Of a DNA stretch of 58,559 nt, positions 1 to 58,559 are shown piece after piece; within the stretch, counting starts at the first letter, position 1; every line of letters starts with the position of its first letter. The DNA comes from an uncultured Dehalococcoidia bacterium (GTDB lineage Bacteria > Chloroflexota > Dehalococcoidia > Lucifugimonadales > OSU-TB39). The notes below the pieces were generated by a model. The model was given only the letters and a program-made list of their open reading frames with translations. It did no database searches and was not told the origin of the DNA. Both the position numbers and the translations under genes were made by a program. The stretch is from assembly GCA_964645865.1 (NCBI GenBank), contig CAZYCG010000002.1, forward strand, positions 1 through 58,559. Direction: 5' to 3'.

Positions 1-674
1 ATGGAATATATATCCCTGAAGTTTTGATTGGCAAAAATGTTTTACATTTACCAACAGCTAAAACACACGTTTTTACAACTGTTACGGGTGCAATGAAAAA
101 TGCTTTTGGGGGATTATTGAATTATAGAAGGCATTGGACTCATTCAGTAATCCATGAAACTTTAGTAGACTTGTTAACGATTCAAAAAGAAATTCATACA
201 GGTGTTTTTGCCATGATTGATTCTTCTTTGGCGGGTGATGGTCCTGGTCCTAGGGCAATGAATTGGCATGAAAAAAACCTGATTATTTCTGGATCTGATC
301 AGGTGGCGGTTGATGCAGTTATGGCGAAAATTATGGGTTTTGATCCTATGTCGATAAAATTTATAAATTTAGCACATAATCAAGGTTTAGGATGTGGTGA
401 TATTAAGGAAATAGAAATATTGGGTGAAGATATAGTTGAAACTAACTGGCATTTTAAATCTAACGAAGATACCTTTGCTAGCTGGGGTCAAAAGCTTATT
501 TATTGGGGCCCGCTAAAAAAACTTGAAAAATTTTTGCTAAGAACTCCGATAGTTCTTTGGGCCTTTTGGGCTTCAAATTTATATCATAATCAATATTGGC
601 TTAGGTTTATTGGGAGTAAAAGGGTTAAGGCTGCAATGAAAACACAGTGGGGTAAATTGTTCGATAAATATTAG
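1..674 (+). CDS. DUF362 domain protein, C-terminal part (5' end lies upstream of the window)
   Basis: Frame 3 is open from nt 3 (..IPEVLIGKNV..), so the TTG at 24 is not the real start. AGDGPGPRAM...GSDQVAVDAVMAKIMGFDP resembles the DUF362 core as I remember it. Confidence 0.6.
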   Translation, partial: GIYIPEVLIGKNVLHLPTAKTHVFTTVTGAMKNAFGGLLNYRRHWTHSVIHETLVDLLTIQKEIHTGVFAMIDSSLAGDGPGPRAMNWHEKNLIISGSDQVAVDAVMAKIMGFDPMSIKFINLAHNQGLGCGDIKEIEILGEDIVETNWHFKSNEDTFASWGQKLIYWGPLKKLEKFLLRTPIVLWAFWASNLYHNQYWLRFIGSKRVKAAMKTQWGKLFDKY

Positions 675-708
675 AATAATCTCTAATAAATCCGTATTTT
701 TTATTTAA

Positions 709-1977
709 TCACGTTCTAATATGTCCATCTCCCTCAACTATCCATTTGTAAGAAGTTAATGATTCAAGGCCCATCGGACCTCTAGCATGAAATTTACTTG
801 TACTTATCGCAACTTCGGCACCTAGTCCAAGTTGTCCTCCGTCGTTAAAACGTGTACTTGCATTTAACATAACTACGCTCGAATCAACCTGTTTTAAGAA
901 AAGCTGTGCGGTATGTTTGTTCTCTGTGATAATTGTATCAGTATGCCCAGCTCGAAATGTAAATTTTTGAATATGCGATATAGCTTCTTCAACATTTTTG
1001 ACAACTTTTATGGATAAAGTGAGTGATAAAAATTCTCTGCCCCAATCGTTGCTTGTAGCAGGAGAAACATTTGATTGTTGGGCGCCTATTATATTTAAGG
1101 CTTCGTTGTCACATTTAATTTCAACGTTATGAAGAAAAAGTTCTTCTACAATTTTTGGCAGAAATTCATTTGCGATGGTTTCATTCACAAGGATAGTATC
1201 TAAAGCGTTACATACATAAGGATTAGATATCTTTGCATTACAACTAATTGAAATCGCCTTTTCAATATTTGCGTCTGAATCAATATAAATATGTGATATC
1301 CCTATCCCTCCTGTAACAGCAGGCATTTCAGCATTTTCAGCCACTAATTTGACCAATTCTGAACTGCCACGGGGTATTATTAAGTCTATATATTGTTTAA
1401 GTTTAAGCATTTCTGTAACTAATGCTCGATCAGTATTTTCAATAACCGTTATAGCATTTTGGGGTAAATCATTATTTTTTAGAGACTTCTGTATTAACTG
1501 GGTTAAATAAACATTTGTACGTATGGCTTCTTTGCCACCTCTCAAAATTGCGCAATTTCCTGATTTAATGCATAGTGCACTTATATCAATTGTAACGTTT
1601 GGTCTGCTTTCGTATATAATTCCTATTACGCCAAGAGGCACTCTTTTTTTATATACTTTAAGACCGTTTTGCAAATCATTTTTGTCAAATATATTCCCAA
1701 TAGGATCCGGCAAATTAATTATGTTTGAAATACCATCGATAATGTCGTCTATCGATTTTTGTGACAGGCGTAATCTTTCTAATGCACTTGAATTTTTATT
1801 CTTCTTTAGCTTACTTTCTGAGTAATCACGGTTGTTTTCTTTTAGTATCTGGTTTTTATTGTCGTTGAGAGAATTAGCCAATTCTTCTAATGCTGAATTG
1901 CGGTTTTGAATATCAGAAATCGATAAAGACTTAGAAGCTTCTTGAGATTCTATAGCTTTTTTAATAAGTTCATTCAT
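709..1977 (-). CDS. proA: gamma-glutamyl phosphate reductase
   Basis: 422 aa. Aldehyde-dehydrogenase-like with VCNALDTILV (catalytic Cys), GHTDTIITEN and STRFNDGGQLGLGAEV. AGGGA RBS lies 7 nt before the ATG. It is directly downstream of proB. Confidence 0.93.
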   Translation of the reverse strand: MNELIKKAIESQEASKSLSISDIQNRNSALEELANSLNDNKNQILKENNRDYSESKLKKNKNSSALERLRLSQKSIDDIIDGISNIINLPDPIGNIFDKNDLQNGLKVYKKRVPLGVIGIIYESRPNVTIDISALCIKSGNCAILRGGKEAIRTNVYLTQLIQKSLKNNDLPQNAITVIENTDRALVTEMLKLKQYIDLIIPRGSSELVKLVAENAEMPAVTGGIGISHIYIDSDANIEKAISISCNAKISNPYVCNALDTILVNETIANEFLPKIVEELFLHNVEIKCDNEALNIIGAQQSNVSPATSNDWGREFLSLTLSIKVVKNVEEAISHIQKFTFRAGHTDTIITENKHTAQLFLKQVDSSVVMLNASTRFNDGGQLGLGAEVAISTSKFHARGPMGLESLTSYKWIVEGDGHIRT

Positions 1978-2033
1978 CTAATATCCCTAGATTTTATAAA
2001 CCAATTGTAATGAATGGTTTGTTAAAGTCGAAT

Positions 2034-3176
2034 TCATGTGGGTACATCTTTATCATTAATAATTACCAGATTGTCCTTATGGATTACTTCGTCTCCATAA
2101 TGATGTCCTAACAATTTATGTATTTCGCTTGATTGTCTGCCCTGAATTTTCTTTGATTCCAAAGCATTATAATTAGAGATACCCGCTGCAATGAGTTTTG
2201 AATCGCCGCCATATATTGATACAATATCGCCTCTATCAAATAAACCTTCAATATTAATTATCCCAGCAGGTAATAGACTTGTGTTTTCACTGACAATTGC
2301 TTGTTGGGCCCCCGAGTCAATTTGTACGTGTCCTGTATTTGTTAATTTACTTATCATCCATCTTTTTCTACTTTCCAGTTTAGAATTAGTGGCAGAAATA
2401 AGTGATCCTATCTGTTCTCCTTTAGCTAAGCGGAGTAATATGTCGGGTTCCAAGCCGTTACATATTATTACGTTGGTTCCAGAAGAGGTAGCCAGTTTAG
2501 CAGCCTGAAGTTTTGTAGCCATTCCTCCTCTGCCTTTGGTGTCTGATGGACCACCTGCATTTAAATTATTACTAGAATCGGTTAAGTCTATTTTCTTCAA
2601 AAATTGAGCTTGTGGATCTATGTTTGGGTCGGAAGTAAATACTCCTTTAGTTTTACCCAATATTATCAGCAAATCGGCATCTATCAGATTTGCTACAAGG
2701 GCTGAAAGATTATCATTATCACCGAAGTCATGATTTTCAATTTCTTCTATTGCAACTACATCGTTTTCATTTATGATAGGCAAGACATGCATTTCTAACA
2801 AATTGATCAAAGTATTCCTTATGTTCAAATAGCTTAGTCTATCTGATACATCTTTGCGGGTAAGCAAAGCTTGGGCAATGGGTATATCATATTGCTTGAA
2901 TATCGCTCCATATTGATTCATTAGTTGGATTTGACCGGTTGCTGCTAAAACTTGTCTTATCGCGATAGGGTTTTTTTCTTCTTGTTTTTTTAAAACTTGT
3001 CTTCCTGCTGCCACTGCACCGGAAGATACTAATATGATTTGTAGGCCATCTGATCTTAAAGAATCAATCTGTTTGGCGAGAAGGTTTATAACTTCGGTAT
3101 TGAGGTTGTTATTTCTATCAGTTAGAAGTGTCGTACCTATTTTAACAATTATTCTTTTGTAAATTCGGTTGCTAAT
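2034..3176 (-). CDS. proB: glutamate 5-kinase with C-terminal PUA domain (start codon non-canonical, see findings)
   Basis: GRGGMATKLQAAKLA kinase motif. PUA-like C-terminus (LLPAGIINIEGLFDRGDIVSI). The frame stays open upstream of the listed GTG (3014) and encodes the conserved N-terminus RIIVKIGTTLLTD...ILVSSGAVAAG. The proposed start is ATT at 3176, preceded by GAAAGG. Confidence 0.85.
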   Translation of the reverse strand: MSNRIYKRIIVKIGTTLLTDRNNNLNTEVINLLAKQIDSLRSDGLQIILVSSGAVAAGRQVLKKQEEKNPIAIRQVLAATGQIQLMNQYGAIFKQYDIPIAQALLTRKDVSDRLSYLNIRNTLINLLEMHVLPIINENDVVAIEEIENHDFGDNDNLSALVANLIDADLLIILGKTKGVFTSDPNIDPQAQFLKKIDLTDSSNNLNAGGPSDTKGRGGMATKLQAAKLATSSGTNVIICNGLEPDILLRLAKGEQIGSLISATNSKLESRKRWMISKLTNTGHVQIDSGAQQAIVSENTSLLPAGIINIEGLFDRGDIVSIYGGDSKLIAAGISNYNALESKKIQGRQSSEIHKLLGHHYGDEVIHKDNLVIINDKDVPT

Positions 3177-3228
3177 TTTATACCTTTCTAATTGGTGTTG
3201 AATATCAGTATAAATAATTTAGGCGATA

Positions 3229-4332
3229 TTACCAAGAAGGATTAATGTCTTCGTAGGTATTGTTAGTTAGTCTCTGTTGATTTCCCCCGTTACTTGACAT
3301 GGTAAATATTTCGGCGTCACCATCCAGATAAGAGACGAAAGCTATTTTTGAACCGTCAGGAGACCATACTGGAGTTTCGTCTAAGACTGAATTATGCGTC
3401 AATTGTTTAGGTTCTGGATTATCTTGGCGAGTATCAACGATATATATTTCTGGGTCGTAAATGTCTGGGTCTAGTTCCTCGCTTGATTCTCTTTTTTCCA
3501 TAACACCAGAACAATTGTTTAAAAGATTAATAGGATCCCAGCATTTATGCCTAGAGACGAACAGGATATATCTGCCATCTGGTGACCAGGAAATATTGCT
3601 TTTAATATACTCGTTGTTTGTTAATCTTTTTATATTCGAACCATCATCGTCCATCAAGTAAATATCCGGTGTTGAATTAGTTTCAGAAACATAAGCTATT
3701 TTATTTGCAACAGGTGACCACATCGGATTTGAGTCAATCGTTGTTGTTAGCCTGTATTCATTTACTCCATTGGGATTTCTAACGTAAGTGCCCTGTTGAT
3801 AAGCATCTTTAACTGTGAAAACAACTCTTGAGCCATCTTTAGACCAGTTGCCTCCTGTTTGAACTTTTAGCGATGTTAATCTCATTGGGTTACTGTCATT
3901 TGTTTCAACAATATATAGTCCAGACTTTATTGCAGTAGATGTAATCGATTGAACAAATGATAATCGGTCAGAGGTTGGTGACCATTCAACGTTATTGAAC
4001 AGAGGAAGGTCGTTAGAATTATTAGTTAATTGGTTTCTTGGCCCGCCAGATATGGGCATGGTTTCAATTGAATATCTATTTACGTCTTTTGTTATGAAAA
4101 CGATTTCATTCCCGTTTTTTGCAACGATTGGCTTGGATTCATCATATCTACTATTGGTCAAATTTATTTCTTCTAAAGTATCGGTATTTATAGAATAAAT
4201 ATCTAAATTGCCGTTACGATGAGAAGAAAAAACCAATGACGATTCAGAAGATTCACAGCCAGTTAAAAAAATTGCTGCCATAATAATCATTAATAGTAAT
4301 GCCGGAACAGTTTTTGATAAATGTTTTACCAT
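3229..4332 (-). CDS. TolB-like PD40/WD40-type beta-propeller lipoprotein
   Basis: Signal peptide plus lipobox (AAIFLTGC). Repeated WSPDG-type blades (WSPTSDRLSFV, WSKDGSRVVFT, WSPVANKIAYVS, WSPDGRYILFVS, WSPDGSKIAFVS). Confidence 0.75.
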   Translation of the reverse strand: MVKHLSKTVPALLLMIIMAAIFLTGCESSESSLVFSSHRNGNLDIYSINTDTLEEINLTNSRYDESKPIVAKNGNEIVFITKDVNRYSIETMPISGGPRNQLTNNSNDLPLFNNVEWSPTSDRLSFVQSITSTAIKSGLYIVETNDSNPMRLTSLKVQTGGNWSKDGSRVVFTVKDAYQQGTYVRNPNGVNEYRLTTTIDSNPMWSPVANKIAYVSETNSTPDIYLMDDDGSNIKRLTNNEYIKSNISWSPDGRYILFVSRHKCWDPINLLNNCSGVMEKRESSEELDPDIYDPEIYIVDTRQDNPEPKQLTHNSVLDETPVWSPDGSKIAFVSYLDGDAEIFTMSSNGGNQQRLTNNTYEDINPSW

Positions 4333-4473
4333 ATTTAATACGCTGATTTTAATAGTTTATACTATGCAATAATAATCCATTTTATGCCTTAAAATGCAAG
4401 CAGAAAACGGTTCTCATTATTGGGTGTTTAATTTTTTAGTAACAGGTTAGAGTCATATATCGAGGCAATATAC

Positions 4474-5283
4474 TTGGAAGTTTTACTGGAGCAATTAATG
4501 TTTATAGAGCTTACAGTGATTTTGGTGAGTGCTACGTTATTTAAATTTGGTCTTATGTTCTTAGGCGATCACGGCATCCAAAATAAAAAGACAATCACCT
4601 ATGGTTTGGTTTTATCTGATTTCTCAAAGTTATATTTAGTGCCAATAATTGGAAATCTTTTATCACTAAAACATGATGTAAGAGATAAAAGAGTTAATAG
4701 CCTGATTAATTTATTATTGGAAATTGCTGTTGTATTATCTGTTATTGTTCTTTTTTATCAAGGTGGTTTGTTATTCGATTTGATATTCAAGTTGTTTTGG
4801 ATATCGATTTTTTTGTCATTGGCGTTAATCGATTTAAATAGCAGGAAATTGCCCAACCGTTTCATATTTCCTTTAATCTTTATTTTGATATTTTTAATTC
4901 CATTCTGGAATGTAATGTCCTATGAAAGAAATCTTCTAGGTTTCTCGGGGTATATGGGTTCAATTATTAATACAAGTTTAATCTCTATTGCGTTGACGGT
5001 TTTTGGGATGGGAATATATTATTCATATCCGGGTTTTGTTGGCGGTGGCGATATTAAATTAGTAGTAATCATTGGACTATTTTTTGGATTCCCCGATTCT
5101 TTAATTGTAATTTATTTGTCGATTATGGTTGGGGCTTTAGTTAGCATTATTAAAATGGTAATTGATAAAAATATACGTTCAGTAACAATACCTTTTGGTA
5201 CGATTTTATCTTTGTCTTCGATAATCGCTATACTTTCCCATAACCAGTTAAGGCACGTTTATGCGTTTATAGATTCAGGCTGA
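4474..5283 (+). CDS. A24-family prepilin peptidase-like membrane aspartyl protease
   Basis: Polytopic membrane protein with the two A24 Asp motifs (ALIDLNSRKLPN and GGGDIKLVVIIG). TTG start lies 8 nt after GAGG. No Cys-rich N-terminal methyltransferase-type region. Confidence 0.7.
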   Translation: MEVLLEQLMFIELTVILVSATLFKFGLMFLGDHGIQNKKTITYGLVLSDFSKLYLVPIIGNLLSLKHDVRDKRVNSLINLLLEIAVVLSVIVLFYQGGLLFDLIFKLFWISIFLSLALIDLNSRKLPNRFIFPLIFILIFLIPFWNVMSYERNLLGFSGYMGSIINTSLISIALTVFGMGIYYSYPGFVGGGDIKLVVIIGLFFGFPDSLIVIYLSIMVGALVSIIKMVIDKNIRSVTIPFGTILSLSSIIAILSHNQLRHVYAFIDSG

Positions 5284-5303
5284 ATTTATTTTAAAATGCC
5301 GGT

Positions 5304-6737
5304 TTAAGAAACGGGAGGGATTGCTTGAATCCATGGATTGATGGATTCAAGTTTTAGGGAAGCTGCCAGAACTGTTGATTCACAATTCGGTTTGCCAATT
5401 ATATGTAACCCGACTGGCAGTTTGGTTTTAGTAAAACCACAGGGTATGCTCGCGGCAGGATTTCCTATCATATTTATTGGAAATGTATTTGGAAATGCCC
5501 CCCAGAATTCGTTTGTTTCAACGCCATTTATTTTGGTTGGAGGGTTACCAACAGGAAATGCAGGAACCGAAGTAGTAGGAGTGAATATCAAATCGAATTT
5601 TTCGAAAGCTGACGCAAATTTTGCTTTGACAATATCAATTTCACCAACTGCGCGAGCATAATCAACACCTGTTACCTTGGATCCGTATTCAAGACATTTC
5701 TGTGTATACCAAGCTAGATGAGTTTCGTTATTTTTATATAATTTGTGATATGAAGCAAATACGTTCGTGCTGAATAATGTCCAAAATGCTTCAAATGGTT
5801 GGCCTATGTCAATTTTTACTAAATCAACATTCGGGTTTTGTTGCAGAGAATTGACTGTTTTTTTACAGATGGAAATAACTTCTTCGTCTATCTCCCCAAA
5901 ACCAAAATGATCAATCCACCCAATTCTTAATTTATCAAAACTGGCTTCTTTGAGATTAGATAGTTCATTGAAGGTTTTTTTAAGAGAGATTGGATCTCTT
6001 TCATCATGTCCGGCAATAACGCTTAATAGCATCATCGAATCTTTCACTGTTCTAGTTATGGGACCAGCTTGACTGGTTTGGTTTGCAATAGGGGTTGTGG
6101 GAAAGCCGGGGTAGCGCGGTATTGTTCCCAATGTGGGTTTTATACCGTAAACACCACAAAAGCTAGCAGGTATTCTTATTGAACCTCCGCCATCGCTTCC
6201 TGTGGCTAAAGCACATAAACCAGCTGATATAGCAGAAGCAGCTCCACCGCTTGAACCTCCGGAGGTCATTTCATTGTTCCATGGATTTCTACAATGATTT
6301 TGCCAGCTCGAGTTGCCCAATCTATTTTCTGTTGACCCCAAGAGTCCGAATTCTGGTGTGTTTGTTTTGCCTATAATAATGGCTCCTGATTTACGTATTC
6401 TTTCAACCACAATCGAATCAAATTCGGGAATTTTATCTTGAAAAACTAATGATCCCATTGTTGTTTTTATTCCCTGGGTAGATTCGAGGTCTTTTATTGA
6501 TATTGGTATGCCATGAAGCGGACCTAGTGTCTCCTTATCCATTATGGCTTTTTCAGCGGACTTAGCGTTTTCTATGGCTTTTTCTGGAGTAGTAGTTATG
6601 AAAGAATTTATATGTTGATCCAAGTTATCTATCCGATCAAGGTAAATCTGCGTTATTTCAACTGGTGAAATTTCTTTATTTAACATCAGATCATGCAGTT
6701 CTGCAGCAGGTTTAAAGGCCAGTTCTTTAGAGTTCAT
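5304..6737 (-). CDS. amidase-signature family amidase
   Basis: 477 aa. GGSSGGAASAISAG and GSDGGGSIRIPASFCG amidase-signature motifs. Substrate unknown. Confidence 0.85.
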   Translation of the reverse strand: MNSKELAFKPAAELHDLMLNKEISPVEITQIYLDRIDNLDQHINSFITTTPEKAIENAKSAEKAIMDKETLGPLHGIPISIKDLESTQGIKTTMGSLVFQDKIPEFDSIVVERIRKSGAIIIGKTNTPEFGLLGSTENRLGNSSWQNHCRNPWNNEMTSGGSSGGAASAISAGLCALATGSDGGGSIRIPASFCGVYGIKPTLGTIPRYPGFPTTPIANQTSQAGPITRTVKDSMMLLSVIAGHDERDPISLKKTFNELSNLKEASFDKLRIGWIDHFGFGEIDEEVISICKKTVNSLQQNPNVDLVKIDIGQPFEAFWTLFSTNVFASYHKLYKNNETHLAWYTQKCLEYGSKVTGVDYARAVGEIDIVKAKFASAFEKFDLIFTPTTSVPAFPVGNPPTKINGVETNEFWGAFPNTFPINMIGNPAASIPCGFTKTKLPVGLHIIGKPNCESTVLAASLKLESINPWIQAIPPVS

Positions 6738-6919
6738 TTTTCACCTTGTCAAATTAATCAATGTAATAAATTCGAGTCTAACATCGGTTTTTATCACGGT
6801 CAACGAATATAAAAATAGTATAATATCTTTAATTAACGACTCACGGCTAAGTGATTAGTCTACTTATCAAGGTGCATTAAGCTTTGATAATCCGTTAACT
6901 AAGTTAATTTGAAAAGAAA

Positions 6920-7279
6920 ATGAAAAACAAATCAGAAAATGTTAACGTGCGGATTTTGTATTGGAAAGAAATTCCTTTACAAGTAGAAGTTGAGGTTTTT
7001 GGAAATAAGTTGTCACGTCAGCTAGAGGATAGATTTCAAGAGGGTGTTGACGCTATAGCGATGTTTGAAAATAGTTACGGGTCGGATGATTATTTAAATG
7101 GGTTCTTGTGGGGTGAAAGTTTTTTAGTACAAGGGGAAATAAATAGCGTGTTGGAAGATAAGGTTAATTGTTTTAACAAGAAATTCCCTAAAGACTTTGT
7201 ATCCAGAATTAGAGACTTACAGAAGCAAGGCAAGAGAAAAACTATGCCCGGTTCTGCAGACCATTGGATGGAATGTTAG
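6920..7279 (+). CDS. small conserved protein of unknown function, first gene of the corrinoid operon
   Basis: 119 aa, soluble. VRILYWKEIPLQVEV...GVDAIAM...DDYL..W resembles the ~100-aa 'virulence factor'-annotated domain that I recall next to folate/methionine methyltransferase genes. This is memory only. It lies 12 nt upstream of the next gene. Confidence 0.45.
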   Translation: MKNKSENVNVRILYWKEIPLQVEVEVFGNKLSRQLEDRFQEGVDAIAMFENSYGSDDYLNGFLWGESFLVQGEINSVLEDKVNCFNKKFPKDFVSRIRDLQKQGKRKTMPGSADHWMEC

Positions 7280-7291
7280 GTAAAACGTGGA

Positions 7292-8185
7292 ATGGATTTA
7301 CTAAAAAGAATTGAAAGTGGCGTAACTCTTATATCAGATGGTGCAACTGGAACATACTTACAGAGTAACGGGTTGGAACCCGGAGGCTGTCCTGAGCATC
7401 TGAATTTAACCAATCCTGAACTCATTGTTAAAATGGCAAATGACTATTTTAACAATGGAGCAGATTTAGTTATAACTAATTCATTTGGTGGCAATCCTTT
7501 CATGCTAGATAAATATGGTCTAAGAAAGGAATTGGGCGTCATTAATAAGAAAGCAGCACAACATGCTAAAAGTGCGTGCCCTGCCGGGAAATTTGTTTTA
7601 GGTTGTGTTGGTCCTACTGGCGAATTTTTACAACCGCTTGGTCCTGTAAGTGAAAAGGAAATGTTTACAGGGTTTACTGAACAGATCCAAGCTTTAGATG
7701 AAGGTGGAGCTGACGGTATAATAATAGAAACCATGACGTCTTTAGAAGAAACCCTTTTGGCTGTAGAATCTGCGAAACTTAACACAAATTTAGTTGTAAT
7801 GGCTACAATGACATTTGACTTAGGACCTAGGGGATTTTTTACTATGATGGGAGTTACTCCTGAAGAAGCGGTTAAGGAAATTCGCAAAAAAGGTGCAGAT
7901 GTAGTAGGTGCAAATTGTGGAAATGGTATAGAAAACATGGTTAAAATAGCTAAAATAATGAGAAATGTAGATGACGGGCCTTTAGTCATTCACAGCAATG
8001 CTGGATTCCCTAAAATTATTAATGGAAGGATAGTTTATCCTGAGACTCCTGAATACATGTCTGAAAAATTTAAAGAATTAATTGAAGCAAAAATAAATAT
8101 TATGGGAGGATGTTGCGGCACAACACCTAGCCATATTTCTGCCATACATTCTGTTGTTTCAAAATATTCAAGCAATAAAGAATAA
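7292..8185 (+). CDS. homocysteine S-methyltransferase domain protein (stand-alone MetH/BHMT-type Hcy-binding module)
   Basis: 297 aa. DGATGT, ITNSFG, GCVGPTG, GANCG and the terminal GGCCGTTPSHI (Zn-thiolate Cys set) are typical of the Hcy-binding TIM barrel. Confidence 0.88.
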   Translation: MDLLKRIESGVTLISDGATGTYLQSNGLEPGGCPEHLNLTNPELIVKMANDYFNNGADLVITNSFGGNPFMLDKYGLRKELGVINKKAAQHAKSACPAGKFVLGCVGPTGEFLQPLGPVSEKEMFTGFTEQIQALDEGGADGIIIETMTSLEETLLAVESAKLNTNLVVMATMTFDLGPRGFFTMMGVTPEEAVKEIRKKGADVVGANCGNGIENMVKIAKIMRNVDDGPLVIHSNAGFPKIINGRIVYPETPEYMSEKFKELIEAKINIMGGCCGTTPSHISAIHSVVSKYSSNKE

Positions 8186-8205
8186 AATAACAATAAGGCA
8201 ATATA

Positions 8206-8880
8206 ATGAATGAAATAGATAATAATGGAAACATCAAAGATGTTTTAAATAGAATTGGAAGTTGTTCAGAACTAATATCGATTGACCCTTATTTTAAGGA
8301 TATTAGTGTGGGACTATACGAGAAAAATGGTATTTACACTGTTTGGTCTTTTAGCAAGGTTTCGGGCGTTTCTAATAGGATAAGCGAAATAAGAGATCAA
8401 TTAGTTAATTTGGGCGGAATGGTACCTGTGCCGGATACGAATAACCAAGTTAAATTTCCTAATGGGGAATTATATGATAGACCAGTTAAATTTTTGATAA
8501 AATTAGCTGTAGAGAAGCCTTCTGACTATAGACATCCAGATGGTCAGATTAGGATTAAAGATCTTCGTTCTCCCCTGACCTTGATTATCAATTCTCATGA
8601 CGAAAATGGCAAAAGGATCTATGAAGTAACAACTGAAGGGGAATTTAAAAACCCAGAACTACGAAAACGTGCAACAGTTCAAGGATTTATTAGATATGGG
8701 GAGATGGAAAAAATAGACAATACCAAAGTAATGTTTAACGGAGGATATAGACGGGATGAATTAATCCGTATTATTCTTCCTTACGCTCGAAATATAACAG
8801 GAACCCAAGATATGTTAGATGCTGACTCGATGCGAGGCCAAATGACTACAAATACTCTTGGGTTTTCAACGCAAGAGTAG
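8206..8880 (+). CDS. hypothetical protein embedded in the corrinoid operon
   Basis: 224-aa soluble ORF, 20 nt after the Hcy methyltransferase and 42 nt before the URO-D gene. I recognise no motif. Confidence 0.5.
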   Translation: MNEIDNNGNIKDVLNRIGSCSELISIDPYFKDISVGLYEKNGIYTVWSFSKVSGVSNRISEIRDQLVNLGGMVPVPDTNNQVKFPNGELYDRPVKFLIKLAVEKPSDYRHPDGQIRIKDLRSPLTLIINSHDENGKRIYEVTTEGEFKNPELRKRATVQGFIRYGEMEKIDNTKVMFNGGYRRDELIRIILPYARNITGTQDMLDADSMRGQMTTNTLGFSTQE

Positions 8881-8922
8881 AAACTTTACACCTATTAACT
8901 TAGGAAATTTTGGAGGGAAGCA

Positions 8923-9963
8923 ATGGTTATAACTGAAAAAATGACGCCGAGAGAAAGAGTTATGAATGCCTTGAACGGATTGCCGGTAGACCGCACTCCT
9001 GTCTCGAATCCAACTAATGTAGCAACAGTTGAACTCATGGATTTGGTAGATGCACCTTTTCCAGATGCATGTCGAGATCCGGAACTTAATGCAAGATTAG
9101 CTGCTACCGGATATACAGAATTAGGATTTGATTCAATAGCACCATATTTTACTATTATTCAGGAATCCTCAGCATTGGGTTGCGAAATGCAATGGGAACA
9201 GAAAGATAACTGGCCTACAGTAAGAATGAGTAATCCGATTTGGAAATCTATTGAAGATATCAATATTCCAGATAATTTTTTGCAACATCAAGATAATTTG
9301 GCAATTATAGATTCAATAAAAATACTAAAGCAAGAATTCGGAAATGAAGTTGCTATCATTGGAAAAACTATGGGTCCATGGACTCTTGCGTATCATGTAT
9401 TTGGAGTAGAAACCTTTTTGCTTATGTCGATTGATGATCCAGAATTGACTATCAAATGTCTAGACAAATTGAAAGAGATATCAGTTTTATTTGGACAGGC
9501 TCAAATTGACGCAGGAGCAGACGTTTTAACGTATCCAGACCATGCAACAGGAGATTTGGTAAGTGGTGAATATTATAAAAGATTTTTGCTAGATATACAT
9601 CAAGAAGCAGTAGAGGATTTAAAAGTACCTCTTATATTACATATTTGCGGTTATACTTTAGACAGGATGGATTATATTGCACAAAATAAAATGGCTGCCT
9701 TTCATTTTGATTCTAGAAATGATCCTGAAAAAGCGATGGAAATAGTCGATGGCAGGATACAACTTGTGGGCAATGTTAATAACCCTGTAACTTTGTATAG
9801 TAAAGGTACGCAGGAAGTTAGAGAGGAAGTTTATAGATGTTTAGATGCTGGGGTTCCTTTAATTGCTCCTGAATGCGCTATACCATTAGCTACTAAATTA
9901 GAAAATTTGCTTGAAATACCAAAGGCGGTAAAAGACTGGACTGAGGAAAACTTGTCAAAATAG
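8923..9963 (+). CDS. uroporphyrinogen-decarboxylase (URO-D) family corrinoid methyltransferase, MtaA/MtbA/MtsA/CmuA-like
   Basis: 346 aa. HxC zinc motif ILHICGYT plus downstream Cys in LIAPECAIP. Overall length and layout match MtaA-type enzymes. Confidence 0.8.
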   Translation: MVITEKMTPRERVMNALNGLPVDRTPVSNPTNVATVELMDLVDAPFPDACRDPELNARLAATGYTELGFDSIAPYFTIIQESSALGCEMQWEQKDNWPTVRMSNPIWKSIEDINIPDNFLQHQDNLAIIDSIKILKQEFGNEVAIIGKTMGPWTLAYHVFGVETFLLMSIDDPELTIKCLDKLKEISVLFGQAQIDAGADVLTYPDHATGDLVSGEYYKRFLLDIHQEAVEDLKVPLILHICGYTLDRMDYIAQNKMAAFHFDSRNDPEKAMEIVDGRIQLVGNVNNPVTLYSKGTQEVREEVYRCLDAGVPLIAPECAIPLATKLENLLEIPKAVKDWTEENLSK

Positions 9964-10008
9964 ACAGAATTCAACCTAACACAAAATAAATGGAGAAATA
10001 TTAGCAAT

Positions 10009-11031
10009 ATGTCGGATAATTTCATAATTGTAGGTGAAAATATTCATGCTACCAGGGTATTCCGTTCTGGCGGTAAAAGAGTAGTTAAAACTGATGACGG
10101 ATTTGAAGCTGTCAGCTATAAGAACGACTTAGATGAGCAAAAACTGATGAAAGTACCCGATTGGTTTAAAGAAACTCAACCCTATCAGCAAGGGCAAATC
10201 AAGCATTTTCTTATAGCCATGACTAATTTAATAAGTAACGATGATGATGTCAGGTTGGAAGGAGAACAATATATTCAGAATGCAGTTTATAGACAAATTA
10301 AAGCAGGGTCGAATTATGTTGATATTAATGTGGATGAGGTGCATTATGATTTAGAAATACAAAAAAAATGTATGGCTCGTACGATGGAGGTTGCGCAGAA
10401 GGTTTCATCAGTACCTATCAGCATAGATTCATCTAATTCCGATATTATAGAATCAGGTTTAAAAGCATATAAAAGTAACGATGTTCCCCCTTTAATCAAC
10501 TCAGTAGCATTTGAACGTCCTGAAGTTTTCGAGATGGCATTAGAATATAAAGCAAATGTTATTGCAATGGCAACTAGTGAAACAGGTATGCCTGAAGATG
10601 AAGATGATCGTATAGAAAATGCAAAAAAGATAATAGAGGAATTGGTACGAAGAGGATTTTCTTTAGAGGAAATTTATTTAGATGCGATTGTTTTTCCAAT
10701 TTCAGTAAATTCTGAGTATGGAAATCATTATTTCAATGCAGTGACACAATTAAGGGAAGAGTATGGAAGCCAATTACACATTGGCATGGGTCTTAGCAAT
10801 GTTTCATTTGGAATGCCAATGCGAAAATTAATTAATCAGGCGTTTATATACTTAGGTCTTGAAGCAGGAATTGATGCGGGGTTAATTGACCCAATACAAA
10901 TAAAATTGGACGAAGTGCATAACGTTGATATAAGTTCTGAAAAAATGAGCTTGGCAATAGATATGTTGACAGGAAAAGATGAGTTTTGTGTTAATTATCT
11001 GCAAGCCTATAGAGATGGCCGGCTTCAATAA
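10009..11031 (+). CDS. pterin-binding methyltetrahydrofolate:corrinoid methyltransferase (MetH pterin module / AcsE / MtrH-like)
   Basis: 340 aa. IVGENIHATR near the N-terminus, NVDE, and GLSNVSFGMP are characteristic of the pterin-binding (DHPS-like) barrel. Confidence 0.82.
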   Translation: MSDNFIIVGENIHATRVFRSGGKRVVKTDDGFEAVSYKNDLDEQKLMKVPDWFKETQPYQQGQIKHFLIAMTNLISNDDDVRLEGEQYIQNAVYRQIKAGSNYVDINVDEVHYDLEIQKKCMARTMEVAQKVSSVPISIDSSNSDIIESGLKAYKSNDVPPLINSVAFERPEVFEMALEYKANVIAMATSETGMPEDEDDRIENAKKIIEELVRRGFSLEEIYLDAIVFPISVNSEYGNHYFNAVTQLREEYGSQLHIGMGLSNVSFGMPMRKLINQAFIYLGLEAGIDAGLIDPIQIKLDEVHNVDISSEKMSLAIDMLTGKDEFCVNYLQAYRDGRLQ

Positions 11032-11109
11032 GTCTATTTAGGTTACTATTTACCAATAGTTCAGTATAATAATATTTTAAAAATTTAGATTTAAATTTGG
11101 AGTTTGAAG

Positions 11110-11841
11110 ATGCCGATAGTAAATGAGGGTGTTTTGCAAGAGATGAAGCATATTGCCAATCCATCCGAATTAAAACACATTCAAGAACTGTATGAACAAA
11201 CCGAACCATTGATGCAGGAAATTGCATATGCATTGATAACAGGTAATGATAAGGAAGTAGATCAGCTAACATCTAAAGCGCTAGACTCAGGATTTACGGC
11301 GAATACTGTTATGGATGATGGTTTAATAGCAGGTATGGCTATTGTAGGGATAAAATTCAGAGATAATATTATTTTTGTACCTGAAGTTCTGATTTCTGCT
11401 AGAGCTATGAAAGCTGGTATGGCACACATAGAGCCGATTCTTTCAGAATCAGATATACCGCCTGTGGGCACGGTTATTATGGGCACTGTAAAAGGTGATT
11501 TGCATGATATCGGGAAAAACTTATGCATTATGATGATGAGAGGGGCCGGATTTGTAGTACACGATTTAGGGGTTGATACTAAGCCAGAGGCTTTCATCGA
11601 TGCTGTACAGGAACATGAAGCTCGCGTTTTGGGTATGTCAGCGTTGCTTACAACCACTATGCCTAACATGGGAAGAGTCATACAAGCTTTTGAAGATGAA
11701 GGTATGAGAGAGGAAGTGAAGATTATGGTAGGTGGTGCTCCAGTTACCCAAGACTTTGCTGACGATATGGGTGCTGATGGCTATGGGAAAGACGCAATTG
11801 ATTGTGTGGATATGGCAAAAACCTTAGCTTTACAAGAATAA
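11110..11841 (+). CDS. corrinoid (B12-binding) methyl-carrier protein
   Basis: Helical cap plus Rossmann B12 domain with GDLHDIGKNL (DxHxxG), GMSALLTTT (SxL) and MVGGAPV (GG). I prefer the ATG at 11110 (GGAG 8 nt upstream) over the listed TTG at 11104. Confidence 0.9.
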   Translation: MPIVNEGVLQEMKHIANPSELKHIQELYEQTEPLMQEIAYALITGNDKEVDQLTSKALDSGFTANTVMDDGLIAGMAIVGIKFRDNIIFVPEVLISARAMKAGMAHIEPILSESDIPPVGTVIMGTVKGDLHDIGKNLCIMMMRGAGFVVHDLGVDTKPEAFIDAVQEHEARVLGMSALLTTTMPNMGRVIQAFEDEGMREEVKIMVGGAPVTQDFADDMGADGYGKDAIDCVDMAKTLALQE

Positions 11842-11864
11842 CTTTAACTGATTGGAAGCAAACC

Positions 11865-12110
11865 TTGAGTTCTAATAGCATAAACAAAAACAGGTATTAT
11901 GAAAGTATAAAGAAACTCGAAGCTATATATGAAAATATAGCTACAAATGTAACAGAAGTTTCAAAATGGCGATGTCCTTACAAAGATGCCAAGGATAATT
12001 GCACTGCAAAGTTTGGTTGTAGGAATCAAGATCGGTCTATCAATGATGGATCACCCTTTCCTTGCATAGGAAGTGATAAGTTAGATTATCGTAATGCCTG
12101 GGAAGTTTAA
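11865..12110 (+). CDS. small Cys-rich hypothetical protein
   Basis: The listed ORF (11802) overlaps the corrinoid gene by 40 nt. An in-frame TTG at 11865 follows GGAAG by 6 nt and gives 81 aa. Four Cys lie in WRCPYKDAKDNCTAKFGCRNQ...PFPCIG. Coding status is not certain. Confidence 0.35.
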   Translation: MSSNSINKNRYYESIKKLEAIYENIATNVTEVSKWRCPYKDAKDNCTAKFGCRNQDRSINDGSPFPCIGSDKLDYRNAWEV

Positions 12111-12217
12111 TAAATTAATACGAGTTAGTATTAATGAGTTATTTAGATAGTTTATCCAACTTTAAGTTTATGGATTGTTTGATTTAATTTTCAAAACTTA
12201 TCAGGAATTATAATGAT

Positions 12218-13831
12218 ATGTCTCCTGTAAATTATGGCGACCAAAAATTAGAATCTGTTTCAAATAAAACGTTATTTGAATACGCTGATATATTGAATGT
12301 TCGCGTACCTACCTCATGTGGGCGTAATGGAAAATGTCATGAATGTATCGTAGAGGTGAAGAGAGGCATTTCTTCTTTGAATACGCCGACTCCAGCCGAA
12401 TCTTTTCTAACGCAAGGATTTCGATTGGCATGTCAGACATATATCGATGATGTCGATGCTGAAGTTCAATTTAATGTACTTCGTAGGCAACCTAAAATAT
12501 TGATTGAGTCTTCGCAAAAACGTCTAGAACTTGACGCTTTGACAAAGATGTATGATGGAAATGTATATTATGATGGCAAATTAATAGATAAATTCAAGGG
12601 TGTTATGTATGGATTGGCTATAGATATTGGCACTACTACAGTTGTAATGAATTTACTGGATTTAGAAACTGGAGAGGTTAAGTACATTACGTCTTTTGAA
12701 AACCCTCAAAAATTTGGTGGTAGTGATGTGATGAATAGAATTTCGTATGATACATCTGAATATCAAGGTGAATTACAAAAAGTAATGATTTCATCTATAA
12801 ATTTTGAAATAGGATTAATGAGCAGGCAGTTGAAATTTCACAGAAGGTGTATTTATGAAATAGTAGTGGTTGGCAATGCTACCATGAGAGATTTATTTTT
12901 TGGAGTAGATGTGACTAGTATAGGAGAAAAGCCTTACAAGTCAAAAGTTGAGATTGAATTTAACCAAAGCAAGGTTAAAACTACAGCATTAAATGCTAAA
13001 GCTAAACAAATTGGTTTGCGAGTGTTTCCCGATGCAAATGTATATGGCGGACCTTTGATTGGTTGTCATGTTGGTTCAGACGTAGCAGCTGATTTGCTTG
13101 CTGTTGGAATGGGTAACAATGAACAGATATCTATGTTAGTTGATGTTGGGACAAATACAGAAGTTGTTGTGGGCAACAAAGATAGAATGATTGCTGCTTC
13201 TTGTCCTGCAGGTCCGGCTTTTGAAGGTGGAGAAATTAAATATGGAATGCCTGCCTATGATGGCGCAATAGAACACGTTCAATTTGAAAGGGATACACTG
13301 AAATATAAAACTATATCAGGAGTTAAGCCAACAGGTATTTGCGGTTCAGGATTGATAGATCTTTTGGCGGAACTCAAAAATACGGGTAAAATGAATTATT
13401 TGGGAGTGTTGGAGAAAGGGTTGGATGAATTTATGATTGCTCCCGAATATAATCTTTCTTTGTCACGAAGCGATATCAGTGCATTAGCACAGGCAAAAGC
13501 TGCAAATTATTGCGGTCAAAAGATAGTTCTCAGAGAATATGGAATAATGCCTGAAGATGTTTCAAACATGTACATAGCGGGTGGTTTTGGGAATTATTTA
13601 GATATCAAAAATGCTATTGGAATTGGATTTATTGCGAATGTAAGACTTGAAAATATCCATAGGGTTGGTAATACAGCTCTTCAAGGAGCTAGCCAAATGC
13701 TGCTTTCAGGTCGATTAAGATCGCAAATAGAAGAAATATGTAACAATATAGAACACATTGAACTTGAAACAACGGAAGACTTTTTTGAGCTATTTGTAGA
13801 TGGATGCCAATTTAACCCGATGATTATGTAG
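12218..13831 (+). CDS. reductive activator of corrinoid proteins (RACo-type: [2Fe-2S] ferredoxin + ASKHA ATPase)
   Basis: 537 aa. N-terminal plant-type ferredoxin Cys pattern (SCGRNGKCHECIV...LACQT). ASKHA phosphate motifs GLAIDIGTTTVV and VDVGTNTEVV. Confidence 0.85.
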   Translation: MSPVNYGDQKLESVSNKTLFEYADILNVRVPTSCGRNGKCHECIVEVKRGISSLNTPTPAESFLTQGFRLACQTYIDDVDAEVQFNVLRRQPKILIESSQKRLELDALTKMYDGNVYYDGKLIDKFKGVMYGLAIDIGTTTVVMNLLDLETGEVKYITSFENPQKFGGSDVMNRISYDTSEYQGELQKVMISSINFEIGLMSRQLKFHRRCIYEIVVVGNATMRDLFFGVDVTSIGEKPYKSKVEIEFNQSKVKTTALNAKAKQIGLRVFPDANVYGGPLIGCHVGSDVAADLLAVGMGNNEQISMLVDVGTNTEVVVGNKDRMIAASCPAGPAFEGGEIKYGMPAYDGAIEHVQFERDTLKYKTISGVKPTGICGSGLIDLLAELKNTGKMNYLGVLEKGLDEFMIAPEYNLSLSRSDISALAQAKAANYCGQKIVLREYGIMPEDVSNMYIAGGFGNYLDIKNAIGIGFIANVRLENIHRVGNTALQGASQMLLSGRLRSQIEEICNNIEHIELETTEDFFELFVDGCQFNPMIM

Positions 13832-13859
13832 GTATGATAATTAATAAAGAGGTGTGAAT

Positions 13860-14861
13860 ATGCCAACAAAAAAAGTACTGATAACAGATTATGTATGGCC
13901 TTCAGTGGAACCAGAAAAGAAAGTGTTGGCCAAACTCGGCATTGATCTTATAGTTGCTCCTGATGGCAATGAGGATACTTTAATAGATATGGCTAAGGAA
14001 GTTGATGGGATTTTAACTTGTTTTGCCAAGGTTACAGATAATGTCGTTAAGTCAGCGAAAAATTGTAAGGTAATAGGTAGATTCGGAGTCGGTGTTGACA
14101 ACATTGATGTACAAGAGGCAACTAGGCAGGGCATAATTGTGACATATGTGCCGGACTATTGTGTAGATGAAGTGTCTGACCATGTAATTGGCTTATTATT
14201 GGCATGGAATAGGAAAATAGTTTTACATAATAATGATACTAAATTATCAGGTTGGGGCAATGCTGGATTGGGTATGCGTATAATGAGGTTAAGGGGCAAA
14301 AAATTAGGAATTATCGGTTTTGGAAGAATAGGTAGGATGGTAGCTGAAAAAGCACAATCCTTTGGATTAGATGTTTTATCTTTTGACCCAATGATTGAAT
14401 CTGATTTTATGAATCAATTGGGGGTTAAAAAAGTTGAATTGGACGATTTATTGGCTGAGTCGCATTTTGTTACTTTACATTCGCCACTTATACCTGCTAC
14501 TGAAAATATGTTTGGCAATGAACAATTCAAAATGATGAGAAATGACGCATTTCTTATTAACTGTGCTCGAGGAGGATTAATTGATGAAGATGCTTTACAT
14601 GAAGCATTAAACTCGCAAAATATTGCTGGAGCAGGGGTAGATGTTTTGGTTGATATAAAACCTGATACAAATCATAGGTTAATTAAAAATCAAAACGTCA
14701 TAGTGACTCCTCACACCGCATTTTTTTCTCAGGAAGCTGTACTTGAACTAGAAGAACGAGCGGCAGGTCAGGTTGGGAACGTTTTGCTTGGCAAAATACC
14801 CGAAAATATAGTTAACGTTGGATTATTGAAAGCAGATAACTTGAGAGCCGATATTAAGTAA
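13860..14861 (+). CDS. D-isomer-specific 2-hydroxyacid dehydrogenase family protein
   Basis: GIIGFGRIGRMVAEKA NAD fold, NCARGGLIDE, TPHTAF. ATG at 13860 lies 7 nt after AGAGG (the listed GTG at 13854 is less likely). Confidence 0.85.
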   Translation: MPTKKVLITDYVWPSVEPEKKVLAKLGIDLIVAPDGNEDTLIDMAKEVDGILTCFAKVTDNVVKSAKNCKVIGRFGVGVDNIDVQEATRQGIIVTYVPDYCVDEVSDHVIGLLLAWNRKIVLHNNDTKLSGWGNAGLGMRIMRLRGKKLGIIGFGRIGRMVAEKAQSFGLDVLSFDPMIESDFMNQLGVKKVELDDLLAESHFVTLHSPLIPATENMFGNEQFKMMRNDAFLINCARGGLIDEDALHEALNSQNIAGAGVDVLVDIKPDTNHRLIKNQNVIVTPHTAFFSQEAVLELEERAAGQVGNVLLGKIPENIVNVGLLKADNLRADIK

Positions 14862-14867
14862 TAAAAG

Positions 14868-16337
14868 TTAACCTGAAGTTGTTGGGTATGAACCATATTC
14901 AATAATTATTTCCGCATCTTCAATACGTAGAGGACTTATAAGGTCTTTCGCTCTTTCCACTAAAATAAACTCAAGAATATTCTTTCCTTTACAAGGACGA
15001 ACTTTTTCTAGAGTGAATTCAAGCCACATCAAGTTATATGGTTTAGCATCTCCGTAACTTCTTTTACAGGTTTCATTTATTATGGATTTTCCGTTTAAAT
15101 TGAAATTTATCTTGTCTGAGGAGACGAGGTCATTTATGCGTACTTTTAAGGTGATATGAGTTATTCTGTCAGTTAAATTTTTTATGTCATCAGCAATATG
15201 AAATTCTATAGGATAAGATATGCCGGCTTTTTCGATTGGTATAGTAATCGGAAGGTTTGTTTTGTAATCAACTCTTGAGAGAATGTCAGTCGATCTATTG
15301 ATAAAATAATGTTTATTTTTTTCCTTCAACACTGATTTATTTCCAATATTTGAGAGTATGCTTGTTTCTATTGGGGATAATGGCCATTGCAGAGAGTGGG
15401 TATAAAGACCATCAGCACCTTTATCATAAAAATTGGATGCTGCACCATACATCATTTCGGGGGTTGCATATTCCAATTGATAGAGTTCATTTTCATTATC
15501 GTGATATCTTGGTTGGAGCATTGGATAAACTGATGTATTAGAATTTTTAGTTAAATCAATTAACCATTCTATTGGCATGTTAGAATCTAAAATATTGTAT
15601 GCGTATATCATTGGGGTGACATAATCTAATAGGTTCTCAGATATCATTTTTTTCACATCGATTCCGGCAGATAAATTTAATTTTTCAGTCGGGTAAATTC
15701 TAGCACCCAAAATCTTTGGCTTATTACGGTTTTTAACCATCGAAGATATCTCTGAAACCCAATCAGTTATAATGCCTTTATCTTTATATCTGCGATTTTC
15801 AGGTAATAAATAACTGTCTCCGCCAGGTGGGGCTGCAAAATCAAGTTCCAAACCGTCAGTTTCGTAATCATCAGCAAGTTCTTGTAAAACTTTTGATTGA
15901 TGGTTTCTAACCTCCTGATGTAAAAAACCGCCACCTCCGTTTTCTAGTAGAAATTCAGGTTTTATTCCGCCGTATGAACCTAGTCTCAAGCTAGCAAAAA
16001 ATTCCATGTTTTGTGAATGAGCTTTATCTATAAGGACTGATAATGGATCTATTCCTTTATCGGTCAAACTTTGTAAGTTATTCCATAGTCGCCAATAAGC
16101 TGCCTGCTTAAATCCGGGCGAATTTATTCCATGTTCGCCATGTTTGAACTGCATTCCTACTTTTGAATTGTAAAAAAGACCATCAGCTCTAGCTACTCCA
16201 TAAATAAAAGTATCTATGGAGGTATTTGAACATTCATTTATAGGTCTGCATGCATCTTCAAGTGTCATTGGAGGTTCAAATACGAATAAATAGTAATGCC
16301 TAGCGTCGTTAAAATAGATTGTACGTTGTTGCTTCAC
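14868..16337 (-). CDS. hypothetical protein, possibly a glycoside-hydrolase-like (beta/alpha)8 barrel with a C-terminal beta-sandwich
   Basis: 489 aa with no signal peptide. Alternating hydrophobic/acidic segments (DGLELDF, MIYAYN, GADGLYTH) loosely recall GH-like TIM barrels. I do not recognise a defined family. Confidence 0.3.
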   Translation of the reverse strand: MKQQRTIYFNDARHYYLFVFEPPMTLEDACRPINECSNTSIDTFIYGVARADGLFYNSKVGMQFKHGEHGINSPGFKQAAYWRLWNNLQSLTDKGIDPLSVLIDKAHSQNMEFFASLRLGSYGGIKPEFLLENGGGGFLHQEVRNHQSKVLQELADDYETDGLELDFAAPPGGDSYLLPENRRYKDKGIITDWVSEISSMVKNRNKPKILGARIYPTEKLNLSAGIDVKKMISENLLDYVTPMIYAYNILDSNMPIEWLIDLTKNSNTSVYPMLQPRYHDNENELYQLEYATPEMMYGAASNFYDKGADGLYTHSLQWPLSPIETSILSNIGNKSVLKEKNKHYFINRSTDILSRVDYKTNLPITIPIEKAGISYPIEFHIADDIKNLTDRITHITLKVRINDLVSSDKINFNLNGKSIINETCKRSYGDAKPYNLMWLEFTLEKVRPCKGKNILEFILVERAKDLISPLRIEDAEIIIEYGSYPTTSG

Positions 16338-16373
16338 ATAAATTTCCTTGGTGCGTCTAATAAAAATGACCGG

Positions 16374-17150
16374 TTATAACATCGAGTAACTTTGACCACC
16401 GTCAATTACGATGCAAGAACCTGCCATAAATCCTATACGTTCAGATGATAAAAATGCAACTAAATCCCCAACAGGTTCAGCCCATCCGAATTTGCCCATG
16501 GGCAAATTATTTTTAATAAAATCATCAACTGTTTCTTTAGTATTATCGTTTTGAAATTTTTCCCAGCTTCCTTGGGGGTGGGAAACCGATCCGGGGGCTA
16601 CACTATTAATTAGGACCCCGTGTTGTACTAATGATACGGCGGCATGCTTTGTGGCTGCAATTAAAGCAGCTTTAGCAGACATATAAGAAATGTTTCCACC
16701 GTATTCCCTTCCCCAAATAGAAGCTATATTAATTACCCTACCCCATTTTTTGGATATCATATTTGGTGTTACGAGTTTCATTAATTCGAATGAGCCAAAA
16801 AGATTTAGATCAAATGTTTCTTGAAACCCTTTAAGCGGTGTTTCTGTGAAATCACCTTTTTCTTTTGATCCCCCGACATTATTTACCAATATTTCTATTC
16901 CGCCTAGTTCTTTAGTGATTTTGGAATGTAAATCGCTGAGTTGGGATAAATCTGAAATGTCTCCCACAAATCCTTTGGCCGATGCTCCTAAACTTTGTAA
17001 TTCTGCAATGGTATCTGCAACAGTGTTTTCGTCCCTACTACAAATGCCAACATAAGCGCCTTCTTTTGCAAGTGATATTGCAGCTGCTTTTCCCAAGCCC
17101 CTACTACCTCCTGTTATAAATGCCACTTTCCCTCGTATACCTAGATCCAT
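16374..17150 (-). CDS. short-chain dehydrogenase/reductase (FabG-like)
   Basis: ITGGSRGLGKAAA cofactor motif, NNVG, YMSAKAAL (YxxxK). ATG at 17150 lies 6 nt after AGGAG (the listed GTG at 17165 is rejected). Confidence 0.88.
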   Translation of the reverse strand: MDLGIRGKVAFITGGSRGLGKAAAISLAKEGAYVGICSRDENTVADTIAELQSLGASAKGFVGDISDLSQLSDLHSKITKELGGIEILVNNVGGSKEKGDFTETPLKGFQETFDLNLFGSFELMKLVTPNMISKKWGRVINIASIWGREYGGNISYMSAKAALIAATKHAAVSLVQHGVLINSVAPGSVSHPQGSWEKFQNDNTKETVDDFIKNNLPMGKFGWAEPVGDLVAFLSSERIGFMAGSCIVIDGGQSYSML

Positions 17151-17333
17151 TTTTGACTCCTGCACTTTTGATTTTATATAAATTCAATGAATATGCTTTT
17201 TGAGACTATATCCTGTTTGTGATACTGTCAACGGTCTGCAAATCAAGTGTATAATCTGTTTCAATAAATTGTGTATGGTGTATACATGATTGATTTTGAT
17301 TTATAAAATGTTCGGATAGAGGTGTGTATATTT

Positions 17334-18122
17334 ATGGGTGAAGTAGTTGAACCAAAGGTTTTTCTGCTAGGAGAAACACAAGCTAATCAAGATGGTATTA
17401 ATCAGTTATTAGATCATTTGGGAGTTCCTGATTGGAGTTCCGATGCCGAATCATCTGCAGAACTACTCACAGAAATTTATGGGAGAAGCTGTTATCGTTC
17501 ATTTGGAACAACATTGAACCCGAATGTCACAAGAGTACGCAAAACCAATAGCGATTATATAGAAAACACTCTTCAAAAAGGTGACGGGTCAATATTTGAG
17601 CACGTGACAGCAAATTTCTTCTTTGCAGATGTTAGCAGGGTTTTTACTCATGAATTGGTAAGGCATAGGGTAGGCTCAGCAATGTCTCAGGAAAGTTTAC
17701 GTTATGCTAGGCTTACTGACATCAATTGGTATGCTCCTACAGTTATAAAAGAAGATGACGAAGCAATGAAGATATATGTGTCTAAGATGGAAGAGTTAAG
17801 TAAACTCCAAAATGAACTCGCAGACATGTTTGAATTAGATCAAAAAGATAAAAATTTTACAGTTAAGAAAGAGGCAACATCTGCTTTTCGAAGATTGGCT
17901 CCGATGGGTGTGGCTACCAATATCGGCTGGTCAGCAAATATGCGTACCATCAGACATGTTATTGAAATGCGTACTCATCCAGGTGCAGAAGAAGAGATAA
18001 GATTAGTTTTTGCAAAAGTGGCAGAAATAGCGATATCTAAATGGGGAAATATATTTGCTGATTATAACAAAGAAATTGTCGATGGTTTGCCTTGGTACAC
18101 TACGAGTAATAGAAAAGTCTGA
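17334..18122 (+). CDS. thyX: FAD-dependent thymidylate synthase
   Basis: ThyX signature HELVRHRVGSAMSQESLRY (RHRxxSxxxxSxRY). I prefer the ATG at 17334. Confidence 0.92.
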   Translation: MGEVVEPKVFLLGETQANQDGINQLLDHLGVPDWSSDAESSAELLTEIYGRSCYRSFGTTLNPNVTRVRKTNSDYIENTLQKGDGSIFEHVTANFFFADVSRVFTHELVRHRVGSAMSQESLRYARLTDINWYAPTVIKEDDEAMKIYVSKMEELSKLQNELADMFELDQKDKNFTVKKEATSAFRRLAPMGVATNIGWSANMRTIRHVIEMRTHPGAEEEIRLVFAKVAEIAISKWGNIFADYNKEIVDGLPWYTTSNRKV

Positions 18123-18134
18123 TTTAATATAAAA

Positions 18135-19574
18135 TCAATTCCTTCTTAACAGGAATGCAAGTATTGCTGCAATTAAACAAATCGTCATCGCTATTAAGAA
18201 AAATTCAGTTAAAACGGTCATTCCGTTAGTTAGTAACTGATTTACAGATGTGGGGTTCGAAGTTAAAAAAGACAAGGTGAAATCCGAATTTAATTTTTGG
18301 AATCTATACGCTCCCCATGCTGAAATTGAAGATATCCCTAATGCCATTCCTAGAAATTTAGTAGTGCTAATTAATGATGCCGAGATTCCTTGGTTATTGT
18401 CGCCAGCCTGATAGGTAGCAGTTTGAATTATTGGACCAATAAGAATTCCAAGACCGGTACCTGTCAAAAATAAATTTATGGTCAATAGCGGTTCAGATAT
18501 ATTTTGATTCCAGTTGCTAAGGAACCAATATGCTGTTGCAGATAAAAGTAATCCTACAATAATTAATGTCCGGTTACTAAATAATTTACCGGAAATGCTT
18601 CCTAATAAAGCTCCGATTGCAACTCCTAGAGTCATTCTTAAAAGCCAAAGCCCTGAATGAAGCGGTGATAATTCAAAAATCGTATTTGCCATAAGCGGTA
18701 TAGTTACCATACCTATTATTAATGCGATTCCAACTAGAAATTGAATCATGTGCGCAAGTATGAACTCCCTAGAAAACAGATTTCGGGGAATTATAGGATG
18801 GTTGGATATGATTTGTCTAAATATGAATGTGATAGCAGCTGATATTGCAAATAAGCCGCACATCAAAGTAGTTAAGTTTAAATTCTGTAATCGAGAAATA
18901 AACAAGGTCAAAAATATCAACGTTAGAGTTAGGAAGAGTGCGCCAGATAAATCAACGCCACCATTTTTTTTGCGATGAATTTTGACACTTCGGTAAATTA
19001 TAGGGATTATGATAAAAGTCAAAGGTATATTTAGCCAAAAGACCCATCGCCAATCTAAAATATTTATTATCAATCCACCCCACAGAGGACCTACAATAGC
19101 TCCAATTTCGGCAGAGGCGCCTATAATTCCGTATGCAATAAGATGTTGGTTTTTTGGTAACGAAGTATTTGCAATACTTATTGCTAGTGGAATAGTAGCA
19201 CCAGCTGCTATCGCTTGTAATATTCTGCTTGCAACGAGGAATGAGAGATTGGTGCTGAATCCAACAAGCATAGAAGTAATCGCAAAAACAATTAATATAA
19301 TAGTAAGTAGACGTTTATTTCCAAATATATCGGATAATTTTCCTACAACAGGCATCATACATATATAACCGAGTAAATATCCGGTTATTGTCCAAGAAGC
19401 GTTGTCGATATCTGAAATATTTAACTGGAAGTCTTTCATTATTGAAGGAAAGATGGTTGCAATAACAGTTTGGTCGTCAGCTGCTATAAAAACAGCAAGA
19501 CATACAGGAAATAATCTGCCAAACGTTGATATTTGTGAAAGAAATATATTTGTAGAGAATAATTTAGGAATCAT
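18135..19574 (-). CDS. MFS transporter, 14-TMS drug:H+ antiporter (DHA2/P55-like)
   Basis: 479 aa, about 14 hydrophobic spans. Motif A GKLSDIFGNKR. Its start overlaps the upstream gene stop as ATGA. Confidence 0.85.
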   Translation of the reverse strand: MIPKLFSTNIFLSQISTFGRLFPVCLAVFIAADDQTVIATIFPSIMKDFQLNISDIDNASWTITGYLLGYICMMPVVGKLSDIFGNKRLLTIILIVFAITSMLVGFSTNLSFLVASRILQAIAAGATIPLAISIANTSLPKNQHLIAYGIIGASAEIGAIVGPLWGGLIINILDWRWVFWLNIPLTFIIIPIIYRSVKIHRKKNGGVDLSGALFLTLTLIFLTLFISRLQNLNLTTLMCGLFAISAAITFIFRQIISNHPIIPRNLFSREFILAHMIQFLVGIALIIGMVTIPLMANTIFELSPLHSGLWLLRMTLGVAIGALLGSISGKLFSNRTLIIVGLLLSATAYWFLSNWNQNISEPLLTINLFLTGTGLGILIGPIIQTATYQAGDNNQGISASLISTTKFLGMALGISSISAWGAYRFQKLNSDFTLSFLTSNPTSVNQLLTNGMTVLTEFFLIAMTICLIAAILAFLLRRN

Positions 19575-20401
19575 TCAATTATTGGGGTTTCTATATTTAC
19601 TGGCTGGTTATGTTTACTTATGTCGATAAACAAATCTGTAGCGGGTTTTGATCCTATAAATTTCCCGTTCAGTTTGGCATGATAGAGCAACTTATTGTTT
19701 TTGCCTATTGATAATGAAACTTTGATTTGAGATTGTGTTGGAATCTCACCCAAGAGGTCATTCAATGAAGATGAATCAATATTTCCATGTAGATGATAAT
19801 AATTTCTTGAACTATTTTCAGTCGAAAGTCGAATATCATATAATCCTGTCATGATTTTTGCAATTCCTTGATGGGGAGCAAAAAAACCTGTTGGGTTAAA
19901 ATTTTCAGAAACTGCTTCCCACTTTTTGTTCAAAGGGTTTAATATAAAACTTTCTCCATTATTTGAGATTAATCTTGTTTTAAATACTAGTCCTGAAGCA
20001 TATGAACCATTTATTTCGAGATTCATGTAATCAGGTTTAATAATTGCACCTTGTATTTGAGTCAAGAGCAAAGTTTCTGATGCTGAAATCGATCCACTAG
20101 ACTTAAAATAAAAAGAGTTTAAATCTTTCATTTGGGTGATAGATACAGATAATATTTCTGATGCACTTACTGTTGCATCAGATGCAATTGATTTTTCATT
20201 GTTTGGATTAAGGGAACAATTTGAATTAAATATCGATATAGCAGATAGGATAAATACTAAATAACCAAAATTGAAATAAAACGTAGATTTAACTCGTAAG
20301 GATTCAAAACTTAATGTGAATCGAAATAGGTTTTTTTTACGTATAAGCAAAGAAAAGAGGTTTATTACTATGGGTCGCTGCAGTCTCGCATATAACCACA
20401 T
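19571..20401 (-). CDS. LppX/LprG-like (LprAFG family) lipid-binding envelope protein
   Basis: Hydrophobic N-terminal anchor ending ..SIFNSNC. The mature part is colinear in pattern with mycobacterial LprG (LHGNIDSSSLNDLLG.., ..ISKHNQPVNIETP). It is coupled to the MFS gene. The start is ambiguous (ATG 20401 or TTG 20350). Confidence 0.55.
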   Translation of the reverse strand: MWLYARLQRPIVINLFSLLIRKKNLFRFTLSFESLRVKSTFYFNFGYLVFILSAISIFNSNCSLNPNNEKSIASDATVSASEILSVSITQMKDLNSFYFKSSGSISASETLLLTQIQGAIIKPDYMNLEINGSYASGLVFKTRLISNNGESFILNPLNKKWEAVSENFNPTGFFAPHQGIAKIMTGLYDIRLSTENSSRNYYHLHGNIDSSSLNDLLGEIPTQSQIKVSLSIGKNNKLLYHAKLNGKFIGSKPATDLFIDISKHNQPVNIETPIIE

Positions 20402-20562
20402 TTAGTACATTTAAGCTTACAATGCACATCGGTAAATTGAAATCCGCAAATATCACAAGTAACAACTACAGATTGATTGTTAGTTCGAGGGGTATAGTCA
20501 ATAAAAGTGGATTTATTGAGATTGAATTCGGACACTTTAGTTCTTATTCTTTTGAAACCCAT
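20368..20562 (-). CDS. small zinc-ribbon protein
   Basis: 64 aa with CDIC...CKLKCTKC...C. It lies immediately upstream of the LprG-like gene. Confidence 0.45.
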   Translation of the reverse strand: MGFKRIRTKVSEFNLNKSTFIDYTPRTNNQSVVVTCDICGFQFTDVHCKLKCTKCGYMRDCSDP

Positions 20563-20621
20563 ATATATTTCGATAATAAACCTATCCCCTCAAATTAGAC
20601 GATAGGTTTGTTATCAGTAAA

Positions 20622-21335
20622 TCAAGCTTTAGGTTTTGAATAAGCGTACGCTATTGTAGTTCCAGTTCCTATAAATATTAGGCCAAATAATGCCAGAAGC
20701 ATTATTGCCATGTCTAAAGATTGTCCACCTGTAGAAGGTAGCGTTGCGGCTGGTATAGATATAGGAACAGTAGTATCGACACCCGATAAACTTGTACTAG
20801 CTGATTCAGCTTGGCTTATACCAGGATGACTTTCCCAACCATTCAAAGATGCTTCTAAACCAGAAATCAATGTGTTACCGCCCGGGCCAATGTATATATC
20901 AGCTAAGCTAGTTGAATTTGCACTAGAAGCGTTTCCAGCAGCATCCCTTGAAATAGCGGACCAAGCGGAAATGTTTGCAATAGCATTGTTTATCGTAGTT
21001 GTATATGCAATTGCATCAGCATCTTCGCTCTCTGTTGCAGAGTCAAGCGCTCCTTGAGATTGGATACTAGCAGCAGATGCAAGTTCAAGTACACCGCCTG
21101 AGCCGGTGATTATATTGCTAGCTTTGTTGGCATAGCTTTGCTTATCTGCTAAAGTCGTGGCCGACTTTGCCAGATTGGCTTGAGCTAGAGCCTGTGAAAC
21201 CTCAGTTTTTAGAGATGCAAGTGTAGCATCTAGTGCCGTTGTAGCGGCAAACGCCTGAGAATTACTTCCTAATATAGCTAATGTTATCGCTATAACAGGC
21301 AAAAAAGTCTTAATAAAAAACATATATTTCTTCAT
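20622..21335 (-). CDS. secreted Ala/Ser/Thr-rich surface protein with LPXTG-type C-terminal sorting signal
   Basis: Signal peptide MKKYMFFIKTFLPVIAITLAILGSNSQAFA. C-terminal LPSTGG, then a hydrophobic stretch (LDMAIMLLALFGLIFIGTGTTIAYAY), then SKPKA. ATG at 21335 lies 6 nt after GGAGA. Confidence 0.7.
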   Translation of the reverse strand: MKKYMFFIKTFLPVIAITLAILGSNSQAFAATTALDATLASLKTEVSQALAQANLAKSATTLADKQSYANKASNIITGSGGVLELASAASIQSQGALDSATESEDADAIAYTTTINNAIANISAWSAISRDAAGNASSANSTSLADIYIGPGGNTLISGLEASLNGWESHPGISQAESASTSLSGVDTTVPISIPAATLPSTGGQSLDMAIMLLALFGLIFIGTGTTIAYAYSKPKA

Positions 21336-21571
21336 TTCGATTCTCCACACTATTTGTAGTTGAGAGACAGTTTGGACTGCTTATGCATGCCCTATTAGCT
21401 AATAAGTTATCACAAGCCAACGGTTTAGCCTAGGCTTCTGTATACCAAATTTCAATAAAGAAAAATTTTAAGTATATCTGAGGTTTATATATATAAAAAT
21501 TTAAAGTATATAAACTGGAGTTATATTTAATACAAATCTATAATTTGAAAATTCATTTCAGGAGTAAATTC

Positions 21572-22666
21572 ATGTTAGAACGTTTTAAAGTACCAATTAA
21601 AGACCAAGTTCGTGTCAATCACATTGATTTGAGAAAAACCGTTAAACAAATATTTCTAAGAATGGGTGAGACTAGTGAAGACGCAACTATTGCGTCTGAA
21701 GTATTGGTAGATTCGGATTTGAGGGGCGTAGAAAGTCATGGGGTTTCAAATATGTTGAAAGAATACATTAGTTATTATGATGATCATATAATTAAGCCAA
21801 GAGCTGATTGGAAAATTGTAAAAGAGTCCCCATCAACTGCTACTGTAGACGCTGATACTGGGTTAGCCGTGATTTTAGGTCCAAAAGCAATGAATATAGC
21901 TATAGAAAAGGCTAAAAAAGTAGGTATCGGTATGGTAACGATGAGAAATGCAGGACATTCTGGAGCTATAGGGCACCATGCTTTAATTGCTGCCAAGCAA
22001 GATATGTTAGGAATGTGTATGACTACCGGAGGACTGAGAGTTGTTCCAACTTTTTCCTCCGAACCTTTATTAGGAACAAATCCGATAGCAGTAGCTGCTC
22101 CAACAAATAGCAAGCCAACTTTTTTGTTTGATGCCGCAACATGTTCAGTTGCAGGGAATAAGGTTAGATTAGCTCAAAGGAGTGGTAAAAAGTTAATGCC
22201 TGGGTGGATTTCTGACGAAAATGGTGCTCCTATAATGGAAGAATATCAATTAGAAGACCATATTGATATTCCCCCATTGCTACCACTTGGAGGTACTAGG
22301 GAAATTGGGTCACACAAAGGATATGGTTTATCTTTAGTAGCTGAAATAATGTGTTCTCTGATGTCTGGAGGCATTCCTAGTATGCTAGAAGGACATGAAA
22401 TTATAAGTAAGCATTTTTTTGCAGCTTATGATATATCTGCATTTACTGACATAGACGAATTTAAGAAAAATATGGATGATATGTTGGGCAAGTTGGTTGA
22501 TTCTAAGCCGGCTCCTGGTTTTGAGCAAGTTTTGTATCCGGGTTTGCCAGAATACGAGGATGAAAATGATAGGTTGGCTAATGGGATTCCCTTGCATAAA
22601 GAGGTCGTTGAATTCATTCAACAAACAGCCTCGCGGTTAGAAATAGAGCCGTTATATTTGGATTAG
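21572..22666 (+). CDS. Ldh_2 family malate/L-lactate/ureidoglycolate-type dehydrogenase
   Basis: DLRGVESHGV, NAGHSGAIGHHA and GSHKGYGLSL are typical Ldh_2 motifs. ATG at 21572 lies 7 nt after AGGAG. Confidence 0.82.
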   Translation: MLERFKVPIKDQVRVNHIDLRKTVKQIFLRMGETSEDATIASEVLVDSDLRGVESHGVSNMLKEYISYYDDHIIKPRADWKIVKESPSTATVDADTGLAVILGPKAMNIAIEKAKKVGIGMVTMRNAGHSGAIGHHALIAAKQDMLGMCMTTGGLRVVPTFSSEPLLGTNPIAVAAPTNSKPTFLFDAATCSVAGNKVRLAQRSGKKLMPGWISDENGAPIMEEYQLEDHIDIPPLLPLGGTREIGSHKGYGLSLVAEIMCSLMSGGIPSMLEGHEIISKHFFAAYDISAFTDIDEFKKNMDDMLGKLVDSKPAPGFEQVLYPGLPEYEDENDRLANGIPLHKEVVEFIQQTASRLEIEPLYLD

Positions 22667-22702
22667 GATAGTAGTAAATAAGTTAAGACTTAACAACAAA
22701 AA

Positions 22703-23416
22703 TTAATTCTTTTCTCCTGAAATTATGGCTACAGAACCAAACGACAATGTTTGAGAAGTTATGTTAGTAAAACCGGATTTTTTCATCAAATGTTCAATCT
22801 GATCACATGTTATAAAACTGCTGACCGATTCAGGAAGATATTTGTAAGCACTTTTGTTACCAGCGAATATTAAACCAAATACAGGAACAACATTTTTAAA
22901 ATAATAACTAAACAATTTTGTTAAGGGGGATTCCGATGAGTTTTTTACAATTTCCAGTATTGTTATTTTCCCTCCTTTGCAAAGGGTTTGGTTTATTTCG
23001 TTAAGCGCTTTATTGATGTCGATGAAATTTCTAATCCCGAAAGCTATTGTCACCAAATTAAAAGTAGATGGAGGGAAAGGCAGATTGTGTGAATCTGCGA
23101 CTAGATAAGTCACTTTATCATTAAATCTATTTGATTTTTGCTGAGCTATCTTAATCATTTCTGGAGTAAAATCTAATCCAATTATTGAAGTGAATTTGGG
23201 TTTTTTAGATAAAAGAATAGCCATATCTCCTGTGCCAGTAGCTATATCTAAGGCTCTACCAGAAATATTATCTGTGCTGATAGAAATTGTTTTTTTTCTC
23301 CATATCCAATGTTGCCCCATACTTATTATTGTGTTTAGCAAATCGTATCTTTTTGCGATTGCTGAAAACATGTGGGAGACATACCGACTTCTGTCATTAC
23401 CTTTTAATTGAGCCAA
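22703..23416 (-). CDS. ubiE: demethylmenaquinone/ubiquinone C-methyltransferase
   Basis: N-terminal VSHMFSAIAKRYDLLN. SAM motif LDIATGTGD. Overall UbiE/MenG layout. Confidence 0.88.
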   Translation of the reverse strand: MAQLKGNDRSRYVSHMFSAIAKRYDLLNTIISMGQHWIWRKKTISISTDNISGRALDIATGTGDMAILLSKKPKFTSIIGLDFTPEMIKIAQQKSNRFNDKVTYLVADSHNLPFPPSTFNLVTIAFGIRNFIDINKALNEINQTLCKGGKITILEIVKNSSESPLTKLFSYYFKNVVPVFGLIFAGNKSAYKYLPESVSSFITCDQIEHLMKKSGFTNITSQTLSFGSVAIISGEKN

Positions 23417-23435
23417 ATTAATTCCTTGATAGTTA

Positions 23436-24995
23436 TTAACAATTGTGACTGCGAATATAATTGATGCTTTTTGGGATATATTCTAGTAAGTCATTTGCCA
23501 ATGATCCTTGATCCCCATATTTGCAATTAACATATTTACCAGCTTGGGCATGAACAAAAACGGCTAGTATTGAAGCGGATTGAATAGAAAGTCCTTGAGC
23601 TAAAAATCCAGCAATTATTCCGGCTAAAACATCTCCTGTACCAGCTGTAGCTAAAGATGGATTAGCAAATGGGCTAACAAAAATGGAACCTGTAGGTAGA
23701 GCTACGATGGTGTTAGATCCCTTTAGAACGATAATGGTTTGAGATTCGCTTGCAACTTTCAAGGCAATATTCATTTTGTCTGAATTTATTTTATCAATTG
23801 ATAAATTAGTTAATCTAGAAAATTCTGCTAAGTGTGGAGTTAAAATTGTTTCTCGGGGTAAATTAGACCACCAAACTTTACCTCTTGTTTGATTCAAGAT
23901 GTTAATCGCATCTGCATCTAATATTGTTGGCGGAAGTTGTTGCTTTTTTTCTAACATCTGTTGTAAGAAAAATTGAGTGTCAGGATCTGTTCCTAGCCCC
24001 GGCCCGATCAAAATAGATTTATATTTGGTGATGTTATTCAAAATCATTTCAATGTTATTATTCGTGTTGGTATTGCTTGAAAAATCTGATAAAGGCAAGT
24101 ACGTGGGTATTGGAGTTAATGAAGATATGGATTTTTGGACGTCGCTTGTTACTGCGAGAGTGACTAATCCAACCCCGGATCTTGCAGCGGCTATTGCAGA
24201 TAAATAGGGAGCACCTGAATAAAATTTCGATCCACCTATGATTAAGGTTTTACCAAATGTACCTTTGTGTGCATTTTTAGGTCTATCGGGAATGACATTT
24301 TTTGCCCAATGCTTATTGGTCAGATTGATTTTGGATTCTGGAATGATTTTTTTGGGAATTCCAATATCTAAAACCTCCACTTGGCCTGTTAATGTTGGTC
24401 CTTGATTCAAATAAAGTCCGAGCTTAGGATAACCCAGAGTTAATGTTAAATCAGTTTTTATACTCATAGCGTCAGCATCGCCTGTGTCGGCATTGAGCCC
24501 TGAAGGTATGTCAATAGATATGCTATAAAGGTGTTGGTTATTGGCATTTCGTATTAATTCAAATATTGATAACAATTTGCCTTGAATTGGTCTAGATAAG
24601 CCTGTGCCCATTATCCCATCTACGAGGACGGTAGATTTTGAAATTGCACATTTGAAATCTGTTAGTTCTGAATCACCAAATAAGCTTTTAATTTCCACTC
24701 CAAGATTCGAGAGAGTTGCTAATTTTGGATACGAACCTTTTCTGTTTGAACATAGATAAACTGTCACTTCCGCTCCCCACATTTTAAGATATTTAGCGGC
24801 AATTAACCCATCGCCTCCATTATTTCCAGAACCGACCAAAACAAAGATGTGATTAGGAGCTAAATTTCCAAGAAGCATTCTTATTTTTCTTGCTATGCCT
24901 AAACCCGCATGTTCCATCAATGTTTTTTGAGAGACACCGTGCTCAAATGCTTGATTTTCTATATTCGTCATTTGTTGTGAAGTGAGAATTTTCAT
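23436..24995 (-). CDS. nnr: bifunctional NAD(P)H-hydrate epimerase / ADP-dependent dehydratase
   Basis: YjeF_N motif GSGNNGGDG and C-terminal kinase-fold motif GTGDVLAGIIAG. 519 aa. Confidence 0.9.
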   Translation of the reverse strand: MKILTSQQMTNIENQAFEHGVSQKTLMEHAGLGIARKIRMLLGNLAPNHIFVLVGSGNNGGDGLIAAKYLKMWGAEVTVYLCSNRKGSYPKLATLSNLGVEIKSLFGDSELTDFKCAISKSTVLVDGIMGTGLSRPIQGKLLSIFELIRNANNQHLYSISIDIPSGLNADTGDADAMSIKTDLTLTLGYPKLGLYLNQGPTLTGQVEVLDIGIPKKIIPESKINLTNKHWAKNVIPDRPKNAHKGTFGKTLIIGGSKFYSGAPYLSAIAAARSGVGLVTLAVTSDVQKSISSLTPIPTYLPLSDFSSNTNTNNNIEMILNNITKYKSILIGPGLGTDPDTQFFLQQMLEKKQQLPPTILDADAINILNQTRGKVWWSNLPRETILTPHLAEFSRLTNLSIDKINSDKMNIALKVASESQTIIVLKGSNTIVALPTGSIFVSPFANPSLATAGTGDVLAGIIAGFLAQGLSIQSASILAVFVHAQAGKYVNCKYGDQGSLANDLLEYIPKSINYIRSHNC

Positions 24996-25363
24996 GTTTC
25001 TTTATCTATTGTTCCTACTACAACGGCTATAGCAAATTCTCTAGAATGAGAAAGGGATACGCTTAAATTGCATATCTTATTTTTGGTAGCATGTAATTGA
25101 GCTTTTCCATGCAACAAAATTTGTGGAGCTTCGCCAGGGTTTCTGGTTACCTCAATATCTTTCCAGTTAACTGTCGTACCTGTACCTAGTGCTTTCATTA
25201 CTGCTTCTTTAGCGGCGAACCGAGTAGAAAGTTGGTTAGTCCTATTATTGCAATAAATCAATTCTCTAGGTGTATATATTCTGTTCAAAAACCTAGATTT
25301 ATATTGGTTGACTATCCTACCTATACGTTCAATTTCAATTACATCTACGCCAGTGACTAGCAT
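24992..25363 (-). CDS. acpS: holo-[acyl-carrier-protein] synthase
   Basis: 123 aa. GVDVIEIERI and FAAKEAVMKALG motifs. ATGA overlap with nnr. Confidence 0.9.
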   Translation of the reverse strand: MLVTGVDVIEIERIGRIVNQYKSRFLNRIYTPRELIYCNNRTNQLSTRFAAKEAVMKALGTGTTVNWKDIEVTRNPGEAPQILLHGKAQLHATKNKICNLSVSLSHSREFAIAVVVGTIDKET

Positions 25364-25397
25364 GACAATTTGGGTAATACGCTGATTTTTTAAGTTT

Positions 25398-26276
25398 TTA
25401 TATTATTTTTGACTCGTCGAGAATATTAGGTATCGTGTTTTCCCATCCGATAGCCATGACATGTATTCCATCACACATGTCTTGAATTTCTTTTATGATG
25501 TTGGCGGTAATTGAAATGCTCTCTTTTTTGATAGCATCTCTGTCGCTTAAATCAAGACTTTTAATGATATTCTCTGGTATAGATATCCCCGGCAGATAGG
25601 AGTTAAGGTAATTTGCCATTTTGGTGGATTTAAGAACAATTATCCCTGCGAGTATTGGAACATCAAATTTTTTGGCAGTTATCATAAATTTTTCCAAAGC
25701 ATCAGGTTCGAATATTGCCTGCGTTTGGAAAAATTGAGCTCCACTTGAAACCTTTTCTTCCATTTTGACGAATTCAGTCTCTAGGTCTTTGGCGCCAGGA
25801 TTTACTACAGCGCCTCGAAAGAATTCAGGATTACCTTCAAGAGCATTTTTGCCAAGGTCTTTTCCTGTCTGCATACTCTTCATTGCATCTAGAACTTGTG
25901 TGGAATTTAGGTCAAATACAGGTTTAGCTTCTGGGTGGTCGCCATGTTGTGGTGGGTCACCGCTCATTGTCAGAATATTCGTTATGCCTAGAGCACTAGC
26001 AGCAATTAAGTCTGCCTGTATTGCTATTCTATTTCTATCTCTACCTGTGATTTGCAATATTGGTTCAATGCCTCTATGTTTCAAAAAATGTGATACTGCA
26101 ATCGGTGCCATTGTCATATTAGAACCTGCCGAATCTGTAATGTTAATGGCTACTACTCGATCCTTTAACATGTCTGCTTTTTTAAATAGTTTTTCTAAGT
26201 CAGTGCCTTTCGGAGGATTTAGTTCACAAGTTACGGTGAACTTTCCAGATTTTAAATTAGTTGAAAGTTTACTCAA
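25398..26276 (-). CDS. metF: 5,10-methylenetetrahydrofolate reductase
   Basis: 292 aa. TCELNPPKG, AINITD, LQITGRDRN and SGDPP are MTHFR barrel motifs. Confidence 0.88.
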   Translation of the reverse strand: MSKLSTNLKSGKFTVTCELNPPKGTDLEKLFKKADMLKDRVVAINITDSAGSNMTMAPIAVSHFLKHRGIEPILQITGRDRNRIAIQADLIAASALGITNILTMSGDPPQHGDHPEAKPVFDLNSTQVLDAMKSMQTGKDLGKNALEGNPEFFRGAVVNPGAKDLETEFVKMEEKVSSGAQFFQTQAIFEPDALEKFMITAKKFDVPILAGIIVLKSTKMANYLNSYLPGISIPENIIKSLDLSDRDAIKKESISITANIIKEIQDMCDGIHVMAIGWENTIPNILDESKII

Positions 26277-26412
26277 ATTTTAAGTTCTCCGATTAATTTC
26301 TAGATTTTTATATCGATTCATTATATTAATATTCTAATACAATAGAAAGAACATTTATTTGTGTTGAGTTGTTTAATATATTAGTAACGTATGTTTTGTT
26401 GAGAGGAAAATA

Positions 26413-27315
26413 ATGTCTATTGTGCTTGATGGTAAAGCGATTGCAGATAAATTGACACAATCTGTAGCTGATGAAATAAATTCAATAAAAAAAGCTAATG
26501 CTAGATTTGCGCCGGGATTAGCTGCTGTTTTAGTTGGAGAAGACCCAGCATCTAAAGTGTATGTGAGAAACAAGAAAAAATCAGCAATAGGTATTGGAAT
26601 GGAAGCCTTGGATTATTATCTTCCAGAATCAACTACCCAAAAAGAACTAGAAGAGTATGTCAGTAAATTAAGTGAAGATGTTTCTGTAGATGGGATATTG
26701 GTGCAATTACCACTACCCACACATATTGATCAAGAAAAAATAATTGATGCAATAAGCCCGGATAAAGATGTTGATGGATTGCATCCATATAATGTAGGAC
26801 TTCTAGTTAAAGGGCAACCTAGATTTGTTCCTGCCACTCCAGCTGGTGTTCAGCATATATTGGTTGAGAGTGAAATAGAAGTTTCTGGAAAGCACGTAGT
26901 AATATGTGGAAGAAGTGAAATAGTTGGTAAACCTTTAGGGTTACTACTGATGCAACGTAATAAAGGCGCGAATGCGACTGTCACCGTGTGTCACAGCAGA
27001 ACTGAAAATCTTCAAAATATTACTGCGCAAGCAGATATTCTTATTGCAGCGGTAGGACAACCAAATTTTATTAGGGCAGACATGGTAAAAAAAGGTGCTG
27101 TTGTAATTGATGTAGGTACAAATCGCGTACAGGATATGAGTCGCAAATCAGGATATAGGTTAGTAGGAGATGTAGATTTTGAAAATGTGAAAAATATTTC
27201 ATCAGCAATAACACCGGTTCCTGGAGGAGTCGGTCCTATGACTATCGCTATGCTTTTAAAAAACACACTTGAATCCGCTAAAAGAAAAAATCTAGTTTTT
27301 GATAAGATTACTTAA
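26413..27315 (+). CDS. folD: bifunctional methylene-THF dehydrogenase / methenyl-THF cyclohydrolase
   Basis: SKVYVRNKKK, GKHVVICGRSEIVGKPL, PVPGGVGPMTIAML. Confidence 0.95.
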   Translation: MSIVLDGKAIADKLTQSVADEINSIKKANARFAPGLAAVLVGEDPASKVYVRNKKKSAIGIGMEALDYYLPESTTQKELEEYVSKLSEDVSVDGILVQLPLPTHIDQEKIIDAISPDKDVDGLHPYNVGLLVKGQPRFVPATPAGVQHILVESEIEVSGKHVVICGRSEIVGKPLGLLLMQRNKGANATVTVCHSRTENLQNITAQADILIAAVGQPNFIRADMVKKGAVVIDVGTNRVQDMSRKSGYRLVGDVDFENVKNISSAITPVPGGVGPMTIAMLLKNTLESAKRKNLVFDKIT

Positions 27316-27327
27316 ACAGACCGCTTA

Positions 27328-28398
27328 ATGAATATAGATCGCTTTGATTACTTTTTGCCTCCTAATTTGATAGCAAATGTGCCTGTTGAACCACGGCATT
27401 CTTCTAAACTAATGGTTTTAGACAGAATATCCAGGACACTTCAGCATTGTAAATTTTGGGATGTGAAAGAATACCTCAAACAAGATGACTTGTTGGTGTT
27501 TAACGATACAAGAGTGTTTAATGCTAGATTATATGGTTTTTTTTCAGGCGATTCTAAATCTAGATTAGAGATTTTGCTTGTCGAAAAGATTTCACCTATA
27601 GAATGGAAAATAATTTGCAAACCTGCAAAAAAATTTAAAATTGGCACAGAAATTGAATTAATGGGTCAAAAAGGATTGATCAAAGGCAGCGTTAATAAAT
27701 TATATGAAGATGAATACAGAGGAATTAAATTTGATAAAGAATTGGATTTGCAATCAGATGGAGTGATACCACTTCCGCCTTACATAAAAAAACCGTTAGA
27801 TGATGATGAAAAATATCAAACTGTTTATGCTCGAAATTTAGGTAGTATAGCTGCTCCGACAGCGGGACTACATTTTACTGACGAATTAATGGATGAAATC
27901 ACAGATAAACGAGTAGAGCTAGTTTTCTTAACTCTCAATATCGGTCCTGGTACTTTTAAGCCGGTCAGAGTTAACCAATTAGATGAACATAAGATGCACC
28001 ACGAAAAATTTCGAATTGATAACTCGGCGTTAAAAGCGATTTCCAATGCTAAGAATCAAGGCAGAAGAATTATATGTGTAGGAACGACAACTGTTAGGGT
28101 ATTGGAACATTTAGCTATGTCGGAAGAATTAAAATCAGACAAAGAAAAGCCGAGCAATGGATTTTTAGAGGGACAGACAGATCTTTTTATATATCCCGGG
28201 TATAAATTTAAAATAGTAGATGGGTTAATCACGAATTTTCATCTGCCCCGTTCAACCCTGTTGATGCTAGTAAGTGCTTTTGCGGAACAATTTGGTGAAG
28301 TTAATAGTGGTACAAAACTTATAAAACAAAGTTATGAAAAAGCTGTTGAAATGGATTACAGATTTTACAGTTTTGGTGATGCAATGTTAATAATATGA
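27328..28398 (+). CDS. queA: S-adenosylmethionine:tRNA ribosyltransferase-isomerase
   Basis: FDYFLPPNLIA, AAPTAGLHFT, VGTTTVRVLE, FYSFGDAMLI. Confidence 0.95.
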   Translation: MNIDRFDYFLPPNLIANVPVEPRHSSKLMVLDRISRTLQHCKFWDVKEYLKQDDLLVFNDTRVFNARLYGFFSGDSKSRLEILLVEKISPIEWKIICKPAKKFKIGTEIELMGQKGLIKGSVNKLYEDEYRGIKFDKELDLQSDGVIPLPPYIKKPLDDDEKYQTVYARNLGSIAAPTAGLHFTDELMDEITDKRVELVFLTLNIGPGTFKPVRVNQLDEHKMHHEKFRIDNSALKAISNAKNQGRRIICVGTTTVRVLEHLAMSEELKSDKEKPSNGFLEGQTDLFIYPGYKFKIVDGLITNFHLPRSTLLMLVSAFAEQFGEVNSGTKLIKQSYEKAVEMDYRFYSFGDAMLII

Positions 28399-28542
28399 TT
28401 ATTGACAATTTTTTATAGGAAGATATTAAATATATTTTTTGAATTGGCACATTTGTATAATACTTGAAATGTAAAAAGAGCGTTTGGAATTGATTTGTTG
28501 GTGTTATAATCGCATTGAATATAAATTCAGATTGGAGTTTTT

Positions 28543-29676
28543 ATGACAATAAATAAAGAAGCGGCTTCAGTATATAAATCACTTGGAGTAAGACCGGCTA
28601 TAACTGCTTCCGGGGCGACCACGATGTACGGTGGTAGCAAATTAAGACCAGAGGTCTATGATGTGATGAATAAAGCATCTAGCGTAATGGTTAACATTGA
28701 TGAGCTTAACATTAAAGCAGGCAAAGCAATAGCTGATATGATTGGAGTGGAAGCTGCCATGATTACGTCGGGTTCAGGAGGGGGATTGATATTGCAAGCA
28801 GCAGCTTGTATAGCAGGTTCTGATCCAGCTAAGATGTCTAAACTTCCAGACACTGCCGGTATGAAAAACGAAATTATCATACACAAAAGCCACAGATTCG
28901 CTTATGATCAGCTTTATCGCGCGGCTGGTGCGAAGTTGATTGATATAGGAGACGCACTTAGGGTACATCCTTGGATGTTGGAAAATGCAATCAATGATAA
29001 TACAGCTGCTGTGGCTTATCTTCATTGTAACTTTGTGTCAAGAAGAGCATTGCCGCTTGAAACTGTTGTTGAAATTGCACATTCTCACAATGTTCCTGTT
29101 ATTGTGGATGCAGCTTCTACGTTGCCTCCTCGTTCAAATTTCACTAAGCATATTGAGCAAGGAGCTGATCTTGTTCAATTCAGTGGTGGTAAAGGTGTAA
29201 GAGGTCCGCAAGGCACAGGCATACTTATCGGTAAGAAGGAATTCGTTGATGCTGCATATGCGAATGCAGCACCACATCAATTTATTGGTAGAGGAATGAA
29301 AGTTGCTAAAGAAGAAATAATTGGTATCGTAGAGGCACTTCGGATTTTTTTGAACGAGGACGAAAATGAACAGATGGGAAAATATCAGAAAATGTGTGAA
29401 AAAGTGTTAGATGCTTTTGTAGAAGTACCGGGATTGAAAGTAGAGATTAAACATGACGAATTTGACTATTTGGTTCCGACCGTGGTTTTCACTTTTACTA
29501 ACAAGTGGACAGGATTAAAAAGAGATGAAGTATTGCAAAGTATGGAAGATGAAAATCCTAGGATTTTCTTGTGGCAATTAGGTAATCCTGATGAGGTTGG
29601 TATTGAACCATTAAATCTGGATGAAGAAGAGCTAGATATAGTTATAGAGAAATTGAGAGAAAAATTAATTAATTAA
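28543..29676 (+). CDS. SelA-like / DgaE-like PLP-dependent enzyme (not a bona fide selenocysteine synthase)
   Basis: 377 aa. FSGGKGVRGPQGTGILIG matches the SelA-fold lysine loop (FSGGK). It lacks the SelA N-terminal tRNA-binding extension. Confidence 0.6.
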   Translation: MTINKEAASVYKSLGVRPAITASGATTMYGGSKLRPEVYDVMNKASSVMVNIDELNIKAGKAIADMIGVEAAMITSGSGGGLILQAAACIAGSDPAKMSKLPDTAGMKNEIIIHKSHRFAYDQLYRAAGAKLIDIGDALRVHPWMLENAINDNTAAVAYLHCNFVSRRALPLETVVEIAHSHNVPVIVDAASTLPPRSNFTKHIEQGADLVQFSGGKGVRGPQGTGILIGKKEFVDAAYANAAPHQFIGRGMKVAKEEIIGIVEALRIFLNEDENEQMGKYQKMCEKVLDAFVEVPGLKVEIKHDEFDYLVPTVVFTFTNKWTGLKRDEVLQSMEDENPRIFLWQLGNPDEVGIEPLNLDEEELDIVIEKLREKLIN

Positions 29677-29711
29677 TTATATTCTCGATTTATTATTTGT
29701 ACTAACCGCTT

Positions 29712-30989
29712 TTAATTTGATTCTAGTATGCTTATCACGCATGTACCGCCAGTGCCCCCTACATTATGAGCCAATCCGAGATTCAGCCGTTGTTTAGATA
29801 GTTGCCTTGCTCCTGCTTTATTGGAAAGTTGAGCCCATAATTCAACAAGTTGAGCAACGCCAGTTGCACCTACTGGATGTCCTTTGGCTTTTAATCCTCC
29901 AGATATGTTTACAGGTAAATTCCCTGATTTTTCAGTCTCACCTGCTAAAGTAGCTTGGCCTCCTTGTCCTTTGGGGAAAAACCCAATATCTTCTATTGCC
30001 ATGATTTCAGCAGGTGTAAAACAGTCATGTACCTCAGCTAAATCAATGTCGCTGGGATTCAAGCCGGCCGAATTGAAGGCTTTAATCGATGCATCTCGAC
30101 TAGAAGGAATTGATGTTATGTCGCTACCCCATGTATATAGAGGACCTGCACTTGCTTGTTCAGAGGCAAGTATATTAACGTAGGAATCGGTAAATTTAGA
30201 AGCAATTTCTTCATTTGCAATTATCAAGCATGCAGCACCATCAGTTATTGGTGCGCAGTCAAATAGGTGTAGTGGCGAACTTACTAAAGGATTTTGCTTT
30301 AAATCTGATAGAAATTGAAATTCGTCATCCCAAAGAACTTTATTATCAACAGTTTGATCTAATTTGGATGTCTTTTTTTCAATTATTTGTCGGATTGAAA
30401 GATTGATTTGGGCTTTTGGGTTTGTACTTGCATTATCATGGTTTTTAATTGCGACTTTCATTAAAGGTTTCCTAGTCATGCTATATTTTTCCATGTATGC
30501 ACTAGCCATAACCGCGTAAAAAGCAGGAAATGTAAATGACCCCTGATCAACCTCGATGCTTACGTCAGCTGCTTTTGCTAGATAATCTTGCACTAAACTT
30601 AGTTTAGTATTAGCCATTTTTTCAACGCCAATGACAAGGGCTATTTTTGAAGTTCCAGCCTTTATCGAATTAACGGCTTGTCTAAACGCTAGTCCTCCAC
30701 TCGCACATGCACCTTCAATTCTTGATGCAGGAAGAGGTGTTAAACCTAGCCAATCAGCAATGAGATGCCCAAGATGTGCTTGTCCTTCGAATGAATCATT
30801 AGTGAAGTTGCCAATAAACAGTTCATCAATTTCACTTGGGTCAAATCCTTTGTCTACAGAATTTACTGTTTCTGTAAAAGCTTGATATACCAAGTCTCTA
30901 GAATTTAAAGATTCAAATTGACCAAATTGTGAAACTGCGCCGCCTATTATTGCAACTCCGGTAGATTTTAAATGTTTTCTTGTATACAT
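29712..30989 (-). CDS. thiolase-fold protein (SCP-x / archaeal-type acetyl-CoA C-acyltransferase)
   Basis: 425 aa. Active-site region RIEGACASGG, C-terminal HNVGGTGGTCV and KGHPVGATG. Confidence 0.85.
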   Translation of the reverse strand: MYTRKHLKSTGVAIIGGAVSQFGQFESLNSRDLVYQAFTETVNSVDKGFDPSEIDELFIGNFTNDSFEGQAHLGHLIADWLGLTPLPASRIEGACASGGLAFRQAVNSIKAGTSKIALVIGVEKMANTKLSLVQDYLAKAADVSIEVDQGSFTFPAFYAVMASAYMEKYSMTRKPLMKVAIKNHDNASTNPKAQINLSIRQIIEKKTSKLDQTVDNKVLWDDEFQFLSDLKQNPLVSSPLHLFDCAPITDGAACLIIANEEIASKFTDSYVNILASEQASAGPLYTWGSDITSIPSSRDASIKAFNSAGLNPSDIDLAEVHDCFTPAEIMAIEDIGFFPKGQGGQATLAGETEKSGNLPVNISGGLKAKGHPVGATGVAQLVELWAQLSNKAGARQLSKQRLNLGLAHNVGGTGGTCVISILESN

Positions 30990-31054
30990 ATGACTTTTCC
31001 TAGTATTCTTATTATATCAATCAAATTGGTTTCTAATCAGGTGGTAAAACCTCA

Positions 31055-31363
31055 ATGGATACAGTCAAAAGTGTTCAATTTAATCAAACCGATGTTTTAA
31101 TAGAATGGTCTGATGGTCATGAATGTACCAATATTGCACGCGATTTAAGGTTGAATTGCCAGTGTGCCGAATGTGTTGAAGAATGGAGTCATAAGAAGTT
31201 ACTTGATCCAGTCTCGGTACCAAAGGATTTAATAGCTGAAGATTTCATGTATGTAGGAAATTACGCAATACAGTTTTTGTGGAGCGATGGCCACTATACA
31301 GGGATATATCCTTTTGATTTATTGGCAACATTATGCAATTGTCAGATAAAAAAAATTTTTTGA
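31055..31363 (+). CDS. DUF971 (gamma-butyrobetaine-hydroxylase N-terminal-like) protein
   Basis: 102 aa. LIEWSDGHE...LRLNCQCAEC...FLWSDGHYTGIYPFDLL is the DUF971 pattern. Confidence 0.75.
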   Translation: MDTVKSVQFNQTDVLIEWSDGHECTNIARDLRLNCQCAECVEEWSHKKLLDPVSVPKDLIAEDFMYVGNYAIQFLWSDGHYTGIYPFDLLATLCNCQIKKIF

Positions 31364-31548
31364 TTATGAATTAAATGCTTTTCTTTTGTGTCTGGCTAGT
31401 ATCCAATTAAGTTAAAAAAACTTATTAATCTATTAGAATGCTACTTGTTGAGTTTTATAAGCCAATATTTAGTTTGAAAATTAACTATATTAATTGTCAT
31501 TTCAAACCACAATTACATTAATCAACATTAACGATAAAGAGGTATAGA

Positions 31549-32583
31549 ATGAGAATAGGTATATTAGGTGTAGGCGCTATAGGAGGAGTTATTTCCGCTT
31601 ATCTAGCTAGAGCTAAGTATGAGATAACACTGATTGATCTTTGGCCAGAAAATGTACAATGTATTAATGAAAAAGGTTTGAAGATTACATCTTTTGAAGA
31701 AGAGTTTATTGTTAAGCCCAAGGCTTTACATTTAGGAGAACTCTCGCGGACTCGCCCTCAATTCGACGTAGTGATTTTGTCGCTTAAATCTTATGATACA
31801 GCATGGGCCTCTAAGTTTATCGAGCCACATATTGCTCCAGGTGGATATGTGGTGTCTGCTCAAAATAGTATCAATGAAGATACCATTGCTAGTGTTCTTG
31901 GTTGGTCAAAAGTAATCGGATGCGTTCTAACCTTCGGTGCAGGTATGTATACAGCTGGTCACGTTGAAAGAACAAGTTCGATCGAAAGGCCAGCTTTCAC
32001 AATTGGAGAACCTAGTGGATTAGCAACCAAAAGGTTAAAGCAATTGGCTGAAATTATGAGTTCATGTGGCATAACAAAAATAACCAACAATTTATGGGGT
32101 GAAAGATGGGCAAAACTAGCCACTAACTCTATGAGCAATGCTTTAGCAGGATTAACAGGACTAAAATCCGTAGAACTACGTCAAAATTCGGAAATTCGTA
32201 CATTATCAATAGAAATAGCATCTGAATTGGTTAATGTTGGTAGCGCCCTTGGGGTAGAGATAGAAAAAATTGGTATGGTTCCTGCTAATTTGTTTCCTCA
32301 GGCGCTTGAAAACGATGAAATCAAGAAAAAAGTGGAGGGACTAATTATTGATGCTGGTAAAACTATCGGTACAGGTAGACCTTCTCTTGCACAGGATCTT
32401 TTAAAGGGTAGGTCTACAGAAGTTGATTACCTAAACGGTTATATAGTCAATAAAGGTAAACAGGTGAATATTCCTACCCCTGTAAATGAATCAATAGTTG
32501 AATTAACTCGAGAAATAGAGAAAGGTTTAATACAACCTTCTCTTTCAAATTTAAACTTAATAAAAAAAAGTATCGTTAATTGA
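31549..32583 (+). CDS. panE: 2-dehydropantoate 2-reductase (ApbA/PanE family)
   Basis: MRIGILGVGAIGG Rossmann start. C-terminal SLAQDLLKGRSTEVDYLNGYIV...PTPVN. It overlaps panC convergently by 8 nt. Confidence 0.8.
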   Translation: MRIGILGVGAIGGVISAYLARAKYEITLIDLWPENVQCINEKGLKITSFEEEFIVKPKALHLGELSRTRPQFDVVILSLKSYDTAWASKFIEPHIAPGGYVVSAQNSINEDTIASVLGWSKVIGCVLTFGAGMYTAGHVERTSSIERPAFTIGEPSGLATKRLKQLAEIMSSCGITKITNNLWGERWAKLATNSMSNALAGLTGLKSVELRQNSEIRTLSIEIASELVNVGSALGVEIEKIGMVPANLFPQALENDEIKKKVEGLIIDAGKTIGTGRPSLAQDLLKGRSTEVDYLNGYIVNKGKQVNIPTPVNESIVELTREIEKGLIQPSLSNLNLIKKSIVN

Positions 32584-33418
32584 TTTGTTTTAAGTATATA
32601 TTGTCGATGAGTCTTGTTTTTCCTACAAAAACTGCTATTGAAATAAGAGCGTCACAGTCTAACTCATCTAACTCTTCTAGATTAGAGGGGTCGGCAATAC
32701 TGATATAATCCACTTTGGTGAATGGCACAGAATTAATCAATTCAGACATTGAGTTTTTAATGAACTTTGGCTTCTTGATTCCTTGTGAATACAGGTCGCT
32801 AGCAAGGGAAAGTGATTTATAGATGATTGTAGCCGAACCTCGTTCGGATTTTGAAAGATATATATTGCGGCTACTGATTGCTAGGCCATCTTGTTCGCGA
32901 ACTGTGGGTACTTTCGATATTTTTGTTTTTATATTTAAATCCTTGACCATTTTTTCAACAACCAGGCATTGTTGAGCATCCTTTGCGCCAAAATATACAT
33001 GATTTGGGTTTGTTATCAGTAATAATTTACATACAACAGTCGCCACGCCGTTGAAATGATCTGGCCTAGATTCTCCTTCCAATATATGGGATATCCGGCC
33101 TACATTTATCGAAGTAGAAAAGTTATCTGGATAAATTTCTTCTTTAGAAGGTAAAAAAACTATGTCTACTGGAAGGTCTCGCAGTTGCGCTAAGTCTGAT
33201 TTAATTTTTCTTGGATAAGAATTAAGGTCTTCGTTTGGGCCGAATTGAAGCGGATTAACGAATATGCTAGTGATTATAGTGGAATCGGTTTTAGATGCTG
33301 CTGTGATTAATTCTTTGTGTCCACTATGTATTGCTCCCATTGTAGGCACTAGCCCTAGCGGGCGGGAACAATTTTCAAGATACTCTATGCATTCTTTGAT
33401 TGTAGTAACAATTTTCAT
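32576..33418 (-). CDS. panC: pantoate--beta-alanine ligase
   Basis: PTMGAIHSGH (HxGH), FVNPLQFGPNEDL, SSRN. Confidence 0.95.
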   Translation of the reverse strand: MKIVTTIKECIEYLENCSRPLGLVPTMGAIHSGHKELITAASKTDSTIITSIFVNPLQFGPNEDLNSYPRKIKSDLAQLRDLPVDIVFLPSKEEIYPDNFSTSINVGRISHILEGESRPDHFNGVATVVCKLLLITNPNHVYFGAKDAQQCLVVEKMVKDLNIKTKISKVPTVREQDGLAISSRNIYLSKSERGSATIIYKSLSLASDLYSQGIKKPKFIKNSMSELINSVPFTKVDYISIADPSNLEELDELDCDALISIAVFVGKTRLIDNIYLKQIN

Positions 33419-33429
33419 TAATTTGGTGT

Positions 33430-34272
33430 TTAATTGTTTATGGCATTTATTAAATCATCATAAACGTCTTTTGGAAGATTAAAACTTTCAACCGCAGTTG
33501 GAAATTTTTTATCGCGGACATCATCGCCGTAATTTTTTATAGCTTCTCCAATGATTGATGACAAATCAACATATTGTTTTGAATGTTTTGGTTGGAAATT
33601 AGAATCCATACCTAAAACATCGTTAATTACTTGTACTTGGCCGTCACAATATTCTCCTGAACCTATCCCTATTGTTGGTATATTTAATTTATTTGTGATA
33701 ATTTGTGCAATTTCAGATGGGATGAGTTCTAATACCACAGCATATGCTCCAGAATCTTGTACGCTGATTGCATCTTCAATGAGGCGCTTGCCTTCGGCTA
33801 GTGATTTTCCCTGGATTTTGTATCCTCCAAGTTGGTTGAAAGATTGAGGAGTTAACCCGATATGTCCCATAACTGGGATTCCAATTTCAACCAGTGTTTT
33901 AATCGTTTTTGCCATGTGGCTGCCACCTTCGATTTTTACTGATTGAGCTCCAGATTGTTTCAATATTTGCCCTGCGTTAACGACCGCTGATTTTAAGTCG
34001 GTTTGAAAACTCATAAATGGCATATCAGCTACTATATGGGTTGTTTTTGTACCTCTTACTACAGCCGTAGCATGGTGGATGATTTGTTCGATTGTCACGG
34101 GAACTGTTGTTTTGTATCCTAAAACAACCTGGCCTAAACTATCTCCTACGAGGATTATTGGAATTCCTGATGATTCTACAATTCGAGCAGTAGTATAGTC
34201 GTAGGCAGTTATCATAGGGATAGAGATATTTTGATTTTTGAACTCTTGTAATTCGTTTATAGTGAGTCTCAT
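33430..34272 (-). CDS. panB: 3-methyl-2-oxobutanoate hydroxymethyltransferase
   Basis: MITAYDY, LVGDSLGQV, VKIEGG, GHIGLTPQ. Confidence 0.95.
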   Translation of the reverse strand: MRLTINELQEFKNQNISIPMITAYDYTTARIVESSGIPIILVGDSLGQVVLGYKTTVPVTIEQIIHHATAVVRGTKTTHIVADMPFMSFQTDLKSAVVNAGQILKQSGAQSVKIEGGSHMAKTIKTLVEIGIPVMGHIGLTPQSFNQLGGYKIQGKSLAEGKRLIEDAISVQDSGAYAVVLELIPSEIAQIITNKLNIPTIGIGSGEYCDGQVQVINDVLGMDSNFQPKHSKQYVDLSSIIGEAIKNYGDDVRDKKFPTAVESFNLPKDVYDDLINAINN

Positions 34273-34305
34273 TGCAGAACTCCTTAGAATTTTTTCAAAT
34301 TTATT

Positions 34306-35202
34306 CTACTTTTCAATTCCTGGATATGCTTTATAGGCTTCTAATAAATTCTTGATATTAAAATGATTTTCCTCGCTGAGTCCGTTCATTTGAGCGTATG
34401 GAAGCCCAGCTAAAGCTAGTTCACAATATAAAGGTAAAAGGGTTGGGGAATATTGAAGCAAGGCTTCTAAGTGAGACTTGATTGTTCCAACATCCCCTCT
34501 CACATATGGACCAGCAATTCCTTGAGGGATTCCGGATGATTCTAAATTAACTGCTACTTGACTGATCATAGGGGTTAAAGCTTGGAGCGCAGTATCTGAA
34601 TCTATATTCATGTGGCTCCATAAGTTAGCAGATATAGCTGCTAAACTAGCTAGTAAATTACCTAACATGACTCCTGATAAGTGGTATAGCGCTTTGTATT
34701 CTGATTGGATAAAAACGGGTATACCTTTTAGTTGTATAGCGACTTCATTCAGATAATTTCGAACCTCCCCCGTTCCTTCGATGCCAAAAGTAGTTCCAGG
34801 TAAACTCTTGACTCCATTTTCGATTGATGAAAAAGCTTGCATTGGGTGGAAAGAACCAACTGGAATATTTTTCGAGATTGCATTATTAAAAACATTAATG
34901 GTTTTTGCACCAGAGCAATGGATTAAAACGTTGTGTGGATTCGGCTCAAACGAGTTAGCTGTTGATTCAATACTATCATCAGGAGTTGTAATGAATAAAA
35001 TTTCGCAATTAGAGGCAATATCTTTTATATTGTGATGAGTTTGGCAATTTGGTATTGCTACAGATAGATTAACTGCAGAGCTAATTGATTTACTATAAGC
35101 TCCTGTTACTTTGTAATCTGCTTTATGTAATGCAATCGCTAAAGAAGTTCCAACCTTTCCTGCCCCAATGAAACCTATGTGCGATTTTTTTGATAGCCCC
35201 AT
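34306..35202 (-). CDS. Rossmann-fold plus DUF2520 domain protein (putative NADP oxidoreductase, first gene of the pan operon)
   Basis: IGFIGAGKVGTSLA dinucleotide fold. C-terminal GPYVRGDVGTIKSHLEAL matches my memory of DUF2520. Confidence 0.65.
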   Translation of the reverse strand: MGLSKKSHIGFIGAGKVGTSLAIALHKADYKVTGAYSKSISSAVNLSVAIPNCQTHHNIKDIASNCEILFITTPDDSIESTANSFEPNPHNVLIHCSGAKTINVFNNAISKNIPVGSFHPMQAFSSIENGVKSLPGTTFGIEGTGEVRNYLNEVAIQLKGIPVFIQSEYKALYHLSGVMLGNLLASLAAISANLWSHMNIDSDTALQALTPMISQVAVNLESSGIPQGIAGPYVRGDVGTIKSHLEALLQYSPTLLPLYCELALAGLPYAQMNGLSEENHFNIKNLLEAYKAYPGIEK

Positions 35203-35230
35203 GCTTATTTTCCCAGATTTAATTATTTAA

Positions 35231-35265
35231 TTAAAAACAAAAACCTTCCATTTACAGGAAGGTTT
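35231..35265 (-). terminator. intrinsic terminator-like hairpin in the 5' leader of the DUF2520-panB-panC operon
   Basis: The minus strand reads AAACCTTCC-tgtaaat-GGAAGGTTT followed by TTGTTTTT. That is a perfect 9-bp stem, a 7-nt loop and a T-tract. It ends 29 nt upstream of the ATG at 35202. Confidence 0.6.
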
Positions 35266-35527
35266 AAATGGGCCATATATGATATTAAAATTTGAATTAC
35301 TTATGCAAAAGCAATATAATTTTGCAAACAAAATGCTCACCGTTCCTGTCGGATTAGTTGCGCAAAGTATAATAGCATCTAACATTTGCATTTACAATGC
35401 TTTCTAAATTGCTGTGGTGTTTTGTATTATATAAAAGTAATAAATAGTTAGCAGCACAATCGTTGATAGTATTATTAAATTAAAATGCTATATTCAAAAT
35501 ATGGCGATGGTTTCAAGGAGTATATAA

Positions 35528-36910
35528 TTGGCCGAGTATGATTTTATAGTTATAGGAAGCGGTCCTGGAGGTTACGTTGCAGCTATAAGGGCAGCTCAAT
35601 TAGGCATGAAAACTGCCATTGTTGAAAAATCGGATATTGGTGGCGTGTGCCTTAATTGGGGTTGTATCCCATCCAAAGCATTAATACGAAATGCGGAAAT
35701 CATTAATTTGCTTGGAAGGGCTGATGAATTTGGAATAGAACTTTCTGGGATTAAATATGATTTTGGTAAGGCAATAGATCGCAGCAGAAAAGTAGTTACA
35801 AAGCTCACAAAAGGAGTCGAGTTTTTGCTGAAAAAAAACAAGGTAGATTGTTTTCAAGATGCAGCAATATTAGAGAGTCCAAACACAGTGAAATTAGTAA
35901 ATAGCAATGAAAAACTTATTGGTAAAAATATAATCTTGGCCACGGGAGCCAGACCAAGGAACATACCGGGTTTAGATATAGATCACAAAACAATAATTAC
36001 TAGTAGAGAGGCACTTGAAATTAAAGATGTACCTGATAGCGTTGTAATCATAGGAGGTGGGGCTGTTGGAGTAGAGTTTGGTTACGTTTATTCTCAATAT
36101 GGAGCACAGGTTACTATTGTTGAATTAGAATCAAGAATAGTTCCAACGGAAGATGAAGAGATAAGTAGTTATTTACAGAAATCCCTTGAAAAACATGGTA
36201 TTAAAGTTAAAACTAACACAAGATTTGAAAGTGTGAAGATTGAAAATGGTGAGGCGATTGTTTCTGTTAAAGCAAATGAACAAACCGAAACGATAAAGTC
36301 TGGTAGAGTATTGGTTGCAGTAGGAATGACGGGAAATGTTGAGGGATTAGGATTGGAATCTATTGGAATAGATATAAACAAAGGTTATATAAATGTTGAT
36401 TCTAATATGGCTACGAATGTATCTGGAGTATATGCGATTGGCGACGTTACCGGTAAAATGTTGCTTGCCCATGTAGCATCTGCACAAGGAGTTTACGTGG
36501 TAGAGACCGTTGCTGGCCTTAGTCCGCCTGGGCTGGATTATGATTTAATGCCTAGAGCAATTTACTGTCATCCACAGGTTGCCAGCTTTGGATTGACTGA
36601 AAATCAAGCTCGCGAAAAAGGATATGAATTAAAGATCGGTAGATTTCCACTTTCTGCTTCAGGTAAAGCTATTGCAATGGGAGAAACAGAAGGCATGGTT
36701 AAAGTGGTGGCTGAGAAAGAAATAGGAGATATTTTAGGTGTACATATGATAGGTAGTGAAGTTACTGAACTCCTTGGGGAAATTGGTATGGCTCGTATGT
36801 TAGAAAGCACTACAGAAGAATTGGGTTGGCTCACTCACCCTCATCCAACCATATCAGAGGTTATCAAAGAAGCTGCTTTAGATGCTCAGGGTGGAGCTGT
36901 ACATATTTAA
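35528..36910 (+). CDS. lpdA: dihydrolipoyl dehydrogenase (E3)
   Basis: GSGPGGYVAAIRAAQLG. Redox-active GGVCLNWGCIPSKAL. C-terminal HPHPTISE. TTG start lies 8 nt after AGGAG. Confidence 0.95.
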   Translation: MAEYDFIVIGSGPGGYVAAIRAAQLGMKTAIVEKSDIGGVCLNWGCIPSKALIRNAEIINLLGRADEFGIELSGIKYDFGKAIDRSRKVVTKLTKGVEFLLKKNKVDCFQDAAILESPNTVKLVNSNEKLIGKNIILATGARPRNIPGLDIDHKTIITSREALEIKDVPDSVVIIGGGAVGVEFGYVYSQYGAQVTIVELESRIVPTEDEEISSYLQKSLEKHGIKVKTNTRFESVKIENGEAIVSVKANEQTETIKSGRVLVAVGMTGNVEGLGLESIGIDINKGYINVDSNMATNVSGVYAIGDVTGKMLLAHVASAQGVYVVETVAGLSPPGLDYDLMPRAIYCHPQVASFGLTENQAREKGYELKIGRFPLSASGKAIAMGETEGMVKVVAEKEIGDILGVHMIGSEVTELLGEIGMARMLESTTEELGWLTHPHPTISEVIKEAALDAQGGAVHI

Positions 36911-36940
36911 GTCTATTTATAATAATCAAAAGGAAATGAT

Positions 36941-37954
36941 TTGTTAGATAAATTTCAAGATCCGCAAGGCGATGCAGTAGAGATATTCAACGAGTACAAA
37001 GAAGAAATCCCTGCATTTTATAAAAACATGTTGCTTATCAGAAGGTTTGAGGAGCAATGTGGAAGATTATATATGGAACAAAAAATCAAAGGGTTTTTGC
37101 ATCTGTATATAGGGGAAGAGGCTATAGCTACTGGTGCGATTTCTGGTTTGCGAGATGATGATTATATAATTACGCATTACAGAGATCATGGACATGCATT
37201 GGCGCGAGGATTAGATGTAGGAGCTGTTATGGCAGAATTAATGGGTAAAGCTACTGGATGTAGTGGTGGCAAAGGTGGATCTATGCATTTGTTTGATGTT
37301 TCAAAGGGATTTATGGGTGGTCATGCTATTGTTGGGGCCCACCTCCCAATAGCCGTTGGTTTAGCTTTCGCCATAAAACAGCAAAAAAGAGATAGTGTTG
37401 TATTATGTTTTTTTGGTGATGGGGCTGTTAACCAAGGTGAATTTCATGAAGCTATGAATTTATCTTCAGTCTGGAATCTCCCAGTACTTTTTGTTTTGGA
37501 AAATAATCTATATGGTATGGGATCACATGTTTCCAGAACGCATGCTGCAGGTTCAGACATGTATAAAATAGCAGAATCTTATAATATGGGAACGTTACAG
37601 GTTGATGGGATGGATGTAATAGAAGTAAGGCATCATGTAGATAAGGCACTTGAGCATCTAAGAAAAGGAGAGGGGCCGTTATTTTTAGAGGCTAAAACAT
37701 ATAGATTTAGAGGGCATTCAATGGCTGATCCATCTGCATATAGGGAGTCTAGTGAAGTTGTTCAGTGGCAAGAAAAAGACCCAATCGATAATTTAGCTAA
37801 ATTAGCTATTCAATATGATATTTTTAAAGAATCTGATTTAGAAAAAATAGATAAGGAAATTCAGGAAACCGTAGATGATGCGATTGCTTTTGCTGATGAA
37901 AGTGATGAACCGGACATGGCTGACCTGCACAATAATATTTATGAAAACATTTAA
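36941..37954 (+). CDS. pdhA: pyruvate dehydrogenase E1 alpha subunit
   Basis: TPP motif GDGAVNQGEFHEAMN...LENN. YRFRGHSMADP. Confidence 0.92.
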   Translation: MLDKFQDPQGDAVEIFNEYKEEIPAFYKNMLLIRRFEEQCGRLYMEQKIKGFLHLYIGEEAIATGAISGLRDDDYIITHYRDHGHALARGLDVGAVMAELMGKATGCSGGKGGSMHLFDVSKGFMGGHAIVGAHLPIAVGLAFAIKQQKRDSVVLCFFGDGAVNQGEFHEAMNLSSVWNLPVLFVLENNLYGMGSHVSRTHAAGSDMYKIAESYNMGTLQVDGMDVIEVRHHVDKALEHLRKGEGPLFLEAKTYRFRGHSMADPSAYRESSEVVQWQEKDPIDNLAKLAIQYDIFKESDLEKIDKEIQETVDDAIAFADESDEPDMADLHNNIYENI

Positions 37955-37971
37955 TTTGATTAGGTGGAATT

Positions 37972-38949
37972 ATGTCTGAAATGAGATTGAGGGAGGCTTT
38001 ATCGCTTGGGTTGACTGAAGCCTTGGATAATGATGAAAGGGTGGTTTTGTTGGGGGAAGATATTGGTAAATACCAAGGAAGTTATGCAGTAACTAGAGGA
38101 TTCTTTGAAAAGTACGGAGAAGATAGAATAAAAGACACTCCTATATCAGAAGCGGGTATAGTTGGGTGTGGTATCGGGTCTGCAATGATTGGATTGCGTC
38201 CAATAGTGGAGATTATGACCATCAACTTTCTTTTGATGGCAATTGACCAGGTTGTTAATCACGCTGCTAAATTGCGTTATATGTCAAATGGCCAAATCTC
38301 AGTCCCATTGGTTATAAGAACGGTTACAGGCGGAGGAGCTCAATTGGCAGCTACTCATTCTCAATCTTTTGAAGGTTGGTTGGCTTCCGTACCTGGTTTG
38401 AAAGTGGTTGTGCCGTCTGATCCGTATGATGCCCTTGGTTTGCTAAGAACATCTATAGAAGATAATGATCCAGTTATTTTTGCAGAACATGCGTTACTTT
38501 ATGGAGTAAATGGTGAAGTACCAGAAGAGTATTATTCTATACCTTTCGGCCAAGCGGCTGTAAAAAGATCTGGCACCGATGTTACGTTGGTTGGTTACTC
38601 TAAAATGGTTCATGAATGCCTTGAAGCAGCAAAAAAATTTGAAACCATGGGTGTTTCTGCAGAAGTGATTGATCTTCGAACTCTTAGGCCGCTCGACACA
38701 AATACTGTGTTTGAATCTGTTAAGAAAACAAACAGAATTATCATTGTAGAAGAATGTTGGCAAACAGGCGGATTTTCGGGTGAATTAGTAAGTAAAGTGC
38801 AGGAAGAATGCTTCGATTATTTAGATGGTCCTGTAGGAAGGGTTTCAGGTTTAGATGTTCCTGCTCCCTACAATGGGACATTGGAAGCTGCAACGATACC
38901 AGATTCAGATAAAATAATTGATGCAGTTCGAAGATTGTATGGAATATAA
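37972..38949 (+). CDS. pdhB: pyruvate dehydrogenase E1 beta subunit
   Basis: 325 aa. VVLLGEDIG, DTPISEAG and EECW..GG are typical transketolase-like E1 beta motifs. Confidence 0.92.
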   Translation: MSEMRLREALSLGLTEALDNDERVVLLGEDIGKYQGSYAVTRGFFEKYGEDRIKDTPISEAGIVGCGIGSAMIGLRPIVEIMTINFLLMAIDQVVNHAAKLRYMSNGQISVPLVIRTVTGGGAQLAATHSQSFEGWLASVPGLKVVVPSDPYDALGLLRTSIEDNDPVIFAEHALLYGVNGEVPEEYYSIPFGQAAVKRSGTDVTLVGYSKMVHECLEAAKKFETMGVSAEVIDLRTLRPLDTNTVFESVKKTNRIIIVEECWQTGGFSGELVSKVQEECFDYLDGPVGRVSGLDVPAPYNGTLEAATIPDSDKIIDAVRRLYGI

Positions 38950-39005
38950 GATATTGATAAGATATTAACTAAATATTTTTAGAGAGGTGAGTTCTGGCAA
39001 CTCCA

Positions 39006-40262
39006 TTGAAAATGCCCCAAATGGGGTACGACATGCAAGAAGGTACTTTGGTTAGGTGGCTTAAATCAGAAGGCGATACAGTTGCCTTAGGAGAACTGAT
39101 AGCCGAAGTAGAAACTGATAAGGCTGTTGTGGAAATAGAAGCTACGGCTGCTGGAACAGTGTTGAAACTTTTAGTTGATGAAGGGACTAGTGTTCCTGTA
39201 GGAGAAGCGATAGCAGTTATTGGAGAACAGGGAGAAGATATAGGGGTTGTACAAGCTGATATCGAAGAAAAACCGGATTATAAAGATGAAGTTGAGGTTG
39301 ACGATGTGAGTTTGAATATTAATCAAGATATCAAAGATGAGGAAATTGCTACTGTACCTACAGGAGAGATAAAAGCTTCTCCTATAGCTCGTAAAATAGC
39401 CTCAGAACAAAATATAGACCTTGCATTAGTTATAGGCACAGGTCCTGGTGGGAGAATTACTAAAAATGATGTTATAAAAGCCGGATCAAAAGTTGTCGAT
39501 AATAGTCAACCTGTACAGGCAACATCCGCTGATATTGTTCAATCGGAAACTAAGACTGATTCTCCTCAAATAGTAGATCAAAAATTTGTCCCATTAAATA
39601 AAATGAGAAGCCAAATAGCTCGCGTAACCGTTGCAAGTAAAACAAACGCACCTCATTTCTATGTTTCAGTAGAAGTTGAAATGACTAAATTGATGAATGT
39701 TAGGTCTCAAATTAATGAGACTTTGCAAGACCAAGGTGTAAAAGTTAGTGTAAATGACTTTGTTGTTAGGGCAGCTATTGAAACATTGAAGAAATTTCCT
39801 AAATTTAATGCATCTTTTATCAATGAAGGGATACAGTTTAATGATGAAATAAATATAGGCATTGCCATAGCAACTGAAGACGGATTAATAGTCCCTGCAG
39901 TAACTGATTGTAAAAATAAATCAATTGTTGAATTAGCACAATCAACTAAGGATTTGATAGCGAGATCTCAGAGCGGTAAATTGAAGCCTGATGAATATAC
40001 AGGGGCGACTTTTAGTATTAGCAACCTAGGTATGTTTGATGTTGATAATTTTGTTGCAATAATTCTCCCTCCTCAAGCTGCTATGATGGCAGTAGGGTCT
40101 GTAAAACCAAGGCCGGTAGTAAAAAATGGTGAGATAGCTATTGAGCAAACAATGAATGTAACTTTGTCTTCTGATCACCGAGTTGTTGATGGAGCAGAAG
40201 GTGCAAAGTTTGTTGGTGAACTAAAAAAAGTTTTAGAATCGCCTTTGCTGCTTATCCTGTAG
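39006..40262 (+). CDS. pdhC: dihydrolipoamide acetyltransferase (E2)
   Basis: Lipoyl domain EVETDKAVVEIEA, E3-binding domain ASPIARKIA, catalytic SSDHRVVDGA. The start is ambiguous (CTG 38994 just after GAGAGGTG, TTG 39006 or ATG 39012). Confidence 0.92.
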   Translation: MKMPQMGYDMQEGTLVRWLKSEGDTVALGELIAEVETDKAVVEIEATAAGTVLKLLVDEGTSVPVGEAIAVIGEQGEDIGVVQADIEEKPDYKDEVEVDDVSLNINQDIKDEEIATVPTGEIKASPIARKIASEQNIDLALVIGTGPGGRITKNDVIKAGSKVVDNSQPVQATSADIVQSETKTDSPQIVDQKFVPLNKMRSQIARVTVASKTNAPHFYVSVEVEMTKLMNVRSQINETLQDQGVKVSVNDFVVRAAIETLKKFPKFNASFINEGIQFNDEINIGIAIATEDGLIVPAVTDCKNKSIVELAQSTKDLIARSQSGKLKPDEYTGATFSISNLGMFDVDNFVAIILPPQAAMMAVGSVKPRPVVKNGEIAIEQTMNVTLSSDHRVVDGAEGAKFVGELKKVLESPLLLIL

Positions 40263-40287
40263 TAATTGTTCGGATATTAATATCAGA

Positions 40288-40956
40288 TTAATTGTTGTTT
40301 TCTAGGATTATCAGTAATTTGCCATTTGAAACTGATATTTCAGCATGATTATCCAATACGATATTACTAATTCCTCTAGTTGCGCCTATATTTAAATTTT
40401 CTCCAAGCAAATTGTATTTTAAACCGATAGTTTTAATGTTTTTAACCTGATTTGTTAAAGGTATCAAAGAAAGTATTGCGCCTTTGCAGTTATCTAAGAT
40501 GTGAGATGACCTGGAATTTATTAGAGAGATTTCAATGTTTTTTTCGATTAAACGAACATCTTTATTGACAAGTAACTCTGAAGCCAATAGTAATATGTTT
40601 CCAATTCGATGGTCAAACCTTGAATCACCGAACACTCCGGCAAGTATATGAATTGTTTCAGCTCCTAGGTTTATAGCTTCCTCTATTGCCAATTGACCAT
40701 CTGTTTTGTTCTTTTCTTCTGGGTATCTTTTAATTTCCCATCCAAGTTTATGGGCAGTATCCAAATCTTTGTTTGAGATGGAATCAAAGTCGCCAATGCA
40801 AATGTTAGGGATAACATTTAATTTTATGCAATGGGAAACACCACTATCTGCGGCTATTATAATATCGCAGGATTTAAAAACATCTTTAATCCAAGGTTCG
40901 ATTATTAATGCTCCACCTAAAACAACAATTGCTTTTTTGGGAGTGTTTTTTACCAT
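40288..40956 (-). CDS. thiN: thiamine pyrophosphokinase
   Basis: 222 aa. IIAADSGV, IGDFDS and KDKTD-like EKNKTDGQLA motifs. AAGGAGG RBS. Confidence 0.85.
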   Translation of the reverse strand: MVKNTPKKAIVVLGGALIIEPWIKDVFKSCDIIIAADSGVSHCIKLNVIPNICIGDFDSISNKDLDTAHKLGWEIKRYPEEKNKTDGQLAIEEAINLGAETIHILAGVFGDSRFDHRIGNILLLASELLVNKDVRLIEKNIEISLINSRSSHILDNCKGAILSLIPLTNQVKNIKTIGLKYNLLGENLNIGATRGISNIVLDNHAEISVSNGKLLIILENNN

Positions 40957-41122
40957 GCTGATGGTGCCTCCTTAAGCTTCTGTAATGATACAAAGATGCT
41001 AGATATCTACTTGGTTAAATTAAAAATAGTATTATAATTTATAATAATCTTAATTTCATTTTTAACATAGTAACCGAAATTCAGATATTAATAGCTAAAA
41101 AACATTTGTAAGTGAGTAGCAA

Positions 41123-41500
41123 TTGATTGTTTCATACAAAAATGAGTTGGGAAATAATAGGATTATTGGGACACTGTGTTCGAAATGTGAAACTAAATTT
41201 TTACCTCCTAGGCCAATGTGTGCTACTTGTAATAACGATAATTTAAAGAATATTGAATTTGGCGGTGCTGGAGTGATCATTGGTTTTACAGAAGTTGCAG
41301 TAGTTCCTTCGACAATGTCCAAAGCAGGATTTGGAGCTGATAATCCATATTGGACATGTATTATATCTCTTGAAGAAGGAGTTAACATTCCAGCAGTACT
41401 TGATTTGACGGATTGTCATAATTCAAAAAAACCATTTATTGGAATGGATGTAAGAATAGAATTTGGTTGTAAAGACGAAATTTATTTTAAGCCTTTGTGA
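41123..41500 (+). CDS. DUF35 Zn-ribbon/OB-fold protein (thiolase-associated family)
   Basis: CSKCETKFLPPRPMCATC rubredoxin-like ribbon followed by an OB-fold region. Confidence 0.75.
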   Translation: MIVSYKNELGNNRIIGTLCSKCETKFLPPRPMCATCNNDNLKNIEFGGAGVIIGFTEVAVVPSTMSKAGFGADNPYWTCIISLEEGVNIPAVLDLTDCHNSKKPFIGMDVRIEFGCKDEIYFKPL

Positions 41501-41537
41501 ATATTTTTAACTCATTATCAAAAACGTAGAGGATATT

Positions 41538-41960
41538 ATGGTGAATCTGAAAAACGAAAACATTGACATTGCAATAACATGTTCAGATATTGTTAAAACA
41601 AGATATTTCTTTGAAAAAATATTGGGATTGGATTTAGTGACAGAATTCAAAGTGGATGAGTCTACGGCAAATAATTTGGGATTATCACCATTAGGTTTCA
41701 CCCAAACAAGATTTGCTATAGGTAGCACAAAGATTAAACTTTTAGAATTTGACTCTGCCGATATAAATAAGGTGAACCATCATGTAGGAATAACCCAAGG
41801 GGTGAGATGGATTACACTATATGTCGATGATATATGTCAGACATATAGAATATTGAAATCGGAAGGATATGATTTTCTTGGAGATGTTCCTGCTGAACCA
41901 AAGGGGGCGTTAGTGCTTAAAGGCCCTGAAGGCATACTTATAGAATTTATTGGAAGCTGA
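41538..41960 (+). CDS. VOC (glyoxalase/bleomycin-resistance/dioxygenase) family protein
   Basis: 140 aa. Paired beta-alpha-beta-beta-beta pattern (IDIAITCSDI...FFEKILGLD; GVRWITLYVDDI.. ; GILIEF). Confidence 0.65.
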   Translation: MVNLKNENIDIAITCSDIVKTRYFFEKILGLDLVTEFKVDESTANNLGLSPLGFTQTRFAIGSTKIKLLEFDSADINKVNHHVGITQGVRWITLYVDDICQTYRILKSEGYDFLGDVPAEPKGALVLKGPEGILIEFIGS

Positions 41961-42015
41961 CTCAAAATTCAGCATAAATTATTTGGATTCTAAACGAGCG
42001 AATATACTTATAGAA

Positions 42016-42576
42016 GTGGTATACAAATTTAAAACATCAATTATTTTAATTGCGATAGCCGTAATGATTCCTTCTGTCGCAGCGTGTAGCCCAGATCATA
42101 GTAATCAGAATTTAAAAACAGAAATAATTGAGGATGATGAGAAATTATCTGAGTCTGAATTCGCTAATATTGAAATCAGTTTGTTTTCAGGAGACCAGAT
42201 AAAACTCGCTGATTTAAAAGGCAAAGTGATATTATTAAACTTTTGGGCTTCTTGGTGTCCTCCTTGCAGATGGGAAATGCCGTATTTCGAAAAAGCCTGG
42301 AAAGAATATAAAAATCAGGATGTTGTATTTATTGGTATATCCCAAGATTTAGACGTAAGCGACGCTAAAAAATTTGCTGAAAGTACTGGGGTCACCTATT
42401 ATTTAGGATTGGATCCTGGAAATAGAATGTCGATTGAGTTGGATATCATAGAGTTGCCGACGACAATCATATTGGACAAAGATGGAAAAATGACAAGAAG
42501 ATTTTCAAAATCTATTGGTGAAACATTGTTAAATCGGATATTAAATCAAGTAATTAGAGAGCAAGATAATGAATAG
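42016..42576 (+). CDS. TlpA/ResA-like thiol:disulfide oxidoreductase lipoprotein
   Basis: WASWCPPCRWEMP thioredoxin motif. Lipobox MIPSVAAC. I prefer the GTG at 42016 over the listed start at 41950, which overlaps the previous gene. Confidence 0.8.
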   Translation: MVYKFKTSIILIAIAVMIPSVAACSPDHSNQNLKTEIIEDDEKLSESEFANIEISLFSGDQIKLADLKGKVILLNFWASWCPPCRWEMPYFEKAWKEYKNQDVVFIGISQDLDVSDAKKFAESTGVTYYLGLDPGNRMSIELDIIELPTTIILDKDGKMTRRFSKSIGETLLNRILNQVIREQDNE

Positions 42577-43297
42577 AAATGATCAAAGGTCACAAGATGA
42601 GTTAAGACCAGTAGAGATTACGCTTGGAATTCAAAGTTATGCAGAAGGATCTGTTTTGATCAAAGCTGGAGACACGCATGTAATATGTTCTGCATCTATT
42701 GAAGAGAGCGTGCCTAATTTTCTTAAGGATCAAAACAAAGGATGGATCACTGCTGAATACAATATGTTGCCTCGCGCGACCCTTACACGAACTAGACGAG
42801 AAAATATTAAAAAAGGTAGAACGCATGAGATACAAAGGCTGATTGGCAGATGTCTTAGAACCTCTGTGGACCTAAATTCCATTGGAGAAAGATCAATATT
42901 AATTGATTGCGATGTCGTCCAGGCTGACGGTGGTACGAGAACCGCTTCGATAACTGGAAGTTACGTTGCTCTATATTTAGCGGTCCTAAGTTTAGTTGAA
43001 GAGAATAAAATTGAAAAAATGCCAGCCATTAATCAACTTGCAGCAGTTAGTGTTGGAATACTTAAACAACAAGTGCTTTTAGATTTATGTTATGAAGAAG
43101 ATTCTGAAGCAGATGCAGATTTCAATATCGTTATGAATAACAATGGTGATTTCATAGAGGTCCAAGGCACAGCTGAACAAAAGCCTTATTCAAAGGAATT
43201 ATTGGATGAAGTGCTAAGTGTTGGATCTAACGGAATAAAACAACTTTTTGATAAGCAAAACGAAGCTATATCTTATATGACTCAAATCAAAAATTGA
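42569..43297 (+). CDS. rph: ribonuclease PH
   Basis: RPVEITLGI, EYNMLPRAT, DCDVVQADGGTRTASITG. Confidence 0.95.
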   Translation: MNRNDQRSQDELRPVEITLGIQSYAEGSVLIKAGDTHVICSASIEESVPNFLKDQNKGWITAEYNMLPRATLTRTRRENIKKGRTHEIQRLIGRCLRTSVDLNSIGERSILIDCDVVQADGGTRTASITGSYVALYLAVLSLVEENKIEKMPAINQLAAVSVGILKQQVLLDLCYEEDSEADADFNIVMNNNGDFIEVQGTAEQKPYSKELLDEVLSVGSNGIKQLFDKQNEAISYMTQIKN

Positions 43298-43319
43298 ATT
43301 TTCATATGATTCAACGGAA

Positions 43320-43348
43320 TTGAACTTTTTGCATGATGTATATATAAT
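43320..43348 (+). promoter_or_regulatory. sigma-70-like promoter for rpmH-rnpA-yidD
   Basis: TTGAAC (43320-43325), a 17-nt spacer, then TATAAT (43343-43348). It ends 18 nt upstream of the rpmH ATG. Confidence 0.45.
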
Positions 43349-43366
43349 TACAGTTTGGATTAAATT

Positions 43367-43504
43367 ATGGCTAAAAGAACTTACCAACCTAAAAAACGAA
43401 GAAGAATGAGAGTTCACGGTTTCATGTCTCGCATGGCAACAAAGAACGGTAGAAATGTTCTTAAGAGAAGAATGTCTAGAGGCAGATATAAATTAACTGT
43501 ATAG
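43367..43504 (+). CDS. rpmH: 50S ribosomal protein L34
   Basis: Not in the ORF track because it is under 60 aa. My own translation is [45 protein letters not shown]. It is followed 1 nt later by rnpA. Confidence 0.95.
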
Positions 43505-43505
43505 T

Positions 43506-43847
43506 GTGAATACAATTCGTTATAGTTCAATCACCAAACCTGAAGATTTTGCTACAACACGTCGAAATGGTTTAGTGTTTAAAAATCAATTCGTAGTTAT
43601 TTTTATTAATAAAAATAACTCGCAAGTGACGCAAATTGGTATGTCTGTGAGTAAAAGAATTGGAAATGCAGTTAATAGAAATAAAGTGAAGCGTAGATTG
43701 AGATCGATTTCATCTTTGATGGATATTGTAGCTGGAGTAGATATATTAATAGTTGCAAGATTGAAAGCGTCTATAGCTACTTATCGAGAATTGAGCGATT
43801 CTATTTTAAATTTGATGAAGAAAGCTAGTATTCTAGAAAATATTTGA
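43506..43847 (+). CDS. rnpA: ribonuclease P protein component
   Basis: 113 aa, basic. [17 protein letters not shown] motif. Canonical position after rpmH. Confidence 0.9.
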
Positions 43848-43875
43848 TAATCGATTATTAGAAGGATTGTATACG

Positions 43876-44085
43876 GTGAATAAAGTTGTATTGGGATTTA
43901 TCCGCTTCTACCAAAGGCTACTTTCTCCCTATTTACCTAGTCTGTGTCGGTATACACCTACTTGTTCAGAATATGCGATTCAATCTTTTGAAAAACATGG
44001 TTTTTTAATTGCTATTTGGCTTACGATTAAAAGGCTTGCTAGGTGCAATCCTTTTGGCAGTAGTGGTTTAGATCCAGTACCATAA
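43876..44085 (+). CDS. yidD: membrane protein insertion efficiency factor
   Basis: FYQRLLSP...[11 protein letters not shown]...RCNPF. I prefer the GTG at 43876 (10 nt after AGGA) over the TTG at 43867. Confidence 0.9.
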
Positions 44086-44099
44086 AATTAGATTTTAAT

Positions 44100-45311
44100 A
44101 TGGAAAAATTTTATTTGAACAGAAATATGAATTTTGTATATCTCAAAGAACGAATATCTATTTATTTGATAGTAGTATTTGCTGCTTTTTTTGTCGCCAC
44201 TTCTTTATCTTGTGTGGGTAGTAGCGCACCAATTGGATTACCTGCAGGGGTAATTGTTGGTGAAAACTTATACATAGGTACAATGGATAAAGATATTAGG
44301 TCTTTGCGCTTAGATACCGGAGAGTTGGTATGGGTTCATAGTTTTGACAATGATGAAGATCGTAATATAGCGTTTTATGGCGATCCCGTTATCAATAGAG
44401 ATTGCAAAGATTGTACTAGTGGCTCAATATATTTCACTAGTTATAATGGGAGCATTTACATTGTTAAACTTGAAAATATTAGTGGTCAAATAAGTCCCAA
44501 ATTAGATTCAAGTATAAGGATTGGTACCGGCGAACCCATTGTTGGTGGATCAGCACTAATTGAAGAAAACTTAATTGTACCTTCGTCAGATGGTCAATTG
44601 TACTCCTATAATTTAGATCAATTCACTAAGTTGTGGGAATTTTCAACATCTAATAAAATTTGGACCACTCCTGTTTTAAAGGATACGATAGTTTATTTTG
44701 GCTCATTAGATCAAAATTTATATGCATTAGATACTGTAGATGGTAGTTTGATTTGGGATGAACCTTTTAAAACCGATGCTGCAATAGTATCGAAGCCTTT
44801 AATATTGGATCAAACTGTATATATAGGGTCTTTTGATGGAATCTTTTATGGGATTGATGTTGAAACAGGATTGGAAAAAGCAAGGTTTTCAGAAGCAGGA
44901 GGGTGGTATTGGGGAGGTGCCATTACAGATGGAGAAACAATATTTGTTGGTTCTTTGAATGGGAATATTTATGCGCTAAACAAAATTGACTTAACTCTTA
45001 AGTGGAACATAGATGTTCAAAGCTCCATTGTTGGGTCTCCTGTAATCTTAAATGAAAAATTGGTGTTTTCTTCTACTGATGGGAGGTTGCGAACAGTAAA
45101 CTTATCAGATGGTCAGAATATGAGGCAATGTAAATTAGACATAAAACTTAAATCTAATTTAGTTTCAAATGGGAAAATGGTTTTTATTAGTGGTGAAGAT
45201 CATTCTATTAGAGGGATTATTGTTAATGCTAATGGGAATCTAAATGAAGAATGGGTTCATTATACAAATAAGGAAGATCCTGTTCCAAGAGAATTCGACC
45301 GTTCTTGTTGA
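44100..45311 (+). CDS. membrane-anchored PQQ-like (BamB-like) beta-propeller repeat protein
   Basis: N-terminal TM segment. Repeated blades SSDGQLYSYNLDQFTKLW, GSLDQNLYALDTVDGSLIW, GSFDGIFYGIDVETG, GSLNGNIYALNKIDLTLKW, STDGRLRTVNLSDG. Confidence 0.75.
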   Translation: MEKFYLNRNMNFVYLKERISIYLIVVFAAFFVATSLSCVGSSAPIGLPAGVIVGENLYIGTMDKDIRSLRLDTGELVWVHSFDNDEDRNIAFYGDPVINRDCKDCTSGSIYFTSYNGSIYIVKLENISGQISPKLDSSIRIGTGEPIVGGSALIEENLIVPSSDGQLYSYNLDQFTKLWEFSTSNKIWTTPVLKDTIVYFGSLDQNLYALDTVDGSLIWDEPFKTDAAIVSKPLILDQTVYIGSFDGIFYGIDVETGLEKARFSEAGGWYWGGAITDGETIFVGSLNGNIYALNKIDLTLKWNIDVQSSIVGSPVILNEKLVFSSTDGRLRTVNLSDGQNMRQCKLDIKLKSNLVSNGKMVFISGEDHSIRGIIVNANGNLNEEWVHYTNKEDPVPREFDRSC

Positions 45312-45377
45312 TTTTAGCGTCATGATTAGTGTGGCATTGTTGAAATTAGATAAATATAAACCATGTAGGAAATAAAG

Positions 45378-46289
45378 ATGGAATTATTAGGGATAATTTG
45401 GGAATCGGTAATAACCAAGCCTATGATAAATAGCTTGGTTTTATTGTACTCGATATTTTTTAATAATTTTGGGATAAGCATAATTGTTTTTACCGGTTTA
45501 ATAAGGTTAATTTTATTTCCTTTGACCTTGAAACAGAGTCGGCAAATGAAGGCGATGTCTGACCTAGCGCCAAAGATGAAAATGATACAGGCAAAATACG
45601 AAGACAAAGCTAAGCAACAGCAAGAAATCATGAAAATGTACCGTGAAAGAGGAATGAGTCCTTTAGGTTGTTTAGGCCCAATGATAGTTCAAATGCCAAT
45701 ATTTTTCGGTTTATTTTGGTCATTGAGGGCGACTTTAATATCCACCCCTGAAAGATTAAGTGAATTGTCTGAAAAACTGTATTCATGGTTGCCACAAGTA
45801 CATTCGGCAATACCAATCAATAGTGAATTTTTGTGGATGGATTTAGGGGAGTATTCGAGAAACTCGCCATATCCGTATCTTTTACCAATTTTGGTTGGAG
45901 TTTCAACTTGGATGATGCAAAAAATGAGTAGTAGTGTTGCAACCACTCCTCAACAAGAATCAACCAATAGATTAATGCTTTGGATGATGCCAGCAATGTT
46001 TGGATTCTTCACTTTAAATTTTGAGAATGGACTTGCATTATATTGGATTATGTCTAATTTGATTGGTATATTGATACAAGGCTTTATTACTGGATGGGAT
46101 CCTTTATTCAAGCTATTAAATATTAGAAAAAATCAAATTGACGATAATGATGAAAAAATTATTGTCAATAAGGAGGAGATATCAAATGAGGAGGATAGAG
46201 ACCTCGGGGAAGACAGTAGAAGAAGCGATAGAAATAGGACTAAACGAACTCGACGTAAATCGAGCAGAAGTAGAAATAGAGGTCGTTAG
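45378..46289 (+). CDS. yidC: YidC/Oxa1-family membrane insertase (short, monoderm type) with Arg/Lys-rich C-terminal tail
   Basis: Five-TM core (LYSIFFNNFGISIIVFTGLIRLILFPL, MPIFFGLF, GLALYWIMSNL). Tail ..SRRSDRNRTKRTRRKSSRSRNRGR. The last 104 nt overlap jag. Confidence 0.88.
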   Translation: MELLGIIWESVITKPMINSLVLLYSIFFNNFGISIIVFTGLIRLILFPLTLKQSRQMKAMSDLAPKMKMIQAKYEDKAKQQQEIMKMYRERGMSPLGCLGPMIVQMPIFFGLFWSLRATLISTPERLSELSEKLYSWLPQVHSAIPINSEFLWMDLGEYSRNSPYPYLLPILVGVSTWMMQKMSSSVATTPQQESTNRLMLWMMPAMFGFFTLNFENGLALYWIMSNLIGILIQGFITGWDPLFKLLNIRKNQIDDNDEKIIVNKEEISNEEDRDLGEDSRRSDRNRTKRTRRKSSRSRNRGR

Positions 46290-46824
46290 TAAAGGTAAAA
46301 CAGGTATTCTTGGAATTCGTAGTGAATCTGCAAAAGTAATACTTACTATTGTGGAAAAACCGACCGACTTAGTGAAAGTAGCGACTGATACACTTCAAAA
46401 GTTAATAGCGCGAATGGACGTTTCCGTTTTTGTTAACTTAATGAACGTACATAATGAAGAAATTGGCGGACCTTCGTTTGAAATTGATGGAGAAGATGCT
46501 GGTTTGCTCATTGGTAGAAAAGGTCAAACTATGCGATCACTTCAATTTATTGCTGCAATGATTTCTAGCAATAAATTAGAAGATCATGTACGTATAGATT
46601 TAGATGTTGCTGGATACAAAAGTAGGAGATACGATTCATTGGCAAATCTTGCATATAAAGTAGCGGGACAAGTTGTAGATACTGGCAGTTCAATTACTTT
46701 AGAACCAATGCCTGCTAATGAACGTCGAATAATTCATGTCACATTAGCCGATGATGAAAGAGTATCCTCTGTAAGTTCAGGGAGAGGGGATTCTCGTAAG
46801 GTAACAATTAACCCATCTGAATAA
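46186..46824 (+). CDS. jag: Jag/KhpB RNA-binding protein (Jag_N, KH, R3H domains)
   Basis: ATG at 46186 lies 7 nt after AGGAGGAG. MRRIETSGKTVEEAIEIGLNELDV is a typical Jag N-terminus. KH GLLIGRKGQT. R3H region ERRIIHVTL. Confidence 0.88.
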   Translation: MRRIETSGKTVEEAIEIGLNELDVNRAEVEIEVVSKGKTGILGIRSESAKVILTIVEKPTDLVKVATDTLQKLIARMDVSVFVNLMNVHNEEIGGPSFEIDGEDAGLLIGRKGQTMRSLQFIAAMISSNKLEDHVRIDLDVAGYKSRRYDSLANLAYKVAGQVVDTGSSITLEPMPANERRIIHVTLADDERVSSVSSGRGDSRKVTINPSE

Positions 46825-46834
46825 ATAAATATTT

Positions 46835-47677
46835 ATGGCGAATACTAAATCTCCAGAAATATTACTTATCGGCCATATGACTCTTGATGAAGATGCTTAT
46901 GGAGTACATTTAGGTGGTAGTGTGTTCTTCGCCTCACAGCTGTTAAGAATTTTGAACCATAAAGCGAATATTGTGACGAGTTATAATCCAAACACGTTTA
47001 CACCGATATTAGGCGGCGATTTCAATATTAATGTAATTAAATCTAATTCAACAACTACATTTGTAAATTACTATAGGTCAGGAAAAAGAGAACAGTTAAT
47101 AAAATGTATTGCTTCTCCTATTGAAGAAAAAGATATTCCAAAAAAATTTCTAAATGCAGATCTTGTATTTGCGGCACCAGTTATCAATGAAATAGATCTG
47201 GACGTTATATCACTTTTTGAAACAAATTTCGTAGTTGCAAATCTACAAGGATGGCTACGTAAGGTTGATAAAACCGGTTTGGTTGATAAAAAGGTAATCG
47301 ATTTGGAGCAGATATTGAGTTATGTAGATATTGCCATTATTTCGCATGAGGATATTAATGACTGGACGGTGTTGGAGATTTGGAAGGACAAAGTCGATGT
47401 TTTAGTTGTAACTATAGGTTCAGGTGGCTGCAAGTTTAATGTAGATGATAAATGGTATCATGTACCTGCGATAAAAGCTGTTGAATTAGATGCGGTAGGC
47501 GCAGGTGATATATTTGCAACTGCCTACATGGTGAAATATTTTCAAACCTTCGATTGTTTTCAGTCTGCGACTTTCGCTAATTATGTTGCGGGTGTTTCAA
47601 TCGAAGGTGAAAGAACAACAAGATTAACGGAAAGCTTATTACATGACATGCAAAATGAGTTAGGGATTGATGTGTAA
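46835..47677 (+). CDS. PfkB-family sugar/nucleoside kinase
   Basis: LGGSVFFAS N-terminal motif and DAVGAGDIFATAY (PfkB signature 2). Confidence 0.75.
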   Translation: MANTKSPEILLIGHMTLDEDAYGVHLGGSVFFASQLLRILNHKANIVTSYNPNTFTPILGGDFNINVIKSNSTTTFVNYYRSGKREQLIKCIASPIEEKDIPKKFLNADLVFAAPVINEIDLDVISLFETNFVVANLQGWLRKVDKTGLVDKKVIDLEQILSYVDIAIISHEDINDWTVLEIWKDKVDVLVVTIGSGGCKFNVDDKWYHVPAIKAVELDAVGAGDIFATAYMVKYFQTFDCFQSATFANYVAGVSIEGERTTRLTESLLHDMQNELGIDV

Positions 47678-47697
47678 AATAAGCCAGACCACCGGGT

Positions 47698-48957
47698 TTA
47701 TGGTATTTGATCGAAGCCGGTATACTTTCTTAAAGGTTCTGGTATATTTATTGTGCCGTCACTTTGTTGATTCTGTTCCAATATAGCTATTAGGACTCTT
47801 GGTATAGCTAATCCAGATCCATTAAGAGTATTCACAAATCTAGCTTTATCTTTGGCATCTTTTCTGAACTTGATGTTCGTTCTTCTTGCTTGGAAATCAC
47901 CGCAATTAGAGCACGAACTTACTTCTAGCCATTCTTTTGAGCCTGGAGACCAGACTTCTAAATCATATGTTTTTTGTGATGCGAAACCTAAATCTCCAGT
48001 ACATAATTCAATAATCCGGTAGTGAAAATTAAACGCTTTACATACACTTTCTGCATTTTCAAGCAAAGACTTTAATTCTTCGTCAGATGTTTCGGGTGTA
48101 CATATTTTGTACATCTCAACTTTTTCAAATTGGTGTACCCTTTTTATGCCTCGGGTGTCTCTTCCTGCTGAAGCTTTTTCTCTCCTGAAACATGGGGTGT
48201 GCGCAATATATTTTAGTGGCAGATTCTCAGCGTCAATTATCTCATCTTGGTGAATGCTTGTTAGGGGAACTTCCGCGGTTGGTACTAACCACAAATCATC
48301 TTCTTCATCGTGATACATGTTGTCAGAAAATTTTGGTAGTTGGCCACTGTTGATAGCGGCGGTTTTTTTTACTAAATTGGGTAGATACGCTTCAGTATAA
48401 TCGGATTCGTTTATATGGTGATCTAGCATCCATTGAATTAGAGCTCTTTGTAAGGTTGCACCTTTTCCTTTCAAAACATAGAACCTTGAACCTGATAAAT
48501 TAACTCCTGCCTTGAAATCTATAATTCCTAAATCAGCACCTAATTCCCAATGAGGTTTAGTTTCAAATTCATATGTTTCCGGATTTCCAACAGTATTAAT
48601 GACTTTGTTGCCAGATTCATCTAGTCCGTAAGGTACGGATTCTTCTGGTAGATTTGGTATGTTCAAAAGGAGTTCGTTGAGATTGAATTCTATATCTTTC
48701 ACCTCAAGTTCTAATTGCTTAATTTCGGTTCCTACATTACGCATATCCTCGATTATTTCAGTTGGTTTGTTTTTCAACACCGATAATTCTTTGCTTATTT
48801 GATTTCTTTTAGCCCTAAGATTATCAGTTTTATGTATAAGACTTCTTTTATTCAAATCCATAGATAAAATATCGTCAATTGGAGATTTGTCGCCACGCCT
48901 AGCTAAATCTGCTTTGACTTTTTCGGGGTTATTTCGAATTGTTTCGATATTTATCAA
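47698..48957 (-). CDS. serS: seryl-tRNA synthetase
   Basis: Class II motifs TPCFRREKASAGRDTRGIKRVHQF and GSGLAIPRVLIAILE. TTG at 48957 lies 5 nt after AAGGAAG and gives the canonical N-terminus (M)INIETIRNNPEKV. The listed ATG at 49035 adds 26 atypical residues. Confidence 0.93.
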   Translation of the reverse strand: MINIETIRNNPEKVKADLARRGDKSPIDDILSMDLNKRSLIHKTDNLRAKRNQISKELSVLKNKPTEIIEDMRNVGTEIKQLELEVKDIEFNLNELLLNIPNLPEESVPYGLDESGNKVINTVGNPETYEFETKPHWELGADLGIIDFKAGVNLSGSRFYVLKGKGATLQRALIQWMLDHHINESDYTEAYLPNLVKKTAAINSGQLPKFSDNMYHDEEDDLWLVPTAEVPLTSIHQDEIIDAENLPLKYIAHTPCFRREKASAGRDTRGIKRVHQFEKVEMYKICTPETSDEELKSLLENAESVCKAFNFHYRIIELCTGDLGFASQKTYDLEVWSPGSKEWLEVSSCSNCGDFQARRTNIKFRKDAKDKARFVNTLNGSGLAIPRVLIAILEQNQQSDGTINIPEPLRKYTGFDQIP

Positions 48958-49152
48958 AATTACTTCCTTTAGACCAAGAAATAAATCTATATTTAAATTA
49001 GCACAATCATTATACTCTTTGCAGTATAAAGGCATATGATCAATAATCCAATTTAATCAAATTACCCTTGGTTTTGAATAAATATATATCCGAAGATTAT
49101 TTTTTATTGTTAGGCTATTCGAATCTGCAATCATTAGGTAAAAATAAAAAGT

Positions 49153-50031
49153 ATGATAATTGATTTTCACACCCATATTTTTTCACCAGAAGTTAAAAAT
49201 AATAGGAGCTGCTTTTTAAGGAAAGATAGTTCCTTTGAAACCTTATACTCTAGAGCTGATTCAAAAATTATTACTGCCGATGATTTAATTAATGTAATGG
49301 ATGAAAAAATGATTAATTGTTCGGTGGTAATGGGTATAGGTTGGAACGAATTAGATTCTGCAAAAGCATCCAACGATTACATTATTGAATCATGTCAAAA
49401 ATATAAAGATAGGTTGATAGGATTGGGGTCAGTAAATCCTGTATTAGGTGATGATGCCCTCAATGAATTAAATAGGTGTTTAGATAGTGGTCTCGTTGGG
49501 ATGGGAGAAATTCATCCTGATTTGCAACAATTTAATTTGGATGACTTCAATGTTATGAATCAATTTATGACTGAATTAAAACTTAAGAATGGATTGTTGC
49601 TCACGCATTCATCAGAACCGGTAGGACATGTATATACAGGGAAAGGTTTTACAACTCCTGATAAAATATGGAGGTTTCTGAACATGTTTCCTGACTCAAA
49701 TGTGGTTTTAGCCCATTGGGGAGGTGGATTGCCTTTTTATTCGCTAATGCCCGAAGTAAGTGAAGCGATTTCAAATTTTTATTTTGATACTGCTGCTTCT
49801 CCTTATCTTTATAGCAAATCTATCTTTGATATTGCCAATCAGTTAATAGGACCAGAGAGAATATTATTTGGGTCAGATTATCCTTTGATATCGCAAAGTC
49901 GAATTATAAATCAAATTAAAGATTCACGTTTGCTGGCTGAAGAACAGCAAAAAATATTTTCTGATAATGCGATACGGCTATTAGCAAAATTGAAAGGTGG
50001 AGATGATACCCGAATTTATGAATTTCAATGA
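49153..50031 (+). CDS. amidohydrolase-2 family metal-dependent hydrolase
   Basis: MIIDFHTHIF metal-binding start, LAHWGGG, FGSDYP. Confidence 0.75.
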   Translation: MIIDFHTHIFSPEVKNNRSCFLRKDSSFETLYSRADSKIITADDLINVMDEKMINCSVVMGIGWNELDSAKASNDYIIESCQKYKDRLIGLGSVNPVLGDDALNELNRCLDSGLVGMGEIHPDLQQFNLDDFNVMNQFMTELKLKNGLLLTHSSEPVGHVYTGKGFTTPDKIWRFLNMFPDSNVVLAHWGGGLPFYSLMPEVSEAISNFYFDTAASPYLYSKSIFDIANQLIGPERILFGSDYPLISQSRIINQIKDSRLLAEEQQKIFSDNAIRLLAKLKGGDDTRIYEFQ

Positions 50032-50645
50032 AAAACAAAAGATTGTTCAATGATTCAGAGACGTATCACCGTTTGTTTGTAGCATTAAAAATCCCAAATA
50101 ATGTATTGCAACGGATAGAATCAATAAATCAATACATAGATGATCGATTCGTGAAAAAAGTTAAATCCAGAAGTTTTCATTTAACGTTGCATTTTTGCGG
50201 GGAAACAAAAATATGGCAAGCAAAAATTCTACATTCTGAACTAATCAATAATTTAGGTCGGTTGTCTCCTTTAAAATTGAAATTAGGTGTGATTGGTTCT
50301 TTCCCAAAACCAAGTAATGCCAAAATCATTTGGTTGGGATTAAATGGTAATTTGCCAGAATTAAATTATATTCAATCCCAAATTAGTAAATCTGCCATTG
50401 AATTAGGTTTGGGAATTAATCCTCCGAAATTTATGCCTCATATTACTCTTGCAAGAATAAAAAATGGCCATAAACTAAAGCAGAATGAGGTTTTATTGAA
50501 AGATATTGGGATCGTTGAAAAATCAATTTTGGATTTTCCTGAATTTGAAATCAAATCAATTTCGATCATCAATAGTGTTCATTCAAAAAATGGGTACCAA
50601 TATAGTGAAATTGGTTCAATATATTTAGAAAACCAAACTTGTTGA
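50028..50645 (+). CDS. thpR: RNA 2',3'-cyclic phosphodiesterase (2H family, LigT/ThpR)
   Basis: Two HxT/S motifs: FHLTLHF and PHITLAR. ATGA overlap with the upstream gene. Confidence 0.85.
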   Translation: MKNKRLFNDSETYHRLFVALKIPNNVLQRIESINQYIDDRFVKKVKSRSFHLTLHFCGETKIWQAKILHSELINNLGRLSPLKLKLGVIGSFPKPSNAKIIWLGLNGNLPELNYIQSQISKSAIELGLGINPPKFMPHITLARIKNGHKLKQNEVLLKDIGIVEKSILDFPEFEIKSISIINSVHSKNGYQYSEIGSIYLENQTC

Positions 50646-50703
50646 TCGAATTATGGGAGTGATATAATTTATTTACTAAATGTGAGGTTAGAGGAGAGTT
50701 AAA

Positions 50704-50922
50704 GTGGCGAACGAAAATTTCCCTATATGTAGAAAGTGTGAGTCAGGTAATTTATTGCCTTTGTCTGATTTTGGAGGACAAGGTGCGTCAATTAAATATA
50801 AAGCATGGGTTTGTAGCAATGCGCCCGATTGTGGATTCAATATAAAAATTCGTAACGGAGATGTGTACATAAATGAGCCTATAGCTAGTGGTGCTGGTTA
50901 TTCCCCTAGAGTTAGGTCATAA
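50704..50922 (+). CDS. small zinc-ribbon protein
   Basis: 72 aa, CRKC...CSNAPDC. GTG start lies 5 nt after GAGGAGAG. Confidence 0.5.
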   Translation: MANENFPICRKCESGNLLPLSDFGGQGASIKYKAWVCSNAPDCGFNIKIRNGDVYINEPIASGAGYSPRVRS

Positions 50923-51055
50923 ACCTTCATATAAAATCGTGTTGAGATTTTTGACGGCAATTGCGTCATTATCGGTTATTTATAAATATGGTTGTTCGAA
51001 CTAGACTGATTTTAGATGTTCAATCATTCAATTTAGAAATTGGATTTAATTGGTT

Positions 51056-51943
51056 ATGTTTAAGATAATTCGATCAGATTGGTTTAACCAATTTAAAGGA
51101 ATTCTTAGTAACAATGATATAGACCAAAGATTGTGGGATGAACTAGAAGAACTCCTGATAATATCTGATATTGGATTACACTCTACTGAAATGATATTAG
51201 ATAATTTCAAGACAGTACTCAGGTCTAATAAAAGTAACGCTTCATTAGAAGATGTAATTGGTTTATTGAAAAATGAATTGGTTGATTTGCTCCATTATCA
51301 TGGAGGAAATCAGGAAATACCTTCGCATCACGATTCAGTTGTTTTAATGATGATAGGAGTTAATGGCGTTGGGAAAACCACATCTATAGCAAAATTAGCT
51401 CATTTTTATAAAACTAGGGGCAATTCAGTAATGTTGGGAGCATCAGATACTTTCAGGGCGGCTGCTAAGGAACAACTTACAACTTGGGCTCAAAGAATAG
51501 AAGTTCCTATAGTGACGGGACAAATGAATGCTGATCCGGCATCTGTAGCCTATGATTCAGTTAATTCAGCTGTGAAAAGAAAGATTGATGTAGCGATAAT
51601 AGATACAGCAGGAAGAATGCATACCTCTTCAAACTTAATGGATGAATTGATTAAAATCAAAAGAGTGATAGCAAAAGTAGTACCTGAAAATTGTATATTT
51701 CCAATACTGACTTTAGACGCCACTTTAGGCCAAAACACTTTTTTGCAAGCCAAAGAATTTTCAAATGCGTTAGATTGCAAAGGTGTGTTTTTATCAAAAT
51801 TAGACGGCACTGCTAAAGGTGGCATAGTTTTTCCAATAGTAATGGATTTGCAGTTACCCATTTTGTGGGTTGGGACTGGAGAAAAATTTGTTGATTGTGA
51901 TGTTTTTGAGGCCAAAAACTTTGTTGATGCGATGTTCGCCTAA
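51056..51943 (+). CDS. ftsY: signal recognition particle receptor (NG domain only)
   Basis: GVNGVGKTTSIAKLA, DTAGRMH, LSKLDGTAKGG. Confidence 0.93.
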   Translation: MFKIIRSDWFNQFKGILSNNDIDQRLWDELEELLIISDIGLHSTEMILDNFKTVLRSNKSNASLEDVIGLLKNELVDLLHYHGGNQEIPSHHDSVVLMMIGVNGVGKTTSIAKLAHFYKTRGNSVMLGASDTFRAAAKEQLTTWAQRIEVPIVTGQMNADPASVAYDSVNSAVKRKIDVAIIDTAGRMHTSSNLMDELIKIKRVIAKVVPENCIFPILTLDATLGQNTFLQAKEFSNALDCKGVFLSKLDGTAKGGIVFPIVMDLQLPILWVGTGEKFVDCDVFEAKNFVDAMFA

Positions 51944-52022
51944 AATGCGAAGCTGATTGAAAACTTTGATTTGTGTATTATTAACATATGAAATTTGAGT
52001 TAGTTATTATTGAAATATTTGG

Positions 52023-54362
52023 TTGTCAAATATGTTGGACGCAGTAATCTGGTTCATTGTAATTGAGATAATTGGATTAGCATCATTTCCATTTTGCTAT
52101 TATCTTTTTCCTTTTTTGAAAGATCGCGGGTATTGTATAAGTAAACCTATAGGTATCTTAATATTAGGATATTTTGTATGGCTGCTAAGTGTATTGGATT
52201 TGTTGCCAAGTATCCAGCCTACGATTATTGGTTTGGCAATTGTGTTCATAGGGTTAAGCTTTTTCATTAGTTATAAAAAGCGGATGGAACTGAAGCTATT
52301 CATCACCGAAAATGTGAAGCTTTTGATAGTTACTGAAGCAATATTCATATTTTTTCTTTTATTTTGGGTTATTTACAAAACATACGATCCAAGCATAAAT
52401 CATACTGAGCAGCCAATGGACTTTGGGTTTTTTAATGCCTCGATCAGGTCTGTTTATGGACATCCTCAAGATCCATGGTTGTCAGGTAATAGCATCGATT
52501 ATTATTACTTTGGATATTGGATATTAGGTGTTATTACTGAGATGACTGGAATGGCTACAGCGGTTTCATATAATTTGTCTATATCTTTGATAGCAGCTTT
52601 ATCCGCTTCTTCTATTTTCGGATTGGGCGTGAATTTAGTTTCTTTTAATTCGAACAAGTCTTCAAGTCCGTATATTGCTGGAGCAGCCGGAGTGTTTTTA
52701 TTGATGATGATAGGGAACTTGCAGGTAGTTTTGGAATTCTTAAGGTTTAATTTGATAGGATCCAATGAATTCTGGAATTGGGTTTCAATTCAAGGATTGG
52801 TTACTCTACCAGAAACTGCAGGTAATCTATGGCGGCCAACTGAACATTGGTGGTGGTGGCATGCGACTAGAGTGATTAATACAGTTCAAGATGGCGTTAC
52901 AATTGATTATGTTATCCACGAATTTCCGTTTTTTAGCTTTATGCTGGGCGATTTACATCCACATATGGTCTCAATACCATTTTTATTAACCTTTATCGTT
53001 TTCTGTTGGAATTATTTTAGAACTGTTATTACTGGTATAAACAGTTTGACTTTCATTTCTAATTTATTACTGGGCGCATTTTTATTTGGCTCAATATCGT
53101 TTATAAACATGTGGGAATTACCGGTAATGTTCTCAATATTTACAATGATTGTTTTAATAAAAATATATATTCGCACGAATAAAAACATGGAAATTTCATA
53201 CGTTAAAGAAATGGCAATTATACCGGCCATGGTTATTTTAAGTTCAATAATGTTTTTGCCATATTTAATGAATTTCACATCGCAGATTGATGGTATCGGA
53301 GTTCTTAGCCCTAATATGACTAGGCTTTTTCATTCAGTAATAGTATGGGGAGTACATTTACCTATTATTGTATCTATGGTTTTATATTGGTTTTGGAAAA
53401 CAGATTTGGACCTTAATTGGAAAAAAACTGGACTTATTGCTCTCATAATATCGTTAGGTCCATATTTTGTTTGGGTTGTTGCAGCTATTTGGTTGAATAT
53501 GAGCTTCGCTGATTTATTTAGTCAATTATTGCATATCAGTTTTACAATAGTCATGATTGGGTTCTCTGTATATTCACTATTGTGGTTTGCGGAAAGAAAT
53601 CAACCACAGTACGCTAAATTGTTTACTTTGGTATTAACTGTAGTTCCATTTATGCTTTTAATGGGAGCAGAGCTTTTTTATATCGATGATTCTTTTTCTG
53701 GTGGTTCTGAACGTATGAATACGGTTTTTAAATTTTATTATCAATCTTGGATCCTATTTTCAATAGTAGCAGGAATTTCTATATATTATGGACGTTACGT
53801 TATAAATAAACTGTTGGGTGTACAGAGAATATTTGGAGAATTATTGAAATTCGCTTGTGTGATATTAATTTGCTCAGCTTTTTACTATGTTCCTGCTACG
53901 CTAGATACCAGGACAAATTCTTTTCAATCAAGACAAACTTTAAACGGACTTGAATTTATAGCTCAAACCAATATAGATGAATATAAAGCGATTGAGTTTT
54001 TGCAAAAAGACAAAGATGCATCTGCTGTTTTAGTTGAGGCTCCAGGAGGAGGTTATAATGACTATGGCAGAATTTCTTCTAGTACTGGTATACCGACGTT
54101 GATTGGATGGATAGGTCATGAAACTCAATGGCGGGGGAGCAATGACGCCTTTGAGTCTAGATTGATTGATGTAGCGAATATATACACTTCTTCAAATCTA
54201 GAAATAACTAAAGCCATACTATCCAAATATAATGTTAAGTATGTATATATTGGACATAGAGAAATAAGCCATTTTAGTGACGAACAATTTGGAAAGTTTG
54301 GTTTGTTTATGGATTTGGTTTTTAATTCAGGTAATGTTTATATTTATCAAATACGTAGTTAG
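52023..54362 (+). CDS. DUF2298 / 'Chlor_Arch_YYY' polytopic membrane protein
   Basis: 779 aa, more than 15 hydrophobic spans. Contains NSIDYYYFGYW (YYYxG motif). C-terminal soluble region. The start is TTG 52023 or ATG 52032. Confidence 0.75.
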   Translation: MSNMLDAVIWFIVIEIIGLASFPFCYYLFPFLKDRGYCISKPIGILILGYFVWLLSVLDLLPSIQPTIIGLAIVFIGLSFFISYKKRMELKLFITENVKLLIVTEAIFIFFLLFWVIYKTYDPSINHTEQPMDFGFFNASIRSVYGHPQDPWLSGNSIDYYYFGYWILGVITEMTGMATAVSYNLSISLIAALSASSIFGLGVNLVSFNSNKSSSPYIAGAAGVFLLMMIGNLQVVLEFLRFNLIGSNEFWNWVSIQGLVTLPETAGNLWRPTEHWWWWHATRVINTVQDGVTIDYVIHEFPFFSFMLGDLHPHMVSIPFLLTFIVFCWNYFRTVITGINSLTFISNLLLGAFLFGSISFINMWELPVMFSIFTMIVLIKIYIRTNKNMEISYVKEMAIIPAMVILSSIMFLPYLMNFTSQIDGIGVLSPNMTRLFHSVIVWGVHLPIIVSMVLYWFWKTDLDLNWKKTGLIALIISLGPYFVWVVAAIWLNMSFADLFSQLLHISFTIVMIGFSVYSLLWFAERNQPQYAKLFTLVLTVVPFMLLMGAELFYIDDSFSGGSERMNTVFKFYYQSWILFSIVAGISIYYGRYVINKLLGVQRIFGELLKFACVILICSAFYYVPATLDTRTNSFQSRQTLNGLEFIAQTNIDEYKAIEFLQKDKDASAVLVEAPGGGYNDYGRISSSTGIPTLIGWIGHETQWRGSNDAFESRLIDVANIYTSSNLEITKAILSKYNVKYVYIGHREISHFSDEQFGKFGLFMDLVFNSGNVYIYQIRS

Positions 54363-54373
54363 AACATAACTTT

Positions 54374-56536
54374 ATGAAATCCAAACAAAATATAAGTGCC
54401 ACAAATTACAGGATGTTTTTTTATTTTGGTGCATTATTCATTTTGGCATTTGTATTTAGATTTTGGGATTTAGATCAAAGAGCCATGCACCATGATGAAA
54501 GTTTACACGCATTATATTCTTGGTACATCGATGCAAGTGAAGGGTTTTTTGGAAATGGTTATAAACATGATCCAATGATGCATGGTCCGCTTCAGATTGA
54601 ATTAACAGGGTTAATTTTTAAGATTTTTGGCGACAATGAATATACCGCCAGAATTCTTTACGTTCTTTGTGGGTCTTTTATTGTAGTAATCCCTTATTTT
54701 TTAAGAACTAGATTAACGGATGTTGGAGCATTAATAGCTGCTGCTATGTTGGCTTTTTCTCCAACCATGATGTACTTCAGTAGGTTTGCCAGGAATGATA
54801 TTTTGGTTGCTCTGTTGACCTTATCTTTAGTGATTTGCATTTGGCGTTATATGGATGATGGAAGGAAAAAGTATTTGTATTATTCATCGGCACTCTTAGC
54901 TTTATTATTTACAGCTAAAGAAACAGCATACATTATAACTGCCATATTTGGATTTTACTTTTTTTTACTAGTTAGTTTTGAAAATTTCCATACTGTAAAG
55001 AAGTTTGCATTTTCAAATAAACCTAACGTGATAACGGTAGCATATAAGTTCATATTAGCGCTGTGCATTAAATTTTATAGGGGAGTTATAGCTAAAAATA
55101 AATCGAGATCCTTGGACTTGATAATGATATTTATTTGTCTTAGCTTGCCTCTTTGGACTGCAATATTTGGGTTGATTCAATTTACACCAATATTAAATTG
55201 GTCAGGTCTGGTTTTGATTAGTCCAGTTGGCGGTAATAACCCTATTGGATCTCCATATGCTGGAGGATTGGTCATAGCAACAGGTTTTATTTTATTTACC
55301 ATATGGATAGCTTCACGTTTAGGTATATTGTGGAATAAAAAAATATGGTGGAGATGTGCTTTATTATTTTCTTTTATATGGATTTTGTGTTTTTCTTCGT
55401 TTTTGACGAATTTAGGAGGTATTGGTAGTGGTATATGGTCCTCGTTGGGATATTGGTTGGTGCAACAGGAAGAAGCAAGGGGTGGACAACCTTGGTATTA
55501 TTATTTGATTCTAATCAATTTATATGAACTATTACCCATATTAATATCTGTTCCAGCTACTATATTTTTTTTAAAAAGAAGAGATAAATTTGACATTTTT
55601 CTTGTTTACTGGAGTATTGCAACGCTATTGGCATATACTATTGCGAGTGAAAAAATGCCTTGGTTGTTGGTGAATATAATTTTGCCTGTAATTATTTTAT
55701 CAGCAAGATATATGGGACATTTAGTAGGGACAATCAAATTCAATCAGCTTTATTCGATTAAAATTGCGAGCTATGCTTTATTACCTTTTTCATTAATAAC
55801 ATTTTTATTAGCTATTATATTTTACGGGGATTTGGCAACTACATATAAACTCGCAGGGCTATTTGTTTTATCCTTTTCCTTTATTTTGCTTGCAGCTACA
55901 ACCGCTGTAATAATTAAGAATAAACTTGAACTGAAGTTTTTTAAATTTGGATTTATCTTAATTACAATAATTTTATTTACTTTCTCCATTTATAATTCTT
56001 GGAGGGTAAGCTTTAAATATCAAGATACCCCTGTAGAGATGATGATTTATACACAAACATCTCCAGATATCACAAAATTAGTGAGATTCATCGACGGGTT
56101 TGAAGAAAGTAATGGTAAAGGTAGCGTGAGCCTTGGTGTAGATTCTACTAGTGGGTTTACTTGGCCTTGGTCATGGTATATGAGGAACAATCGAAATACT
56201 CGCTACATACCATATACAGTGTCCAACCTAGAGGCTATATCTGATTCGGATATAATTTTAGTACATTCAAGAAATAAGAATGAAGCTGATGAATTGCTTA
56301 AAGGAACTTTTTATCAAGGTGCATTGATAAAGCATAGGTGGTGGTTTCCAGAGGGTTATCGGGGTATGAGTTTACACAAATTTGTTGATTCAACTGTAAG
56401 CATAGATACTTGGAGATGGATTTTACGCTATTTCTTGTTTAGGGATGGAGTTATTGAACGGCTGGGTAGTGAAAATGCTTATGTTTATTTTTCTTTAGAG
56501 AGATTTCCTGAATTGCAATATGGTTTAATCGAGTAG
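54374..56536 (+). CDS. GT-C/PMT-like polytopic membrane protein (partner family of the YYY protein)
   Basis: 720 aa. N-terminal loop with HHDESLH (DE) and MMHGPLQ (HGP). Many TM spans. It lies 11 nt after the previous gene. Confidence 0.7.
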   Translation: MKSKQNISATNYRMFFYFGALFILAFVFRFWDLDQRAMHHDESLHALYSWYIDASEGFFGNGYKHDPMMHGPLQIELTGLIFKIFGDNEYTARILYVLCGSFIVVIPYFLRTRLTDVGALIAAAMLAFSPTMMYFSRFARNDILVALLTLSLVICIWRYMDDGRKKYLYYSSALLALLFTAKETAYIITAIFGFYFFLLVSFENFHTVKKFAFSNKPNVITVAYKFILALCIKFYRGVIAKNKSRSLDLIMIFICLSLPLWTAIFGLIQFTPILNWSGLVLISPVGGNNPIGSPYAGGLVIATGFILFTIWIASRLGILWNKKIWWRCALLFSFIWILCFSSFLTNLGGIGSGIWSSLGYWLVQQEEARGGQPWYYYLILINLYELLPILISVPATIFFLKRRDKFDIFLVYWSIATLLAYTIASEKMPWLLVNIILPVIILSARYMGHLVGTIKFNQLYSIKIASYALLPFSLITFLLAIIFYGDLATTYKLAGLFVLSFSFILLAATTAVIIKNKLELKFFKFGFILITIILFTFSIYNSWRVSFKYQDTPVEMMIYTQTSPDITKLVRFIDGFEESNGKGSVSLGVDSTSGFTWPWSWYMRNNRNTRYIPYTVSNLEAISDSDIILVHSRNKNEADELLKGTFYQGALIKHRWWFPEGYRGMSLHKFVDSTVSIDTWRWILRYFLFRDGVIERLGSENAYVYFSLERFPELQYGLIE

Positions 56537-56538
56537 TT

Positions 56539-57615
56539 ATGTTCAATATTATAAAATCTAAAAACCCAAATGTCAGATTGACTTTTAACTTTATTTTGGG
56601 TTTATTGGTCAGTGTTGTGTTGATGAGTATTTTCTTTTTCACTTTAGAAATTGACTCACTGGTTGCTACGCTTAAAACGGTAAATTATTGGTTAATAATA
56701 CCTTCTGTCATAAGTTATATGATTTCTGTTTTTTTCAGGGCATTAAGATGGAAATATCTTCTTATTCATTTAAAGCATATAAGGATGAAAATTTTATATG
56801 TTGTTGTTGTTATTGGTTATATGGCTAACAGTTTGTTGCCTATGCGAATAGGGGAGCTAGTAAGAAGTTACTATTTAAGTAATGAATCAAATATTAGTAA
56901 GTCATCAGTTTTAGCTACTATTTTGGTTGAAAGGGTCCTCGACGCAGTGACTTTATTGTTGTTTATAGGTATAGGGGCAATTTTCGTTCCAATGGCAGGA
57001 ATTTCTTCAATAGTACCTTTTGGAATAAATATATCTTCAAGCATATTGGCAGTTTTGTTTGTTTCTATATTTTTGGGTACTTTTATAGTGCTAATTATTA
57101 TAGCTAAAAACCCTTCGCAATCGACAAGTTTTGCAGTTAAGGTAACGGCATTATTATCTCTGCCGTTCAAAAGTAAAATTGATTCTTTTATAAAGACATT
57201 TTTTGAAGGCTTAATATCATTGAGGCATTTGAAAAATGTTGTATTTTTGTTGATTTTATCCGTTCCTGTTTGGGGATTCGAGGCTGGCGTCTTTTCAATA
57301 ATGGCCCATGCTTTTCATATAAATGATGTTTTTGACAATTGGTGGCAGTTTATACTTTTAATGGTTTTAACTACTTCGATATCAAATGTTGGTAGTTCAG
57401 TGCCTGCCGCTCCTGGAGGTATAGGCTTATTTGAATTGGTTGCGAGAGAAACTATCGTATGGTTGCCGTTTGGTAATATAACAAGATCTGTAGCTGGGGG
57501 TTATGTGGCAATGGTTCATGCTGTTTTGATTATACCTTTGATTATATTGGGACAAATATTTTTGTGGACTATGAACTTCCAGTCAATCAGAGGTGTGTTT
57601 AGCGAAGAAAAATAG
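56539..57615 (+). CDS. UPF0104 / MprF-flippase-like (lysylphosphatidylglycerol synthase TM region) membrane protein
   Basis: 358 aa, about 8 TM spans. FFRALRWKYLL and PMRIGELVR motifs. It lies 2 nt after the previous gene. Confidence 0.7.
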   Translation: MFNIIKSKNPNVRLTFNFILGLLVSVVLMSIFFFTLEIDSLVATLKTVNYWLIIPSVISYMISVFFRALRWKYLLIHLKHIRMKILYVVVVIGYMANSLLPMRIGELVRSYYLSNESNISKSSVLATILVERVLDAVTLLLFIGIGAIFVPMAGISSIVPFGINISSSILAVLFVSIFLGTFIVLIIIAKNPSQSTSFAVKVTALLSLPFKSKIDSFIKTFFEGLISLRHLKNVVFLLILSVPVWGFEAGVFSIMAHAFHINDVFDNWWQFILLMVLTTSISNVGSSVPAAPGGIGLFELVARETIVWLPFGNITRSVAGGYVAMVHAVLIIPLIILGQIFLWTMNFQSIRGVFSEEK

Positions 57616-57733
57616 AATCTATAATTAAAAATGCAACTACTTCTGTCGTGCCTTTGTAATTGATAATGATTTGATTGTGGCTGAAACCCCCGCTGTGCTA
57701 TCATTTTGTATGTTATTAAAATAGGTTTGATTG

Positions 57734-58207
57734 ATGACTAAAATAAGTTCTGAAATTGCTATAGAGATAAGGGGGGTTTTAGAATCCCTAGACACAAAAA
57801 AATCAACAGTTCTATCATCATTGTTAGCAATACATGATGAATTGCATTATTTGCCGAAAGAGGCTATAGAAGAAGTAGCTGCCTACCAAGAAGTTAGTAT
57901 AAATGATGTTTGGGGCGTGGCAACCTTTTACACTAATTTTAGAATCACTACTCCCCCTACTAAACACCAAGTAGAGGTTTGTTGGGGGCCAACATGTCAT
58001 TTGATGGGAGCTGGTACTGTGTTGGGTGCTGTGCAGCGTGAATTGGATTTGAGCGGTGAGGGAGATACTTCTGATGGGAGTGTATGTTTGAAATATAATA
58101 CTTGTATCGGAGCCTGTTCCCAAGCTCCGGTTATGATGATAGACCACGAAATAATTGGGAAAGTCACTCCAGAATCGGCAATGAAAATGTTAAAGGAACT
58201 TGATTAA
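57734..58207 (+). CDS. nuoE: NuoE/HoxE-like [2Fe-2S] thioredoxin-fold subunit
   Basis: CWGPTCHLMG...CIGACSQAPVM four-Cys pattern. About 157 aa. Confidence 0.85.
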   Translation: MTKISSEIAIEIRGVLESLDTKKSTVLSSLLAIHDELHYLPKEAIEEVAAYQEVSINDVWGVATFYTNFRITTPPTKHQVEVCWGPTCHLMGAGTVLGAVQRELDLSGEGDTSDGSVCLKYNTCIGACSQAPVMMIDHEIIGKVTPESAMKMLKELD

Positions 58208-58213
58208 ATAAAA

Positions 58214-58559
58214 ATGAGCTTATTTGCTGAAATAGAAGCTGAATCTAAATCCATTTGGAACGACATTGAGGGTGGAGAAAAGCCGTTTATTAGAATTGGG
58301 ACTGCGATGTGTGGAGTTGCTGTTGGAGCAAATGCAGTAGTGGATGAAGTTAAAAATTTCGTGAATAATAACGATATTGATGCAACGGTTAGTGAGGTGG
58401 GGTGTATAGGAATTTGTTTTGCAGAGCCAATCCTAGATATAAAAATTCCTGATGGTACCAGATTACTTTATGGAAATGTAAGTCCCGAAAATGTGTCAAA
58501 TATCATAGATGGCTGTTTGGTGAAATCAGATTTTCCTAAATCAAATTTGATTGGGGCTT
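58214..58559 (+). CDS. NuoF/HoxF/HydB-like flavoprotein subunit, N-terminal thioredoxin-like ferredoxin domain (3' end beyond the window)
   Basis: My own translation from the ATG at 58214 is MSLFAEIEAESKSIWNDIEGGEKPFIRIGTAMCGVAVGA...GCIGICFAEP.... The frame is open to the window end. It lies directly after the nuoE-like gene. Confidence 0.6.
   Translation, partial: MSLFAEIEAESKSIWNDIEGGEKPFIRIGTAMCGVAVGANAVVDEVKNFVNNNDIDATVSEVGCIGICFAEPILDIKIPDGTRLLYGNVSPENVSNIIDGCLVKSDFPKSNLIGA

Follow-up and report, generated by a model that had tools for sequence, protein, structure and literature searches.

We assign, with moderate confidence, the genes at positions 6,920-14,861 of the window (the whole 58,559-nucleotide stretch of DNA analysed here) to a B12-dependent methyl-transfer hub composed of several subunits, of the MtgCDE (split MetH) type, operating by the mechanism proposed below. 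In the deep-ocean SAR202 bacteria, the Chloroflexota group from which the window comes, this hub is probably a methionine synthase, and possibly the sole one. That the cluster is not a chance arrangement is indicated by its recurrence: as the gene-order check proposed in the initial annotation confirmed, the same genes in the same order (ORF1, Hcy-MT, ORF3, URO-D, corrinoid protein, Cys-ORF and RACo) are found in 75 species-level SAR202/Dehalococcoidia genomes, at amino-acid identities of 34-97%.

Extent of the operon

Eight plus-strand ORFs had been placed at 6,920-13,831, and all eight were recovered at these coordinates, separated successively by gaps of 12, 20, 42, 45, 72, 23 and 107 nt. 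The operon end, however, probably lies at 14,861 rather than at 13,831. A ninth gene, ORF9 (13,854-14,861, plus strand), follows after 22 nt, no plus-strand terminator was detected anywhere in 6,500-15,200, and ORF9 directly follows the RACo gene in 33 of 45 related loci, so it is very probably co-transcribed with ORF1-ORF8. ORF9 encodes a 335-aa D-isomer 2-hydroxyacid dehydrogenase (2-Hacid_dh_C, E 1e-53) resembling PGDH or glyoxylate/hydroxypyruvate reductase, with profile scores of 267 bits for PGDH and 219 bits for glyoxylate reductase, both below cut-off. At loci where the RACo-ORF9 adjacency is broken, the inserts examined (L026/L033-type and L064) place an MTHFR or methyltransferase gene between the two. 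Upstream, the leader at 6,738-6,919 (plus strand), common to a divergent amidase gene, carries a promoter-like site at 6,864-6,891, for which the evidence is weak in such AT-rich DNA; no riboswitch was found in this leader by Rfam searches at gathering and lenient thresholds.

Corrinoid carrier, homocysteine and pterin modules

Pfam and NCBIfam profile matches upheld every earlier domain call. None of the five enzymatic modules is missing, and their catalytic motifs are kept across 54-73 orthologues. ORF6 (11,104-11,841, plus strand, 245 aa) is a corrinoid (B12) carrier protein of the MtgC type with PF02607 (B12-binding_2) and PF02310 (B12-binding) domains; its best PDB match is 1y80 (E 4e-60), its DxHxxG motif is kept in 62/62 orthologues, and it shares 50% identity with an MtgC-type corrinoid protein of an alphaproteobacterium whose gene adjoins those of DUF1638 and a RACo-type activase. 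ORF2 (7,292-8,185, plus strand, 297 aa) is a homocysteine S-methyltransferase module of the MtgE/Bmt/MetH-Hcy type (PF02574, S-methyl_trans, E 8.5e-65), matching best the Hcy module of Thermotoga maritima MetH in the PDB (1q7m, E 3.5e-47) and, among NCBIfam models, the YitJ N-terminal half (265 bits) and alphaproteobacterial 'BHMT' (225 bits). Of 69 orthologues, 67 retain its zinc-cysteine motif NCG and 68 the motif GGCCG. ORF5 (10,009-11,031, plus strand, 340 aa) is a pterin-binding methyl-THF:corrinoid methyltransferase of the MtgD/MeTr/MT-II type (PF00809, Pterin_bind, E 3.8e-22; PRK07535, 204 bits), whose best PDB matches are the Desulfitobacterium hafniense O-demethylase MT-II (4o0q, E 3.9e-31) and CoFeSP MeTr (2yci, E 4e-28); the pterin modules of MetH match less well, at about 1e-15.

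Scanning nearly all window ORFs of at least 110 aa, we found neither an MttB/MtaB/MtmB-type gene nor an AdoMet reactivation domain (PF02965) among the cluster ORFs and the other ORFs scanned, in agreement with the absences reported before.

Reactivation module and the unannotated members

ORF8 (12,218-13,831, plus strand, 537 aa) is a RACo/RamA-type ATP-dependent reductive activase combining a [2Fe-2S] ferredoxin domain with an ASKHA domain (Fer2, E 4e-08; Raco_middle, E 2e-39; RACo_C_ter, E 6e-73). Its profile scores for AcsV (332 bits) and RamA (145 bits) both fall below cut-off, and its 2Fe-2S cysteine pattern is kept in 54/54 orthologues. Three cluster members had been left without a role. 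ORF3 and ORF7 indeed lack any Pfam or NCBIfam match, but ORF1 (6,920-7,279, plus strand, 119 aa) is a stand-alone PF13769 ('Virulence_fact') domain (E 2.4e-10). In Terrarubrum, PF13769 forms the N-terminal part of a fused activase that continues with Fer2, RACo_linker, Raco_middle and RACo_C_ter and whose gene adjoins those of a B12-binding protein and DUF1638. ORF8 aligns with this fused activase over its full length (28% identity, E 9e-66) and ORF1 with its N-terminus (31% identity, E 3e-14). Because of this fusion and alignment, we assign ORF1, on sequence grounds, to the corrinoid-reactivation module as the putative, separately encoded N-terminal domain of alphaproteobacterial RACo-type activases.

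ORF3 (8,206-8,880, plus strand), a fixed cluster member, encodes a 224-aa alpha/beta protein with a conserved C-terminal tail (RGQMTTxTLGF). All named proteins among its 247 homologues are hypothetical proteins of SAR202, Dehalococcoidia or Chloroflexota. Its AlphaFold2 model is confident (pLDDT 87, pTM 0.81), and no significant fold match to it was found in the PDB (best E 0.026, TM 0.2). ORF3 was also compared with DUF1638, an identity ruled out by an hhalign probability of 0.1%. ORF7 (11,865-12,110, plus strand), likewise a fixed member, encodes a small protein of about 81 aa with a helix at its N-terminus and four invariant cysteines, in the pattern RCPYK-x4-C-TA-x-F-x-C-x-NQ...C-x-GSD-x-LDYR-x-AW; the C-x8-C-x5-C-xn-C motif occurs in 61/61 orthologues. 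Its structure model is poor (pLDDT 65), and the named ones among its 896 homologues are all hypothetical proteins of Chloroflexota. ORF7 may assist the activase as a metal or Fe-S accessory protein, and both ORF3 and ORF7 are apparently Chloroflexota-specific.

Conservation across SAR202

Consecutive pairs from ORF1 to RACo are adjacent in from 45/63 up to 68/68 loci. ORF2-ORF3 (68/68) and ORF1-Hcy-MT (62/62) are always adjacent, and ORF7 adjoins the corrinoid gene in 55 of 61 loci and the RACo gene in 48 of 53. The position of the pterin-MT gene (ORF5) varies between loci, and it often intervenes between the URO-D and corrinoid genes (adjacent in 45/63). Of all the cluster genes, ORF4 is best conserved (median identity 76%), followed by ORF6 (70%), with Hcy-MT at 55% and pterin-MT at 47%. 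Thirteen loci, counted only where at least 3 kb of flank was present, keep URO-D, corrinoid, Hcy-MT and RACo genes with no pterin-MT gene nearby, which is consistent with a core path leading from URO-D via the corrinoid to Hcy-MT.

The zinc methyltransferase ORF4

ORF4 (8,923-9,963, plus strand, 346 aa) is an MtaA/CmuA-family zinc methyltransferase of the URO-D fold (PF01208, E 9e-66), passing the NCBIfam subfamily cut-offs for MtaA/CmuA (TIGR01463, 248.5 vs 235.4; NF004889, 262 vs 244) while failing to reach the equivalog cut-offs for MtaA and MtbA. Its best PDB match is Methanosarcina mazei MtaA (4ay7, E 2e-51, 32% identity), with which its H-x-C...C zinc triad (H240/C242/C318) aligns. Seven of its best 150 relatives, at 31-41% identity, are URO-D + B12-domain fusions, and the B12 half of one of them (P0375) matches ORF6 (E 1.8e-51). 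Because such fusions exist, ORF4 is predicted to act on the ORF6 corrinoid and to form a third port of the hub. The contigs carrying its sister clade, which are short, show no linkage of that clade to genes for Hcy-MT, a corrinoid protein or RACo.

For the direction of transfer we prefer, as plausible, that ORF4 takes a methyl group from MMPA, dimethyl sulfide, methanethiol or a methyl halide and thereby loads the corrinoid; the operon contains no transporter or substrate-specific catabolic gene pointing to the donor. Equally compatible with the MtaA-like sequence, ORF4 may sit on the acceptor side and methylate a thiol. A precedent in favour of the preferred reading is MtpA (bioRxiv 10.1101/548461), an MtaA-type enzyme specific for interconverting MMPA/mercaptopropionate and methyl-cobalamin. 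According to the same study, Co(I) loading from a thioether is thermodynamically unfavourable, which argues against methylthio donors and for methyl halides or thiol methylation. An ORF2-type enzyme can also work without any corrinoid, as Phaeobacter Bmt takes DMSP or betaine directly in vitro. Methoxylated aromatics are a less likely donor, since within the superfamily ORF4 falls with the zinc enzymes of the MtaA/CmuA side, not with the O-demethylase MT-I side.

Recruitment of MTHFR

The initial annotation had proposed that metF and folD process the methyl-THF formed. metF (25,398-26,276, minus strand), unlinked to the operon, encodes an MTHFR of the YitJ C-terminal type (PF02219, E 2.7e-43; PRK08645 C-terminal half, 244 bits), and folD (26,413-27,315, plus strand) beside it a methylene-THF dehydrogenase/cyclohydrolase (THF_DHG_CYH_C, E 1e-69; THF_DHG_CYH, E 2.8e-39). 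Indirect support comes from 15 of 75 related loci, in which an MTHFR gene lies within the cluster in one of three forms: a MetV-like + MetF pair, a classical MetF or a fused Hcy-MT-MTHFR. The MTHFR of the L029 group matches the same model as the window metF, and that of the L026 group is a classical MetF. This entry in three forms ties the hub to methyl-THF, and metF is likely a functional partner of the operon.

Proposed mechanism

In the preferred reading, ORF6 would alternate between Co(I) and methyl-Co(III), with ORF5 exchanging methyl groups between ORF6 and methyl-THF, itself made or consumed by MetF and FolD, and the zinc enzyme ORF2 unloading methyl-Co(III) to homocysteine to give methionine. 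Co(II) arising by oxidation would be re-reduced by ORF8 with ATP in place of an AdoMet-dependent domain, ORF1 supplying the N-terminal PF13769 domain of the activase as a separate protein. ORF7, and perhaps ORF3, may be lineage-specific helpers of repair or complex assembly, standing in place of the alphaproteobacterial DUF1638. Docking of ORF4 on ORF6 would open a folate-independent port, through which methyl groups from its donors could reach homocysteine and, via ORF5 and MetF, the THF C1 pool. Domain identities, retained catalytic motifs, gene order, the two kinds of fusion (ORF1 with the activase, ORF4 with the corrinoid protein) and the repeated entry of MTHFR are direct observations. 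That the hub makes methionine is deduced from its homology to systems proven by genetics; the direction and substrate of ORF4, as well as what ORF3, ORF7 and ORF9 do, are likewise putative. Counted against the reading were the missing DUF1638, the unfavourable Co(I) loading from a thioether, the lack of a donor-pointing gene, the corrinoid-free action of Phaeobacter Bmt and the unlinked ORF4 sister clade.

Comparison with known systems

[quoted passage not shown] The two options originally offered, a split methionine synthase or a branched demethylase, thus both fit the evidence but are not alternatives, since MtgBCDE does both. Nor is the split, RACo-repaired enzyme a novelty, being known from the marine Alphaproteobacteria Phaeobacter and Ruegeria (PMC5764234, PMC12478193); its additional use as a branched methyl hub has also been described before and is not categorically new. 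The SAR202 cluster shares with these systems RACo/RamA-type ATP-driven repair, in contrast to classical MetH with its AdoMet-dependent activation domain, but differs from them in several respects: an MtaA/CmuA-family zinc methyltransferase replaces the MttB-type MtgB on the substrate side, DUF1638 is absent whereas the alphaproteobacterial systems carry it, PF13769 is encoded separately as ORF1 rather than fused to the activase as in Terrarubrum, and the unannotated ORF3 and ORF7 are fixed members.

Organization and domain content of the operon

The eight plus-strand ORFs reported in the initial annotation were confirmed, with intergenic gaps of 12 to 107 nt, and profile-HMM searches upheld every one of its domain calls. 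ORF2 (7292-8185, +) matched the homocysteine S-methyltransferases (Hcy-MT; PF02574, E 8.5e-65), ORF4 (8923-9963, +) the URO-D methyltransferase profile (E 9e-66) and ORF5 (10009-11031, +) the pterin-dependent methyltransferases (pterin-MT; Pterin_bind PF00809, E 3.8e-22; PRK07535, 204 bits). The corrinoid protein ORF6 (11104-11841, +) carries B12-binding_2 (PF02607) and B12-binding (PF02310) domains, and the RACo activase ORF8 (12218-13831, +) carries Fer2, Raco_middle (PF17651) and RACo_C_ter (PF14574). ORF1 (6920-7279, +) matched PF13769 ('Virulence_fact'), and ORF3 (8206-8880, +) and ORF7 (11865-12110, +) gave no profile match. A ninth gene, ORF9 (13854-14861, +), encoding a D-2-hydroxyacid dehydrogenase, starts 22 nt past the RACo gene; no terminator-like site was found on the plus strand between 6500 and 15200, and a 489-aa ORF (14868-16337, -), with only a sub-threshold match to GHL10 (glycosyl-hydrolase-like), converges on the operon end. 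Given this short gap, the lack of a terminator and the convergent next gene, the operon most likely spans 6920-14861 and comprises nine genes. No cobalamin or SAM riboswitch was found in its leader at gathering or lenient thresholds, and a promoter scan (55 matches versus 34 expected) was uninformative in DNA of 35% GC.

The other window ORFs scanned encode housekeeping functions (pantothenate synthesis, the 2-oxoacid dehydrogenase complex, YidC, SerRS, FtsY and others), with metF and folD at 25.4-27.3 kb. The sole MTHFR of the window (25398-26276) belongs to the YitJ C-terminal type (PRK08645, 244 bits); it scores far under the classical MetF models, and no MetV-like gene adjoins it. Among the window ORFs scanned, no MetH, MetE, MttB, MtaB or PF02965 protein was found and activation is represented by the RamA/RACo-like activase, in agreement with the earlier observation that the region lacks an MttB/MtaB/MtmB-type gene and an AdoMet reactivation domain. 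Upstream of the operon and divergent from it lies an amidase-signature-family amidase (5304-6737, -), a homologue of which (about 50-89% identity) occupies the same place in about 15 loci, for example L002, L003, L007, L010 and L016, and further L029-L031, L037 and L039. A 242-aa ORF at 20622-21350 (-) had no Pfam match.

Conservation of the cluster in SAR202

Searching a collection of species-representative genomes with ORF4 identified 75 loci at 67-96% identity, all in SAR202, Dehalococcoidia or Chloroflexota MAGs, the nearest being SAR202 OSU_TB39. Gene order at these loci was read by tblastn with all window proteins, and the succession ORF1, Hcy-MT, ORF3, URO-D, corrinoid, ORF7, RACo proved to be kept across related loci. 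ORF1 adjoins the Hcy-MT gene in 62/62 loci, the Hcy-MT gene adjoins ORF3 in 68/68 and ORF3 adjoins the URO-D gene in 60 of 71; the corresponding counts are 45/63 for URO-D/corrinoid, 55/61 for corrinoid/ORF7 and 48/53 for ORF7/RACo, and the dehydrogenase gene ORF9 directly follows RACo in 33 of 45 loci. ORF1, ORF3 and ORF7 are real genes: along their entire length they are conserved across related loci, at 34-96% identity.

Median identity is highest for the URO-D protein (76%) and the corrinoid protein (70%), which are the most constrained pair of the cluster, followed by RACo (60%), Hcy-MT (55%), the dehydrogenase (51%), ORF7 (48%), pterin-MT (47%), ORF3 (46%) and ORF1 (44%). Catalytic motifs are kept almost without exception across the orthologues of the URO-D, Hcy-MT, corrinoid, RACo and ORF7 proteins: the zinc ligands of ORF4 (HxC in 73/73, PxC in 70/73), the zinc motifs of Hcy-MT (NCG in 67 and GGCCG in 68 of 69), the corrinoid DxHxxG (62/62), the 2Fe-2S cysteine pattern of RACo (54/54) and the four cysteines of ORF7.

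Lineage variants of the cluster

The pterin-MT gene is the mobile element of the cluster. It follows the URO-D gene in about 21 loci, the window among them, lies directly upstream of ORF1 in another arrangement (about 21 loci) and is displaced through an AddAB insertion in one locus; its position was unreadable in 18 loci on short contigs. In 13 loci having at least 3 kb of flank it was not detected nearby and could be encoded elsewhere in the genome.

In 15 of the 75 loci the cluster contains an MTHFR gene, which takes one of three forms. In the L029 group (L029, L030, L031, L037 and L039), a MetV-like DUF5981 protein and an MTHFR (12921-13376 and 13360-14295 in L029) are encoded between the corrinoid gene and ORF7. 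In the L026 group, an ArsR-type HTH/SAM-dependent methyltransferase fusion (14147-15127 in L026) and a classical MetF (15124-16005; TIGR00676, above cut-off) lie between RACo and the dehydrogenase; the insert is shared by L028, L032-L034, L038, L040 and L067, and the fusion protein is possibly a regulator that responds to methionine or SAM. The third form, a 631-aa fused Hcy-MT-MTHFR of YitJ-like type, is found between ORF7 and RACo (4497-6392 in L015, 3404-5272 in L071), and in this lineage ORF1, ORF2 and ORF3 were not found upstream of the URO-D gene on the available contig.

A second URO-D gene is present between ORF3 and ORF4 in the L029 group (8859-9905 in L029) and in L008. The identity of 68% between the L029 copy and ORF4 indicates duplication within the family, and the copies of both lineages fall inside the SAR202 clade. 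Apart from a 484-aa insert in L008, none of the inserted genes examined encodes an MttB-, MtaB- or MtmB-type (pfam06253 included) methyltransferase. The L008 ORF (12415-13869), lying between the pterin-MT and corrinoid genes, has no Pfam or NCBIfam match and a size within the range of MttB/MtaB-type MT-I proteins; it is overlapped on the opposite strand by a 381-aa ORF and so is perhaps not a real gene. Separately, the metagenome protein P0438 (269 aa) passes straight from a URO-D fragment into about 30 residues that match the start of Hcy-MT, which suggests that in some lineage URO-D immediately precedes, or is fused to, Hcy-MT.

ORF4 is a zinc methyltransferase of the MtaA/CmuA family

ORF4 scored above the curated MtaA/CmuA cut-offs (TIGR01463, 248.5 versus 235.4; NF004889, 262 versus 244) and under the equivalog cut-offs (MtaA_Meth, 230 versus 400; MtbA, 205 versus 600). 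It aligned over its full length with Methanosarcina mazei MtaA (4ay7; E 2e-51, 32% identity), with H240, C242 and C318 on the MtaA zinc ligands (the H-x-C...C triad). For comparison, methanogen CoM methyltransferases are themselves about 30% identical to one another, the level of ORF4 and MtaA, and an MtbA-like clostridial URO-D protein is only about 17% identical to the O-demethylases OdmB and VdmB (PMC10418091). The model pass, the zinc triad and the identity to MtaA together argue indirectly against membership of ORF4 in the O-demethylase/haloalkane MT-I clade (OdmB, VdmB, MtvB, MtoB and CdmB).

All orthologues listed by a word-indexed homologue search with ORF4 were from Chloroflexota and at least 76% identical, and an exhaustive search of representatives gave 2426 relatives, the nearest beyond SAR202 at 40-52% identity. 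The sole named relative in a cluster look-up was a Caproiciproducens 'MtaA/CmuA family' protein, and searching a plasmid collection for CmuA or labelled URO-D references gave two weak matches at 25% identity. In a neighbour-joining tree with MtaA as its only named reference, the SAR202 proteins and their paralogues formed one tight clade and MtaA fell in a more distant part; the H-C-C triad is present in 94 of the 103 sequences of this set. One sister clade, mostly on short contigs, showed no Hcy-MT, corrinoid or RACo neighbours, and at one of its loci the neighbours include genes for a phosphotriesterase-like and a distant URO-D-like protein. On this evidence, only in SAR202 is an ORF4-type protein paired with a homocysteine methyltransferase.

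ORF4 itself is a 346-aa single-domain protein with no fused corrinoid-binding domain. Among its best 150 relatives of the 2426, however, seven proteins (about 510-630 aa) carry a B12-binding domain C-terminal to their URO-D domain, which is the architecture of CmuA; they are 31-41% identical to ORF4. In the closest fusion, P0375 (41% identity), the B12 half matches ORF6 (E 1.8e-51). By the logic of these fusions, ORF6 is the predicted partner on which ORF4 acts.

The activase and the accessory proteins

ORF1 had been left without a role in the initial annotation, in which its PF13769 domain had gone unseen. In a tblastn search of plasmids, ORF1 matched one locus, in Terrarubrum flagellatum (Hyphomicrobiales). 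There, genes for B12-binding and DUF1638 proteins share an operon with the gene for a 760-aa 'virulence factor' (8986-11268 of the Terrarubrum plasmid locus, L076). The 760-aa protein contains PF13769, Fer2, RACo_linker, Raco_middle and RACo_C_ter domains; ORF1 aligns to its first 100 residues (31% identity, E 3e-14) and ORF8 to the remainder (E 9e-66). Since PF13769 is fused to RACo domains in this protein, gene-fusion logic identifies ORF1 as the probable detached N-terminal domain of the activase. PF13769 is in reality a module found at the N-terminus of a RACo/RamA-type corrinoid activase, and its Pfam name 'Virulence factor', with which RefSeq also labels the 760-aa protein, is misleading for annotation. 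No RACo_linker domain was detected in ORF8, which scored under the AcsV and RamA model cut-offs.

ORF3 has 247 homologues with no Pfam domain, the named ones all being Chloroflexota hypothetical proteins, and its C-terminal tail RGQMTTxTLGF is invariant. When 30 members of the family were scanned against Pfam with E values as high as 5 allowed, only scattered single matches appeared. The predicted structure is confident (pLDDT 87, pTM 0.81) with a disordered tail, and Foldseek against the PDB returned noise only (ARPC2 and PUR-repeat matches, TM about 0.2). As a confident model gave no PDB match above this level, ORF3 may adopt a new fold, with the invariant tail, predicted to be disordered, resembling a docking peptide. 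A divergent DUF1638 identity for ORF3 was rejected (hhalign probability 0.1%), and PF07796 (DUF1638) matched none of the cluster ORFs.

ORF7 has 896 homologues, none with a Pfam domain, and displays the invariant pattern RCPYK-x4-C-TA-x-F-x-C-x-NQ-xn-C-x-GSD-x-LDYR-x-AW, in which four cysteines are kept. In the predicted model (pLDDT 65) an N-terminal helix is confident and the cysteine-rich part is disordered or of low confidence, as expected for a fold that would depend on a metal or cluster; a PDB sequence search gave chance matches only. Considering the position of its gene between the corrinoid and activase genes and the absence of DUF1638, a role in reactivation or electron delivery would be the most economical.

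Proposed function of the cluster and alternative readings

The initial annotation had offered either a split, RACo-repaired methionine synthase or a branched demethylase. A system of this kind was already known from the 2018 split-MetH work and the MtgBCDE report (PMC5764234, PMC12478193), and a corrinoid hub is the model best supported here, every functional statement being drawn from homology, gene fusion and synteny. ORF6 would be the methyl carrier of the hub, ORF5 would swap methyl groups between ORF6 and methyl-THF, which MetF would tie to the C1 pool, and ORF2 would unload the methyl group of ORF6 onto homocysteine. ORF8 together with ORF1, and probably ORF7 and/or ORF3, would carry out ATP-driven Co(II) repair, and ORF4 would form the third port.

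For this port we favour a role as methyl-entry enzyme, supplying homocysteine and, where ORF5 is present, THF, because ORF4 and ORF6 are the most constrained proteins and have fused relatives, and because 13 lineages keep ORF4, ORF6, ORF2 and ORF8 without a nearby pterin-MT gene. As to the substrate, the zinc-thiolate site of ORF4 suggests either a sulfur compound (MMPA, DMS, methanethiol) or, on the model of CmuA, a methyl halide. In a bolder version, which is possible although we are inclined to doubt it, the SAR202 core of ORF4, ORF6, ORF2 and the activase would constitute a folate-independent B12-dependent methionine synthase taking methyl groups directly from an environmental compound, with pterin-MT and MetF optional and ORF3 and ORF7 as previously unknown reactivation or assembly components. 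Candidate donors would then be a methyl halide or a DMSP-derived methylthio compound.

Transfer from methyl-Co(III) to a thiol is thermodynamically the easier direction, and we rate it only somewhat below entry: in vitro, MtpA is reported to transfer methyl groups robustly from methylcobalamin to mercaptopropionate and to run in reverse only at high substrate concentration (bioRxiv 10.1101/548461). Methyl-THF would in that case load the hub through ORF5, with exits through ORF2 to homocysteine and through ORF4 to another thiol or a nucleophile resembling one (sulfide, methanethiol, mercaptopropionate, a CoM-like sulfonate thiol or selenide), making the operon a methionine synthase plus a B12-dependent S-methyltransferase. 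Such an arrangement, unlikely on balance but deserving serious attention, agrees with the placement of ORF4, its zinc triad intact, on the family's MtaA/MtbA (methyl-corrinoid:thiol) side, with the direction favourable for such enzymes, as seen in MtpA, with the methyl-sulfur or methyl-selenide chemistry proposed for the bacterial MtaA-like Mlp (Kountz and Balskus, PMC10418091), and with the recruitment of MTHFR, which fits a methyl-THF donor. It is harder to reconcile with the 13 loci that have no nearby, though possibly a distant, pterin-MT gene, with the CmuA-type fusions among the ORF4 relatives, given that the characterised chloromethane enzyme CmuA works donor-side, and with the fact that no SAR202 need for a methylated thiol has been described.

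The affinities of the remaining modules bear on a mainly catabolic role. The best solved relative of ORF2 is the Hcy module of Thermotoga maritima MetH (E 3.5e-47), BHMT being far weaker; in the NCBIfam ranking, the YitJ N-terminal half (best) and an alphaproteobacterial 'BHMT' model stand above MetH. ORF5 is closest to the Desulfitobacterium hafniense O-demethylase MT-II (4o0q) and CoFeSP MeTr, the MetH pterin modules being about 15 orders of magnitude weaker. ORF6 is closest to Moorella 1y80 and MttC rather than MetH and is 50% identical to the alphaproteobacterial corrinoid protein of the Terrarubrum context, beside DUF1638 and the activase; it falls under the NCBIfam MtgC exception-model cut-offs (207 versus 370), which describe anaerobe and archaeal MtgC. 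These demethylase-type affinities of ORF5 and ORF6 would suit a pathway of ORF4 as MT-I, ORF6 as carrier, ORF5 as MT-II and ORF8 as activase feeding THF-linked oxidation, in which ORF2 would be an independent, corrinoid-free homocysteine methyltransferase (of Bmt, MmuM or YitJ-like type, with DMSP, betaine, S-methylmethionine or AdoMet as donor) that only happens to share the operon, and methionine would come from another enzyme. The YitJ match of ORF2, the cofactor-free activity of Phaeobacter Bmt in vitro and the possibility that ORF9 is a serine-cycle-type hydroxypyruvate reductase point the same way. We nevertheless regard this as improbable, as ORF2 adjoins the activase domain ORF1 at every one of the 62 loci and shares a unit with the corrinoid and RACo genes throughout SAR202, the MTHFR-fused Hcy-MT of L015 and L071 is inserted between ORF7 and RACo, a homologous Hcy module is genetically part of the Phaeobacter split synthase (PMC5764234), and 13 loci retain ORF2 without a nearby pterin MT-II, which a pure demethylase-to-THF pathway should keep.

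Very unlikely, finally, is a function of ORF4 as an O-demethylase or haloalkane MT-I by which the hub would harvest lignin-like methoxy groups or methyl halides from refractory dissolved organic matter: ORF4/ORF6/ORF5/ORF8 have the MT-I/CP/MT-II/AE layout of O-demethylases and the Cdm system, the best PDB match of ORF5 is an O-demethylase MT-II and CmuA-like fusions occur among the ORF4 relatives, but ORF4 passes the MtaA/CmuA subfamily model at 32% identity to MtaA and keeps in at least 70 of 73 orthologues an H-x-C...C triad, whereas CdmB and the Moorella O-demethylase lack zinc (PMC13222342). The methyl-halide part of this proposal is included in our best explanation.

SAR202 is among the most abundant bacterial groups beneath the sunlit ocean and has few cultured members. 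If the operon is its methionine synthase, growth of SAR202 would be cobamide-dependent, a dependence invisible to surveys of metH and metE alone; if the folate-independent version holds, the most abundant bacterial lineage of the dark ocean would have an unrecognised B12 demand and methyl-group sink. An MtaA/CmuA-type zinc enzyme here takes the place of an MttB-type entry enzyme and is more conserved than the methionine-forming module, which points to methyl exchange with a different compound in the deep ocean, either as donor or as acceptor; methylated sulfur compounds and methyl halides are candidates. ORF3 and ORF7 are candidate new parts of a B12 reactivation machinery working in oxic water. 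Our literature search found no paper on this cluster, or on methionine-synthase gene content, in SAR202.

Comparison with known corrinoid systems

Like classical MetH, the cluster would combine three chemistries in the same domain families (PF02574, PF00809 and PF02607/PF02310); unlike MetH, it encodes each module as its own protein, its pterin and B12 modules are nearer to demethylase-type proteins, and repair would be ATP-dependent rather than AdoMet/flavodoxin-dependent.

ORF4 shares with MtaA, MtbA, MtsA and MtpA the URO-D TIM barrel and the H-x-C...C zinc site, at about 32% identity to M. mazei MtaA, and, as with the methanogen CoM methyltransferases, its partners are a corrinoid protein resembling MtaC/MttC and an activase resembling RamA. 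It differs from them in falling below the equivalog cut-offs and in its partnership with a homocysteine methyltransferase. To our knowledge, neither coenzyme M use nor methanogenesis occurs in SAR202.

With the CmuAB (Methylobacterium/Hyphomicrobium) and CdmBCA (Acetobacterium dehalogenans) systems the cluster has in common a URO-D MT-I, a corrinoid module and a pterin MT-II leading to THF, with metF and folD downstream, and the URO-D/B12 fusions among the nearest ORF4 relatives resemble CmuA. In contrast to CmuA, ORF4 is unfused from its corrinoid domain; CdmB belongs to an O-demethylase-like clade without zinc (PMC13222342), and neither system contains an Hcy-MT. In the type 1 mlp clusters, too, a bacterial MtaA-like methyltransferase is found with a corrinoid protein and an activase of the bacterial RamA/RACE type; some of these clusters have no THF methyltransferase, and their substrate is suspected to be methyl-sulfur or methyl-selenium (PMC10418091). 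They occur in obligate anaerobes, mostly Firmicutes, lack an Hcy-MT and carry two to three distinct Mlp lineages, whereas SAR202 carries either one URO-D gene or a recently duplicated pair (68% identity); co-occurring Mlp2 and Mlp3 lineages were not encountered, the window having a single URO-D gene.

The closest counterparts are the split MetH and MtgBCDE systems of Proteobacteria. Fitness genetics in 2018 established a MetH split into three parts and reactivated by RamA-like and DUF1638 proteins, and the corrinoid-protein/DUF1638/RamA-like set is genetically needed for methionine synthesis in Phaeobacter (PMC5764234). Related operons are reported in SAR116, SAR324 and SUP05, and in surface Proteobacteria MtgBCDE joins methionine synthesis to osmolyte demethylation through shared corrinoid hubs, in a report that mentions neither Chloroflexota nor URO-D-type methyltransferases (PMC12478193). 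As in the alphaproteobacterial members (Phaeobacter inhibens PGA1_c13370, c16040, c13350, RamA-like c15200 and DUF1638 c13340; Ruegeria pomeroyi MtgB/C/D/E), Hcy-MT, pterin-MT and the corrinoid protein are separate, a RamA/RACo-type activase replaces the AdoMet activation domain, a metF paralogue is associated, and one corrinoid protein would, as in MtgBCDE, be common to methionine synthesis and the substrate-side methyltransferase. The relationship extends to sequence, with ORF6 50% identical to an alphaproteobacterial corrinoid protein and ORF1 matching the activase N-terminal domain. The substrate-side enzyme is different, being a zinc URO-D protein of the MtaA/CmuA family instead of the MttB-superfamily (pfam06253) MtgB; DUF1638 is absent and ORF3 and ORF7 are present; and PF13769 is a separate polypeptide. 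Most or all parts, Hcy-MT included, lie in one operon of a chloroflexotal host, whereas in the marine proteobacteria examined mtgE usually lies away from mtgBCD (PMC12478193). What is new in SAR202 is therefore a different entry or exit enzyme family, the lack of DUF1638, two unannotated accessory proteins with a detached activase domain, and a near-complete operonic organisation in a different phylum.
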